From Monocercomonoides exilis PA203 (taxonomy: Eukaryota > Protista > Preaxostyla): DNA of 64,000 nucleotides. This document shows, piece after piece, positions 1 through 64,000 of this stretch (position 1 is the first letter of the stretch; every line of letters starts with the position of its first letter). Below the pieces are notes generated by a model, which saw nothing but the letters and a program-made list of their open reading frames with translations, was not told where the DNA came from and searched no databases. The position numbers were made by a program, and so were the translations under genes. Where the stretch lies: positions 124,001-188,000 of the forward strand of contig LSRY02000064.1 in NCBI GenBank assembly GCA_001643675.2, read 5' to 3'.

Positions 1-463
1 CAATTGTCAAAGAAATCAAATATGTTCGAGAAGAAAACATTCAAAACAAAATTTGCGCGTATAAAAAACAACATGGCATTATTGAACTCTTTGAAAAAAC
101 AAAATGTTGTCTGAAGCGGAAAAATCATTTCATTGTTTTCATTAAAATGAATAATTCATCAAATATATTCATTTGATGAAACTGATAGTTTACTATTACG
201 CAAGTTCATTGCTGTGATGTCATTGACGAGATATGCATCTAATATTAAATTTTTGTTATTTTCATTTGGAAGAAAAAAAGTCCTTTCAAATTTAACGCAT
301 TAAACATAAACGAAAGGATGAATATTTTTTCTTAGCTTTTCTTTACATGCTTTTAATATATATAAAATCATTATTCAATATGTATCGAGCACGAAAAATG
401 AATTGTTCCACTTCACATTCATTCGAAAACAAAATGGGGAAAAAAAATTGAAATAAGAAATTT

Positions 464-3400
464 ATGGATTCATTCTCAGTTCTTTTTTGATGTTGAAATG
501 CAAACTTTGATGTTTTTGTATCTTTTTCAGAATTATCAATGTTTTGATGAATTCTCCCAATATAAAAATTTCTTTTATTTTCATTGCATGCAGAGCAAAG
601 CTCATGAAGAAATATCTATCCGAAAAAATCGCACAACTGTAAAAACTTTTGATCAATCATTGGATATATTTCTTCGAGCTGGATATTCTAAAAAACATGA
701 AATAACAACAAAATTACTTCCTATCGCATTTGTGCCTTCAGAACCTAATGTGCTGAACGAACGAATAAGTATTTCGAAGGTCTGCTTTTTCAAAATTATC
801 GAGATATTTTATAAAAGTTTAATTCAACAAATTTTAAGAAACGCATAACAAAGCAATTATTTGATGCTTATTTGAAAAAGTCGGAGTTAGTGACTGAAAG
901 GTTTCGAAAATCCGCAGAAACTTGTAGCATCCTTTCAAAGAAGCACATGCTTTTTGCTACTGCTTCTTTGATATCCTCTAGACCATTTAACCCATCTCAT
1001 ATTCAATCATTATTGAGAGATCTGTGCAGATTGGAAGTCTATTTCCTTGAAACTTCTTCATTATTTTTTAATTCTGCAGCATATTTTTTGGAAAGCAAAT
1101 ACCAAACGCTTAAGAGCTTTGAGCAGCGGAAAAATGATTTGCCATTAGCAAGGATTTGTATCGATCCGCTTTTTGATTGTCAATCAGACAAACTTTTGCG
1201 AAGTTATTTCCGCCAAATAATCGGAATACGCCATAAATGCTATGTTATTGAACGCTCTGTAACAGAATGGACGAGAACTGTTGCAGAAGCATCATATAAC
1301 ATCCGAGCGATGCATTTGAGTCATCTAATAATGCAGAGTCAGCTACATCCTCAAGCAAGTTATTCCTCTCCTCAACAGGATCGACAGAATTCTCATCGTC
1401 AATCCGTTCTGAAGATCTCAAATTTCATATTGGATTCACTTCCAAAAGTTGAAAAGAATAATGTGAAGACTGAGAATTCATTATCAGTTTCAACTTCTTC
1501 TGCAAATTCCTTCTCTTCCGCAAATTCTTCTGCATTTGGGTCTGACTTGCCTCGTTCAGTTTCTTCGCCTTCATTTTTGCGGTCTGGCAGCTTTTTCCCG
1601 TCTGTTGAAGATTCAGCTGCAGCAGGAATGAGGAAGATTTTGATGGATGATCGCTTTGAAGAGGGAAAGAAGATAAGGCAGTGGGTGAAAGAGCAGCTGA
1701 AGGGAGAGGATAGAGAAAGAACATCAGAAGAAGAAACACAAAAGAACAAAAGAACATTTTGTGAAATAAATGAAAGTGAAAGAGAAAAAGGAATAACAAC
1801 TAAGAAGGAATTTAACTCTTCACAAGAAAAGAATTTATCATCTTTGCGATTAAATTCTTTGTATTCGTTGATTTCTTCTCTTTCTGATGAAATAATAGAC
1901 ACTCTCTTGAAACCACTCTCACTTAAACTGCCTCCTTTGATGAAATCTGCTGCCATTGATACCAAAAGTACCATAGAAAACATTGAAAATGATAAAGCTA
2001 GTGAAGATATCCGAAGTTTTGATGCATCTTTTCGGAACGCAAGAAATATTAGCAATTTTAATGCGCAGAATATTTTGCCAGATAAAGAAAAACTGTTGCT
2101 TGCTTCGGACTCTTCTTCTTCTATTTTGAGCAGAAAAATCACGAAATTTCCTCTTTCAGCAAAATTATCATTGGAAGCTCTTCTTCTCAAATCTCTTCTT
2201 CCTACTCTTATTCCATTTGTGTTGCTTCAGCCAGAAAATGATTTTTCTTCTGAATTTGCTTTATCTTCGCCTTTTGTTGGACAAATAGAGCAAACTGGTG
2301 AAGAGTCGCATTCAATTGTGAAATTGACTGAAAAAAGCAAATGTACAAGTATTATAAGCAAAGAACAAAACAAAGATTCATTGCTCATTCGAAATGCTGA
2401 TTCGATAAAGAATCTCAATCATTCCATGCCAGTTCAAACAAACCTTCACTCAATCCTCAGCCAACCTTATCAGCCTCCAACAAATAAAACCAGAAATCCA
2501 GTTAAACACACAGATTATCCTTCTTTTTGTCCATCTTCAGAAGCATTAGACACCTTTTTCATTCTTCAGCTCCGTTGGCTTCAGTTCCTCCCCTTTCATT
2601 CACTTCATGCAGCAGTCATTAAATATCTGATGCAAATGAATGAAATGGAAGAGAAGAACGCAGCAGCTGAATGGGCAAAGATTGAGAAAAAGAAGAGAAG
2701 AGAAGAGAGAAAGAGAAGGAAGATGGAAAGGGAAGAGGAGAAAAAGAGAAGAGAGAAAGAAATGAATATGATGAGATTCTTTGATTTTGACAGCAAAGTG
2801 TATTCGATTGAAAGAGAGTCGCAAAAGAGAGAGCAAATGCTGATGGCAAAGGAAGACAAGAACTGCAATGTTTTTTGTTTGAATGTGGAGTTAAAAGAAA
2901 CTTCAATCACACAAAAAGATTTGATAAGACAAACTGAGCTAAGCGCAATAAAAGGAAAATTGAAAGAAAAAATGAAATCTTCAAATAAAGTTGATGTCAA
3001 ACAACAGAACAATAAACCACAATTCATATTCTCACATCTTTTTTCTTCTTCGTCTTCGTCTTCGTCTTCGCCTTCTCATCCATTTAATCTTCCTTCTCCT
3101 TCATCAAACTCATCCTCTTTTTCAATGAAAACTCCGTCTCCTTCTCTTCACACGCTTTTTCTGTCGCTTTTTGTTCCTCCGCCTCCCTCACTCACATCAA
3201 CTGCACTTCATCTGGACTCTTTTCACCATTCAATTCTTAATCACCAATGCAATCAATCATTTTCATTGTCTTCTTCTTCTTCTTCTTCTATTTCTTCTTC
3301 TATCTCTTCTTCTTCTCTTCGTTCTTATCATTTTCCCAAACAGCCTTCTTTCCTGTCTCCTCTTTATCCTTCCTCTTCCTTCTATCTCTCTTCCTCTCTT

Positions 3401-6400
3401 TCTTCGTCTTCGAAGCACTGGAAGATGGAAACTTCGATTCCGCCTTGTTTTTCTCCTTCAGCAGCTGATCTTCAGCCCATTGTAAATGTAATGGACGAGT
3501 TTGGTTATGTAACAGGGGGAATTTCTGAAGCGGCGGATGCAGTCAAAAGGGGAATTAATTGGGACAGTTTAGAAGAATTAGAAAGAAGAGAATGTGAAAA
3601 TAAGCAAGATAAACAACAGGAAATAAGAAATTTATCAGATGAAGCCAACAATGTGAATTCCAATGCGATCAATCAACCAGAACTGCCCTCGTTGAATGAC
3701 AATGATTTCATTCCACCTTCTTTTATTTCTCTTCATTCTCCCACAACATCCACATCATCTGCATTTCACAGCTATTCCATTTCACATTCACTGCCAGCCA
3801 CTTCAGCCACTTCAAACAAGAGCTCGTTGGAACACACACACAACTCAGATGTTCCTTCGCTTCATTCTTTCTCTTCTTCTGCTCTTCCTTCGAATGCTTT
3901 GTCCTCTTCTCTTGTTGAATCACATACTATTTCTGTGTCTTCTACGAACTCAACATCATCTTCTTCTCCACTTTCTCCTTCTCCTTCTCCTTCTCCTTCT
4001 CCTTCTTTTCTTCTTGCTGTTTTTTCTTCAATCCCTTCTTTTCATTCACGTTCTCTCTCTTCACGTCATCTTCAATTCACTTCTCATTCTCTTTCATCAG
4101 TCGAGCCAATAACATCATCGCAATTATCATCATCTTCTTCTTCCATTCCTTCTTCTTTTCCCTCTTCTTCCTTCTCTTCCTCCTTCTCTTCCTCCTTCTC
4201 CCCCATTCACCCTTCCCATCTCCTCTCCTTCTTCCCTTCGCTTTCCTTCTCCTCTTCTTCTCCTTTGGACGACCTCCACCGCATTTCTGAGTCTGTTTCA
4301 TTGACACGCACAGCCGCCAAGCAGCTCATCCATCGAGAAGTGGAGAAGCAGAAGGAGATCGACAGAAAGAGAGAGGAAGAAGAGAGAGAAAGAGAAGCAG
4401 AGGAGGAGAAGAAGAGGGTGGAGAGGGAGATGAGAGAGAGGGCGAAGGAGAAGCTGAGGCAGGCGCGCATCAAACAGGAGAACGAGATGAAAGAGGAGAT
4501 GGAGAGGGAAGAGATGATTAAGAGGAAGAAGCTGAAGGAAAGAGAAAGAGAGTACAGGAAGCGGCAGATGAAGAAGATTAAAGAGGAAAGAAAAGCGCTG
4601 AGAAAGAGAAGGAAAGAGAGAAAAATGGAGTATTTGAACTTGAAGCAGATGATTGGCACAAAAGACCCCTTTTTGATGCGCCGCCCGCCGCAGATGCTGA
4701 CAACACCTTCGATCTACTTCCCAAACAGAAGAAATTCTCATTCTTCTTCCTCCTCCTCCTCTGCTTCTTCTTCTTCTTTGGATGTTCCAAGTATTTCATC
4801 TGTGCCTGCATCTTCGCTTCATCCTTCAATTAGCATTGCTCCTCCTGTTATGCTTTCATCCTCCTCATCCTCATCATCAATTTCTTCTTTTCCTTCTTCT
4901 CATTCACATTCTTCTTCATCTCCGTCTTCTCCTTCTGCTCTTCCTGCTTCTCTTTCTCTTGCCCTCTCTTCTTCCCAATATCAGTCAAGACAGCCTGCTC
5001 CTTCTGCTCCTTCTCTTCGGTCTTCAAACAGAAACGGAAGGAGAAATTTTTCCTCTCCTTCTTCTGCAGCTGGAATGAATTCTTCTTCTTCTTCTTCTTC
5101 TTCTTCTCTTCCTTTGCATCCGAATCTGCATTCTTCTCTTTCTTTTTCTCCGCTTTCACCTTCTTCACATGCTCTTCATTCACCTCATACACTTAACTCT
5201 TCACATCCTTCATTGTCTTCTTCCTCCTCCTCCTCTTCTTCTTCTTCTTTGTCTTCTTCTCCCAAATTGGACGATTCATCAGAAATTCCAAAGGAAGCAC
5301 GTCATTCAACAGCAAGATGTGTTCCTGGGGCTGGTAAATTGTCTGTTCCTGGTTTGACTTCATCGTCATCATCATCATCACCATCATCATCTCCTTCTTC
5401 TTCTCATTCTTCTCCTTCTCCTTCTTCTCCTTCTTCTCCTTCACATTCACATTCCCATCCTCACTCTCATTCCTCTCCTTCTCCCTCTGCTGATTCCACT
5501 CGTCAGACAATTGTTGCCCAGAAGAGACTCATCTCAGCCATTTCTTCTAATTTCATCGAAGACAGCAATTCAAACAAAACTCAAAATGAACCAGAACAAA
5601 CAGAATATTACGATGAACGATTCGAAGACGATACGCTTTTGCTGAGTGAAATGGCACAGAATTCGCACAATCATCGTTCTGGCTCTGCTGATTCATCGAG
5701 TCGCCATCTGATGAACAAGGAAGAGCTGATGGAGCATCTCTTTCAGCAGTCGAAGAAGAGGATGAAAGAGATACAGCAGCTGGCACCTCAAATGTGCGTC
5801 CCTTCTTCTCCTTCAGAGCTGATCAATAAGAAGAAGAAAGAGAAAGAGAAGGAAAAGGAGGAGGAAGAAGAAGAAAATGAAAGGAAAAATTTAACACTTA
5901 CCAGAATCAAAAATTCTAAAGACAATGCAACAAAAGAAAAAACCAGCCAAAACAAAGCCAAACACAACAAAAGCAGCGAAAGAACATCGTCTTCTGTTCA
6001 TTCATCACGCAAAAGCAGGATGCATCCACTCGATTCGCATCATCACGCACACACGCCAACACTTTCATTGAGACATCAGCAGACAGACATGCAGAAGTAC
6101 TTTGCACAAATTCGCCCTTCTTCTCTTTCTCCTTCTTCTGTCCAGGCAAGAATTCTGAAGGCAAAGGAACTGCCTGTAACAACTGATCATTCTCCTAATT
6201 ATAAATCGTCTTCTTCATCCGCTTCTTCTTCTTCTGTTTCTTCTTCTTCCTCTTCTCTTTCTGCATCGCCTCCATCTTTCCTCTCCTCCTCCTTCAACTC
6301 CACACACAACTGTATCCGATTTGTTCCCCTCTCTTCCACACTACCCCAGCCACAGTCGTTGTATTCTACCTCTTCCTCTTCCTCCGCTTCCTCCTCAATC

Positions 6401-9400
6401 CTTCTTCATGGCGCTGAGCATCTGTCTCCAAGTGTCAGTTCATATCACAGCAACACCTCAGAACTGCTATCTCCTCAAAGATCATCCAACTTCCAAACAT
6501 TCTATTCGTCTTCCCATTTGAAAGTGTATGACGAGGTATCTGACTCAGAATTGGACGATTTTGAAGGACTGATGGCAAATTCATACAGTCTTGAAGAGGA
6601 GGAAGAAGAAGAGATAGAAGAAGAGGTGGATGAAGAAAGGAAGACAAATAAGGAAGATACAGAAATGACTGAACGCACAGGGACATCTTACAGCACAGCT
6701 TATTCAACATTATCCTCTCACAACACTCACTCCACAAAAAACATCGTCTCTTCTCCTTCTTTTCGTTCCTCTCGCTCTTTCTATCTGTCTCACTCTCATC
6801 GGCATCTCATGCACCATCACAATCACAATCACAATCATCGTCAGGGGCATCATCAGTTCAATCACAGATCTCATAGAAATATGCTCCATTCGCTTTATTT
6901 GCCAGACAAGCGCTTGCTCTCTTCTTCTTCTGTTGCATTGTTTCCATTGGCTTCTCGTCATTTAACGCATTCAAGCACAAATGCATCTCTTTTGCCCTCT
7001 TGTCTTCTGCCTTCCACAGCAGCAGACGCAGAAATGACTGCAAAAGCAACACAATCATTTTTTGCTCTTTCTCACATTCGCAAACATGTATCGCAGAATT
7101 GGCATCTTTTGACTCCGCTGCATCTGACGCTGTTTATCTCTGCACTTATTCAGTCGATGATGACTACGCCTTTCACTACTGTTCGGTTTATATTCGCCTA
7201 TTTATTCCAGATGAATGGAGGAAGGGGCAATAGATCGTTTTGGAATGAAAAAAGAGAGAAGAATAAAAACGATGAAGTAAAACAAAGTGATGGAATGTCT
7301 TATCGTTCAAAGAGCAAAAATATCAGAAAACGGAAAACAGCTTCTTGTCAGAGTGATCAAGACAGTGACACACAACATTCAGTTTCCTCTCTTTCGTCTG
7401 CCTCTTCTCTTTCATCTTATATCCCCACCAGTGACATTGAAGCACTTCCAGATGATAAGAAGTATAGAATGTTTTATGTGGCAAACGAACATGGCAGTTT
7501 GCAGCAGATTGCAAAGCAGAAAACAACAGATGAAATACGATCAGAGATAAAAGAAGAGAAAAAAAGAGAGAGGAGAAGAAGAAGGAAAAGGAAAATGCGC
7601 AAAAAGATGTACAAAAAAAGATTGTTTGAAAAAATTCACAAGAAAATCAATATTTTGGAAAAATTACTTCAAGTTCCAAAAGGAAAAGCTCTTACAGAGG
7701 GATATGACGATAAAGATGGAATGCAAAGCAGACTGGGAAAAGAAGCTGAGAACAATATTTTTGTTGAATCAGAAGAATCATCATCATCTTCTTCTTCTTC
7801 TTCTTTGTTGTCTTATTGCTTTGATGATAGCGATTCCAATGAAGAAGATTCTTGTTTTTCTTTTCTTCCATTTTTTTCTTCTTCATTCTCATCTTCTTTT
7901 TTCCCATTTTCAATTTCATTTTCTCATTCTTCTGTTCGCTCTCCTTTCTCTTTCAGTGTACCTTCAAACTCTCCCTTTTCCACTCTATTAGATAGACTGC
8001 CTCCTTCTTATCTACCTTCGTTGATATTCTTCATTGGAGCAATTGAATGCGTTATTTCTTTGACTTTGGAGTCTGTGATGGACAACTCATTGTTTGTCAG
8101 AAGTGAGAAAGATGAGGAAGAGATGGAGAAAGAGAAGGCTGTTAGAGAAAGGGCAAGACGGATTGAACTGCTTAGAAGAAGAGCCCAAAGAAGACAAAAG
8201 AAAGAGAGGGAGGAAGAAAAGAGGAGGAAGAAAGAGGAGAAGATTCCAGTTGTTATTACGCAAGAAAACGTAAATGCGCAAAAAGAGGTGATTGAAAAGA
8301 ATGGAGATAACAAGGAAAATGTTATGTCACCACAAGAAGAGAACGAAGACGATGATTTGGAGTCGATATTGTCTACGTTGTCGCGCAGGTTGGATGAAAC
8401 AAAGGAAAAGAAGAGAAAAATTAGAGCAAATAAAGAAAAGGAAAAAGAAAAAGAAAAAGAAAAAGAAAAAGAAAGTGAAAAAGATGACGCAAAGGATATT
8501 CAAATCGAAAATGAGAATCCCAAAGAACAAAGCTCAAAGATCGTAGATAACTATTGCTCAGAAAGCAAAACAATCGTTGAAATTGCAGAGAAACAGAAAG
8601 AAAAGAAGGAAGAACAGAAGTTTTTAATGCCACTGCCACGTCCACCACGCAAATCGAGAACACCTCCAACTGTTTCAACAACTAAAGAAAAAGCATCTCT
8701 AAAAGTTCAGCCATCGTCTGCTTCTTCATCCAAATATCAATCAGGCGATGATAATGATCTGTTTGATGGATATGAAGAACTGATGAGGTTGAAAGGGAAG
8801 TTAGTCGAAGATGAACCGAAGGAAAGTAAAGTGACTCAAGAAGATGATGAAAACAAGAAAAAGAGAGAAGCATCTGAAGGCAAAGCCAAAACCAAAAAGG
8901 GAAAGAAAGGTTCAAAAAAGAAAGGCAAAAAATCAAACAAGGAGAGAAAAGCTGCAGGCAAAGAAAACAGCATTCAAACTGAAGACAATCAAAGTGTTGT
9001 GTCACAAGCACAATCCACATTGTCAGATGAGTCAACGAAGACAAGGCAAACATCAGTCAGCTGCACTCACACTTACAAAAGCCGCAATTCTGCCTCAAAA
9101 GCACATTCGAGTGACAAAAAGCGCAGTCATAAATCAACTTCTTTGTGTTCATATTCTCTTCTTTCCAAGACACCCCCACCTTCTCCTCATCCTCCGTCGC
9201 CTACTTCGTCCTATCGGAGAGTGTCTTCGGCGTCTCCTTCTGCTTCTGCATCTGTTTCTCCTTCTGCTTCGGCTTCTGCTTCTTCTTCACAAAATGACAG
9301 CGTGCCAATCCGCCAGACAATTGCTGGTGCATCATCATCCCACAAATCCAGACGGCCTCCCATTCCAATCAGTTCAAAGGACATTCACAGCAAAGATTCT

Positions 9401-12400
9401 CGTTCTTCTTCGAATTCTTCAGCTGCTTTCGTTTCGCCTGCCAACAGACCCAATCGCTCGCCTCGCAGTCCAACATCCACTTTGTCTTCAACAGCACCTT
9501 CACACTTGTTTTCTCTATCAAACTTTGCTCCATCGACAAACACAATGAAGCTTCCATCTTCACCTTCACCTTCACCTCGCTCCCCTTTTCTCGAAATGAA
9601 CAGACAGATTTTTGTGGAAAATGAAAGCACAGCACAAACAAACAGCCAGAAAATAGAACAAAAATCGGTTCGTGCAGAAGAGAGAAGAAGGAAAGAGAGA
9701 AGCTTGTCGAATTCAACTACAGTGCACGAAAAGCATCTTTCTTTGGAGAAGACAGAAAATGATGAAGACAACGAAAGTGATGTGTCGTTCCGTTCTTCGA
9801 AAAGTTTAGCTTCGACCTGCAATTCAACAGCACTTGATGGTTCTGTTGTCGAATACAGCGTAGACAGAGAGAGTGAGGATAATATCAGTATGACTTCAAG
9901 TAAATTTGATATGTTGAAAGAAGCAGGAGAAGATGAGGAGGAAGAAAAGAAGGAGTTGGCTGAGCAGAAATTGAGCATCAAAAGCCACACTCTCAGCTTT
10001 TTGGAAAACGTTGTGCCAAAAATACATTCATTGTTGCCTTTTCATGTTGCAAACGGAAAATCAATGGAAGAGCCACCATCTTCTATTAATTCGATAGGCA
10101 AAGAAAAATCAAGAAAAAACAAAGCATCTCAATTCGCATCTTCTTCATCTTCTTCTGTGATACCTTCAGCTGGTTCTCATGCGAAAGCAGAGCCATCGGT
10201 TTTGTCTTTGTCACCAATATCGTCCTCGCATACTTCTTCCTCGCATTCTATTTTGAACTCTTCAAATTCTAATTCAACTGACAGCACGATAAGTGACATG
10301 AATAGCTCGCAGAATTCTTCTTTCCCAGTTTCAATGTTTTGTTCCTCTCCTTTCCTGCATTTTCCAGCAGACATATCCACCACATCTACCTCGTCCATCC
10401 TGGAGCACATTCACTTTATCTCACAATCTCTGCAACATTTCTGTAAGATGCCGATTACATTGGAAGAAGAACGATGGATGAGCCAAGAAAAGAGTAATGC
10501 TGAAGACAATGGTCAAAACAAAATTAAAGATGTGGCACAGAACAGCAATTACAAAGACGAAGTGAAAGATAAATCAGCCAATGATGCTCTTTTGATTCAA
10601 TCTTCGACAGTCACTGTTATCCAATATTCTTCTTCATTTTCTTCACCAACATTTCGTTTCCCTGTCAACATTCTGACTTCTTCCCTTTCTCTATCTCCTT
10701 TTCTGATTGTATCACCTTCTGTATCATCAGTAGACCTAACATCCACATGCTGTTTCAATTGCTCCACTGCAGTTTCAAAGATCACTTCTCAACGTCTTTC
10801 ATCTGTTCCATCAACTCAACAACAAACTGACCATGAATGCCTTCAAACAGATTCGATAATTTTGCCTGTTGGAAACTCGATGGTTGAAGAAGTTGATGTA
10901 ATTGGTGCAATTAATTCTAAGCAAATACTTTCGCTTTTCCAGTTTTTGAGGGAACATTTTCCACCTTTCATTGTCTATGTCTTGTTGAATGTCATGATCA
11001 ACAATACATATTCCATATTTTTTCAATCGCTTCAGCCAGAATTAGATTTTGCTTCTTCTTCTTCTTTCTTTTTGAGCAACTCTTTTTTCATTCATCTTCA
11101 GCAAAGCTATCCTTTTTCTTTTCCTTCTCCCTTTTTGATTTCTTCACCTCTTTACTCAGCAAGCCTGTCAGAAACTTATGTTTCTCCGTCTCCAACTGTG
11201 TTATCAGCATCTGCATCTGCAACAACTGCTTCCAAAATGTCTTCTGATAGAACCCCTTCACAAAATCCTTCATTATCGTTATCTTCAAATGCATCGATTG
11301 AAAATAAACGTTTGGGTACTGTTCCAATGGATGTGAACTCTTTGCCTGAAAGCTCAACAAGTTCCATTCAACAGACATTGACAGTTGAATATCCTCTTCT
11401 GATGGAGACAGAAGAAGAAAAAATGGAAAGAGAAAGCGTCATTTTTGCTTCGGAAAGGAGGAAAAAGAAGAAGAGAAGTAATCGAAAGATACAGAAAGAA
11501 AGAATTTCAGATCAAAAAGAGATGGATGAAACCAAAACTTTGGATTCAAACGAGAGAAGTGAAACAGAAAGTGATGAAAAGAATTCAGTTCTCAGTAGAA
11601 AAAGCAGAAAACGGAGAGAATTTGCAGATAATAGATTTAAGAATAAGTCTTTATCCACAAATGGCAAGGAATTACAATCACAAAACAATGATTCTGAAAG
11701 CATAGAAGCTATTTCAAATCATCAGATCGAGCAGAAAGGAAATAAGCACATTGTCAAAATATCTAACAGTCGAGAAACAGACAAAATGCACTCTACTTTG
11801 GCTGTGTCATACGAAAAAGAAGGAAAATATTTTGATGCAGAAATGTTTGATAATGTTTCAATGACACCTTCCTTGATGTCTTACACACGTTTTTATCCGT
11901 TTTCATTGATGGACTCAGAAAGCGATGGAGATGAAAAGAATGCAAAGAATTCGAATAAGAAAGAAGACGATAATAAAAGCCACAGTTATCTCAAAAGAAA
12001 AGAGAGAAGAAAAAGGAAAAGAACGAGTAATGGTTCAAATTCAGCAGGAAGGCATCAACATAAAGATCACAAACCAGATGAGAAAACAAATGAAATAAAA
12101 AATGATTCTCTTGAAGCATCATTGCCATCCTCTGCAAATCATTCTGCTGAATCTTCTCCAAAGTTTATTCTGTCTTCGTCTTCTCCTTCAAATCTATCTG
12201 ATTCTGAATGTTCCACCTCTTCATCCACTCAATCTTCTGCCTCTGATTACTTAAGTGATCAGTTGATCGAGTCTCCTTATTTATACACTTCTTCAGAGCC
12301 TTCTTCCTTCTCTTCCACCCCTGCATCTGATAGCCAAGATTCACATTCTTTTCATTCTTACTCTCGTTCTTCATCTCCTGATTTTTCTGATCAATCATTG

Positions 12401-14806
12401 CCATCGTCATTTTCTTCACATTCTTCTTTTTCTTCTTCTGAGCAAGGAAATGTTTCTTTGTATGCTTCTGATGAACTTTCAATGAGACATGTACTTCATG
12501 CTTCGCATTCAGTAACTCCTGTGGAAGATTCTTTGACAATTCCATCTAATAATACAACAAAAGATCAAAATACTAATTGCTTGTTAAAAGAAGTGCCTGT
12601 AGAATCTCAGAATGCTTCCTCCTCTTCTTCTTCAGCGGACGTGCCACGTGCTTTATCTCCATCTGTTCAATACATCTCTCCAAAAGTTGTTCTTCCTCCT
12701 CCTCCGCTGTCTTTGTACTCATTGGAGCAAACTGTGCCAACCAGTTCTTCTTCGTTGTCGTCTTCTTTGCCTTATTCGCCAATGTCACCAACAAAAAATG
12801 AGTCTACTCCATCGCCTTCTATCAACAAAATGTCACGAAGTGATCTTAAGCAGCTGCAAAAGAAACGAAAAATGAAAGAGAAGGAAAGGAAAATGAAAAT
12901 ATTAAGAGCGAGAAGAGAACGCAAAATGCAAAAAAGAAGAGCAAAAAAGAAGGCGAATGTGGATGAAATGAGTTTAAAAGGATTCATTGTTGGTGTGATT
13001 CGTCGATCTTCCCCTCAAAATGCAAGCTTTTCTCCTTCTCCTTCTTCTTCTTTTGATTCAAAAATGACATCACAAAATTTGAAATCTGATGTGATTTATC
13101 CTCTTTCTTCGTCTGCTTTTTCTCCTCATTTTACTTCTCGCACTCCGTTCCTCATTTCTGGCTATGCAAGGAACAAGCAAACTGCAATGGTACCTTTATC
13201 AAGAATAATCTCAAGCGATATGCAGATTAATACCTTAGCCAGCAAAGGCACATCCCCAACAATGTCGCACGCACACCGCAGTACGAAGGCTCCATTTTCC
13301 AAAGAAAAGCCAATCTCCAGTAGCAGCGCTAAGCTTTCTTTGGTTTCAGAGTTTGGTTCAGTTCTCAATGCATCCTCTTCTTCTTCTGCGTCTGTGCTGA
13401 TATTTGACTATTCTGCTGGATCATCAATGACTCTTCACCATGTTTGCATTCCATCTCTCGCGACAATTTCATCTTTTGCTGCGTTCTCACTTTCATTTGC
13501 TCCTGTTCCGTTACTTCCTTATCCACCTCCAAAAACAAAATTGTATTTTCGCTCCAAAGCTTCGCCGTTGGTTGGAGCAAGGCGATTAACTGTTTCCACC
13601 TCAGTTTCTGACTTGCATTTAGATCCTTCAGATGAAATGTTGCCTGATGATCTAAATAAAAGAAGAGGAAGACGCTTTTCCATCAGCGGAGACAATTCGG
13701 TGGGATTCTTCGAAGAAATATCGAAGCAGAACATGAGGGATGCAAACTTTGAAGGAGAAGAAGTTGAGTTTCTGGATGAAGTTGATAATATTGCAGAAGA
13801 AGGAAACAATCTAATTATGTGGAGAAAAAGGCAGAAGAGAAATTCAATAGATTTTGACTCGCAATACCTGCTGATTGATCGAGCTGAACAGATGCTTATT
13901 GCAAATGGAAACGAAATGGCAAGTTTTTCTGCTAATCTTCCATCGATTTCTCCTTCGTATCAAAATCTTTGCAGCTCATCTCCTTTTTCTTCAAACAGCG
14001 GAACGAACATGAGATATCATCAGAGTTTACATGAGGGATTCACTGAAGGCTCGATTGGATCTCACAATGTTCAATTTTATAGTACTGTTAATCCCACCCA
14101 GAATCCTAATTGGAATTCATGCCGTCAGAATTTACAAATACGAACGTTTCGAAAACAAGAAGACGGTTTCAATCATCAAACTTCGATTTATACAGATAAT
14201 GATTTTACAGCAAAAGATAGAGATCAACGCTTATCGGTTTCTCCATCTGAATCGTACTGTTTATCTCCTCGTGGCATTGCACAAAACACTCAACCATCAC
14301 TCGCAACTTTACCTTCTTTTCATAATCATTCAATTTCAAATGCATCTCTTGGAGCTTCTTCTTCATTTATTCAAGCAAGCAATCATCAATGCGAAGATGT
14401 GAATTTTCAGAAAAGAAAACGTTTGCAGTCATTTAGTGAAATTTTGAATGAAAGAGAAGCCATACAAAAGCAGACAAGGCATGGATTCTATCAGGATGAA
14501 TCAAGAAAAAGGATTGCAAAAGTGGGTGGTACTTATCTTAAAGAGGATTCTTCTCCAACAATGTATGCATCGCAAACTTCAATTGAAAAATCTGCAATTA
14601 GAAAAAATGATTACGAACTGGGCAAACAAACAGAAGGCCAAAAAATTGGCAGTTCAAGTGCTGAACAAAAAATTGGTGAAAAAGAACATAAAATATCAGG
14701 AGATATTTTCGTGGAAGTGGGAGAGTTGGAAGTATTGCCAACTGATATTTTGTTAAGTCTAGCTTTCAATCAAATTGCTGGGATGGATGAGTTCAAAGTA
14801 ATCTGA
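464..14806 (+). CDS. Giant (~4,740 aa) Ser-rich / Glu-Lys-Arg-rich low-complexity protein of unknown function. Probable exons 464-478, 531-779, 854-14806.
   Basis: Stop-free 13.9-kb ORF (872-14806). Phase-0 GT-AG introns 479-530 and 780-853 join ATG 464 (MDSFS|NYQCF...ISISK|QLFDAYLKK) in frame to the long ORF. No recognisable domain. The first small exon is the least certain. Confidence 0.75.
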
Positions 14807-15869
14807 ATGAAAAAATTATTAATTTGAGAGATTAACTTTAACTCGTGTTTATACTTTCATTTTAGTTTTCCTTTATTGAGAATTAAATGATAGTTTAGTT
14901 TTTGGTAAATATTTATTGATATGTTTTTTTTCGGAGTTAACGCCAGTTTTTGATAGATTGGATATTGCGTTTATTTTTTGCGTTTAAACTGAAGAGTGTT
15001 TTCCGTTTTTTCTGTTTTTTAACTTTTACGTTACCCAATCAACTTTGTTTTTATGCATGAGTTTCTGCTAAAGGCAACAGTGATCACAAAAAGATTGATT
15101 TTTCATTTTATAAGAAACATTTTTTTGATTTTAGATTTAAGTTTTATTTGTCAGTCAAGGATGAAAAAAATAAATATGAGGATATTATTTCGATTTTTGA
15201 AACTGGTCTTTAGGCTGTTGTATTATTCAATCAAGAGAAAAGATAGTTTTATCAATAACAATGAAGTTATTGAAGTATTCAGGAATACAGAAATTTTTTT
15301 CATTCAAACGTAAAAGAAGAATTCTCCAAAAAATGCTTCAAAACTTTTCAAAAAATAACCATTCCTCATAAAAATGAGTGCTTGTTTTTTCATCAAAGAA
15401 AAGAACAAAAATGATCCGAAATGAAACAATATTTCAATTTGTTTCTTAAGGTGGATAATTTTCCTTGAACAGCATTTGGGTATTTCAAAAAATTATTGTT
15501 TATCGAATCTTTCTTCTCGGATGCTATTTCAACTGAAAATAATTGCAATTGCAAAAATAGAAAGAAAACTTTTTTTAAAGGAATGCAACTATGTTATTGT
15601 GCCATGAAAGCGAAGTCAAATAAAAATATTTAAAAAAAAAAAATTACGCAATTTATCTGCTCTCCTCTGAAATGGAAAACAAAAAAATATATTAACTGGA
15701 TATAACATTTTTTAAATTAAAACACGCAATATTTTCATTTCATTAAACATATATGGAAATTCAAAGTTCAAATTTCGTTTGCACAATCTATCTTTAGGAT
15801 ATACGTCAGTTACGCTATTTTGGTTCTTTACTCGAACTCTGTCAATTGATGTCTAGCATCCGTCTCTTC

Positions 15870-16757
15870 TCATTCATATTCTAATATCAAATCCCAGTCG
15901 AAAAGCGTCCTTGCTTCTCTTGGCAAATGCACCTTCAGCACCCGCCGATCCTCAGCCAGTTCCCATCTCATCTCCTGTACGCTCTTTTCCTTCCTCTGCC
16001 CTTCTTCGTCCACCTCCACAAACACTGCACGTACAGGCCGTTCTCTCTGCCCCAGAACAACCACATCGCTAACCAGACTCCGCTGGGCAATCGTTCTCCA
16101 TGACTCGCTCACCACAGACGGCACAGTGTACAAAGCAGTCCGTGGAAAGTCGTTCCTCGGTGCAAAAGGCTTGATTTCGCAGCTCGACTCGTAGTCTCCT
16201 TTAACTCCGAGCTTTGTCTTGTTGACAAATCTTTCGGACTCCTTTCGGTACCTCGCCAAAATCTCCTCTTTCATCTTTTCGATATCTGGGCTTGTTGACA
16301 GGTTGAGGTAATTCTCAGGTGCAGGTTCGTGCATCAGACTGCAGTTTGTTGGTGGCTTGTGCACTTCTGCTTTAAACTGTTGTGTTCTGTTCTTTGTCGC
16401 ACTCAATCCAAAAGGAAGAGGCTCCTCTCTCATTGTTAGTATAATCCTTTTGCGAACTAATTTTTCGTTTGTTTCTTTTGCTTCATCGCAGGCAAGCTCT
16501 CTGTCTTGCTCTTCCACTTTCATTGTTACTTTTCTGTGTCCATATTGCCCAATCAGTTCCCAAGCGTGCGTCCGGCCATCGTCAATAAAGATTGTTCCAC
16601 TGGCTTCACCCTAGAGTGAAATGTGTTATTCATATAAGTATTCAAGTTAATTTGATAATAGAAGATATAATTATGATGGAAAAAATAAAGTTGAAAAAAA
16701 CATTTAAACTGATTGTTAAAATTTTGTATAAATCTCATGTAACAATTTTCAAAAAAA

Positions 16758-16788
<31 letters not shown>

Positions 16789-19777
16789 ATTAAAATATTT
16801 TTGAAAATAATTAAAATTCCCAAAATATTTCTGTTGCATTTGACTGAGTTCAATTCTATATATTTCACAAACATTTACATCAGGAGCAGCTACAAGTGTA
16901 ATTGGATCTTCCAACATATGGAAAGTGGATCTTCTTTTTCTGTTCCATTCTGGTAAGATGCTTCCTCCTCTTTGGAACACAGGCAAAGATGATATCGACA
17001 CTGCTAGTGAAAATCTTGGTGCCTTGTGCATATCAGGAATAGCTTCAAAACTATCATCATTGCTAATTGCTTCGAGTGTTGTATCATTATCATTGAGAAT
17101 GGTTGTATTGCTTTGTGATTCGGAATCGGATGAAGATCCGTTCGCTTCGCTATTCTCAGCTTCCAGATCAAATAACTGTCCACTTTCTAGTTCGTACCAC
17201 AAAACTTTTTCGTATCTGTTGTCGATTTGATCCTTCCATTCGCGAAGCTTTTCTTCTTTTTCAGCTTCCGAAATGTTCATCTCCATAATGGCAACTCTTT
17301 CTTCTTCCGTCTTTACGAACTCCACTTCCTCCTTCTTTCTCCATCTTGGTAGTGTAAATTTCACCTCTGTCGCACCAGGATTAACAACTGGAACAACCAC
17401 AAGATCAGACCCGAGTGCAAATGAAGCACATAAATTGCTATTAGCTGTGCTGCTCTCTTCATCCTTGTCCATGTCCAGAAATCCATAATCCATCCAAAGA
17501 GGACGCATTGGTGGCACTCCACTGACCGTGTGCTCCATCATTGTTCTGTAGATATACGGCAAAAGACGATATCTCAGCCGCACTGCATCTCCCATCAACT
17601 TGTTGTAAGGCTCACGAAACAGATATGGTTCTCTTCTCTTCGCATCTGCGTGTGCATGCTCGCGGAAAAATGGCTGCAGAGCCGCCATCTGATACCATCG
17701 AGTCAGCAGCTCCTCGGAAGGGTTGAAGAAAAACCCACCAACATCAGCTCCAACAAATCCATAGCCGCAAAGATTCATCGACAGAAGCATTCCAGTTGTA
17801 CCTTGTAAGTGGTCCCAATCCGCCTGGTTGTCTCCTGTCCAAGCAGCAGCATAGCGATGGCTTCCGGCGAAGAAAGAGCGGGTAAGAATGAACCCTCTCT
17901 CGCCAAAGAGTCTCCGGTGCATCCCCTCTGCAGCTGCCATCGAGTAATGAAGACCGAAGACATTGTGCACTTCACGATGCTCTCGCCCGTCTAGATGGAG
18001 TGCATCACGCGGCAGTGTTAGCTCGTGACCGTTGAACACTGTCGGCTCGTTCATATCGATCCACGTGTGCATCACAGGGGTGGCTTCTCGGTATTGTGTT
18101 GGATGCATCAACCCTGCCCACCACTTCCGCACCTCTGGCGACATGAAATCTGGATAGACTGAGTGGCCTGGCCAGCACGACCCTTCAAATACACCACATT
18201 CTCGCGGACTCCAACTTTTGTCTTCACCTAATGATTCTTTTCTTTTACCGCGAGAATAAGGCTCGCATCTTGTTCGAATAAGATGTCCCTTCTCCTTTGC
18301 CTGTTGATACACGTGATATCCCTCGTCTTTCTTGACATGAGGATCTACTATGGCTACGATTTTTCTGCCTTGCTCCGCAACCTTCGTCTGGAATCCCACG
18401 GGATCTGGGTATGCATCCAGCTTCCATGTAAAGTAGCGCTTTCCGTTGGTGTGCTCGATATCCAGCCAGATCACATCGCACGGCACTCCACTCTCGTCTA
18501 GACGCTCCAGCACTTTCAGGCAGTCCTCAGTGCCATTGTAATCCCACTTCGACTGATGGTAGCCCAACGAAAACAACGCTGGGAGTGCTGGCTGCCCTGT
18601 TACCAAATGATATGAAGACAGAAGCCCGCGAATGGTACGTGAGGCAAACACGAAAAAGTCTATTTGTCCAGTCTCGCTGATGAAATGGCTGTGAATTTGG
18701 TGTCCCGCGCAAGCATTATCATTGCTTTCATTTTTTGACAGAGCTTCAGTTGCATCCTCCTCCCTCAAATCAACGTATGTGTTTGCAGCATTTAGCCACA
18801 ATACTCCAGTGTACACTCCATTTCTATTCCACAATTCTCTTCCGTTTTCAATTCTTCTTTCTTCTGGCATACCAATAATCAACGGAATTGAACCATATAA
18901 TGGGAAAACTGAATGTGACTCATATTCATTCACATCCAAATTATATAATCGAATTGATTCGTTTCTTTTAATGTTATCTCCTCTGATTCATATTATTACA
19001 ATAAGCAAAGAAAGGAAAGGACAGGAAAGAAAAGAAAAGAAAAGAAAAGAAAAGAAAAGAAAAGAAAAGAAAAGAAAAGAAAAGAAAAGAAAAGAAAAGT
19101 TTTGTTATTAATTAATAATGTTTTCAAAGTATCACGAAAATTAAAATGCATTTTCAATTGTGAACAAACTGTGTCATTGGAAGACGAAATGACGATGAAC
19201 GTTCAGGTAATCCATAGACAGCTTTTGTATTAAGAAAAGAAAATTCCATAGCAACTGCTCGAGGACCAGGAGAGCTAGTAAAACTTTCTTGTGGTAATGG
19301 GTCGTAGTTCAAACGGTTATGCTTATTCATTTGAAATATTATTCTATTTCCTTCCATAAGTTCAAACAGCATTGATTCAAAATGAATTTTTAACTTATAC
19401 AATCCAAAATAGCATATTAAATAGTCTTTTGTTTTGTATGTTGATATCTGCTGCTTTTCCAGCCTGTCAACAACAACATTTTCAACTGGTCTTCGCTTTA
19501 TATATCCATCTTCGTTAATTGTCATTCGAAAAATTCCATGTATGTAAAATTGAATTTTAAAGTTAAGCTGAATTTTTTTTTCTTTGTGAACCATGGATCC
19601 TTCGATGAATGTGTTGTATTCAAGAAAATCAGGACTAATTGAAAACATGTGTTCTTTGTCAAAGAAGTCACGATTTTTCATGTACCAGTCGGCTTGATTT
19701 GGACTTTCAAATAATCCACGATCAAACAAATGTGCAAATTTTATTGTGAACTTTAAAATAATAAATAAAGAAATCAT
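15870..19777 (-). CDS. GANAB: Glucosidase II alpha subunit (GH31 alpha-glucosidase). Exons 19777-19170, 18982-16873, 16610-15870.
   Basis: N-terminal hydrophobic signal and YGLPER. Splicing restores RLYNLDVNEYE. Also LGYHQSKW, IWLDIEHT, catalytic WIDMNEP, WTGDN (acid/base) and GADVGGFF; GEASGTIFIDDG is restored by the second intron. Both introns have GTTTGT...AG ends. Confidence 0.92.
16753..16790. repeat. (AAAT)n microsatellite in GH31 intron 2
   Basis: Direct tandem aaat repeats. Confidence 0.85.
19026..19099. repeat. (AAAAG)n microsatellite in GH31 intron 1
   Basis: About 14 tandem aaaag units. Confidence 0.9.
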
Positions 19778-21152
19778 TAAAACAACAATTAAAATAAATA
19801 TATATTATGGTTAAAGGATTAAAACAAATAACAAATAATTTCATGTTGATGAAAAGGGCATTTTTAATTTATTTTTATGTCTTTGTCAAGTGAGCCATCA
19901 AGCCAAAAATTAATAGCCTTGGAATTATTGTGAAAAGTTAAATAGGGTGCTTATTTTATCTTTACATCCAAATTTTATCTCAACCCTTTTTTTTGAAACT
20001 TTCTGAAGCTTTTTTCGAGATTAGCAATGGTTTGAAACAAAAAATATATATATTAATGAACAATTTTATCACAATTATTTCCAATTTTCTGAAATTTAAT
20101 TTTTTGAAAAATTTTTGTTCATAAAAATTGTTTTTATTTTAATCATTTTTGAACCCAGATCAAAGGCTTGCTGGCTTTGAAACGAATATTTTGTACCAAC
20201 CGTTTAAAGCCGCAGCATCACAATTCTTTGTTCCTAAATTATTATTTTTTCTTGTTTTTAACTTTTTCAATTAAATTTTTGACCTTTTTTTCTCATTTCA
20301 CTGTTTTTGCTTAAAACTCTATTTTTTATATAAACAAGTGTTTGTGTCAATTTTTATTAAAATTAAAAAATGTTCAAAGTCTTATTAATCGTTTATTTGT
20401 ATTAAATGTTGAAATGAAAAGGAATTGAACAAAAATTTTAACTGGAAAGCAAGTATATATGATTTTTTTGTTATTCAAATTACCAAACATTTACAAACAA
20501 ATAATCATTTAAACATACAGGAATCGTTTTATTTTTATTATGTTTATTTATCATTTCGATAAATTTCAAAGCAAATTCATATGTGTCCTCAAAATCGTGT
20601 TTTTTGAAAAAATTTGTGAAATGAGAAAAAATGTTAAAAAAACAAGTTGAGAAAGTTTAAAACAACCAAATCACATAAAAAAGAAACGATGTATTATGAT
20701 ATGATAGCTTAAAACTTCCGATAAAAAATATTTGCTGGAAAAGCAGCAAGTCAATGATCAAAACATTAAATTATAACAGTCCTTGATCTTTTTGAAAAAC
20801 ATGAAATTATTGGAAAAAAATACAAAATGAGGAAATTGAAACATTTCAAACATTTCTGGTTATTTTTTATTTATCACAGGCATGTGTTAAGCTAAAAGCA
20901 TGACAAAAAAGAAAAAGGTCTTGATAAAGAAAAAAGGTTAAGATAAAATTATAGCCTTAATATTATTAGCTAATGTTTTTTGAGTAACTTTCTCTTTCGC
21001 AAATGTGAATTTTTTTTATTGAATAAGTGAATTCAATAAATTTCTTGTTATTTTCAACTTTTGCTAATACAACAGTGTTTTTAAACATTATTAACATTAA
21101 GCACAAAAGATTATTATTTTTATTCAAAAAAATTTATTATTTATTATTTATT

Positions 21153-21285
21153 GGATGAAATTTGAATAAGACATTTTATTTTGAATAAAGATGGTTTATT
21201 TGAATAAATAGCCTTTATTTCAAATAAAGGCAGTTTATTCGAATAAAGACGGTTTATTTGAAAACAGAGCCCTTTATTTGAGTTA
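21153..21285 (+). repeat. Left terminal inverted repeat: ~19-20-bp periodic array of the palindrome TTTATTCGAATAAA
   Basis: Units tttattttgaataaag, tttatttgaataaa, tttatttcaaataaa, tttattcgaataaa, tttatttgaaaaca, separated by 4-6-bp spacers. Confidence 0.8.
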
Positions 21286-21723
21286 TATTTTATTTTGGGA
21301 TTGGTTGATCAAAAGCTCAAAAGTTGAAAAAAATAACATGTTGACAAATCATTTGAGTGAAGAAAATAATATCTCATTTGTGATTTCCATTGGTTTCATT
21401 TATGATTTTGTTAAGATAAAAAATATAGGAGGCAATGGAATGATAAAAAATTATTTGTAATCGAATCACAAATGGAAAATTTGTCTTTTGTAAATCTATT
21501 TTCCTTTTAATAACTTTTGAATAAGAAGGCTTCTTTTCCAAAAGATTTATCGAGTTTCTTTTTTTAACAATTAAAACGGAAATATTTTTTATCAATATTT
21601 GTATATGAAAAAAAAATGAATCAGGGATAATTAATTTTTCCCCAAATTATCAAATCTTTTGTCGAGCATAAATGATTATTGAAATTTCAATTTTGTTTCT
21701 TCAAATTATCATCAAATGAATTG

Positions 21724-23573
21724 TTACTCACAATTTGACGATTTTCTCACAAGTCTTCTTTGTGAACACGCTCTTGAATTAATTTCTCTTATCTGTTTTT
21801 GTTGAGTTTCCTTTCTCCAGGAAAATGCAGTGACTTTTTGATAAAATATTCCATCAGAGGGTTCCAAATTATGATAATCAATCACAATGTTTGTTAACCA
21901 GCAAGCTATTTTAAAATCTGATGAGAGACATTTGATTCCACCAGTGTATTTTTCGGAAAATCGAAGCCATAATTTTTTTAAACGTCCAAAAAACCATTCG
22001 ACTGGAACACGGCATTTGGCAATCCTTTTGTTAAACTCTTCAATCGATAGTGAGCTTTTTGCGAAAGATGTTTCAAAACTCGATGATGAAGAGCTTGTCT
22101 CAGATAAACTTGAAGGGGAGGGAAAGCATGGAGATGATGAATGAGAGGTTAGCAACGAACACGAAGCAGAAGAATGAGAAGGTGAAGGCGAGGAAATTAA
22201 AGCAATTGAAGAATTTGGAGTAACTGCATTTGATTCCATCGTTAAACTTTGAATTTGCATCTCTGCTTGCATTCTGTAAAATTTATCAGCTATATTTTTT
22301 TTTATTGGTGTAATTAAGCGTAATTCAGTAAAATGACCTTGGTAGCCTTTATCACCCATAATTGCCCATCTGTCAATATTTAGCTCTTTCGATGTTCTTC
22401 TTTTCTCTTCATCTGTCATTTTCAGGTACTCAACGTATCTGTTCATTCCTTGACGAAATAAAGCCACATCATGCAAACCTCCTCTTTCTGCGTTTGAAAT
22501 AAACAATGCTTTGAAAGGAGGCCATGATGATACAGCGACTTCAACTTTCATACAAATAGCGTTGTGATGGCCATCATAGTAATATTGATTTTCTTCGTAT
22601 GGAACATCTGGCTTTGGAATTTTTATGGTTGTGGCATCCACGAGTAAAGCAACATTAGGGAAATCTTCATTCATTTCCTTTGGAGGTCTTGGAGGGATTG
22701 AAAACATCTTTTCCAAGACTGTGAACAGATAAAAACGAATTTCAGCAATGCTCTTGCTCACCAATGTTTGAGAAGTCCCAAGAAACAATCCAATTCTGTC
22801 CACATTCGTTGAACTGGACAGCCATTCCAAATAAATAATAAGCTTGTCATGAACAGTTAAAGCTTGTTTTGGCCCTCTTTTTGGACATGATTTCATTTCT
22901 GATTTGATCAGATTGCCCAATTCGATAATTGTTGATGCCGGAACACGTAAATGTTCATTCCTATCAACAGAAAAAAAATGATCGCAAATGAATCCGAATG
23001 AAACAGGTTTTTCCTCTTGGTTTTCTGAAGGTGTTTCATATTTCTCAATTTTTTCGATTCGCTCATCATTTCTTTTTTGAAGCGAATCAAAATCAGGCTG
23101 CTTTCGTTTTTTTTCAGTTGATCCAATATCAATTTCTTTGTGTATTTTTCTTTTGGCAGTGAACTTGCGAGCTGTCACAATGGGGGAAATCTGATTAGTG
23201 ATCGGACTATCCATCGGGGAGATGGGAATTGTCAATTCATTCGAATCAACTCTTTCTATTTCTTCCTGAATTATTGACTCAACGCGCGGGGTGTCAACTG
23301 CTGACGCTTGCAATGAAGTGGTAAACGAAAACGTTTCTGATAAAGCTGATCCACAGATTGAATGAATATTGGAATTGTGACCATCTGAACTGTTAAATGA
23401 ATGTATTTGAGAAGCCAAAGATGAACAGTTTTTTGTTTTCGCTTTTCTTTAGAACTTGCAAATAAAAGAGAAATAATTTGAAAAAAATAACCACACGCAT
23501 TATCGTCTGTCTCACAAGAATCATGAAATGAACCGAAGAATATAGGAAAAGTTTGGTTAGAACTCTGTATCAT
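21724..23573 (-). CDS. DDE_Tnp_4-family transposase (HARBI1/ISL2EU-like) with N-terminal HTH. Probable exons 23573-23497, 23446-21724.
   Basis: Catalytic triad motifs LLVDAT, IMGDKGYQG and FNKRIAKCRVPVEWFFGRLK. Also GGLHD..LF and HTH-like LTVHDKLIIYLEWL...LGTSQTLVSKSI. A 50-nt intron (23447-23496, GTGTGG...AAG) supplies an in-frame ATG at 23573. Confidence 0.85.
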
Positions 23574-24199
23574 TTTCCTAATATTCGCTTATTTCAATTT
23601 ATGGGATAAGCTCTTTTCTTGAATTGTTGCCTAATATTGCATAAGGATAAAATAAAGAAATAAACATTTCAAAAATCAAAATGTTTGCAAATAGATAACA
23701 CCGAATAAGGAAATGAATTAATAAATGCAAATTTCTAATTTCTATAATAGAAACAATAACTTTGAAAGGTGATTATTCAGAAATATTATATTGAAAACCA
23801 AGATTTTTCCATCAACATATTTGAAACATTTAACCACAGTTCGCTCAGAGTGACTAATATTCCAAAGAAGAAAATGGTTTTTGAAAAGAGTATTAGTAGT
23901 TGAAAAGAAAGCATCTGAAATCATTCGGAGATCTGTCACAAGAGTCAAATGATTTGTCTTGACCGTTGAATGGATTCTTCTTCTTTTGAATGAAATATAT
24001 GTCCTTTTATATTATTCAATACAAAAACAACGGAATCAACTTTGAAGTTTGTCGATTTCATCTTCTTATTTGTTCACAGAGTTTTCTCAAAAGCATAGGA
24101 AGACAACCCTTCCTTTACAATTTTTTCAAGCTATATTTTATGCTTCAAAAGCACCAAATTTTCTTCATTTTTTTCAATAATAATAGCTAATTATTCCAG

Positions 24200-25722
24200 G
24201 TGCGCTTTTTGGTTTCACATCCTTGGGCATCGTTCTGGAAAAGCATGCTGAACATCAATCCGGGCTCAGCCTACAAGACGCTGTCCATCAATGCATTGGC
24301 ACTCATCCAAAACGAGTTTGACCTGATATCCTGCACAGTCGTCTCCAGCAGCAGCGCTGAAATGACAACAATCACCTTTGCATCAGCCATTCTGGACAAC
24401 ACCCGCAGTTGTGTTGTTCTCAGCACAGGCAGGCTGAGTTTTAACCACCTCGATACTTCTGTTGCTGGAGGAGCCTTTCTTCGCCACTTCGAGCTCATCT
24501 CCTCCTCCACGCCTCAAGGCCAGCTTCTGTTCGGAAACTGCTCATTTGCTCCAGCCTGCACTCCTCAGATTGAAGGGACACTTGTTCGTGCTGAAGGAGG
24601 CAGTGTGCAGATGGAAGGGTGTGTGTTTTGTGCTTTTGCTCCCTCTTCGTCTCTCGCGTGCATAAGCAGCTCTCTGGAGATGAACACAACTGCATTTCAA
24701 GGGAGCCGTGCCTTGTGATGCGATGCAGGTGGGATGATTGGGGTGAGTCTGGAGAGCGGGTGCAATCTGAGTGCTGCTGGGTGCGAATTCACCCATGGCG
24801 AGTGTAATAAGAAGACAGGCAGAGGAGGTGCGCTGTATGTGAAGAGCACAGAAGCAGATCCAGCTGGGCAGACATTCCTTTTGAAGGCAGTCACTTTTGA
24901 GAGCAACGATGCGTCCAAAGGCAGAAACATATATGTGTACTTCTTCAACATCAATACGAGTATATCCCCAACCACCTTCCACCTGATGTTCCAACTGTTT
25001 ATCAATGATCCTCATGCGTTTGTGGGGAGCGACCAAACATTTGCAGATGCTGATCTGTTCCGCTTCCTTTTTCCATACGCATCCAGCGAGATCCACCTGC
25101 CCGATGCTGGATTTGAAATTGCAAGGTGCGGATCGCCGATCGAACCCTTCCGATCCTTTGTGGCTGGCTTCGAGCACATGGACGCCTCGGCTTCGCACAA
25201 AACGTTCTGCTTCAGCTGCCCAACACACTTCACTTGTCCAGAAGACTTGCCGAATTTCATATTCCAGTTAATACCCACTACGAAGCAACGTAGTCAGTGC
25301 TGCTGTTCCAGAAAGATTGTCAGGTGTCCAATTCATTCCTCCTGAACAGTCGGAGTCTCTCCCTTTCAGCGATCTCCCTCCATGATTCTGATGGGTTCAG
25401 CAACGAAGTCAGCGCGATCATCCTCAGCAAGCAGGGTTCATTGGCCCTGGACTAGAGTGCTTTCGACTCACATACAAGTATCACTTTGCTTTGTGCTAAT
25501 TCATGTGCTGTTGTGGAAATGGAAAATCTCGCTTGCACGCAGTATGAGTTGAAAAACGCACATCTCGTGTGTTTGATGTTTCTCCTTCATGCAGGATTTG
25601 CAGGCACATTCGATGCCATCCACATTTCTTCATGCAGCCTGTCCAACTGCTACCATGTCGAAGCAGCAAGCAGCACCAACCGCTCTCCCAATTCCCATTT
25701 CTCAATTTCCATCTTTGGATAA
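24200..25722 (+). pseudogene. Decayed internal fragment of a giant beta-helix surface-protein gene, inside the transposon
   Basis: GRGGALYV..FESNDASKGRNIYV..AFVGSDQTFADADLFRFL..GFEIARCGSPIEPFRSF aligns with FGRNNARTGRNMFL..LFVGRDKVFTGVDLLCFL..GYDVKRCGRAVEPCRTF of the 46227-58385 protein. It has an in-frame TGA (24716-24718), a frameshift near 25290 and a TAG (25453-25455). No signal peptide or TM. Confidence 0.8.
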
Positions 25723-26737
25723 ACTCTTATAAATGTGTGCAAGCAGTGAAGAAGTTAGAAATTGTTAGGAGGAAGCAAGAGTGTGCGGTTGAAATTGTTG
25801 TGAAAGAAATAATTTTTGGATGAGAAGAAGAAACATCAAATAAGAGTAAGTAATTTGGTGTCATTGTTTGAGCAGCTAATAACTGGTAAAATATTTCATT
25901 TCCGCACCGATCCGGTGGATGAACTTCACTGGAACAGGAATGAGTGGCTGTGTGTATCAGAATACAAAGTTGACAGAAAAATAACTCATGATTGTGAGTG
26001 GATAAAATGCAAAAGCTGTGCAAAAAAATATATATATATATTTTCGTAATGTGAAAAAAATGAATCAAAGCAAATAAACAATAAACATATCCATATTATC
26101 ATTAAAAGAAGTTTTCAAACTATTCTTAACGTTGAATCGCAAATGATGTATAAGGAATGCGTAATTTTTACATATTCTTTTGGATTTTAATTTTCGTGCT
26201 AACGTTCAAATAAGGAATAAATAATATTGCTCACTCAACAGCAGTTGGATGAGCATGCTCAAATGTTAACGGCTTTTTTGTTAAATAACTGTCCTAATCG
26301 AAAAAATTGTGGATAATAATTTCAAAAAATCATCATCAAAAAATAAAGATTGTGAAACAAGATGAGTGCAAAATAAAGAAGGACGTATTAATATACATTA
26401 TCAATCAGTTTGGCGAATAACCTTTTCAACATGAAATAATCATTCCAATGCGAAAAAAAGGAAAAATCAATGATTTGGATTTTATTTTCCAACTTATGTT
26501 GAGATCAAAATTGATAAAGATGATTATTCAATAAAAAACCTCGAAAATATGTGATTAATAATACAAATAAACTTATGTAGCATGAAAATTTTCATTAAAT
26601 ATCTTCAAAAAAAAGTTTTTCTTTGATTTTCACGAAAAAAATGTTTGATCACTTGTTTTGAATTTTTTTATTAGTTGTGAATAACGCATTAAAACATCGA
26701 AAACATGAACAAATTTTCCATAACAATATCTATAAAC

Positions 26738-26875
26738 TCTTTATTCGAATCTTTCATGGTTGATTCGAGAAAGCAGACGTTTATTTGAATAAACTGCCTC
26801 TCATTCAATTAAAAGGGGGTTTATTCGAATAAAGTCAGATCATTCGAATAAAAACTTTTTATTCGCATTTCATCC
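26738..26875 (-). repeat. Right terminal inverted repeat (degenerate mirror of the left TIR)
   Basis: tttattcgaat, tttatttgaataaa, tttattcgaataaa and cattcgaataaaa units, ending ...attcgcatttcatcc. Confidence 0.8.
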
Positions 26876-29570
26876 ATTATTTATTATTTGTTATTAAAAA
26901 AAAATTTTTTTTTTTTTTTTTTTGTGAGACAAGCTTTTCGAGTTTTTTGCTATTTCATTTTTGAAAAACTTTATCATTTCGCTTTTGTTTTTGATTAAAT
27001 GTCTGATTATTTCACAATGCAATTATTTGCATTTGAAAATTTCTGTTTAAAGTATTGTTTTTCTAATGTGACTGTAATTTTTGCTTTTTGTATTTTATTC
27101 CACTCATTATTTTCGGGGAAAATTTTTTTATTTAATATGGGTGATTATTTTTCTAATCATTTTTTTTCTTTCATTCTTTTCGATTGGAAATTTTTCCTTG
27201 AATGTTTGGAAATGAACACTGAAAGTTGAACAGGCATATTCAACAGATCATCGTCTTTATTTCAGCTCTCACATTTGTTTTTTTTTTAAAAGTCGTGATG
27301 AATTCAGCATTAGAATTCAAAATTTCTTCCCAATGGTCAACAACACTTAAAAAATCAATACACCGAAAAAAGTTATGATTTCAAAAATTATCGCCCATAT
27401 ATTATTATTTTTTCTAAATGAAGAAAATGTTTAATTTTGAAGTTCATTAATGATTTGCATATTTTTGTGAATTCAAGCGAACGATCCTTCCAATTTGACG
27501 AAATATGAAATCATTGCATGTTGGACCTTTTTTTATTATCAAATTTTGCATTTGGACAATATTATACAAATCTATTGGCTGAATTCTCCAATGAACATTT
27601 TTATCAATGAACATGTGTTTAAACATTTGCAACTTTTCAAAAAGAAAAACACAAATTGATATTTTTTCGAAACCATTTTTAACGAGAATAAAAGTTTTTT
27701 ACTGATAAGATATAAGAAAAAAATTGGAACAAATTGCATTTTTATTCAATACAGAACAAAATCTTCAAAATATTTCTTTCAATTTGTTATGTTTTATTTT
27801 GTGAAATCAAATGAATTCTGATTGGTTTTTTTCCCTGATATTTCGTTAATTGTTGTGTATTAAAACATTCATTTTCAAAGAATATAGGTCCATTCTTCCA
27901 TTAATTTGTTATTCAATAAGATAAATCTGATCAAGACGATGACTTTAATTGATTAAAAATAATTATTTCATTATTTTTTTAATGAATGCAAAAATTATTA
28001 AGCATGACAGACAAAACTTCAATGAGAATTTGAGAGCAAATGCCAAATTATTTTTCGAGAAGTTTAATTTGTTTGATTTGACAAACGAAACAAAAATCTC
28101 AAATTTCGTTTTTATATCTGTACCAAATATTGAACATTTTTTATGAAAGAAAAATTGAATATGACAATGTTTAAATAACAATTTCGTTGAAATTTCTTGA
28201 GCAAGAACAGAAATTTGAACAAAATCAAAGATAAGGGTGATTATTTTTTAAAATCACATCTTTTTTCGGTCAGCTAATTCTTAAAAATTATGTTTGTCTT
28301 TGGGAAAAGATTTTGTATTCGAATGCTGAATTAAACACAAATGTTTAATGGACAAATGTTATTACTCATATAAAGATGATGATGCCATTTGTTAGTGTTT
28401 TCATTTATCAGTATTTTTCTTTTTATGTTCAAGATAAAAAATTTGAACCAAAATTTTTGAAAGAAAAAATATGCTTACAAAAATAATCACAACTTTTGAT
28501 TATCTCAAAATTTACACTTTCATATTAAATAAAAAAAAAGGCAAATAATGTAAATCTGTGGTTAAATATTTTTCTTCAAACGTTATCATTGACAAATTAT
28601 ACACTTTTAATTGACTATTTGAGATCAATAACACAATAAAAATATGTCCATTTTTTGACATTCGTGAAATGTTAGAAAACTTTATGCTTTGATTTCAACG
28701 ATGCCTGCTTACGGATATGAAAATCAAATTTATTTTGAAATCTGAGAAAGTGTAATAAAGTTATGAGTGAAGCAATTTTTTTGTGCTTCGTGCAAAAAAA
28801 GCTTGAAAGTCCGTATTTTCCCCCAAATCAACATATTGAAGAAATTTTTTGGAACAACAAAGGTTTTTATAAAAAAATGTTCACGAAAAAGACAAAAAAA
28901 ATGAAAATAACTCATTTTTCAAAAAAAGAATAATCCCATCAATTTTAAAAAGTGTGGATGTTTCAGACTTTATTGATAAATGATACTCATTGTTAATACA
29001 CAATAAAAATATTTCCATGAGAGAAATGTCTGCTGTACATCAAATACGATTCTTCATTCAGTTTTCAAGAATTTCCAATTTCATTTCAATGATTCGAGTA
29101 CAAATAATAGTTATGAAAAATCTTGTTTTCTAAATAATTTGCAATTTTCTTTCCGTTTGACATTTTTGTTTTCATTCTATTTGAATTCAATTGAGATAAA
29201 TTTTATTGTTAAAAAAAAAATAAAATAAACAATTTTTTTTTTTGAGTTTTACAGAGTATTCAATGAAACTTCTTTGAAAAATACAAACGAAGAGTGAATT
29301 TGTCCGTTATTTATTGAATTTGTATATTTCGACAAAACAAATCAAACAGACAATTATCACACATATTCTTTTTTCTTCTTGATAATAAACTGTCCTTTTT
29401 TGTAGAAAAACATGATCGATTCACAAGTTTTTAGAAAAATTAACATTCAATACTGTTAATGAGTATTAACAAGAGAATTCACAAAGATTAAAGGTGATAT
29501 AATTTTTATTTCTTCAAAGTTAATGTTTTCACTATCATTAAACCATATTTAATAATAAATATCAGTTATT

Positions 29571-32500
29571 ATGATCCATTTGTTGCAATTATTAAACATT
29601 GTATTATTTTTAAATGATGTGTCAATTTGTGTCACAACATTTACAGTGAAATTTGCAACAGGGAACGATGAACATTGCCTTGCTTATCACAAAGAGCCGT
29701 GCAAAACCTTTTCTGCATTGTTTCAAATTCTAGATGACAAATCTGAAGTTGTAATTTTTCCGGAAAATGTTACCGAAGGAGTGGTTCCATTTTCATGGGA
29801 TACTGCGAAGGCTTCAATTAAATTCTCTCAAACTTCTGACAAAAGTTCTATTTGTGCATCTCCAACAGAAACTAAGCCTTTTCTAACAATTTCAAATGTA
29901 AATTTGTTTGCGCTCCATTTTTGCATTTTCTTATTTTTTTACTCTTTGCTATTTACACCATTTTCAAAAACCGAAAAATACAATAAAATTCAACCAAAGG
30001 ATAAAATTTCAGAAATGCAATTTTTATGCATCTATTTCTCCAATTCTCGAAATTTCTCATGGAAGTCAAGTATCATTTTTTGCGTGTACTTTTTTAGGAG
30101 GAGGAGGAGAGAAAAAAGGATCTGGACCTCTTGTCAAAGTTTTTGATTTTGATGAATTTTATGTATATTTTTCGGATGAACGAACAAAGACAATTTTAAC
30201 TACCTTTGGAGAACGTACAATCGATGGACAAGGAGCAGGCCTTTATATTGATAAAATAAAAAAGAGTTATATCACAGGCTCAAATTTCACGTTTCTAACA
30301 GCAACACAAGGCAGTGGACTATTTGTAGGAAAAGATGTTGAATCATTGTCATTGGAAAATTTGACAGTGAGCAACACTAAAGCTATTGGGGAACAGGATA
30401 ATGGAGGAGGAGCAGGCATTTACATTTCTTCTGTAAGTACTGAACTTGAAGCAAAAGAAAAAGCTGTTAAATTTTCTTTGTGCAACTTCACGGACTGCGA
30501 TTCTGGAACAGGAACAGGAATGGAGCGAGGGTTTGGCGGATGCGTGTACACAGGGCGTTCTATCACATGCAGAGAATGCACTATGAAAAACTCTCATGGA
30601 AGACGGGGGAGTTGTATTTCTGCAAACGGAAGAGGCCTCAAAGAGGGGCAAGAGTGCTTGATCCAAGCATGTCATTTCGAAGGCATGTGGAATTCTAACG
30701 CGAAGGACGAAGCCGCCGCAGAAGTGCTTTTACATGTCCTGGCATTCGAAGTGCTTAATGTGTCTATTTATGACCGAGCTCCAAACCATTTTATGAATCA
30801 AGCCTCAAGTCTTACAACTGCTGGAATTTTTTGTGCTGATGTGGATAAAATCTATATCTCATTCAGCGTCTTTGAGAATTGCTTTGGAAGCGATGGTGGG
30901 TGCATTACAGCTGAGCCAGTTGCTGATTGGCAAAACGAGATGAGTTTAATGGAGATTTTGGATTGCGAGATGAAAGGCAACGAGGAATTCGGAAAACATT
31001 CACAAAAAGGTGAGCCAAGTAAATCTGGCGCAATGATCTATGCAAAAAATGTGAAAAACGTGACAATTTCTATGAAAGACGAAGACAAAAAAATGATTAT
31101 TTCGAGCCATACTTCACTTGTAAACGAACGGAGCGGAGGAATTGTGATTGAAGATGCTGATTTGTTACTTCTTAACAATACAAAGTTGGACACATTAAAT
31201 GGAATAAGTGGAGGGGCTATCTTTTTGAAGCAGAATATCAAATCAGTTGAATTAATTGATGTTACAATTGAACACTGCACGTCCATTCAAAGAGATAAAA
31301 ATGACCTGAGTGGAAGAGGAGGAGCAATTTTCATTTCAGATTTTGTTCCCAAATTTGCATCTAATTTTGTCAATCTTGCTGATACGTCTTATTCCCATGG
31401 CTCATTTGCCAATGATCCGTCCACTACAATAAATATAACAGGTTGTCATATCAATTATTGCTCAGCCACAGAAGGTGCAGCTATCTTTATCGAAACTTGC
31501 AAGAGCGATGGAGCTCAGAGAAAGAAACTGTCAATTTCATACAGTGACTTTAGTAGAAACAAAGCCAGCTCAGACGGAGGAGCTATTATGATACGAGAGA
31601 AGAAAAATAGAAGCCAAACAAACGAAGAAGATGTTTATTTTGAAAACTCAACTGCACAGCAGATGAACAAGAGAATGAGGAATGAAGTCAACTATTTGCA
31701 CTCAATTACAAATTCCAAGTTTTCATTCAACGAATGTAAAGCGAAAATTCAGAATGTTGCTGTGAATTCGAATAACTGGCCAATCACACCATGTGGGAGT
31801 GCAATATCAATTATCGGAGCTGAAGATTTAGCAGGTTCTGCGTCTAACGAGCAAATAGAATACCTTCTTTTATCCTCATCCACAAGCTATAAAAATAACA
31901 CACATTCTGCCTTTTATGCAAAAAAAGGCGCAAAAGTGAAAAGTGATGGTGATACATTTGAAAATAACATTGAAAAAGACAAAAATAACATGGATGTTTT
32001 AATTGACATTACTTGCGAAAAGTCGAAAGTTATTGTCACAAACCCAAAGAAAGGAAATCCCCAGCGGCTGTGTGATGAAAGCTGCAGTAAGCTTTCTACC
32101 TCTGAATCTTCTGCATTGAAGTGTGAGTTTACACCATCAGAGGACATTACACCAAACTATACAACAGTTGTGATACAAAAGGGTTCAAAGCTCCCTGTTA
32201 TTGAGTTCAAGGGGAATGGTTTGTATCCTTTGCACACGCCAATTCTGTGGATAGGGAAAAGTGAACGGACAAATGAAAATTCAAAGGATGGAATTACAGC
32301 CGAATTGGATTCAAAGAAGGAATCAGATAGCTCCTCACAATATGTGTTCTCTTCAAAAGGAGAAATTGATCTCTCAAAACTTGGCGCTTCTCTCCCCTCA
32401 ACGCTGTTTCTTCATATTTCCGTCGATGATGGAGAAAGCTGGTCAAAAGGAATGCAAATCAGCATTAAAACTGAATCTGAGAAGGAAAAAAAATCTTTCC

Positions 32501-32622
32501 CAGGATATGGAATAGCTCTGATTGTTATAGTATGTGTTGTGGCAATTAGCACTGTTGCTGTTATTGCAATTGTGTATGTGCTTCGGAAAAGAAAGAATGG
32601 TTACAAATCTTTCTCGAAGTAA
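29571..32622 (+). CDS. Polymorphic-membrane-protein-like (GGAI/FxxN, right-handed beta-helix) type I membrane protein. One intron at ~29906-29999.
   Basis: Signal peptide MIHLLQLL; GNDEHC...EPCKT motif; repeated GGAIF/GAGIY/FSRNKA; C-terminal TM IALIVIVCVVAISTVAVIAIVYVL followed by RKRKNGYKSFSK. A GTTTGC...AAG intron reconciles the two overlapping ORFs. Confidence 0.8.
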
Positions 32623-33366
32623 AAAAAAATGTTAGTACTTCTAAAATGGATCGTTTAGATTTTGTTTGTGGGTTGTTATATTGACATGTATATATATATA
32701 TGAGTGTCGCTACATTATATTTAACTTTTTTATTGTTGTATTATCAGTTAAGTATTATTAAGAAATTATTTTTTTTTGAATATTCTGTATAGATAATAAA
32801 TATATATTTCAACTTTCATTTATTTTTTTTATTGATTATCTTAATCTTGTTTATTATTATTTACTTGGAATGAGTTCAGTTCATTGAGCATTTCCTAATA
32901 ATCTTTTTAATAATATTGTTTTTTAATTTTTATATTGTTTTGCGTGTTAATTTTGATGTTGCGTTTGCTGAAATTATGATATTGTCACCAATGATCACTT
33001 TTATTATCTTATTTTTTGATATACCATTTTTCAAATGCGCTTGAAATCCCATTGCAGTGAATCAACATCAAGCAATAATGATTATGATTTTAAACGTATA
33101 TTATCTTTTATTTTATGAGTCCACAAAGTGATTGATTTATTATTAATTTTTAAATTTTTAACTTGATAGCCATTTTCAAAGTTAAAAATTGAAAGAAAGA
33201 AAAGAATAATCTGTTTGAAGAAATTCCAATCATATGGGCACATCACAATTTAAGTTGTCAAGCATGTTTGCAAACAAAATGCTGTATAAATATTTTTTTC
33301 TCCATATAATTAATTAATTTGTTATGGAAATACAATAATTAAAAAGTCAAAATATTTTCATGTTAA

Positions 33367-35908
33367 ATGGCTTCTTCGTCCACTAGAATTGTAAATACAA
33401 TTTTATATAATAATGACTCATCGATGCTTCTTGTCGGAGCATCTGATGGTTTGTTTGTATTTTCCACAAGGCCGTTTAAATATATCTGCAATGCGAGTAT
33501 GTATTTACCAAAGATATTCATAATCAGCGAATTCACATGAAATTCTTTAAAAACCGTTTATATTTTCTATTTTTTAAAAGTGCCATGGCTTAATGTTCAA
33601 CATGCTCAAATATGGGGATGCTCTTCTCTTGTGGCTGTTGTTGGAACTTCTTCAAGCCCAATTACAACACCTAAAACTGTTACACTATTTGATATTAATG
33701 ATGGAATAATTATTAAACAGCTCAGTTTTCATTTTGTTATTGAGGATTTTGGCTTTACAAAACATACGTTTGCCATTGAAGTTTGTAACTTGTATTAAAA
33801 ATTTCATTTTGGATAGACTTATATTGCTCTCGAAATATTTTGTTGACGTCTACGAACTGCCCTCATTGTCTTTACTTCTTCGAGAATGTTTGTTAAGTCT
33901 CAAACATTTAAAGATATAATCATTTTTTGAAAATGTTTAATCTTTATTTTGTAGCAATTACAACAGGGCTTAGCGAAAAAGGAAAAATTAGCCTGAGCAC
34001 GTCATTTGATAGTGATCAATTTTGCTTTAGCGGAGGATTTTTGGATCCAACATGCCCGTGCCGTTTGCGTGTTGTTGAAAAGCATTCCACACAATTATTT
34101 GATGAAAGCAAAAGCAAATATCTAAAGGCAAGAATTCCAGATGAAGTATACATGACTTCGTCTTCGATAATAAATAGAGAAAATTCCGAAAATAAATGCG
34201 AAGAGGACGAGGAAAAAGATAGCAAAGATGAAGAAAATGATGATGATTCAACAAAATTTTCTCATTATAAAGAAAAAGTGGGAAATTGGAAAGGCTGTTT
34301 ATGCTCTTTTGTTTCAAACACATCTGATTTGGTAGATTTATTCAGGAGCACAAAAGAAAAAGAGATGAAAAGAATTCAAAGAGAAAAAGATCAATTTTCA
34401 AGTGAAAATGCACATGAAATTGGAAAGTCTAGCAAGAGTTATAACACTTCTGAAGATCCAGAAAACCCAGCTGCATCGAAACAAAAGAAGAAGAAAAAGA
34501 AGAAGAGAGGATTGTTGGAGGCTTTAAGCTCCAACTTGTCTGAAGCAAAAGAAAGTCACATCGAAGAATGTTCGAAACCAGAAAAATTAACTGCAAAAGC
34601 TGCAGAAGAAGGCATTAGAGAAGAAAGCAACAGCAACGAGGATGACGAGATGGATGAAAATAAAGATATAGTAGAAGTTTTTGGATATAAGTTAAAGAGA
34701 AAAGACATAATGACTGAGATACCATCTGTTACTCATTCGCCATTACCTCAAATTTGCCAGCCACAAGCAGATCCACGAAGCCAAGTAATAATTGCCTTTG
34801 CGTCCCAATGCTCCCCCCCTTTTGTGGATGTGCGAGCGGCTTCTGCGTCTTTGCCAGACTTTCACCAGACGTCTTCTGCACATCCACACGATTCTCTTCT
34901 CGCATCACCATTGGGTCCGCTTTCAACTTGCCCTCAATTTCTTCTTTCTGTTTTGACTTTTCCGCTTATCATTGTGCAGTCCGATAAGAATCCTTTTCCT
35001 TCTGTGTCACTTCTTTCCTTGTCTGGAAATGGCAGGTGGGTTGCTGCTGCTTTTGACGATTCTCCGTATTTTATGCTTTTCGATACAGTTGCATTGACTT
35101 CATTTGTACTTCAAAGAGGGAAATATCCAGCATCCATCTTATGTTTGTGGAGTTTATAGGGAAATAATTGGAAATTAAAACAACTGTCTTTTTTTGGTCT
35201 TTATTTATATTATAATTTTTCTCTGAAATTTCTGAAATCTTAATGTATATGAATTTCTCATATGTTTTTCATATTCTTTTTTCTTTTTTCATAGCAATTT
35301 GCTTTGGCGAGCACGATGGAATGTATTTTGCAGCTCAAACACTCAAAGGAACAGTTCACATATGGAAGAAGATTAAGACAACATTCAGGCTTTCTACACA
35401 AAATGAAGTTGATGGAATGGACAATGAACAAGAAGAGCATGAAAGAGAGACACATGACACCAAAGCCAAAGAAGAACACTCAATCGATTACACGACGAGC
35501 GATAGAGAAATAGAAGCCATAGAAGAGATGAAAGAAAGAGAAAAGATAAAGAATTGTGATGTTGAGTACTGGCCGACTGGGAAGACAAGCAGGCATTGTC
35601 GAGCTAAAAAGCTGAAAAAGTCAGCAATTGCTTTTACTAGCGATGCGAGCAAACTCATTTTGTGTCAAGTTTGTTGAATATTTTTTATGATCCATGAAAA
35701 TTTTGATAAAAATATAATTTTCTTTTTGAATTTATCAAAAAATTTATCATCTCCAAAAATTATAATAAAAATTTACCTTTTTGAATTTTAGGTTCCTGAA
35801 GATGGTCTGGCCAGCGTTCGCCAGTTTAGAATGGCTGATGAAGAAGCTGATTTAAGTTGTGTGCAAGAGAACAATTTGTGGAGATACCCACTTCCTCCTT
35901 CAAAATAG
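33367..35908 (+). CDS. ATG18: Atg18/WIPI-family PROPPIN WD40 protein (divergent). Exons 33367-33496, 33581-33767, 33817-33887, 33955-35142, 35295-35668, 35792-35908.
   Basis: The spliced product gives YNNDSSMLLVGASDGLFVFSTRPF, CSSLVAVVG..TPKTVTLFD..IIKQLSF and LSGNGRWVAAA..FVLQRGKYPASILSICF..KGTVHIWK, matching the order of PROPPIN blocks (FNQD..GT, SSLVA.V, FRRG..PA.I.S..F, GTVHIF). Confidence 0.75.
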
Positions 35909-36457
35909 AAGACTTTTTTTTCTTTTTTTTTTTAATTTGGCAAACAAAATACTTTCAGTTATTAAATTTTATGTTTTTTGTTACATAAGATTGGCATTAA
36001 TTATAATATGTTTGCAAATTGGAACTTCTTTTATTGTTATTACTATAACTATTGCTCCTCTTTGTATGAAACAATTAAAACTAAAGTATCAAACATTTTA
36101 TTCTTTAAATGAAAGGGAACAAAACTTATTTAAACAAGAGGACATGAGTTAACATTTAACGAAAAATTCGATTCAATTATCAATGATAAGCATTTTTAAT
36201 GGCAAAGCAATAGAAATATATGGTTAATGAAGCTGAGATAATAAAATTCCATTCATTAACATATACAAAATGAAAGTCTAATTAACACAACAACGCAAAT
36301 CAAAAAACTATGGAACCTGCCCAATCCTCCATTTCCATCAGTTACTTTTTAACGAATTACAAGTTGATCACACGAAGTAACAAAAACATACGAATGCAGC
36401 AATACCACAAATATCTTTCACTTTTCAAAAAAAGACTTGCCATTTCGATACTGTCAT

Positions 36458-39400
36458 TCAAGATGGATCTCCCTCTGTTTCAGTATCGCTTTCCTCTTCT
36501 CTCCTTCTCTCGCTTCTTTTGCGCTTCCTCTCTTTCTGATCATATCCTCCATTTTTATTGCTGGTGCTGTAGCTGTCTTCTCCACTCCCTTCTGTCTCTT
36601 TGCCTTCACTGTGATGTGAATGTCGATGTCTGCTGTGATGTGAACGGCGAATGGCTGGGGATGTGTGGCCATCACTTCCTTTCCCTTTGACATGATGAGT
36701 GGGAACTGATGGAGACAGCTGTGCTCTTTCACGAGAATGATGATTTGAATGATTTGAACGAGGGTCAGATGAAGAGGAAGGAGGAGAGATAAGAAGCGAA
36801 GAGGGAAGAATTGATGAAGATGCATTTTGGGCTGGGGAAGAAGAGCTTGAAAAACGTGAAGGAGAATGTGAATATGAATAAGATGGAGATGGAGATGAGG
36901 AGGAAGGTGGGAAATGACCTGAATCGCTAAGCCGTTTTGGCGACGGGCGAATTCTTCCCTTTGCAGAAAGAGACTGAATTGACAAGAGAAATGATGATTG
37001 AGACGAAGGGGGCAAATATGAGAGAGTTGGACCGCTGTTAGCAGAAGCCGAATGCAAAGACGGTAAAGGCGATGATGCAAAAGACGAAGTTGGCTTTGGA
37101 GGAGAATAATGAGAAGGAGAATGCGAACGTGAACGAGAAGGAGATGATGACGAATATCCAGGCGATGGAGAACGAGCAGAGGTGGAAGAAGAAGTAGAAG
37201 AGGAAGAAGAAGTGATATAATTGTCTTTGAGCAGTTGTTCTCCTTTTTTCTGGGGCAATCTTTTCATTTCATTTTCTCTATCAGCGAAATATTGATCAGT
37301 ATACATCGAAGGATGAGGCGGAACAGATGAGAATGAAAATGGAAAAGAAGGATTTTGACCAGGTGATGAAAGAGGCATATGCGGAAATAGACGAGGAGCA
37401 GCTGAAAGACTTGTGAAAGGAGCGGTTTGTGGAATAAAGCGATGAGGATCAACGTATGGTAAAACTGGGTGAATAGAAAAATACAAATTAACGAGTTAAA
37501 AAAAAATGATAATTCACAAAAAGTGAAACAAAAATTTGAATAAAAACAAAAATAAAAATTTTAAAATAACATTACAGGAAACACAAAGAAATACTCAAAA
37601 AAGAAGATATGTATAAAATTCATTGACTCCACAAACAAATAAATGCTTTATCATCACAAACCTCCTCTTTCTCGTCTCTTCTTCATCACAAACGCTCTCC
37701 ACTTGTTTGTGTATTTCTTTGCAAGCATCATTTCTCTTCTAAGCTGTACAGTTATTCTGTTGATAGCCTCTTCTCTTCTCTCCTTCTCTCTTTGAAGAGC
37801 AGACTCCATCCATTTTGTCAGGGCAGTGCGAATCAACCGAGAAGCATATTCTGCTTTCGCCTCTTCCTCTTCTTTCCTCTTCTGCTGCTTCCATTTCACA
37901 TTTTCCGCCAGAGAGCTCAAGAACACCCGCCCCATCACCAGTCTTCTATGGCTATCTGCTTTTTCCTTCTTTTCCTTCTTCGCTCTACGTTCTGTCCTGT
38001 GAATGCGCAGAACAAACAGCGCTTTTGCTTCAAGCACCAAATTGTGGTGTTGAATGGCTTCGCCTATGACAACTCTCTTGAATGCTCTCCTCTTCGACGC
38101 CTGATGCCACTCCTTGACAATTCTATGCAGCACTTGTCTTTGAATGGTTTCTGTTGCTTCACGCTCTCTTTCTCTTTTCTCTGCTCGGTGCTGCTGGTGC
38201 CATGGAACAAACACATCCCTCCAGTTCAACAGCAGGCGATGTGCAGTTCTTTCTTGAAGAATGCTTTGCGCCTCAAGCACTCTGTTTCTTTTGGAAATAC
38301 GATTTTTGGCATATCTATGAAGCACGCGAAATGCTGTCAGAGTAATCATATTGATGCGAAATTCCCTTGCTTTTTCTCTATCTAATCTTTCCTTCCATTT
38401 ATTGGCAACATTCTGTTTTAATTTAGAAAAATATTGCCTTTTCAAGCGTCTGTTTAAGTGTTTAAGTGCTATTTCATTCTCCTGGTGCTTGGTGCGCTTG
38501 TGGTACATGTACTATAAATGAAGAAGAAGAAAAATAAAAACAAAAAAGATAAAAAATTTTTATTATCAATGATTTGAAAAAGAGATCTGAAGTTCGTTAC
38601 CAAAATCCACCTGCGAAACATTTTTGCTTTTGTGACCTGCGATACATGTATTAGTGCTGTGAAAGTCTTTCGTTGCAACGTTAATCGCTCGTCCACATTT
38701 TCTTTCCATCTATGGATGTATTTTGTGGCCAAGTAGCTGTTATGAAATAAAAGTGCAATTTTCTTTCATGCAAAAGGAAGAAAGCATTGAAATAAAAACA
38801 AATTATTAGGAATGTTGATTTTTGCCGTTTCACACTTCTTTATGATGTTTTTGACGTTTTCTTTTTATATACTGTTTCCATGATTCCAACGCACGAGCAG
38901 CTGTTACACTTAAATGAAATGTGAGTGCTAATTCGGTTTTTTTGCTTTCTTCTTGTGCATCTCGTACTGCAACTTCCCATGCAGAAAAATATCTTTTTAG
39001 AAATATCCTCTCTTTCAACAAAGATTAAAAAGAAAAAATATATACCTTTGTTTCACATTGTGAGAACGCAAAATCCACATGGAATAAAAGCCTTCTCGCA
39101 ATGGTGTCATTCTCTCTTGGAAAATAGCCCATTTTCGAAATGCTTTTTTCAATATTCTTATTCTGTTGTGATAAGTTGCAGTTCTTTCAAGAGCAATAAG
39201 ATAATTTCGCTCAAGTTCGCTACTTTCATCGAGCGATGACATTATATTGTGCTGTTAATGACTAGATAAAATTTGAAGAAATTGTTTGTTTTGATCTGAT
39301 ACCTTACTATAATATTTATTATTTAAAATAATTAACAAAAAGAGAAAAATGCTTTTAAAAAATAAAATAATTTAAAACAAACTTCTTTGTAGATCTATAA

Positions 39401-41161
39401 AAATAAAAATTAATATTTCTTAGATATTGAAAACTTATTTTCCAAATTATCATTTTTAAGGTGTTTAGTTTTTAATTTTTATCAGCTTTTATGATTATCA
39501 GAAGAAAACTCGAAAGGAATGAATGCATCAAAGGTTTGCTTTTTGAAGGAAGATGTTGAAAACGGGCCTTTTGCCGAGGAGGGCATAAGGGTTGCAGGCG
39601 AGGAAGCACTAGAAGGCGAAGGTCGTGATAAAGAAGGCTCACGAGATGGTGTGAATTGAATGAATTTTTGAAGACTTGGAGAAGAAAAGGTAGATGCTGA
39701 AGAAGAAGAAGAAGAAGATGATGATGATGATGAAGAGGTGGAGGAGAAAGAAGAAGAAGAAGAACCTGAAGAACCTGTTGGCTTCGAAGCTTGTGGCAAA
39801 GGCATTGTTGATAAATACATGGGCCTAAATGATGAAATCAGATTGTCTCGTTTATCTCCAGTGGAAGGAGTGTGAATAATGTTGACTGACTGCTCTTTGT
39901 TCTCTTTTGCATTTTGTGTATTTTCATAGGAAGGTTCATTCTTCCGTGCATTTTGCACATAAAACGGCTGAAACTGCGAAGGATACTGGAAAATACTCGA
40001 ATTCTCTGCTGAAGGAGGCAAAGACGATTTTTGCGGAGAAACTGGCTGAGGCGTGGCTGTTTCTATGTCTTTTGGAATATCTTTTTCTTTTGTTGGAATG
40101 TACTGCAGAGGAAGAGGAGGTGGAGGAAGATTAACTGGAATTGATGGTGTTACAGGCTTAATTGTGACTGGATCAAACTTATTTGGAGGAAACGGAGCGG
40201 GGGCAGTGATTTGTTTTTCCATATGATTGTTTGCATTCGGATTTTCATTGAAAGAATCATTGCTATTCGTTTGACTTAGCTCTTTAAAACTACTTTTTGG
40301 TACATTATTTGTTGAGACATTAAGTGAATGAGACGAAGCATCATTTTCTTTTTTCTGCAATTCGCAGTTTGCTTGAAAATCGATGTGATTGGTAAAATTC
40401 GAAGGAGGAAGAATTTTTGATTCGCGAATAGAAGCTGGTAAGATTGAATCGTCTTTTTTGCATTTTTCATGATTTAATGAGGAAGTCGTATTTGTATCAA
40501 CAGATTCGTGTGACACATTCTCTGAATAATTTATAATCAAAGGAGGGAAAGGTGAAAAACTTTCATCATCATCATCATCATCATCACCTATTTTACTTTG
40601 CCGCTCGACTATTTTTTCATCTTCTTTTATTAAAGCAGACTTTGCATCAATTTGATTTTTTATAAATTGCTTTAATTCATCAAATTTCTTTTGTGGCAAT
40701 GTAATAAAATCAACTTAAAGCTAAAAGCATTTCCATACTTCAAGTATTTCTGAGAAACGATCATTTAAACAATGTTTTAGGTGTTCTTCAAGTTTGTCTT
40801 CATTTGATGAACATTCATTCTATTAAAAATAGATAACTTGTATATTTGCAAAAATAAATTTTTTTACACAACCGTTAGCTTTTTGCAAATGAAATTCACT
40901 GCAAATCATAATGTTATTTGAAAAAGATAAAAATAAAAAATGAAAGATACTAATATCAGAAGTTATATCATTGGCAAAATCTATGGCATCAATTTGAGTG
41001 TACATGCTTGTTTCCACGAGCTTTGATACAAATTCTTTTGCTAAAGCATAATAAATGAATTGGCAAAGATCCGAAAAATCAGGAAGTAAAGCTCGGAGAG
41101 TCGCTAAGCGTTGCTGTGAATATTTACTCGTTTCAATATTAAAATTTTCAATCCATGCCAT
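36458..41161 (-). CDS. Sfi1-repeat (centrin-binding) protein, multi-exon; possibly two genes split near 39250-39500
   Basis: Repeated A-x7-LL-x3-F/L-x2-W-like units: ILKKAFRKW, FLKRYFSAW, AARALESW, AKMFRRW, RLLLNW, RIVKEW, LIRTALTKW, AKKYTNKW. Ser/Pro-rich flanks. ATG at 41161 (MAWIENF). Confidence 0.65.
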
Positions 41162-41249
41162 CTTTTGAAAAAATAATAAAGAAAAGTGAAAAAGATGCAA
41201 TGAATTGTTCTCAAAAATAAGTTATGGATTTCCATCGATCAAAACAAAA
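41162..41249. promoter_or_regulatory. Probable bidirectional promoter (88 bp between divergent start codons)
   Basis: ATG 41161 on the - strand and ATG 41250 on the + strand. Confidence 0.5.
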
Positions 41250-42749
41250 ATGATTTGTCTTGCTTTGCTGCTCATTTCAGAAGCATTTAGCGGGCTCATA
41301 AGTGTGCTAATTGTTAAGTTGATTTGTTTTTATATGAGAAGATGATTCAGAATTAAATGGAAGTTTTTACAATGAAAATCCATTGATTTTTAATCGCAAA
41401 CGATTAAACGAAGAATTTCCAAAAACTTTTGATTTAAAAGAAGTATGCGCTCGATTTATACAATGAAAAATTTAAATTAACACTTGATTAAAGGAGCTTC
41501 CTTCTTGCAAATCTCTTCATACTATTCGTTCATTTGGAGCTTGCCCTGCAAGCTGGCTTTTTGCTGCAAATGATGCTTATGCAGATTCTTTATGCTACAA
41601 AAAGAACATATCTGTTCTCCCTTCTGTTCAATTGCAAGTACTCAATTCTTTTTCCCCCATCTTTATGAATTATCAACAAATTTTTAGCTAAATTGCGACA
41701 ATGATTGTGCTCCTCATCCATATGAAAAAATATGCGAAGGTTTAATATTCATTACAACTTCTTTTTTTAATGATTTTATTCTATTTTAGATGGTTGTTTG
41801 GCTGGATCTCTTTTCACTGCTGTAACGTGTATGTTTTTTATTTCCATATGATAATTAGCCCTTTTTTATGTTTTCATGATCTGCTTTTATAATTTTCATA
41901 CGTTAAAATTATTGAATACATCTTTTTATAGGGCTTGGAAAGAGAGGAATTGTCTCTGAAGAATGCCTTCCTTTTGAATACAAAAAAATGGAATGCACTT
42001 ATAAATGCAAAGATGAAAATGTGCCTTTTAAATCATACACGTGTGCAACACGCTTTCTTTTAATTTATTGATATTTGTTTGGTTCAATTTAATCATTTTC
42101 TCCATCAATATTTATTTTTCAGACATTTGTGCCAAGCTTCTGTCAAAAAGCCAACTGTCGATAAAATGAAGCAAGCTTTGAAACAATATGGCTCATTAGT
42201 AGGTTTGTTTGTTATTCATACGAAAGTTAAATCATTATTACATGCGTGCTCCATTTATTCACTACTCTTCGCTTGCAGTTGGAATGAACATCCTGCCATC
42301 GTTTTGGACATACAAATCTGGAATAATTACAACAGGTGGAAAAGTTATTGATCCTTATATAGCATTACGCATTGTCGGATGGGGGGAGAATGAAAGTGGT
42401 GAAAAATATTGGATTGTTCAAAATAAGTATGATAAAGCGATTTTTTGATGATCAGTTTATTTGAATTGAGGAGCGATATCAGTTTTTTGTTTGTATTTAT
42501 TTGAAGATTGCGGAAAAATGAAATAGCTTATGAATAATTCTAAATTAATTCTAAATTTTACACAAATTATTTTCATTTTTGAATTTTCATTCGCTGTTAT
42601 TTTCGTTTTTTTTGATAATATATAAATGCAGCTGGGGAGATTCTTGGGGAATGCAAGGCAGAGCATTTGTGAAGATGGGAGTTAATCTTGGCTCAATAGA
42701 GAGCGAGTTTTACTTTTTCGCGCCTTGTGAGGACTTCGAATGGAACTGA
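41250..42749 (+). CDS. Cathepsin-B-like (papain C1A) non-peptidase homologue, 9 exons / 8 introns
   Basis: Spliced: signal peptide, FPKTFDLKEELPSC..IRSFGACPASWLF, DGCLAG, GIVSEECLPF, MKQALKQYGSLV, FWTYKSGII, YIALRIVGWG, YWIVQNNWGDSWG. Introns at ~41302, 41443, 41638, 41740, 41829, 42040, 42203 and 42427. Confidence 0.85.
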
Positions 42750-43295
42750 TGGGAAAATGGAACATGTAAATTAATAAATTATTTCTTGTGTAATGAGCAT
42801 GCTTTGTTGCATGCGAATGATAACATTTTTTTTGTTAGTGCTGGTTTTATATTTTTTTTGTGTTTTACAGCAGGAATATTACATAGTAGAATAGGATAAT
42901 TTATTTGTTTATTTATTTCCGAATATATTTTGTGGAGAACGAGAAAAAATAGGTTAATATCCTTTTCTAATTTTGTTTTCGTGCAATAAATCATTGGGAG
43001 ACAATAATTTGACATTTTTGTCACCAATTAACAGAAAAACATTCACTATATCAACATTTTCTGTTATATTTCTATCAAATAATAAAAAAAAAATTTCACC
43101 TTTTACAAAAAATTTGAAAAAATAAAAAAATACAAACATTCAAACAAAAAGATTGAATGATTAGCAAAAACAAAAATACTTGGTTTCAAAGAAAAGGTAA
43201 AAAAATTTCAAACTACGCTAATAAAATTAATAGAAAAAAATATTATATTGTAAAATTTATTTTCGTAATACAATATCATATCCACCGTTGCACAT

Positions 43296-45044
43296 TCAAG
43301 AAGTTGTTGCAGCACACGGAGTCATTGTGATTGAGTATCTTGGAGATGGAGTTGAGCAGCAGGGGGAAAATGAAGAAGGAGAAATTTCCAAAGAAGAAAT
43401 TGTATCATCGTTTGCTTCAGAAGAATCGAAACTGTCTGAATTTGGAGAAATCATTTCATTCTTTTCCTCAATTTCATCATTTTGCATTGCATCATTAACA
43501 GGCAGAGAAATCGATGAAATCAATTCAATTATCTTTTCTGCACTTAAGCTGAGAACGTTTTGATTATTTTCCAGAAGTCTCATCACTTCCTCCGATGGAA
43601 GCACAGCCGAAGAATAAAAATGAGCTACGTTGTAATCAAACGAATCAAATGGGCACGGCAGAATAAAGTAAAACAGTGAGGATAAAGATAAGTTTGAAGT
43701 TAAATCTGATTTGACTTTAGAAATCTTTGAATCAAGCTCCATTACTGTTGTAGAATCATTATCCAAGGAAAAATGATTTTCTGTATTCAAACATTCCGTG
43801 TTAGCAATTGAAATTCCTCCCTTTGACGCTTCCTGTTTAGTATTCTCCAAAAACTCCATCTCCTTTGAACGTATCCTACGCTTAATTTCAAAAAATTGTT
43901 GCAACTGAACTTCGCAAATCTCTTGTTGCGTTCTTGGTTCCAATTTTTTCCATTCACCTTTTCTTGTTTCCCTCAGTAGTTCATAGCTCTTTCTGTCTTT
44001 ATAAGTGAATTGAGTCTGGGGATAGTAAGCAGAAGGCATAAAGTCAACTTCTTCAATAATGGAATCTCCCTTACAAATGCAATCTCTTTCAGTTTTAGCT
44101 CTTTTGTTGTAAAACTCTTCTTTTTTTTCTTTGAGGAAATGAACCATTTCTAATGAATGAGACATTGCATTTTTCACGTTTTGAGCAAAGAGACGAGGAT
44201 GCAGCTGTTCAAATGACGATGGATGATATACAGGAAGAATAATCACTTCCAAGCGATTTGTAAAATTACACATCACAGACAAATAATGGAATGGCCAGCT
44301 TCGAACAGACCATTGAGTTGGATTTATTTTGTCTTTGTACCGAAGCACAATTGGTTGTATTGGAGATCCTGGCACAAAGGCTCCACTGTGAAAATAATTC
44401 AAGCATTGGCCATTGCTTGTTGCACCTTCAGGGAAAATCATGCACGGGGGATATTTGCCATCGTTTGATTCAAGCCGTTGTTGAAGTTTGGACAAAAATG
44501 ATGAGCTATTTCCTGACGATTTTCTGTCAATCGCAATGCAATTAAACACTCTCGATAACGGCCCAAGGAAACAATTCTTTCCTACAAACTCTGCTATGGC
44601 AAATGACGGGCATAATTTCCATATTAAATAAAACATATCGAAGCAGCTGCTGTGATTTGCTATTACCAATTTTGTGTCTTTTTGAATCTTTCCGTGCTCT
44701 GAAATCCAGAAAAATCCATATAAATACAATATAAACCTTGCCCATGTCACTGCTACAATTTTACGAATTATTCGAATTATTTTTGGTTGTGGTTGGTCAG
44801 CAGGTCCAATGAAGAAAAAAAATATAGCATACAACAACATGATTATTAAAACGGAAATAACAGTCAGGATCAACCGAAAGGGAAATAAAAATACAAGTCC
44901 TATTATAAACTTTATCCATCCACAAAAAGAAAACTCATGAACTTCGAAAGAGTCAACAGTTTCTTGAAGATAAGGGAAAATTTTCTCTTGATAATCTTCG
45001 AAATTTTTGCATAATTTAGCTGAATTAAGTTCATCATTGCTCAT
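43296..45044 (-). CDS. Lysophospholipid acyltransferase (LPCAT/AYTL-type, PlsC domain)
   Basis: N-terminal TM; NHSSCFD (HX4D); IFPEGATSNG; FHSGAF.PG.PIQPI..RY; LPVYHPS...P.LFA.NV. Confidence 0.9.
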   Translation of the reverse strand: MSNDELNSAKLCKNFEDYQEKIFPYLQETVDSFEVHEFSFCGWIKFIIGLVFLFPFRLILTVISVLIIMLLYAIFFFFIGPADQPQPKIIRIIRKIVAVTWARFILYLYGFFWISEHGKIQKDTKLVIANHSSCFDMFYLIWKLCPSFAIAEFVGKNCFLGPLSRVFNCIAIDRKSSGNSSSFLSKLQQRLESNDGKYPPCMIFPEGATSNGQCLNYFHSGAFVPGSPIQPIVLRYKDKINPTQWSVRSWPFHYLSVMCNFTNRLEVIILPVYHPSSFEQLHPRLFAQNVKNAMSHSLEMVHFLKEKKEEFYNKRAKTERDCICKGDSIIEEVDFMPSAYYPQTQFTYKDRKSYELLRETRKGEWKKLEPRTQQEICEVQLQQFFEIKRRIRSKEMEFLENTKQEASKGGISIANTECLNTENHFSLDNDSTTVMELDSKISKVKSDLTSNLSLSSLFYFILPCPFDSFDYNVAHFYSSAVLPSEEVMRLLENNQNVLSLSAEKIIELISSISLPVNDAMQNDEIEEKNEMISPNSDSFDSSEANDDTISSLEISPSSFSPCCSTPSPRYSITMTPCAATTS

Positions 45045-46226
45045 AGAAAGAAAAAATTTGTTTCAATTCATAGAAAACGAACATTCTTTGATCAAGTTAT
45101 CCAATGAAATTTTAAATGGCTCATTTGATCAATAAATAAGAATGAAAAATTTCATTATAACATCAAATATTGCAGAATAGATTAGCGCGACACGTTATGC
45201 GATTTTTTATTTGTCAATCACTTTTGAAATTAATAAATAAATAAATATTACAAAACAAAATATTATTAAAAAAGTATTAAAATGAAAAAAATTTTGGAAC
45301 TCACAAAAAATCAAAATCGGTATTCTATAATCGATGAACTGTAAGTGACTGGCAGTCATTTGCAGCGATTAATAAAAAAGAAATTCCAAGTTTCTCACAT
45401 TTCAAATTGAAATTTGATGAAACGTTTCGAAAATATTTCAGTTTAATCATTAGCTTTTATTCATGATTCTGAAAAAAAGTGCTTTAGAAATACTGTTTTG
45501 AATGACAAAAAATAAAATTTTGTCTTATTTTTTCCGACTTTGATGAAACTTTTTCGATTTTGAATAATATTTGTGAATTCATTAGGAAAAGAGCACATGT
45601 TCCAAGCCATGATCAATTTTCAAAGCTTATGTTCATTTTCAGAAACTGAAATAAAACGAAAACGGTTTGGCGGCAGATGAACAAACAACAAAACCATCAT
45701 TCCACCAAATAAGATTCAGCCGTTTTCACATTAAAAATAAGTATATCTGATTTTATAAACACAAAAACATCAAAAATAATTGAGAGTCTATCTTTTGTGA
45801 AAAGCATCATTTCATTCTCAACAAGCCTTCATTTCACCATTATTGAGAGAAATTCCATTTTTTCTTTGTCACCTTCTGCTTAACTTTTTCTTCAGCTGCC
45901 AATCACCTTTTTAATTCAGGCACACATTTTTTCTCAACAACCACCAGTTTTCACACAGACATTTCCATTTTCGAGCAACAAAAGACGAGCCTGCCACTTG
46001 TTCAGCGACTTTTCAAAGGATTTTATTTCGTTTTGCAACAAATATATTCGTAAGAACAGGCTACCAAGAAATGAATGCAATGCTTTCGTAATCTCGCTGA
46101 TTTCATCTTTTAATTCCTTTTTTTCTGTGTTCTCTTCTTTTGTTGTTCGAGAGTTGTTCATTTTTCTTTGTTCAAATTCATTCTCATTTTTTGTTTGGTC
46201 AATCTCCTTTTTCTTCACCCATTCTT

Positions 46227-49200
46227 TCAACGGAATGACAAATCTGTGCTGCTGATGCTGCTTCTCCCTCCACTTTCTCCATCGTTGCTGTCTTCGTCGT
46301 AGCTTATCGCATCCGACATCGTCATCATCAAGCAACCATTCGGCATGCACCCAAGGAACTCTCTCTTCACACATGTCAGACTCATCCTATTCTCGCGATC
46401 TGCAGACCAGCACAAATCCACCAAACGTGCCAGTTCCGATTCCTCAATTTTCGTCAATTCCGGTCGCTCCCTTTGGCATATCTTCTGCCCAGCCACCTCT
46501 GCCTCATACTCTCCAAACGGAACGTCCAGTGTCAGACACTCCCACAGCATCATCCCAATCGAAAACACAACCGTCTTCTTCGTCGCATGCTTCTTTTCTC
46601 CATTCAGCAATTCAGGTGCCTTCCACCTCAGACACTCTTTTTTGAAATCATCCTCATCCTCAAAAGCTGATGAGGGTAGAGAATATCTTTCATCACCATC
46701 ATCACTGGTTGATGTCACAACTGTTGATGAAGATATCGAGGATGAGTCTGAATCTGAAGAAGAACAATCAGAATGCATTGCAACACAAATGACCATGTGT
46801 TCAGAGAACAGCACAATGAGCGGACTCAAATTGGCCAATGACTGAAGCTGGTTTTCCATTTCATCAAATGAATGGAGTGCTCCATTCGCCACCCAGAACA
46901 ACACTTGAGCGGCTGTCATCTCCCTCTCCTTTAATGTGCCAATTGCCATCTCCTTTGTCATATTCAGCCCATGCAACAACATGAACAGCGAATCCCTCAA
47001 ATCCACAATCAGCTTCTCATGAGGTGATGAACAGGCCATTGCATCCACCAGGTTTGACATCGACGAGGTGGTTGGGCACAGATCCTCCCCTCGAACAAAT
47101 GTTGAATCTGAGTCAGTTGAACATGTTGATGAAATGGAAGGTGATGGAGTTCTCTTTCTTGTCTCTTCTTCTTCTTTCTCATCCACCTTCTCCAGCATCC
47201 ATTGAGGGATCTTGTCTGAATCTCTTCCCAAGATGTATTCAGTTGATCCACTCTCAGATAGAAGATGTTCTGATGACTCTGAATGTTCCAGTGTCTTGTC
47301 ATACACCCTCTTCTTGATCCTTTCCTCATTCTTCTTCTCTGTCTCCCTCTCTTCCCTTCCCCATTGCTCCTCCGGTGACATCTCCATTGTTACCATTTCG
47401 AATGCTTTTGGATCCTTCTTCACCGTGTCTTCGACAATCACTTCCAATTCTTCTGTTCTTCTCTTTTGCTTCCTCCATCGAATAATAAATGCAACTGCAA
47501 CGATAAGAACTATCAGCAAAATCACAACAAGCACAATTACGATTATTGGCCATATTGATCTTTCCTTTTTTCCTCCTTCAACAATTCTTTCATCTTCAGT
47601 TGCCTTGGGATCGCTTCTGTTCTTCAGAATGAAAGAATCAGTGGCAGATGGAGTATCAAGATTGCCAAACAATACACACACCACCACTTCTGCTTCTGCT
47701 GGTGCAGAGCTTATCAAAGACGAGCTTATCTTTCCATGAACTTCCTCTTCAGAAACAAAATCTTCCTCTGCAAAGCTATAAGTCTCAATTGAGCTGACAT
47801 TGTTCATTTCTGACACAACTCGGAATGCCAGATCACATGGAAGCAACAGCGCCCCAGCAAACCTGATCTCAATCTCCTCCCCCTGAACTTCCATCACAGC
47901 GGATTCCAGCCGAGGAATGAAAAACTCCGAAGCCCTCTCCAGCACAATCCCTTCCAGTGTGCACCCTTCATTCACAATCCACAGCGAAGTGTTTGGCATC
48001 AGCCCATCTCCTCCTCTCACACTCAAGATCCTCACCAGCCCTGATCCTGCACATCGTATGTTCCGCCTCACCGATGGATAGCCTTCCACCTTCGGGTCGT
48101 TGCTTGAAAACTCCCCTTTCTCAATCGTCACACTCCCTCCCACAACCCCCATTCCTCCCTCTGGTGCGTCTGCTATCACTGTGCCTCGGCACTCCACCAC
48201 ACTCTCCTTGCACTCCACCAGCGATCCATTCCACTTGCACATGCTTTCTTCCTCGTTGTTTTCCACCCCCAACTGAGCACAGTCCCCATTGCACCCCCTC
48301 ATTACACACGATTCCACCAAAACTCTGCTGCAATCCCTGAACGAAAACAGTCTGTCTGAGCTCAACAGCTGATCAATCTCAAACGTGCAGTTTTCAAAAA
48401 TCAATGGAAAATCTGTGCTCGCAAACGATATCAACCCTTGTGGTGAGCTCGCTGTCACATTGAACACCTTCACCCTCTCAAATGTCACATCTCCACTCGC
48501 TTCCTCCATCACAACTCCTCTGCACTTCACCTCGCTGATCGAGCTCGATGAAATAGTCGCCACATTCGCTCCGATCTCAATGATATTCCATCCAAAACTG
48601 ATTTTCGTGATGCTGCACCTTTCCACTGAAACGTTCCCTCCAACAAGAACAAACAGAGATCCAAGCTCGATTTCCTCCCCATCTTCTCCTTCCCCAGAAC
48701 CACAAAACAAACAGCTCTGCATTTTCACTGTTCCATTCACAACCCTCAGGAATGCCTGCTGACTCCCCTCCTGCCATCCCTCGAACACAAAGTCCAGATT
48801 GCTGACCGACACCTGCATGCATGTGGAAACAATCTGATCCGAAAACACACCTGCAGCAGCCAGAACACGCACAACCGAGCTCTCCATCCATCGCGATGAC
48901 AGGCTCATCTGCTGCATCTCAACCTCGCTGTTGATCGCTGTCTCCCCATCAACAAACATCTGGCTCACAAAACGGTTCGTCAGATGCCCCAACCCATACT
49001 CAACCGTCTTGCACGGCTGCTCCGGCGCTCCACACTGTCTCTCGTTCCTCCCTCCCCTGCCCTCCAGCGAGGACACAACAATCGTGTCTGACTGATACAC
49101 GCTGATGAAGTCCATCAGGTTCGTGAATGCTTTGTGCTCTGTCACATCAACCCCAAACATGCTCTTCTCCCTGCTCGTCACACGCTCCAGATCAAACACA

Positions 49201-52200
49201 AACTGACTCTCGTTGATCTGCGATTGAATGCTGAAGCAGCTCACAAACACATCGCACCCGACCGCTGCTTCATTCCCCATGAAGCTCATGTTCCCAAACA
49301 AAAACTGCAGATCCCCTGTCTCCTTGCTCGCCAAATACACCCCTCCGCCCTTCCCTTCCTCCAAGCTGCTGCAGCACCGCATCATCTCGCTGTTCAGGAT
49401 CTGCATCTGCGACCCTGCTCCCATCATTATTCGCATCGCACCTCCCCTGCCAGACGCACTAGCCCGACACTCTGTGAACGTCGAGCTGTTCACACAAACA
49501 CAAACAGAAAGGTCAGCACTTGTGCTGATGACACTCGAGCAATCGTCTGACTTGTGAACAGACAGGAACTGGCTCTTTTCCACCAGCACACTTCCTTCCT
49601 TTTTGCTCATCCCGTTGCTTCTACAGGAAGTCTGAATTTCACTTTCACTGACACTGATCAACGAGTCGATGGATTCATCGATCAGCGACACTCTCAGCTC
49701 TGAAAACACACACTGCGAAATATCATCAACCACAAACACACTCGCCCCAAGGCTTGACGAGGCAATGTTCAGTTTGTGCACAAACAGCGAGCCATTCACA
49801 GATCGAACAAACGAACATCCAGCAGCACTTTCATTTTCTTCGCTCCCTTTCCATTCACAGTTCTCGAGCGAAGCATTCCCTTTTTCTATCTCCATAACCA
49901 CACTGGCCGTGCCATCAATCAGAGCGGTTGCCCTGAAGCATATGTTTGTGCAGTTCAGCTCATCACAAGCACACAGAAAAGAATCTCTTGTTGCTCCACT
50001 CTTCCTCCCAAAAACAAGTTCACTTCTCACTCCCTCAGCTTCATCATCCCCAGAACAGATCGAAAAGTGCGACAGCACATACTCATCGCTCACATGCGCA
50101 CTCTGCCCCACAACCAATGTATGCTGCTCGCCTGACCCAGGAATGTGATTCATCCCTTCCCAAAACGTTCTGCACGGCTCCACTGCTCTTCCACACCTCT
50201 TCACATCATAGCCATCAGCACTCACATGAACCACATCGCTTTTGAAATCCTCCAAAAAGCACAGAAGATCAACCCCTGTGAACACCTTGTCCCTTCCCAC
50301 AAACAAGTTTCCATCATCCTCCTCTTCCTCATCTGCTTCACCAAAAACCTCACAGTCAAATGTCGACTCCTTCACTGAGCTGTTCAAGTCGCCCCCCACC
50401 AAAAACATATTTCTTCCTGTGCGAGCATTGTTCCTCCCAAATTTCAGCGAAATAAACCGAAATGGCTCACTCGCCTCATCACTCGAGCAGTCGATGAACG
50501 CAAACCCACCAAAACCCTCGCTCAACGAACATTCACACCCAACAATGCTCGACGAGTTCACAATCACAAACCCTTCTTCGCTCTTTCTCTCAACAAATAC
50601 CGCTCCTCCCTTCTTGCTCGTTCCTGCTTTCACATTCGTGATGTAGCACGACTGCATCGACACAGAAGAGTGCAGCTGCAGCGCTGCACACAAAACACTC
50701 ATCGTGCTCATGCTGCACTCGCTCAGATGCACTTCTTTCCCCACAGACTTCACCAAACACGAATCTACTGATTCAGCTTCACAAAACACACACTTCTCAT
50801 ATCGCACACAACCAGACTGTAAATACATCAGCGCCTCCTGCTCCACGCTCAACAATGCAGAAACCTCAAAACCAATCAACGAAAACGTGATGTTGCCATC
50901 CATATCCAGCACTCCCTTTGCACTCATTCCATCTGCCTTCCCATTCGGTACAAACACCATCTTCACTCCCTTCTCATTCTCTCCTCCGCCTTTTTCTCCA
51001 CTTCCAATCCACATCTCATTTCTCAACGAGAAGCACTCCCCAACCTCCACCTTGTCAGCAATCACCAGCCTTCGCGAGGGAGACTCGTCCAGATGTTGCA
51101 ACCCCATCCCCAACGTGCCACACGGATGCATGCTCGTCCCACACCCGACAACATCCACCCCCTGTGCTCCCACAACCACACTTGCCGAGCAGTACTCCAC
51201 AAGAAACAGCAAAAATTCCACACTCTCTCCAAAATTCTTCCTGTCTCTCCCTTCCATCTCAACCACCACCTCACCATTCTCGTCAAACACACTCACATTG
51301 AAATTGGATGCACTCACACTCTCGTTCAGATCGAAACACACAAAATAGATGTCTCTCCCCTCAAACGCCTCATTCTCTCCAAACACCACCTCCGAAAACA
51401 ACACTCCTCCTTCCCTCTCTCCTTCCACCTCCACATAGATTCCCCCACCAAGCCTGCTTGCTGCATCCACTTTGCACCCTTCAATTGTTGCATTCGCAAC
51501 TGTCACCATCCCTGCCTCCCCCATTTTTCCATGGACTGCCCCGCCATTCCCTTCCCTCAAAACACATGACCCAACTTTCGTTCCATTCCCAATCACAATC
51601 GACCCTCCTCCCTCCACATGAACGCTTCCTTCCCCACAGCACTCAACCCCACACACTTCACACCCTTCAAACCTGCAACTCGCTCCAACACCATCCACCA
51701 CCACAATGCTCCCTCCTGCTGATACTCCCTCAATCCTCACCTTCCTCAACACTGCTTCTCCCTCCACCATCTCCACAATCCCTCCTCCTCCCACAAAACA
51801 TATCTCCTCAAACTGGCTCTCCTCAATCCTCACCCTGCTCCCCAGTCCCTTCACAACCCATTTCCCGCACCCAACACCATTCTTTTTTCCGCTCACAAAT
51901 CGGCATCTCACAGCATTGCACTGCCCAATTGCTCCACTCACCACACAATCCTCCTCGCTGCTTCCCTCGTTGTTCATCGGCAAAACAACACACAGCGAAG
52001 ACAGTGTCAGCTGCGTTAGCATCGTCCCTTCTTTCATCACAAACTTCGCATCTCTCCCAACAACCAATCGCTGCTCTTCTTCGTTCCCTTCAACAGTCAA
52101 CGACTCTCCTCCCCGCTCAATCACTCCTTCAACCGCTGTCTCTCCAAGCAGTCTGATGCTCGTTTGCCTTTCTCCCATCCTCGCCAGCCCGTTGTCAACT

Positions 52201-55200
52201 GTTGCACACGGAAGCTCCCGATACCCACACGACTCCACGGCACTCCCGCCCCCTTTCACAAACACAAACGCGGTCTGGCTCGGGAACAGATACTCCATCA
52301 TCGTGTGCCCCTCGCTCTCCCCAAACTCCAGCTCCCGCACCCACAGCTGCTCTTCCTCTGTTTTGGTCGTGGCCGACCCGTTCCACAGGATAGGCACAAT
52401 CACCAGCCGCGGCTGAGGACACACCATATACACATCCTTTCCTCGAAACGCTCCGTTCTCCTCAAACACATCCTCCTTCATCGAATACTCCACATCAACA
52501 TCCCCCAGCGTCAGATGCACCCCACCCCCAAGTCCACTCCCCGAAGGAACTGTGCTCCGGTTCACCACATTCCGCTCAAACACAAACCTCCCCCTCGCAC
52601 AAACCCTCACAATCACACTTCCTCCCTTCGAGCTGCTTGCATCACACCCGTTGTATTCAAATGTGCAGTTCTCCACCTTCGCTTCTTCGCCTTCTCCAAC
52701 CACCCCATCCACAACCCCTCCATCACCAGCTTTCCGCTTCATCCTCCCAAATGTGCTGTTGCGCATCCGAATGCTCGCGCCTTCTTCAAAGCCAACCCCA
52801 TTCCCTTCCCCTTCTGCACAATCACCCACCACACAGCTCTCCAGCTCCACATCCCCCCCTTTCCTCACCTTCACCAGACTTCCTGCATCTTCTCTCCTGA
52901 CTCCCTCCATCTCAACCCCTTTCATCACACCTTCACACACCCCCTCCCCAAACTCAACAACCCCTGCCCCCACAAACACACACTCCCGAATCAAACACCC
53001 AAACATCTCCACTCGTCCTCCTTTCACAAACACAACCGAATACTCCACACTCTCGCTTTCACTCCCAAAACTGCATTCTTCCACCTTCAGAACACTGTTG
53101 CTGCACATGAACAGGCTGGTTGTCACTGACCCAATCAGCGTTGAAGGCAGCCCAAACGCCAAGTCCTCAAACGAGATCTCTGTTCTTGTTTCCACAAGTC
53201 CTTGCTGTGTGTTGCTCGCATCGCCCTTCACTTCGATCCCTGCTTCAGGCACCTCTCCACTGATGCACAGTGACTCCTTGCTCAGCTGCATCCCCTCCTC
53301 AAGCACATACACAGGCTCCAGCTTCAGTGTCCCAGTCCTCTCGCTGCCGCCAAACAACAACAATCCAGCATACGGAATCGTCGAACAGCGGAAATCAGAA
53401 TACCCACATATCGTGTAATCCAGCCCTCCCATGCCCACATGCCCCACACTCGGCACACTCCGGAAGAATATCGCAAGCGGAATGCACACAGATGCCCCTG
53501 CCAAATCACCCCCTTCAACATCCCCCACATCCCCCTTTCCTTCCTCTTTCTCAAACTCAAATCCAATTGTCTCCTCCTTCACAATCGATTTCAGCCTCTT
53601 CCCTTCCACAAACACCCAATTCCCTCCAGCATCCGCCCTGCAGCTGGAGAAGCCCACATTCTTCATCCCAAACATCCCATCATCCTCAATCAGCCGAAGA
53701 CACACCCCTCCTCCATATCCTCCCTCCACGCTCTCCTTCAACGCTTCACAGTTCTCAAACAGCGTGGGCACAGCTCCAGTCCCATTTCCTATCTCCAGCT
53801 TCCCTCCCCTCTCCACACACACATGTATCCCTCCTCCACTGCCTCCAACACTCTTGCCTCTCTTCAATCCCCCTCCTTCCACTTTCATCGCTCCTCCTGA
53901 ATTGATCCTGCACAACATCGCAGATCCATTCCCATCTCTGCACCTGCTCCCTTCAAACTCGCTCCCTTCAATCACAACCTCCTTCATCCCTGAACAATAC
54001 AGCACATTGAAGCTCTCTTCCCCCTCAGAAGAACACCTGAACGACGAATCCTTCACAAGCAGCGATGCTTGCTCCGACTGGACACAAACAACCCCTTTCA
54101 CAGACGCTGTCCGCACATCGGCCACAATGCACGATTCCATCCGCACCACACAATCTCCACATGCTTCCACAAAATGCCCATCCCCAAAATGCACACCGCT
54201 CATATGCACTGTCTTCAGCACCACAATTCCTGAAACACACCTCACAATGGTGAACGAATGAACCGATTCAGCAGACTCTGAGACAAAATCGCATTGCTCA
54301 ATTCCCATCTCCCCCAACCCTTCCTGCGAAATCAGAAAGGCATGCCTCCCCAAAGATCCTGGGAGTGCAAAACACATCAGCTTCATCACTGCCGCAAATG
54401 CGCTGCTCCCCTTCATCCTGATCACTCCCCCTTCCCCATCCTCTCCTCCATTCACATGCACTCCGCTTTTCTCAGAAGCCCCGCTCATCACATATCCCTG
54501 CCCATCCGACAGTTCAACCCTCTCGTTCAGCTCGAATCCCTCGCTGATCAGAATGCTCTTTTTCTTGCCCTGCTGCCTCCAGAACGAATGCTTCAGTGTG
54601 AGACACGGATACTCCTCAAATCCACAGCAGCTCACATCCACCCCTTCCGCCGAAGAGACAACGATCGTGCTTCCCACCGGATTTACCACATACACAAGCG
54701 GAATCGCATTTCTCTTGTCCTCCCCCTCGTATCCCATCATCGAATCTGTATCCTGCAGCGGAACTGCCAATGCAAACAGCATCGTCTCCTCACAAACACT
54801 TCGCGACAGGTTCGGAGACACCACAAACACATCCCGCCCGTATCTCGCACTGTTCGCTCCATCTGCTGGAAATGTGGGAGAAGACACCACAAACGATGCA
54901 TCAGCATCCAGCAGCTCTATCAGCATCCCCCCTCCATATCCCACAAAAGACCCACTCTGTGCACTGCACTGCCTGAATGTGCACTTCAATATCTTCGCCA
55001 TCCCTGATGCTCCTTGCACCCCCATGCTCGCACTCAGTCCTCCACCACCTTTGCCTTCTTCGCTGACTGAGCATCTCTCAAAAGTGCACCCTTCCACAAC
55101 CACCACTCCTCCTGCCCCTTCCTCATTATCATCCTCATCATCCCCATTTCTCACACTCACACCTCCTCCACTTCCACACCCTCGACTGATCCCCTCAAAT

Positions 55201-58200
55201 GTGCATCCACTCACATTCACATTCCTCACTCCCCCTGCCTCCACAATGCTCCCGCTGCTCAGCTCCACTCCGGTGAAAACACACCCTTCCAGCTCAATAC
55301 TTCCGCCACTCGCTCCCTTCAACCCTCTGATCACAGAATACGAGTCAACCAACACCCCATCAACACTCAGGTGGAACAGCCTCAAAGAGCCTCCTGTCAC
55401 ATCTGCAAACGAGTTCTCCAGCTTGCCTGTGCTCGAAGCCAGCCCAATTCTGCAATACGACATGCTCGCTTCCCCGCCCTTGCACAGAATCCACCTCTTG
55501 AAGTGCCCGCTCCCTGAGCTCCCAAACGAAAAACGGATGTTGGTGAAACTCGCTTTCGCACTCGACACAACAACAACCGCCTCTTCAGCCAAGCTCCCCA
55601 CTGGAGCAACCACAATGTTCGTATCCTCTGCAACACATTTCACATCCCACTCCTGCTCCTCCATCCCCACCGCCTCCCTCCATCTGAACCCCTCGTTCAG
55701 AATCACCTTCCGCTTCTTCCCCTCAAACAGCACACTCACAGCTCGCCTGATCGTCTCACACGGATATGCTGCTGTTCCACACCCGCTGAAGTCAAGCTCC
55801 CCTGCTCCCCCAACATACCCGCTCCCTCCAAATCCTGCCAAATACGCTTTCAGAGGAACTGCTTCTGCTCCACACCCCTCCTCAAACCCCATCAAATCCT
55901 CGTCTTCCATCCCTGTCACTTCAAACCTCACACTCGATCCTGTGATCACTCCAGACAGATTGTCCGCCTTCACAAACACATTCCTCCCTTTCCATGCTCC
56001 ACACTCGGAAAAACTCACTCGATCCAGCACAAATCCACACCCACCCCCAACCAACCTCAGATACACTCCTCCTCCTTTCCCCTTTTTCGTTCCATCAGCA
56101 GAAACAGTGCAACTGCTGAATGCCACCCCCTCGCTCGCCCCAACCCTCACTTTCCCTGTCGAACTCAGTGTGAGTGCAATCGCCCCACCATCCCCGTCCA
56201 GGCACGTGCACTGACGCAGTGTCACATTATCCATCTCCACCTCCTCTCCCTCACCCACCTCTCTTTCCATCACACACCCACTCCCTCTCACACGCACAAT
56301 CGACTGGAATGTGGCGTTCGCATTCCTGAATGCAGACAAAGCAGACAAACGCACAAGCGGAACATCAGACACACACAACGAGCTCAGCTGGCATCCCTCC
56401 ACATGCAAACTTCCTTTCTCAACCTGGAACAACGACACTCCAAACGGATGGGACACTGTCGATGCTGAAGAAGTGATCTGCACCCTCACAAGTGACAGCA
56501 TCCCCTCATCCTCTGTCACTCTCCCAACAATCGATCCCGCATCTGAATCGTATTCAACACTCACACTCTCAACACTCAGCTTCCCTGACGAAACCGAGAA
56601 CAGGGCATGCCCACTTCCCACCTGCACCACAACAAACCGAGTGCCTCCTCCGCCTTCCTCACTCCCTCTGATCCTCACTGTTTTCACTCCTCCAGCAATC
56701 CCGTCTTGCGTGAATTCTGTGTGCTCCCCACCCTTCACACTCACAACACACCCTTCCATGCTCAACTCACTTTCCACTGCATATTTCACTGTCCTGCATC
56801 CTGCCCCATCACTCCACCCACACTCTTCCTTGTCCATCCCTTCTTCTCCTGCAACAATTCTCTTTGCAAACCCATACCGAAGCCACTCACTGTTCGCATG
56901 GCATGTGCTGTTGCAGTGTGCAAGCTGCTTGCCTCCCTTCGTCAGTGTCAACGACTCCACAAACGGAGATGTCGTCTTCATCCGACTTCCCTCATCATTC
57001 AAACACACATCGTGGCCGAATCCTGCCCGAGTTGCTGTGTTGTTGAAGAAAAGGCAGAAGAAAAATAGCTGTGGATTATCTTTTGTCAGTCCGTTCGAAG
57101 TGATCGATAATGCCCCTCCGGCATCCTCTCCCAAAATAGAACATCCTTCAAACAGGCAGTTTCGCATCCTAAAAAATGAAGAAATCTCGTTTAACATGGA
57201 AAAAGCGCCTGTCTTCTGTGATGAGCAATTGCGGCAAGAAAGATCGCTGAATTGAAACTTTTCACTTATTTCTCCATTCTGTTCGTCTGTGATGCAATTC
57301 GACAACGATGGAACCGGAACAGTGTAGAAAAGCGAACATCCTCCGATGGAGCTCGCATAGCACGAATTAAACGATATGGAAGAAAAGAAATAGCAGCCAC
57401 CAATGCTGTTCATGAATAATGCCCCTCCATGTCCTCCACTAACTGCTCGACAGACATTGAACGACGAATTTGTAATTACCACAGAGCTTATGTTCTGGCA
57501 CATGATTGCACCTCCACAGTATCCACAAGTGCAGTTCTGGAAGATGCTCCCAGAAACACTCAAACTGGCACTGCTGTTATGTTTCATAAATACACAACTC
57601 CCCGAATCTGTGGTTGTCCATTCACCTGATGATGTTGATTCTGTTCTTTGATTTTCAAAACGCTCTGATCGAATAGTTGTGTCAACTGCCAATATCCTCC
57701 GTGTTCCGTTCTCCAGCGAGCGTGTGCAACCAAAGTGGGTGTTGTTCCACAAGCTGAGTGACTGCCCATGCATCCCATCAACAATCCCGCCCGTGAACAC
57801 ATCACACACACTCCTGAAGTCGCTGCTTCCAATGGAAATGTCTTCCCTCCCTGACCCCTCGCTCCCAATCCCTTTCCCTGCTGCCACACTCATGTTCCTG
57901 AACACACATTCCCTGATCCCAACTGAACGAAATGCAGGCGAAGAGAAGAGCGGTCCTGACTCCAATACCATCTCTTCAATCCTCGAAAGTGATACCTCAA
58001 GCACCCCGTATCTGCCAATTCCATCATCGAAGAGCAAACTCGAAATCAGTTCAGGAAATGGCTGGCTTTTCTGTGAAGGAAATAGTGAAATGTTCTTCAA
58101 CAAAATATCGCTCGATTTCACTTCAAACACTGCTGCAATGTCCGCTGCTGCACTGATGGTGCTGTCTCCAACAAGGACACGCGAGTTCTGCCAAATCCTC

Positions 58201-58385
58201 CACAGGCACTCCTGCCTCCTTCCTGTCTGAGCAAATCCCTCTGCCTTCACACTCGAGTTCTTCACACTGAACATCAGCTCCAGCCGAGTCCATTGACACC
58301 CAAGAAGTGGATCACACTGAAACGCACCCTCACTCAGACAGAGCAACGAGGTGAATCCAAGCAGAAATAGAAAGAGCAGCTCCAT
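46227..58385 (-). CDS. Giant (~4,050 aa) single-exon receptor-like protein: signal peptide, 8 repeated CG-x5-C-x-T / beta-helix modules, TM and a cytoplasmic TKL-like pseudokinase
   Basis: Likely start MELLFLFLL at 58385 (the ORF extends to 58430). Modules such as CGTAAYPCET, CGFEEYPCLT and CGAPEQPCKT, with GGG(V/I)Y and G(R/K)(D/N)V(F/Y) repeats. TM IWPIIVIVLVVILLIVLIVAVAFII. Kinase C-lobe RWKAPELL..VVFSIGMMLWECLT..PF..RP. Confidence 0.85.
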   Translation of the reverse strand: MELLFLFLLGFTSLLCLSEGAFQCDPLLGCQWTRLELMFSVKNSSVKAEGFAQTGRRQECLWRIWQNSRVLVGDSTISAAADIAAVFEVKSSDILLKNISLFPSQKSQPFPELISSLLFDDGIGRYGVLEVSLSRIEEMVLESGPLFSSPAFRSVGIRECVFRNMSVAAGKGIGSEGSGREDISIGSSDFRSVCDVFTGGIVDGMHGQSLSLWNNTHFGCTRSLENGTRRILAVDTTIRSERFENQRTESTSSGEWTTTDSGSCVFMKHNSSASLSVSGSIFQNCTCGYCGGAIMCQNISSVVITNSSFNVCRAVSGGHGGALFMNSIGGCYFFSSISFNSCYASSIGGCSLFYTVPVPSLSNCITDEQNGEISEKFQFSDLSCRNCSSQKTGAFSMLNEISSFFRMRNCLFEGCSILGEDAGGALSITSNGLTKDNPQLFFFCLFFNNTATRAGFGHDVCLNDEGSRMKTTSPFVESLTLTKGGKQLAHCNSTCHANSEWLRYGFAKRIVAGEEGMDKEECGWSDGAGCRTVKYAVESELSMEGCVVSVKGGEHTEFTQDGIAGGVKTVRIRGSEEGGGGTRFVVVQVGSGHALFSVSSGKLSVESVSVEYDSDAGSIVGRVTEDEGMLSLVRVQITSSASTVSHPFGVSLFQVEKGSLHVEGCQLSSLCVSDVPLVRLSALSAFRNANATFQSIVRVRGSGCVMEREVGEGEEVEMDNVTLRQCTCLDGDGGAIALTLSSTGKVRVGASEGVAFSSCTVSADGTKKGKGGGVYLRLVGGGCGFVLDRVSFSECGAWKGRNVFVKADNLSGVITGSSVRFEVTGMEDEDLMGFEEGCGAEAVPLKAYLAGFGGSGYVGGAGELDFSGCGTAAYPCETIRRAVSVLFEGKKRKVILNEGFRWREAVGMEEQEWDVKCVAEDTNIVVAPVGSLAEEAVVVVSSAKASFTNIRFSFGSSGSGHFKRWILCKGGEASMSYCRIGLASSTGKLENSFADVTGGSLRLFHLSVDGVLVDSYSVIRGLKGASGGSIELEGCVFTGVELSSGSIVEAGGVRNVNVSGCTFEGISRGCGSGGGVSVRNGDDEDDNEEGAGGVVVVEGCTFERCSVSEEGKGGGGLSASMGVQGASGMAKILKCTFRQCSAQSGSFVGYGGGMLIELLDADASFVVSSPTFPADGANSARYGRDVFVVSPNLSRSVCEETMLFALAVPLQDTDSMMGYEGEDKRNAIPLVYVVNPVGSTIVVSSAEGVDVSCCGFEEYPCLTLKHSFWRQQGKKKSILISEGFELNERVELSDGQGYVMSGASEKSGVHVNGGEDGEGGVIRMKGSSAFAAVMKLMCFALPGSLGRHAFLISQEGLGEMGIEQCDFVSESAESVHSFTIVRCVSGIVVLKTVHMSGVHFGDGHFVEACGDCVVRMESCIVADVRTASVKGVVCVQSEQASLLVKDSSFRCSSEGEESFNVLYCSGMKEVVIEGSEFEGSRCRDGNGSAMLCRINSGGAMKVEGGGLKRGKSVGGSGGGIHVCVERGGKLEIGNGTGAVPTLFENCEALKESVEGGYGGGVCLRLIEDDGMFGMKNVGFSSCRADAGGNWVFVEGKRLKSIVKEETIGFEFEKEEGKGDVGDVEGGDLAGASVCIPLAIFFRSVPSVGHVGMGGLDYTICGYSDFRCSTIPYAGLLLFGGSERTGTLKLEPVYVLEEGMQLSKESLCISGEVPEAGIEVKGDASNTQQGLVETRTEISFEDLAFGLPSTLIGSVTTSLFMCSNSVLKVEECSFGSESESVEYSVVFVKGGRVEMFGCLIRECVFVGAGVVEFGEGVCEGVMKGVEMEGVRREDAGSLVKVRKGGDVELESCVVGDCAEGEGNGVGFEEGASIRMRNSTFGRMKRKAGDGGVVDGVVGEGEEAKVENCTFEYNGCDASSSKGGSVIVRVCARGRFVFERNVVNRSTVPSGSGLGGGVHLTLGDVDVEYSMKEDVFEENGAFRGKDVYMVCPQPRLVIVPILWNGSATTKTEEEQLWVRELEFGESEGHTMMEYLFPSQTAFVFVKGGGSAVESCGYRELPCATVDNGLARMGERQTSIRLLGETAVEGVIERGGESLTVEGNEEEQRLVVGRDAKFVMKEGTMLTQLTLSSLCVVLPMNNEGSSEEDCVVSGAIGQCNAVRCRFVSGKKNGVGCGKWVVKGLGSRVRIEESQFEEICFVGGGGIVEMVEGEAVLRKVRIEGVSAGGSIVVVDGVGASCRFEGCEVCGVECCGEGSVHVEGGGSIVIGNGTKVGSCVLREGNGGAVHGKMGEAGMVTVANATIEGCKVDAASRLGGGIYVEVEGEREGGVLFSEVVFGENEAFEGRDIYFVCFDLNESVSASNFNVSVFDENGEVVVEMEGRDRKNFGESVEFLLFLVEYCSASVVVGAQGVDVVGCGTSMHPCGTLGMGLQHLDESPSRRLVIADKVEVGECFSLRNEMWIGSGEKGGGENEKGVKMVFVPNGKADGMSAKGVLDMDGNITFSLIGFEVSALLSVEQEALMYLQSGCVRYEKCVFCEAESVDSCLVKSVGKEVHLSECSMSTMSVLCAALQLHSSVSMQSCYITNVKAGTSKKGGAVFVERKSEEGFVIVNSSSIVGCECSLSEGFGGFAFIDCSSDEASEPFRFISLKFGRNNARTGRNMFLVGGDLNSSVKESTFDCEVFGEADEEEEDDGNLFVGRDKVFTGVDLLCFLEDFKSDVVHVSADGYDVKRCGRAVEPCRTFWEGMNHIPGSGEQHTLVVGQSAHVSDEYVLSHFSICSGDDEAEGVRSELVFGRKSGATRDSFLCACDELNCTNICFRATALIDGTASVVMEIEKGNASLENCEWKGSEENESAAGCSFVRSVNGSLFVHKLNIASSSLGASVFVVDDISQCVFSELRVSLIDESIDSLISVSESEIQTSCRSNGMSKKEGSVLVEKSQFLSVHKSDDCSSVISTSADLSVCVCVNSSTFTECRASASGRGGAMRIMMGAGSQMQILNSEMMRCCSSLEEGKGGGVYLASKETGDLQFLFGNMSFMGNEAAVGCDVFVSCFSIQSQINESQFVFDLERVTSREKSMFGVDVTEHKAFTNLMDFISVYQSDTIVVSSLEGRGGRNERQCGAPEQPCKTVEYGLGHLTNRFVSQMFVDGETAINSEVEMQQMSLSSRWMESSVVRVLAAAGVFSDQIVSTCMQVSVSNLDFVFEGWQEGSQQAFLRVVNGTVKMQSCLFCGSGEGEDGEEIELGSLFVLVGGNVSVERCSITKISFGWNIIEIGANVATISSSSISEVKCRGVVMEEASGDVTFERVKVFNVTASSPQGLISFASTDFPLIFENCTFEIDQLLSSDRLFSFRDCSRVLVESCVMRGCNGDCAQLGVENNEEESMCKWNGSLVECKESVVECRGTVIADAPEGGMGVVGGSVTIEKGEFSSNDPKVEGYPSVRRNIRCAGSGLVRILSVRGGDGLMPNTSLWIVNEGCTLEGIVLERASEFFIPRLESAVMEVQGEEIEIRFAGALLLPCDLAFRVVSEMNNVSSIETYSFAEEDFVSEEEVHGKISSSLISSAPAEAEVVVCVLFGNLDTPSATDSFILKNRSDPKATEDERIVEGGKKERSIWPIIVIVLVVILLIVLIVAVAFIIRWRKQKRRTEELEVIVEDTVKKDPKAFEMVTMEMSPEEQWGREERETEKKNEERIKKRVYDKTLEHSESSEHLLSESGSTEYILGRDSDKIPQWMLEKVDEKEEEETRKRTPSPSISSTCSTDSDSTFVRGEDLCPTTSSMSNLVDAMACSSPHEKLIVDLRDSLFMLLHGLNMTKEMAIGTLKEREMTAAQVLFWVANGALHSFDEMENQLQSLANLSPLIVLFSEHMVICVAMHSDCSSSDSDSSSISSSTVVTSTSDDGDERYSLPSSAFEDEDDFKKECLRWKAPELLNGEKKHATKKTVVFSIGMMLWECLTLDVPFGEYEAEVAGQKICQRERPELTKIEESELARLVDLCWSADRENRMSLTCVKREFLGCMPNGCLMMTMSDAISYDEDSNDGESGGRSSISSTDLSFR

Positions 58386-59093
58386 TTTTGAACTTTTGTT
58401 GTTGATCACAACCTTTATCACACATTTCATTTCACCCTTAATCGTCTCACATCACCCTCACAAATAATACCTTTCCTCCTTCATTTTGCCAAGGCATCTC
58501 ACCGCAATAAGAAAAACACACCAGCACAAACACAAAATAAATACAGATCAGAATTCGTTTTTTGGATGTCCCACTGGAAATAACATCGGCTGTGAGCTTT
58601 TGAATGCGTTTTCGATTGGCTTTGCAACTTCTTTTCTTCCCTTTTATTTTCTCCTTCTCTGCCTTCAAACAAAAAACACTCCTCAAATGTCCAAGGGGAT
58701 GATTCTTGCAAAATATAAAATTATAAAGTCAAAATTGAAAAATGAAACAATAAATAAATCAAAGAATTAAAAAGAAAATAAAGAAAATAAGGAATGGACG
58801 AAACTTCATTCCCTTGCCTCAATCGCTGCTGTCCCAGCTCATAGCTCAGCAATCACAAAACGAATCCTTTTGCATTCTTTTCTGCACTCCACCCCACTCC
58901 ACTCCAAAGTCATGCTCCCATGCCAGCCTTCCGCTCTTTCCCAACTTCACATACCCAATGCTTCAATGCTTCAATGCCCGATTGCCCAAAACCAATCATT
59001 CATTGCAAATCTGCACCATTCAACCAAGGCAAAATCATGAAACAGCTTCTTCATCATCATAAGAGCACTCACACCTCCTCACGCTCCATGAGC

Positions 59094-62000
59094 TCAAGTC
59101 TGCACAAACGAAGCCTCCACCACTTGCCTGTCAGCTGCTTCCTGCTCATCCGAAAGATACAACACCTGCACCGCATTCAGTCCACATTTCGTTTTTCACA
59201 TGCGAAAAGACAAAAGTTGAAAATTGAACAAATTAATTTCCAAAAAAGAAAAAATCAAATCAAAACAAAACAAAACAAAGATAAAATCAAATCATTTCCC
59301 ATCTCTCTCACACACTTTTCAAACAAACTCTTTCCTCCCACACAAAAGGAAAAAAAAGAAAGAAAGAAAATAACAACCAAAAACCACACCCGATTCAGTA
59401 GCCCCTTTCCAAAATAATCCACAATCACATCCAGCCCGCCGCTCGATGCCTCTGCCATGAACGTCTCAAAGTCTCTCGCCCCGCTGCTTCTCCCTCCCCT
59501 GCCCTCTTTCCCCATCCCACCCGCTCCGCCTCCCAATGGCAGCCCCGCCTCCACTGTCAATCCTCCACCTGGCAATGCCTGAAGATAAGATGCTCGCCCA
59601 TTCGTCCCCTGCCCACCACCTGATGGCAATCCCATTGCCAGCCCAGCAGCCGAAGAAGTTGTCAGCATCGATGCTGCTGCCGCAGCCGCTGAAGAAGAAG
59701 AAGATGATGATGATGAAGATGGTGCTGGCTGATGCTGAGGCATATCCTCGTTCCCCACCACTCGCTGCCTGATCGCCCCCAGCCGCTGGCGGATGTCCCG
59801 CTCGTTCGCTGCACACTCGTTGCACACCGACTCGTCCATCAAGCACCGCTTGTGGAAGGCATGCCCACACATAAACATCACACACGGCACATCCAGCCCA
59901 CCTCCGCACCGCGTGCAGACCCCGCTCCCAAACACTTGTGTGCTGCTCTCCACACGTCATCATCATCATCACGTCATCCCCATTCGCATCCGCATTGTTT
60001 CAAAAATTGAAAGAAAGAAAGAAAGAAAGATAAAAACATCGAATATAACGAAGAAAGAAACGCATAATCTGCATACACATTCTGCAGCTCCCGCGTCTTC
60101 CTGTTCCTCATCCGGATCGACTCCATCAGCTCGTAGCACCGCCCCATTTCTCTTCTGATCTGCTCCCTCTGCTCTTCCCGGCATTTCCCAACAAACTCCT
60201 TCACAATCCCCAGCCTCATCTCTTTCTTCTGCGCCAGCACCTCAATCGTGGGCAATGCCGGCAGCTCTGGTATCTGCCGCATCTCTGACACAGCATCGCC
60301 CAAGCATTGCATCGAAAAAATAGAAAAATAGAAAAGTCAAATCATTCAATAAATAAATGATTTCAACAGAGTTAAAAATTCATATCAGACATTCAACTTC
60401 AACAACTGAAAACGAAAACGAAAATGAAAAATAATTCTTCATCTCCTCACTCACTCACTCCCCAAGCACAAAAGTCATACTCTCCAGAAGGATCTTGATG
60501 TATTTGTCCCTCAGCTCTCGGTCGCATTCCCCTTTCTTTGCTCGAAGGCTGCACAGAAACTTCAGACACTTTCCCCACAAGTTGATGTCTGAGAACGTTC
60601 CCTGAAATGTTTTTTGAAAATATATTTTTTGAGGAAAAAATAACAATTAACCAATCCACAAAAACAAATAAAAGAAAAGATAAAAGAAAAGAAAACGCAA
60701 ATCACATTCCATTTCAATCAAAACATTCTCCTTTCGCATCCTTTCCCTCTGCCACTCTCTCCCCTCCCACACACTTCTTTCGGAATCCCATGTTCTTCGC
60801 ATGTCTGAACCATCGCAATGTATCTCTGCTCTTCTGCTTGCTTCATCCCTTCCCATTCTTCTCTCCAAGCTTTCTTTCCTTTCTTTTCTTTTCCTCCTTT
60901 CTTTCCTTCTCCATCCTCCTTCCCTTCCCCAACCACCCCATTCTGCTCATCTTTATTCATTTCATCTCCATTTTCACATTCTTCCTCCTCCTCTTCTTCT
61001 TCCTCTTCTTCTTCCTCTTCTTCTTCATATTCACTTTCACTTTCACTTTCATCAGAGAAATCATCTGAATCATCATCATATTCTTTTTCTTCTTCTTCCT
61101 CTTCTTCCTCCTCCTCTTTCTCACCCCTTTCTCCACCATCGTCTGTGCTCTTCTTGCCTTGCTTGCTCTTCTCCCTCGCCAGCGCTGCCTCCTTCTCCTC
61201 TTCTGCCATCTTCCGCCTCCGCGCCTGCCGCTCCCTCCGCATCGCCTCCTTGCTCCGCCCGCCCTCCATCTGATACTCCACCATCTCCGAGTACATGTGC
61301 GCCTTCTCATACACCGCCATCACCCCGCCCTCAAACTGGTTGTCTTTGCACACCTCCAGCACCACCCCCATCTCCATCTCCCGCCAGAACGACACTATCA
61401 GCTGCCGAACAATCTCCCGCCTCTGCCGCACCACCTCCGAGCGCAGCTCCTCCAAACTGCACTTCTCAAACACACACGACAACCTCCGGACACGCTCGAT
61501 GTGCGGGTTGTTCTCCAAATGCACCCCACTCAGATCCTTTTTCCCCAAACAAAAAATGAAACAAAACAAAATAAAATAAAAGAACAAAGCAGCGACAAAC
61601 CGGACTTCGCAGCAGCGTCTCAATCAGCTGGTGATAAAACTGCTTCGACTGGTTCGGGTTCTGCCGCTGGCACTCCAGCTGGAATGTGATCAGCATCGCC
61701 GGCTGATCCACAAAAAGATGGATCACATTCTCCACAGCCGTCACTCCCCTCCGCCTTCTGCTCTCCCCCGCCTGCCCTGCCTCACCAATCAGCATCCCTC
61801 CCGATGACAATGAAGGCGACAATGATGGTGAAGGAGAAGGTGATGGAGAAGGGGAAGGAGATGGAGAAGGGGAAGGAGACGGTGAAGGAGATGCTCCAAC
61901 ATTCCCATCTTTTTCCATTTTGCTCCCAGTCGCTTCTTCTCCTCTCTTGCTGCTCCCAACCCCTGCTCCTTTCCCTGCCTCTTTTCCCTTCCCCAGCCCT

Positions 62001-63337
62001 GTTGTGCACATCTCAATCAGCAGCTCTGTCGTCTTCTCCCTCTCTTTGCTCAGCAGCTGCTTCCCATACTTCAGCACAAGCATCTCCCGCTGCCCGCTGT
62101 CTCTCAGCGACCGGATCCTCCCAAGCGCCAGCAGCGGAACAAGCGATGCTGCTGGCACTTCTGACTCACACCCGCCACTCACACCCCCATAGCTCGATGA
62201 GCTGCCCATCTTCCCCAATGATGATGATGATGATGATGATGATGAGGCAGAAAGCGAAGACACTCCACTCCCCCATCCTCCTTTCTCCTTTTCCCTCTTC
62301 TCCTTCTTCTCCTTCTCCATTTCTCGCCTCCACAGCTCCCTGATCTCCTCCTCCCCCAGGTTCCCTTCCAGCATAATCCGCAGCGACCACTCCTGCCTCC
62401 CTGCTTTCTCTGCCAGCCGCAGCGCCTCGCTCTCAAACCCTGCCTGGAAGCACACCCGGATGGCTGTGTTGATGTCGAATGAGAATGATGATGATGAACT
62501 TGATGAGCTGATCGAAAAAGAACGGTCGAAAAAGTCGTTCAGCCTCTTCTGCTGCTGCATCTTCGTCAGGCAGTTGATCAGAAGTGTTGTGTGCTCCTTC
62601 GTCGCTGTCAGCTCCTCCAGCGGAATTGCTGCACAAAGCGGATCCCGCTCTGCCTGCACCTGCCGTTCCCTCGCTCTCCACACCCCATCCACCCCTGCCT
62701 CTTTCACCCCTGCTGCCTTCGCCCTCGCCTTCTCCCGCTCCACACTCTCCGTGAACGAGTGCAGCGCCAGCAGATAGTCTGCCAGCACATCCACCCGCCT
62801 CCACATCAGCAGCCGCTCAATCGCAATGCTCGGCTGCACACACCCAATCGACCGCACGAACGCCTCCCCCGCACCCCCCGCGTCTGTGTCCCACGCATGC
62901 CCCTCCAGCACACACACTGCTTGCTCGCTGTGCAGATGCCCTTGCACATACGAATGCAGCGACGGATGCAGCGCAGACGACGACCCGCTCAGCGCTGCCT
63001 CCAAATCTCGCCCCAAAGACGCTGGCCCTTTCAAGGACAGTGCCGATGGCTGTGGTGCTGCTGTTGTGGCTGTGCTGCCCTTTGGCCGCGCAGCTGCGCC
63101 CAGAAATGTCTCTGACAGAAGCCCGTCTGAACACCTCAGCTTGTTCATCCCAATTGCAATGTCCATCTTCCCGCGCTCTGCCAGCACCCGCCTCTTCAAC
63201 GCAAAGTCCTTCTCGAAGATCAAATACAGTCTGCACTCCAAATCAGCAAGTGCAGATGAAGAGGCAGAAGAAGAAGGAGAAGTGGATTGTGAAGTGGAGT
63301 CAGAAGGTGAAGAGGCAAATGAAGATGATGACGATTT
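59094..63337 (-). CDS. VPS11: Vps11 (HOPS/CORVET core subunit), multi-exon; 5' part not located
   Basis: LYLIFEKD, IGCVQPS, ATKEHTTLLINCLTK, FDINTAIRVC.QAG, YGKQLL, LPALPTIEVL; RING CTRC..LDVPCVMFMCGHAFHKRCL..CNEC; C-terminal IVDYFGKG. The last small exon (~59165-59094) is tentative. Confidence 0.85.
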
Positions 63338-63739
63338 CTATGCTTCTTATAAAATAAAGTGAGTGACTTTGCATTTAAATAAAGAAATAAATTATCATTT
63401 TTTAAATATTCAATTAAATATACCAAAGAATGAACAAATAACCTATGATATTTTTATCTATTAATAATCATTTAAAAAATTGCTTCGGAAGTGTAAAAAA
63501 TACTTATTTGTTCTTTGTTCATCAATTTTCCAAAATTTTTTCTTTCTTTTTTGATAAAGACTGAATTCTTTTGGTTTTTATTTCGAAAATGGACTTGACA
63601 AAAACTCTTTAATATTTATTTTTATCCTCATATTTCTCGGCTTTCTGCTTTTGTAAAACCGGAAATATGATGATTTTAAATACGATTCCAGATCAGTTTT
63701 TCGATAAATAATTAAGGTCACAGATCGCATTAAGTGAAC

Positions 63740-64000
63740 ATGATTGCAATATTATTGCTGATATCGGAATTATATTCAGTTATTCAAATTCCAAGATATC
63801 CATCTTTGTTGGAATTAAGCGCAAGACCTTGGCTTTATGAACTTGGAAAGAAATATCATAAGAGTATTACAAGTTTAAGTATGATTCCAGAAGCTGAATT
63901 TCAAGCAATTTCTCAAAGTGGATATAACATTGTGTGGCTTATGGGCGTATGGAGCTTGGGACCGAAAGGATTGCAGCACGATAGAACAGATTCTGGATTG
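63740..64000 (+). CDS. Secreted GH13 alpha-amylase-family protein (5' part, runs off the window)
   Basis: Open from ATG 63740: MIAILLLISELYS..RYPSLLELSARPWLYELGKKY..IPEAEF....GYNIVWLMGVW..G, matching the N-terminus of an uncharacterised GH13 subgroup (PSLYEINTR.WL.EL..IPD.EF..GF..VWLMGVW). Not in the supplied ORF track. Confidence 0.8.
   Translation, partial: MIAILLLISELYSVIQIPRYPSLLELSARPWLYELGKKYHKSITSLSMIPEAEFQAISQSGYNIVWLMGVWSLGPKGLQHDRTDSGL

Follow-up and report, generated by a model that had tools for sequence, protein, structure and literature searches.

A Harbinger-superfamily (PHIS) DNA transposon of Monocercomonoides exilis carrying captured receptor-family DNA

In the genome of Monocercomonoides exilis a transposase gene and a piece of DNA resembling the host's giant receptor kinases lie together between inverted ends, which raises the question of whether they form a single mobile element and what the receptor DNA is doing within it. 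We analysed a window of 64,000 nucleotides (LSRY02000064.1, positions 124,001 to 188,000; all coordinates below are those of the window unless a locus is named) in which positions 21153-26875 constitute a 5.7-kb DNA transposon of the PHIS group (Harbinger superfamily). This stretch is a real mobile cut-and-paste unit with captured receptor-family DNA, and we consider it probable that the receptor DNA is an old and now dead passenger of a PHIS transposon with a Pangu-like target, whose copies swap patches and whose cargo stems from more than one source paralogue.

The left terminal inverted repeat (21153-21314, plus strand) carries a 14-bp palindrome every 19-20 bp to about 21280, and its 162 bp are shared with non-autonomous copies at 89 % identity. 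The right terminal inverted repeat (26780-26875, minus strand) is likewise a palindrome array, 90-96 % identical between copies, with about 4-5 palindromes against about 6-7 on the left. In inverted orientation the ends at 21153 and 26875 agree in 9/9 terminal bases and in 15/18, then at 73 % over 96 nt, and a terminus pair with a 3-bp duplication was found once in 20-30 kb as against none in 30 shuffles. ATT flanks the element on both sides (21150-21152, within an ATT/ATTT-rich tract, and 26876-26878; both unstranded). The same triplet stands after the right end of each of the four copies, in unique context at loci L008 and L009, and precedes the left end in each of the three copies that have one, L006 and L008 included; four contigs diverge to other flanks at 21152. 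A 10-bp Mutator-like duplication was rejected, as it arises from the ATT/ATTT tandem flank and L008 shows 3 bp. Targeting of tRNA genes was also rejected, such genes being absent from every locus examined.

The three further copies, all on other contigs (L006, L008 and L009), measure 3.3 kb each and lack the transposase. Two of them (L006 and L008) have both ends around the cargo. The original observation that one inverted pair encloses the transposase and the receptor-like fragment is confirmed. Copies with the same ends and different cargo had also been proposed as something to look for; further copies do exist, but the same module is present in 4/4. An AT-rich right arm (25871-26779, unstranded) with no recognisable second ORF is common to all copies at 79-88 %. 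Variant contigs span the whole element, transposase and cargo included, and in some of them spacer sequence from the transposase side is fused to the cargo (23959 to 24562, 24112 to 24200). Across 252 informative sites we counted 50 runs versus 146 in shuffles (minimum 121), with copy-to-copy blocks alternating between about 58-67 % and 86-93 % identity; the copies are recombined mosaics. The short copies contain a 520-bp spacer for which the long copy shows no homology above that in shuffles, so the short copies are not simple deletion products and their derivation by plain deletion was rejected.

The main transposase exon (21724-23418, minus strand) contains 564 open codons, is annotated as 496 aa and matches Pfam DDE_Tnp_4 (E 5e-13). 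Its catalytic residues D261, D356 and E474 are intact and invariant among 12 aligned transposase sequences; the open frame, the Pfam match and the invariant triad agree with the earlier description of an apparently intact DDE_Tnp_4 transposase. The predicted structure comprises a helix-turn-helix-like bundle, a DDE core and, at about aa 396-455, an insertion that is rich in Ser and disordered; residues 1-106 are also modelled as disordered. In fold searches this model matches DDE transposases as well as integrases, with E>0.001 throughout, a sequence search of the PDB gave no match, and there is weak similarity to IS5. By inspection, a putative GT..AG intron of 50 nt (23447-23496, minus strand) would bring into frame an upstream stretch, the putative first exon with its ATG at 23573 (23497-23573, minus strand); sister transposases have a similar short N-terminal 'FFG' segment ahead of an intron-like stretch. 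No tested ORF of the element has a Pfam match to Myb/SANT, THAP or YqaJ, in keeping with the original observation that a Myb/SANT second ORF is not visible, and no Rfam match was found. A metagenome scan returned distant short contigs only; L011 does not extend far enough to reveal ends or cargo.

The cargo (24216 to about 25870, plus strand) is a broken receptor-kinase fragment corresponding to the second-to-last ectodomain repeat, a beta-helix-like unit of ~350 aa, and has neither a signal peptide nor a membrane segment nor a kinase. It had been described as a GC-richer fragment of 1.5 kb; the composition holds (48 % GC versus 27 % in the adjoining arm), while the size is corrected to about 1.65 kb and the reading frame is interrupted. 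In the window copy there is a stop at 24716, a 1-bp deletion near 25276, a stop at 25453 and further lesions past 25720. Stops common to copies lie at 24716 (window, L008), 24665 (L006, L008) and 25522 (three copies). Deletions of 1 bp are common to three copies at 24626 and at 25623, and to two at 24493 and at 24872. These shared stops and frameshifts indicate that the cargo was already broken during amplification of the family. The autonomous copy in the window has the fewest cargo lesions.

Between 24230 and 25272, copy-private changes in the cargo are neutral (20/78 synonymous, against an expected fraction of 0.256), and those of the autonomous copy are too (4/17 synonymous), for which reason we rejected a functional cargo ORF there. 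The cargo looks dead, with no protein function today. Changes common to copies in the same interval are enriched for synonymous differences (20/47, p 0.008), which points to formerly coding sources. This coding signal is modest (pN/pS 0.54-0.70, where about 0.82 is expected under the null; p 0-0.08; four non-independent copies) and is not seen in 25279-25860. Haplotypes that diverged while still coding probably derive from more than one source paralogue.

We placed the cargo among 614 repeat modules of about 125 intact receptors, where it maps onto the second-to-last module. A tree of this kind had been proposed to locate the donor; it resolves the cargo as one clade (support 1.0) on a long stem, and yields no donor gene. 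The closest intact module is 36-40 % identical and none of the 614 exceeds 40 %. By its sequence the cargo is one old capture. The fragment had been called paralogous to the giant receptor nearby, and a distant paralogue does lie at 50064-51449 (minus strand), outside the element and inside an intact gene for a 4067-aa receptor kinase (46227-58430). At 25-29 % protein identity and with no match at the DNA level, however, this neighbouring gene was rejected as the donor. A search of representatives returned giant receptors at 24-37 % and two short ORFs at 58 %, which are the cargo of other copies, and a region search that started from the closest giant receptor reached 36-40 % at best; a homolog search with the cargo ORF, uninformative because limited in length, had no match. 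The donor was not found in protein searches, which covered cluster representatives and from which a closer donor may be hidden.

Sister families B, C and E were fetched through transposase homology alone, and each TIR-bounded transposase element among them has a different piece of receptor DNA on the 5′ side of its transposase. These are the family B elements at L003 (418-10194) and L004 (1452-10234), the family C element at L002 (4925-10124) and the family E element at L001 (1885-10967). The duplication, inferred from flanks, is ATT in families A (that of the window element), B and C and AAT/TAT with one mismatch in E; the ends begin with GG in A and with AG in B, C and E. Orientation of the cargo tracks the transposase tree (support 84-89), A and C being divergent and B and E tandem, the latter two both with N-terminal receptor pieces. 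Outside these elements there are about 5 receptor-family matches in about 155 kb. The constant position, the agreement with the tree and the scarcity of matches elsewhere would all be expected of a selected slot, in which receptor DNA is retained 5′ of the transposase as anti-silencing camouflage or as a cis element rather than as a chance passenger, and anti-silencing gene capture has been proposed for plants and Drosophila (PMC13534243). The families are however related, so that perhaps just one or two old captures are involved; no other family in the genome is larger than that of the receptors (PMC6759080), with which much of the unclassified repeat fraction overlaps (PMC8767320), and the family A cargo, at no more than 40 % protein identity to intact genes, is too far from them for sequence mimicry today. 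We regard such a selected slot as unlikely. Selection on the slot across several families, for silencing camouflage or through a two-way gene-conversion network that diversifies the receptors, is a tentative idea to which we give little weight.

That transduction of receptor modules by the element enlarges or shuffles the family, as originally suggested, or that the element is a silent archive of donor sequence for gene conversion into intact receptors, is very improbable. The cargo is one entire repeat unit of a modular protein and the elements are numerous and recombining. Moreover, DNA identity to an intact gene at L010 is 73-75 % for the family B cargo and 89 % for an L007 fragment, making sequence flow with living genes possible there, in one direction or the other. 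The surroundings of the L010 gene, however, showed neither ends nor arms of the element. In family A the same module, broken at shared places, is fixed in 4/4 copies, with no close relative among the about 125 intact receptors. A chance arrangement in which a resident receptor pseudogene is flanked by a pair of independent MITE halves, named beforehand as a refuting outcome, or by a solo transposase has a negligible probability: the imperfect similarity of the ends and the low-complexity flank leave the duplication ambiguous from the window alone, but ends and cargo recur together between different flanks with ATT duplications at L006 and L008, and L009 has the cargo with the right end, which rules out independent halves.

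For the dead-passenger explanation we envisage the following course. We presume that the DDE transposase recognises the palindrome array of either end; as anatomy and knowledge of the family suggest, it would insert the element into ATT/AAT sites, often in ATT-rich tracts. Long ago an ancestor would have gained a stretch of about 1.7 kb that lay in the middle of a receptor-kinase gene, with template switching in gap repair as the probable mechanism. The passenger has since been fixed and dead in the 5.7-kb transposase-coding and 3.3-kb transposase-less copies alike, and, as their mosaicism shows, patches have been exchanged between them by ectopic recombination. The deep haplotypes probably come from two or more paralogues within a receptor subfamily now lost or unsampled.

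With these findings the range of both Pack-type capture and ANT-target PHIS elements takes in a metamonad, and transposase-coding copies are shown to carry cargo. They help to explain why much of the 'unclassified repeat' fraction of M. exilis overlaps with kinase genes, and short 'MONOS' gene models (e.g. MONOS_5540, MONOS_14420) are transposon cargo, not genes. If borne out and tied to silencing or to receptor diversification, the receptor slot would represent a new transposon-host interaction.

The intact D-D-E of DDE_Tnp_4/IS5-like type, the terminal inverted repeats and the short AT-rich duplication place the element within PHIS. Pangu (Han et al. 2015, PMC4482050), for which no metamonad examples are reported in that paper, has an ANT duplication, TIRs of 11-40 bp starting AG/GG and a motif-less second ORF. 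Our element resembles it in its duplication, GG/AG ends, DDE transposase and weak IS5 similarity, and differs in its longer, imperfect TIRs (about 95 bp), in the bundle and Ser-rich insertion of its transposase model, and in having a host pseudo-fragment instead of an intact second ORF. Strict PIF/Harbinger elements have a TWA duplication and a Myb/SANT second ORF, and ISL2EU elements a duplicated AT within an A|AT|T site, with AAT as the left flank, THAP and a YqaJ second ORF (PMC4482050). The transposase type, AT-rich target and ends beginning with G recall both, and the GG ends and long TIRs also ISL2EU, but because the duplication is ATT, of the ANT type, with ATT as the left flank, and Myb, THAP and YqaJ were not found, neither label is supported. 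Of the original Harbinger/ISL2EU assignment the superfamily thus stands; with their ATT targets and GG/AG ends the elements match PHIS of the Pangu type and neither ISL2EU nor PIF/Harbinger proper. Repeated capture of one host gene class by autonomous elements is also known from Drosophila telomeric retroelements, which have a demonstrated small-RNA link but are LINEs with short captures (140-235 bp from piRNA-pathway genes, 76-95 % identical; PMC13534243), whereas the M. exilis element is a DNA transposon. Pack-TYPE elements, including Pack-MULE, Pack-CACTA and Pack-PIF of maize and rice (PMC8903248), with animal Pack-TIRs (PMC8277862) and Turmoil-1 of C. elegans (PMC2572040) for comparison, share with it the carriage and amplification of a GC-rich host coding fragment by a multicopy TIR element with non-autonomous members. 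They are defined as non-autonomous, which describes the 3.3-kb copies at L006, L008 and L009 but not the window copy with its open transposase. In M. exilis, furthermore, the cargo is identical in kind across the copies of a family, and related families have all taken pieces of one host gene family.

The element at 21153-26875 (element A) is a multicopy, Pack-type transposon of the PHIS superfamily in which, as the original prediction held, one pair of inverted ends encloses both a transposase ORF and a GC-richer receptor-kinase-family fragment, the cargo. The ends at 21153 and 26875 match in inverted orientation at 9/9 terminal bases, at 15/18 and at 73 % over 96 nt, both are arrays of a 14-bp palindrome spaced at 19-20 bp, and ATT lies on either side; one terminus pair of this kind was found in 20-30 kb compared with none in 30 shuffles. 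Three further copies were identified on three other contigs. Those at L006 (reverse complement of 4616-7947, 3,332 bp) and L008 (5669-9010, 3,342 bp) carry the two ends and the same cargo, with ATT at either side and no transposase, while the copy at L009 has kept the cargo and right end and lost the left end. The original prediction had looked to copies with the same ends and different cargo; the shared ends were borne out, and co-occur at L006 and L008, but the cargo is the same. The right flank of L008 is unique sequence, which fixes the target duplication at 3 bp. In the short copies a 520-bp AT-rich spacer, with no match in the long copy, replaces 21315-24215, and the cargo runs ~100 bp further 5′ than that of the long copy. 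Contigs assembled from four DNA runs (one sample, not independent of the genome assembly) include variants spanning the whole of element A, four that diverge into different flanking sequence at 21152, variant transposases at ~89 % and some that link the transposase-side spacer to cargo. The cargo is therefore probably present in further transposase-coding copies as well.

Other elements lie close to these copies. Directly right of element A (27141-28490) is a decayed, MITE-like inverted-repeat element with arms of ~200 bp, 76-78 % identical in patches. The L009 copy contains a 790-bp insertion (5667-6455) whose ends are inverted and whose 8-bp duplication is near-perfect, Merlin-like judging by duplication length. 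Directly downstream of an intact receptor-kinase gene, a family A and a family B copy share an ATT-rich tract in which 18 bp separate them (L004 1433-1452, equivalent to L006 reverse complement 7947-7966).

The transposase ORF comprises 564 open codons on the minus strand (21724-23418) and matches Pfam DDE_Tnp_4 (E 5e-13), with D261, D356 and E474 unchanged across 12 aligned homologues. The protein is catalogued on contig LSRY02000064.1 (GCA_001643675.2), and its relatives include named Monocercomonoides exilis proteins. A helical bundle and an RNase-H-like core can be made out in its predicted structure, along with a Ser-rich insertion that is disordered and precedes the E; the fold search ranked DDE transposases and integrases highest, with no match reaching E 0.001. 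The ATG start would lie in a short putative exon upstream (23497-23573), separated from the main frame by a 50-nt intron, a reading based on the sequence and on sister transposases with the exons considered separately. The transposase looks intact and the element may still be mobile. A Ser/Pro-rich insertion of ~60-280 aa between the second D and the E (22054-22233 in the window) also occurs in families B, C and E and four metagenome homologues in the transposase alignment A1, and is absent there from proteins P0013-P0015.

The cargo is a 48 % GC block on the plus strand, from 24216 to ~25870. It had been described as paralogous to the late modules of the giant receptor, and does map to the second-to-last ectodomain repeat of the window's 4067-aa receptor kinase, at only 25-29 % protein identity to 50064-51449. 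Look-alikes of that repeat in beta-helix, Chlam_PMP and DUF1565 clusters offer a lead only. Tyrosine-kinase-like genes are the largest M. exilis gene family, with 332 members (PMC6759080), and overlap much of the genome's unclassified repeat fraction (PMC8767320). Two other window ORFs have no match to the cargo: an ORF of 4644 codons (872-14806) and a 904-aa protein (29908-32622) whose ectodomain is rich in repeats and whose C-terminus has a membrane-like segment.

The cargo is a single, old and dead fragment. Protein identity among its four copies is 57-66 %, against at most 36-40 % to any of 614 modules from ~125 intact receptors. In a FastTree phylogeny of these modules (rows < 100 aa excluded) the four cargos form a single clade with support 1.0 and a long stem; the donors sought through such a tree were not found among search results limited to cluster representatives. 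Stops and 1-bp deletions are common to several copies, indicating that the family amplified or recombined with already broken cargo. Within 24230-25272 copy-private changes are neutral (20/78 synonymous, expected 0.256) whereas differences common to two copies are synonymous-enriched (20/47, p 0.008); pairwise pN/pS is 0.54-0.70 against ~0.82, and the later part of the cargo gives no pN/pS signal. The copies are mosaic, 252 informative sites forming 50 runs where shuffles give 146, with the window copy pairing with L008 over 24230-24560 (90 % versus 66 %) and with L009 over 25690-25870 (86 % versus 57-58 %). On the simplest reading, at least two coding paralogues would once have supplied cargo haplotypes and element copies would afterwards have traded patches; we infer both the coding origin of the haplotypes and the capture route. 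The proposal that the element shuffles surface-protein modules into the receptor family is not supported.

Sister transposases, fetched regardless of cargo and 44-54 % identical over the alignment, each sit in their own TIR element, and each element has a receptor piece 5′ of the transposase. In family B (L003 418-10194, L004 1452-10234) and family E (L001 1885-10967, whose duplication has one mismatch) this is an N-terminal piece on the same strand, in family C (L002 4925-10124) a juxtamembrane piece on the opposite strand, and in family A a mid-ectodomain piece, also 5′ and opposite; the piece differs between families. Receptor-family matches outside elements number ~5 in ~155 kb, and pieces in 3/3 sister families are more than that background would predict (a chance of roughly 1 in 100), although the families are not independent. 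In the transposase phylogeny A pairs with C, and B with E (support 84-89), an arrangement equally open to explanation by two old captures and later turnover. Further receptor-family fragments occur in a young element nested in family B (L004 4195-6713, 180-bp ends 99 % alike, fragments at 5167-6036) and within another TIR pair (28 bp, 96 %) at L003 10732-14392 (fragment 13114-13894).

A more distant transposase, at L007, has a receptor fragment 3′ of it, and no element ends were found at that locus. DNA identity to an intact gene at L010 is 89 % for this piece and 73-75 % for family B cargo, with no element sequence adjoining the gene. Family B cargo homology extends 700 bp upstream (L010 9306-10001) of the annotated start of P0028, and this gene model thus probably lacks part of its 5′ end. 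At L007 8001-11191 the 764-aa P0013, annotated 'putative nuclease HARBI1', joins transposase and receptor fragment across ~580 bp of AT-rich DNA; the joining is probably a gene-model artefact, though it may reflect a transposase-receptor fusion transcript.

Gene-fragment capture by such elements has precedents in Pack-PIF elements of maize and rice (PMC8903248), multicopy Pack-TIRs of animals (PMC8277862) and the cargo of Turmoil-1 in C. elegans (PMC2572040). A domain search of element A found no Myb/SANT domain, in keeping with the original prediction, in which no such second ORF was visible, and no THAP or YqaJ domain. In the definitions of Han et al. (PMC4482050), PIF/Harbinger elements have a TWA duplication and an ORF with Myb, ISL2EU elements an AT duplication together with THAP and YqaJ, and Pangu elements an ANT duplication and ends that start AG or GG. 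Element A, with ATT rather than TWA, departs from PIF/Harbinger, and with ATT rather than AT the ISL2EU-like label first given to it is not supported. Its ATT duplication and GG ends fit the Pangu definition, sister elements having ATT and AG ends, although element A differs in its longer ends and lack of a second ORF and is a candidate rather than an established member of Pangu. Element A works like a Pangu/IS5-type PHIS element.
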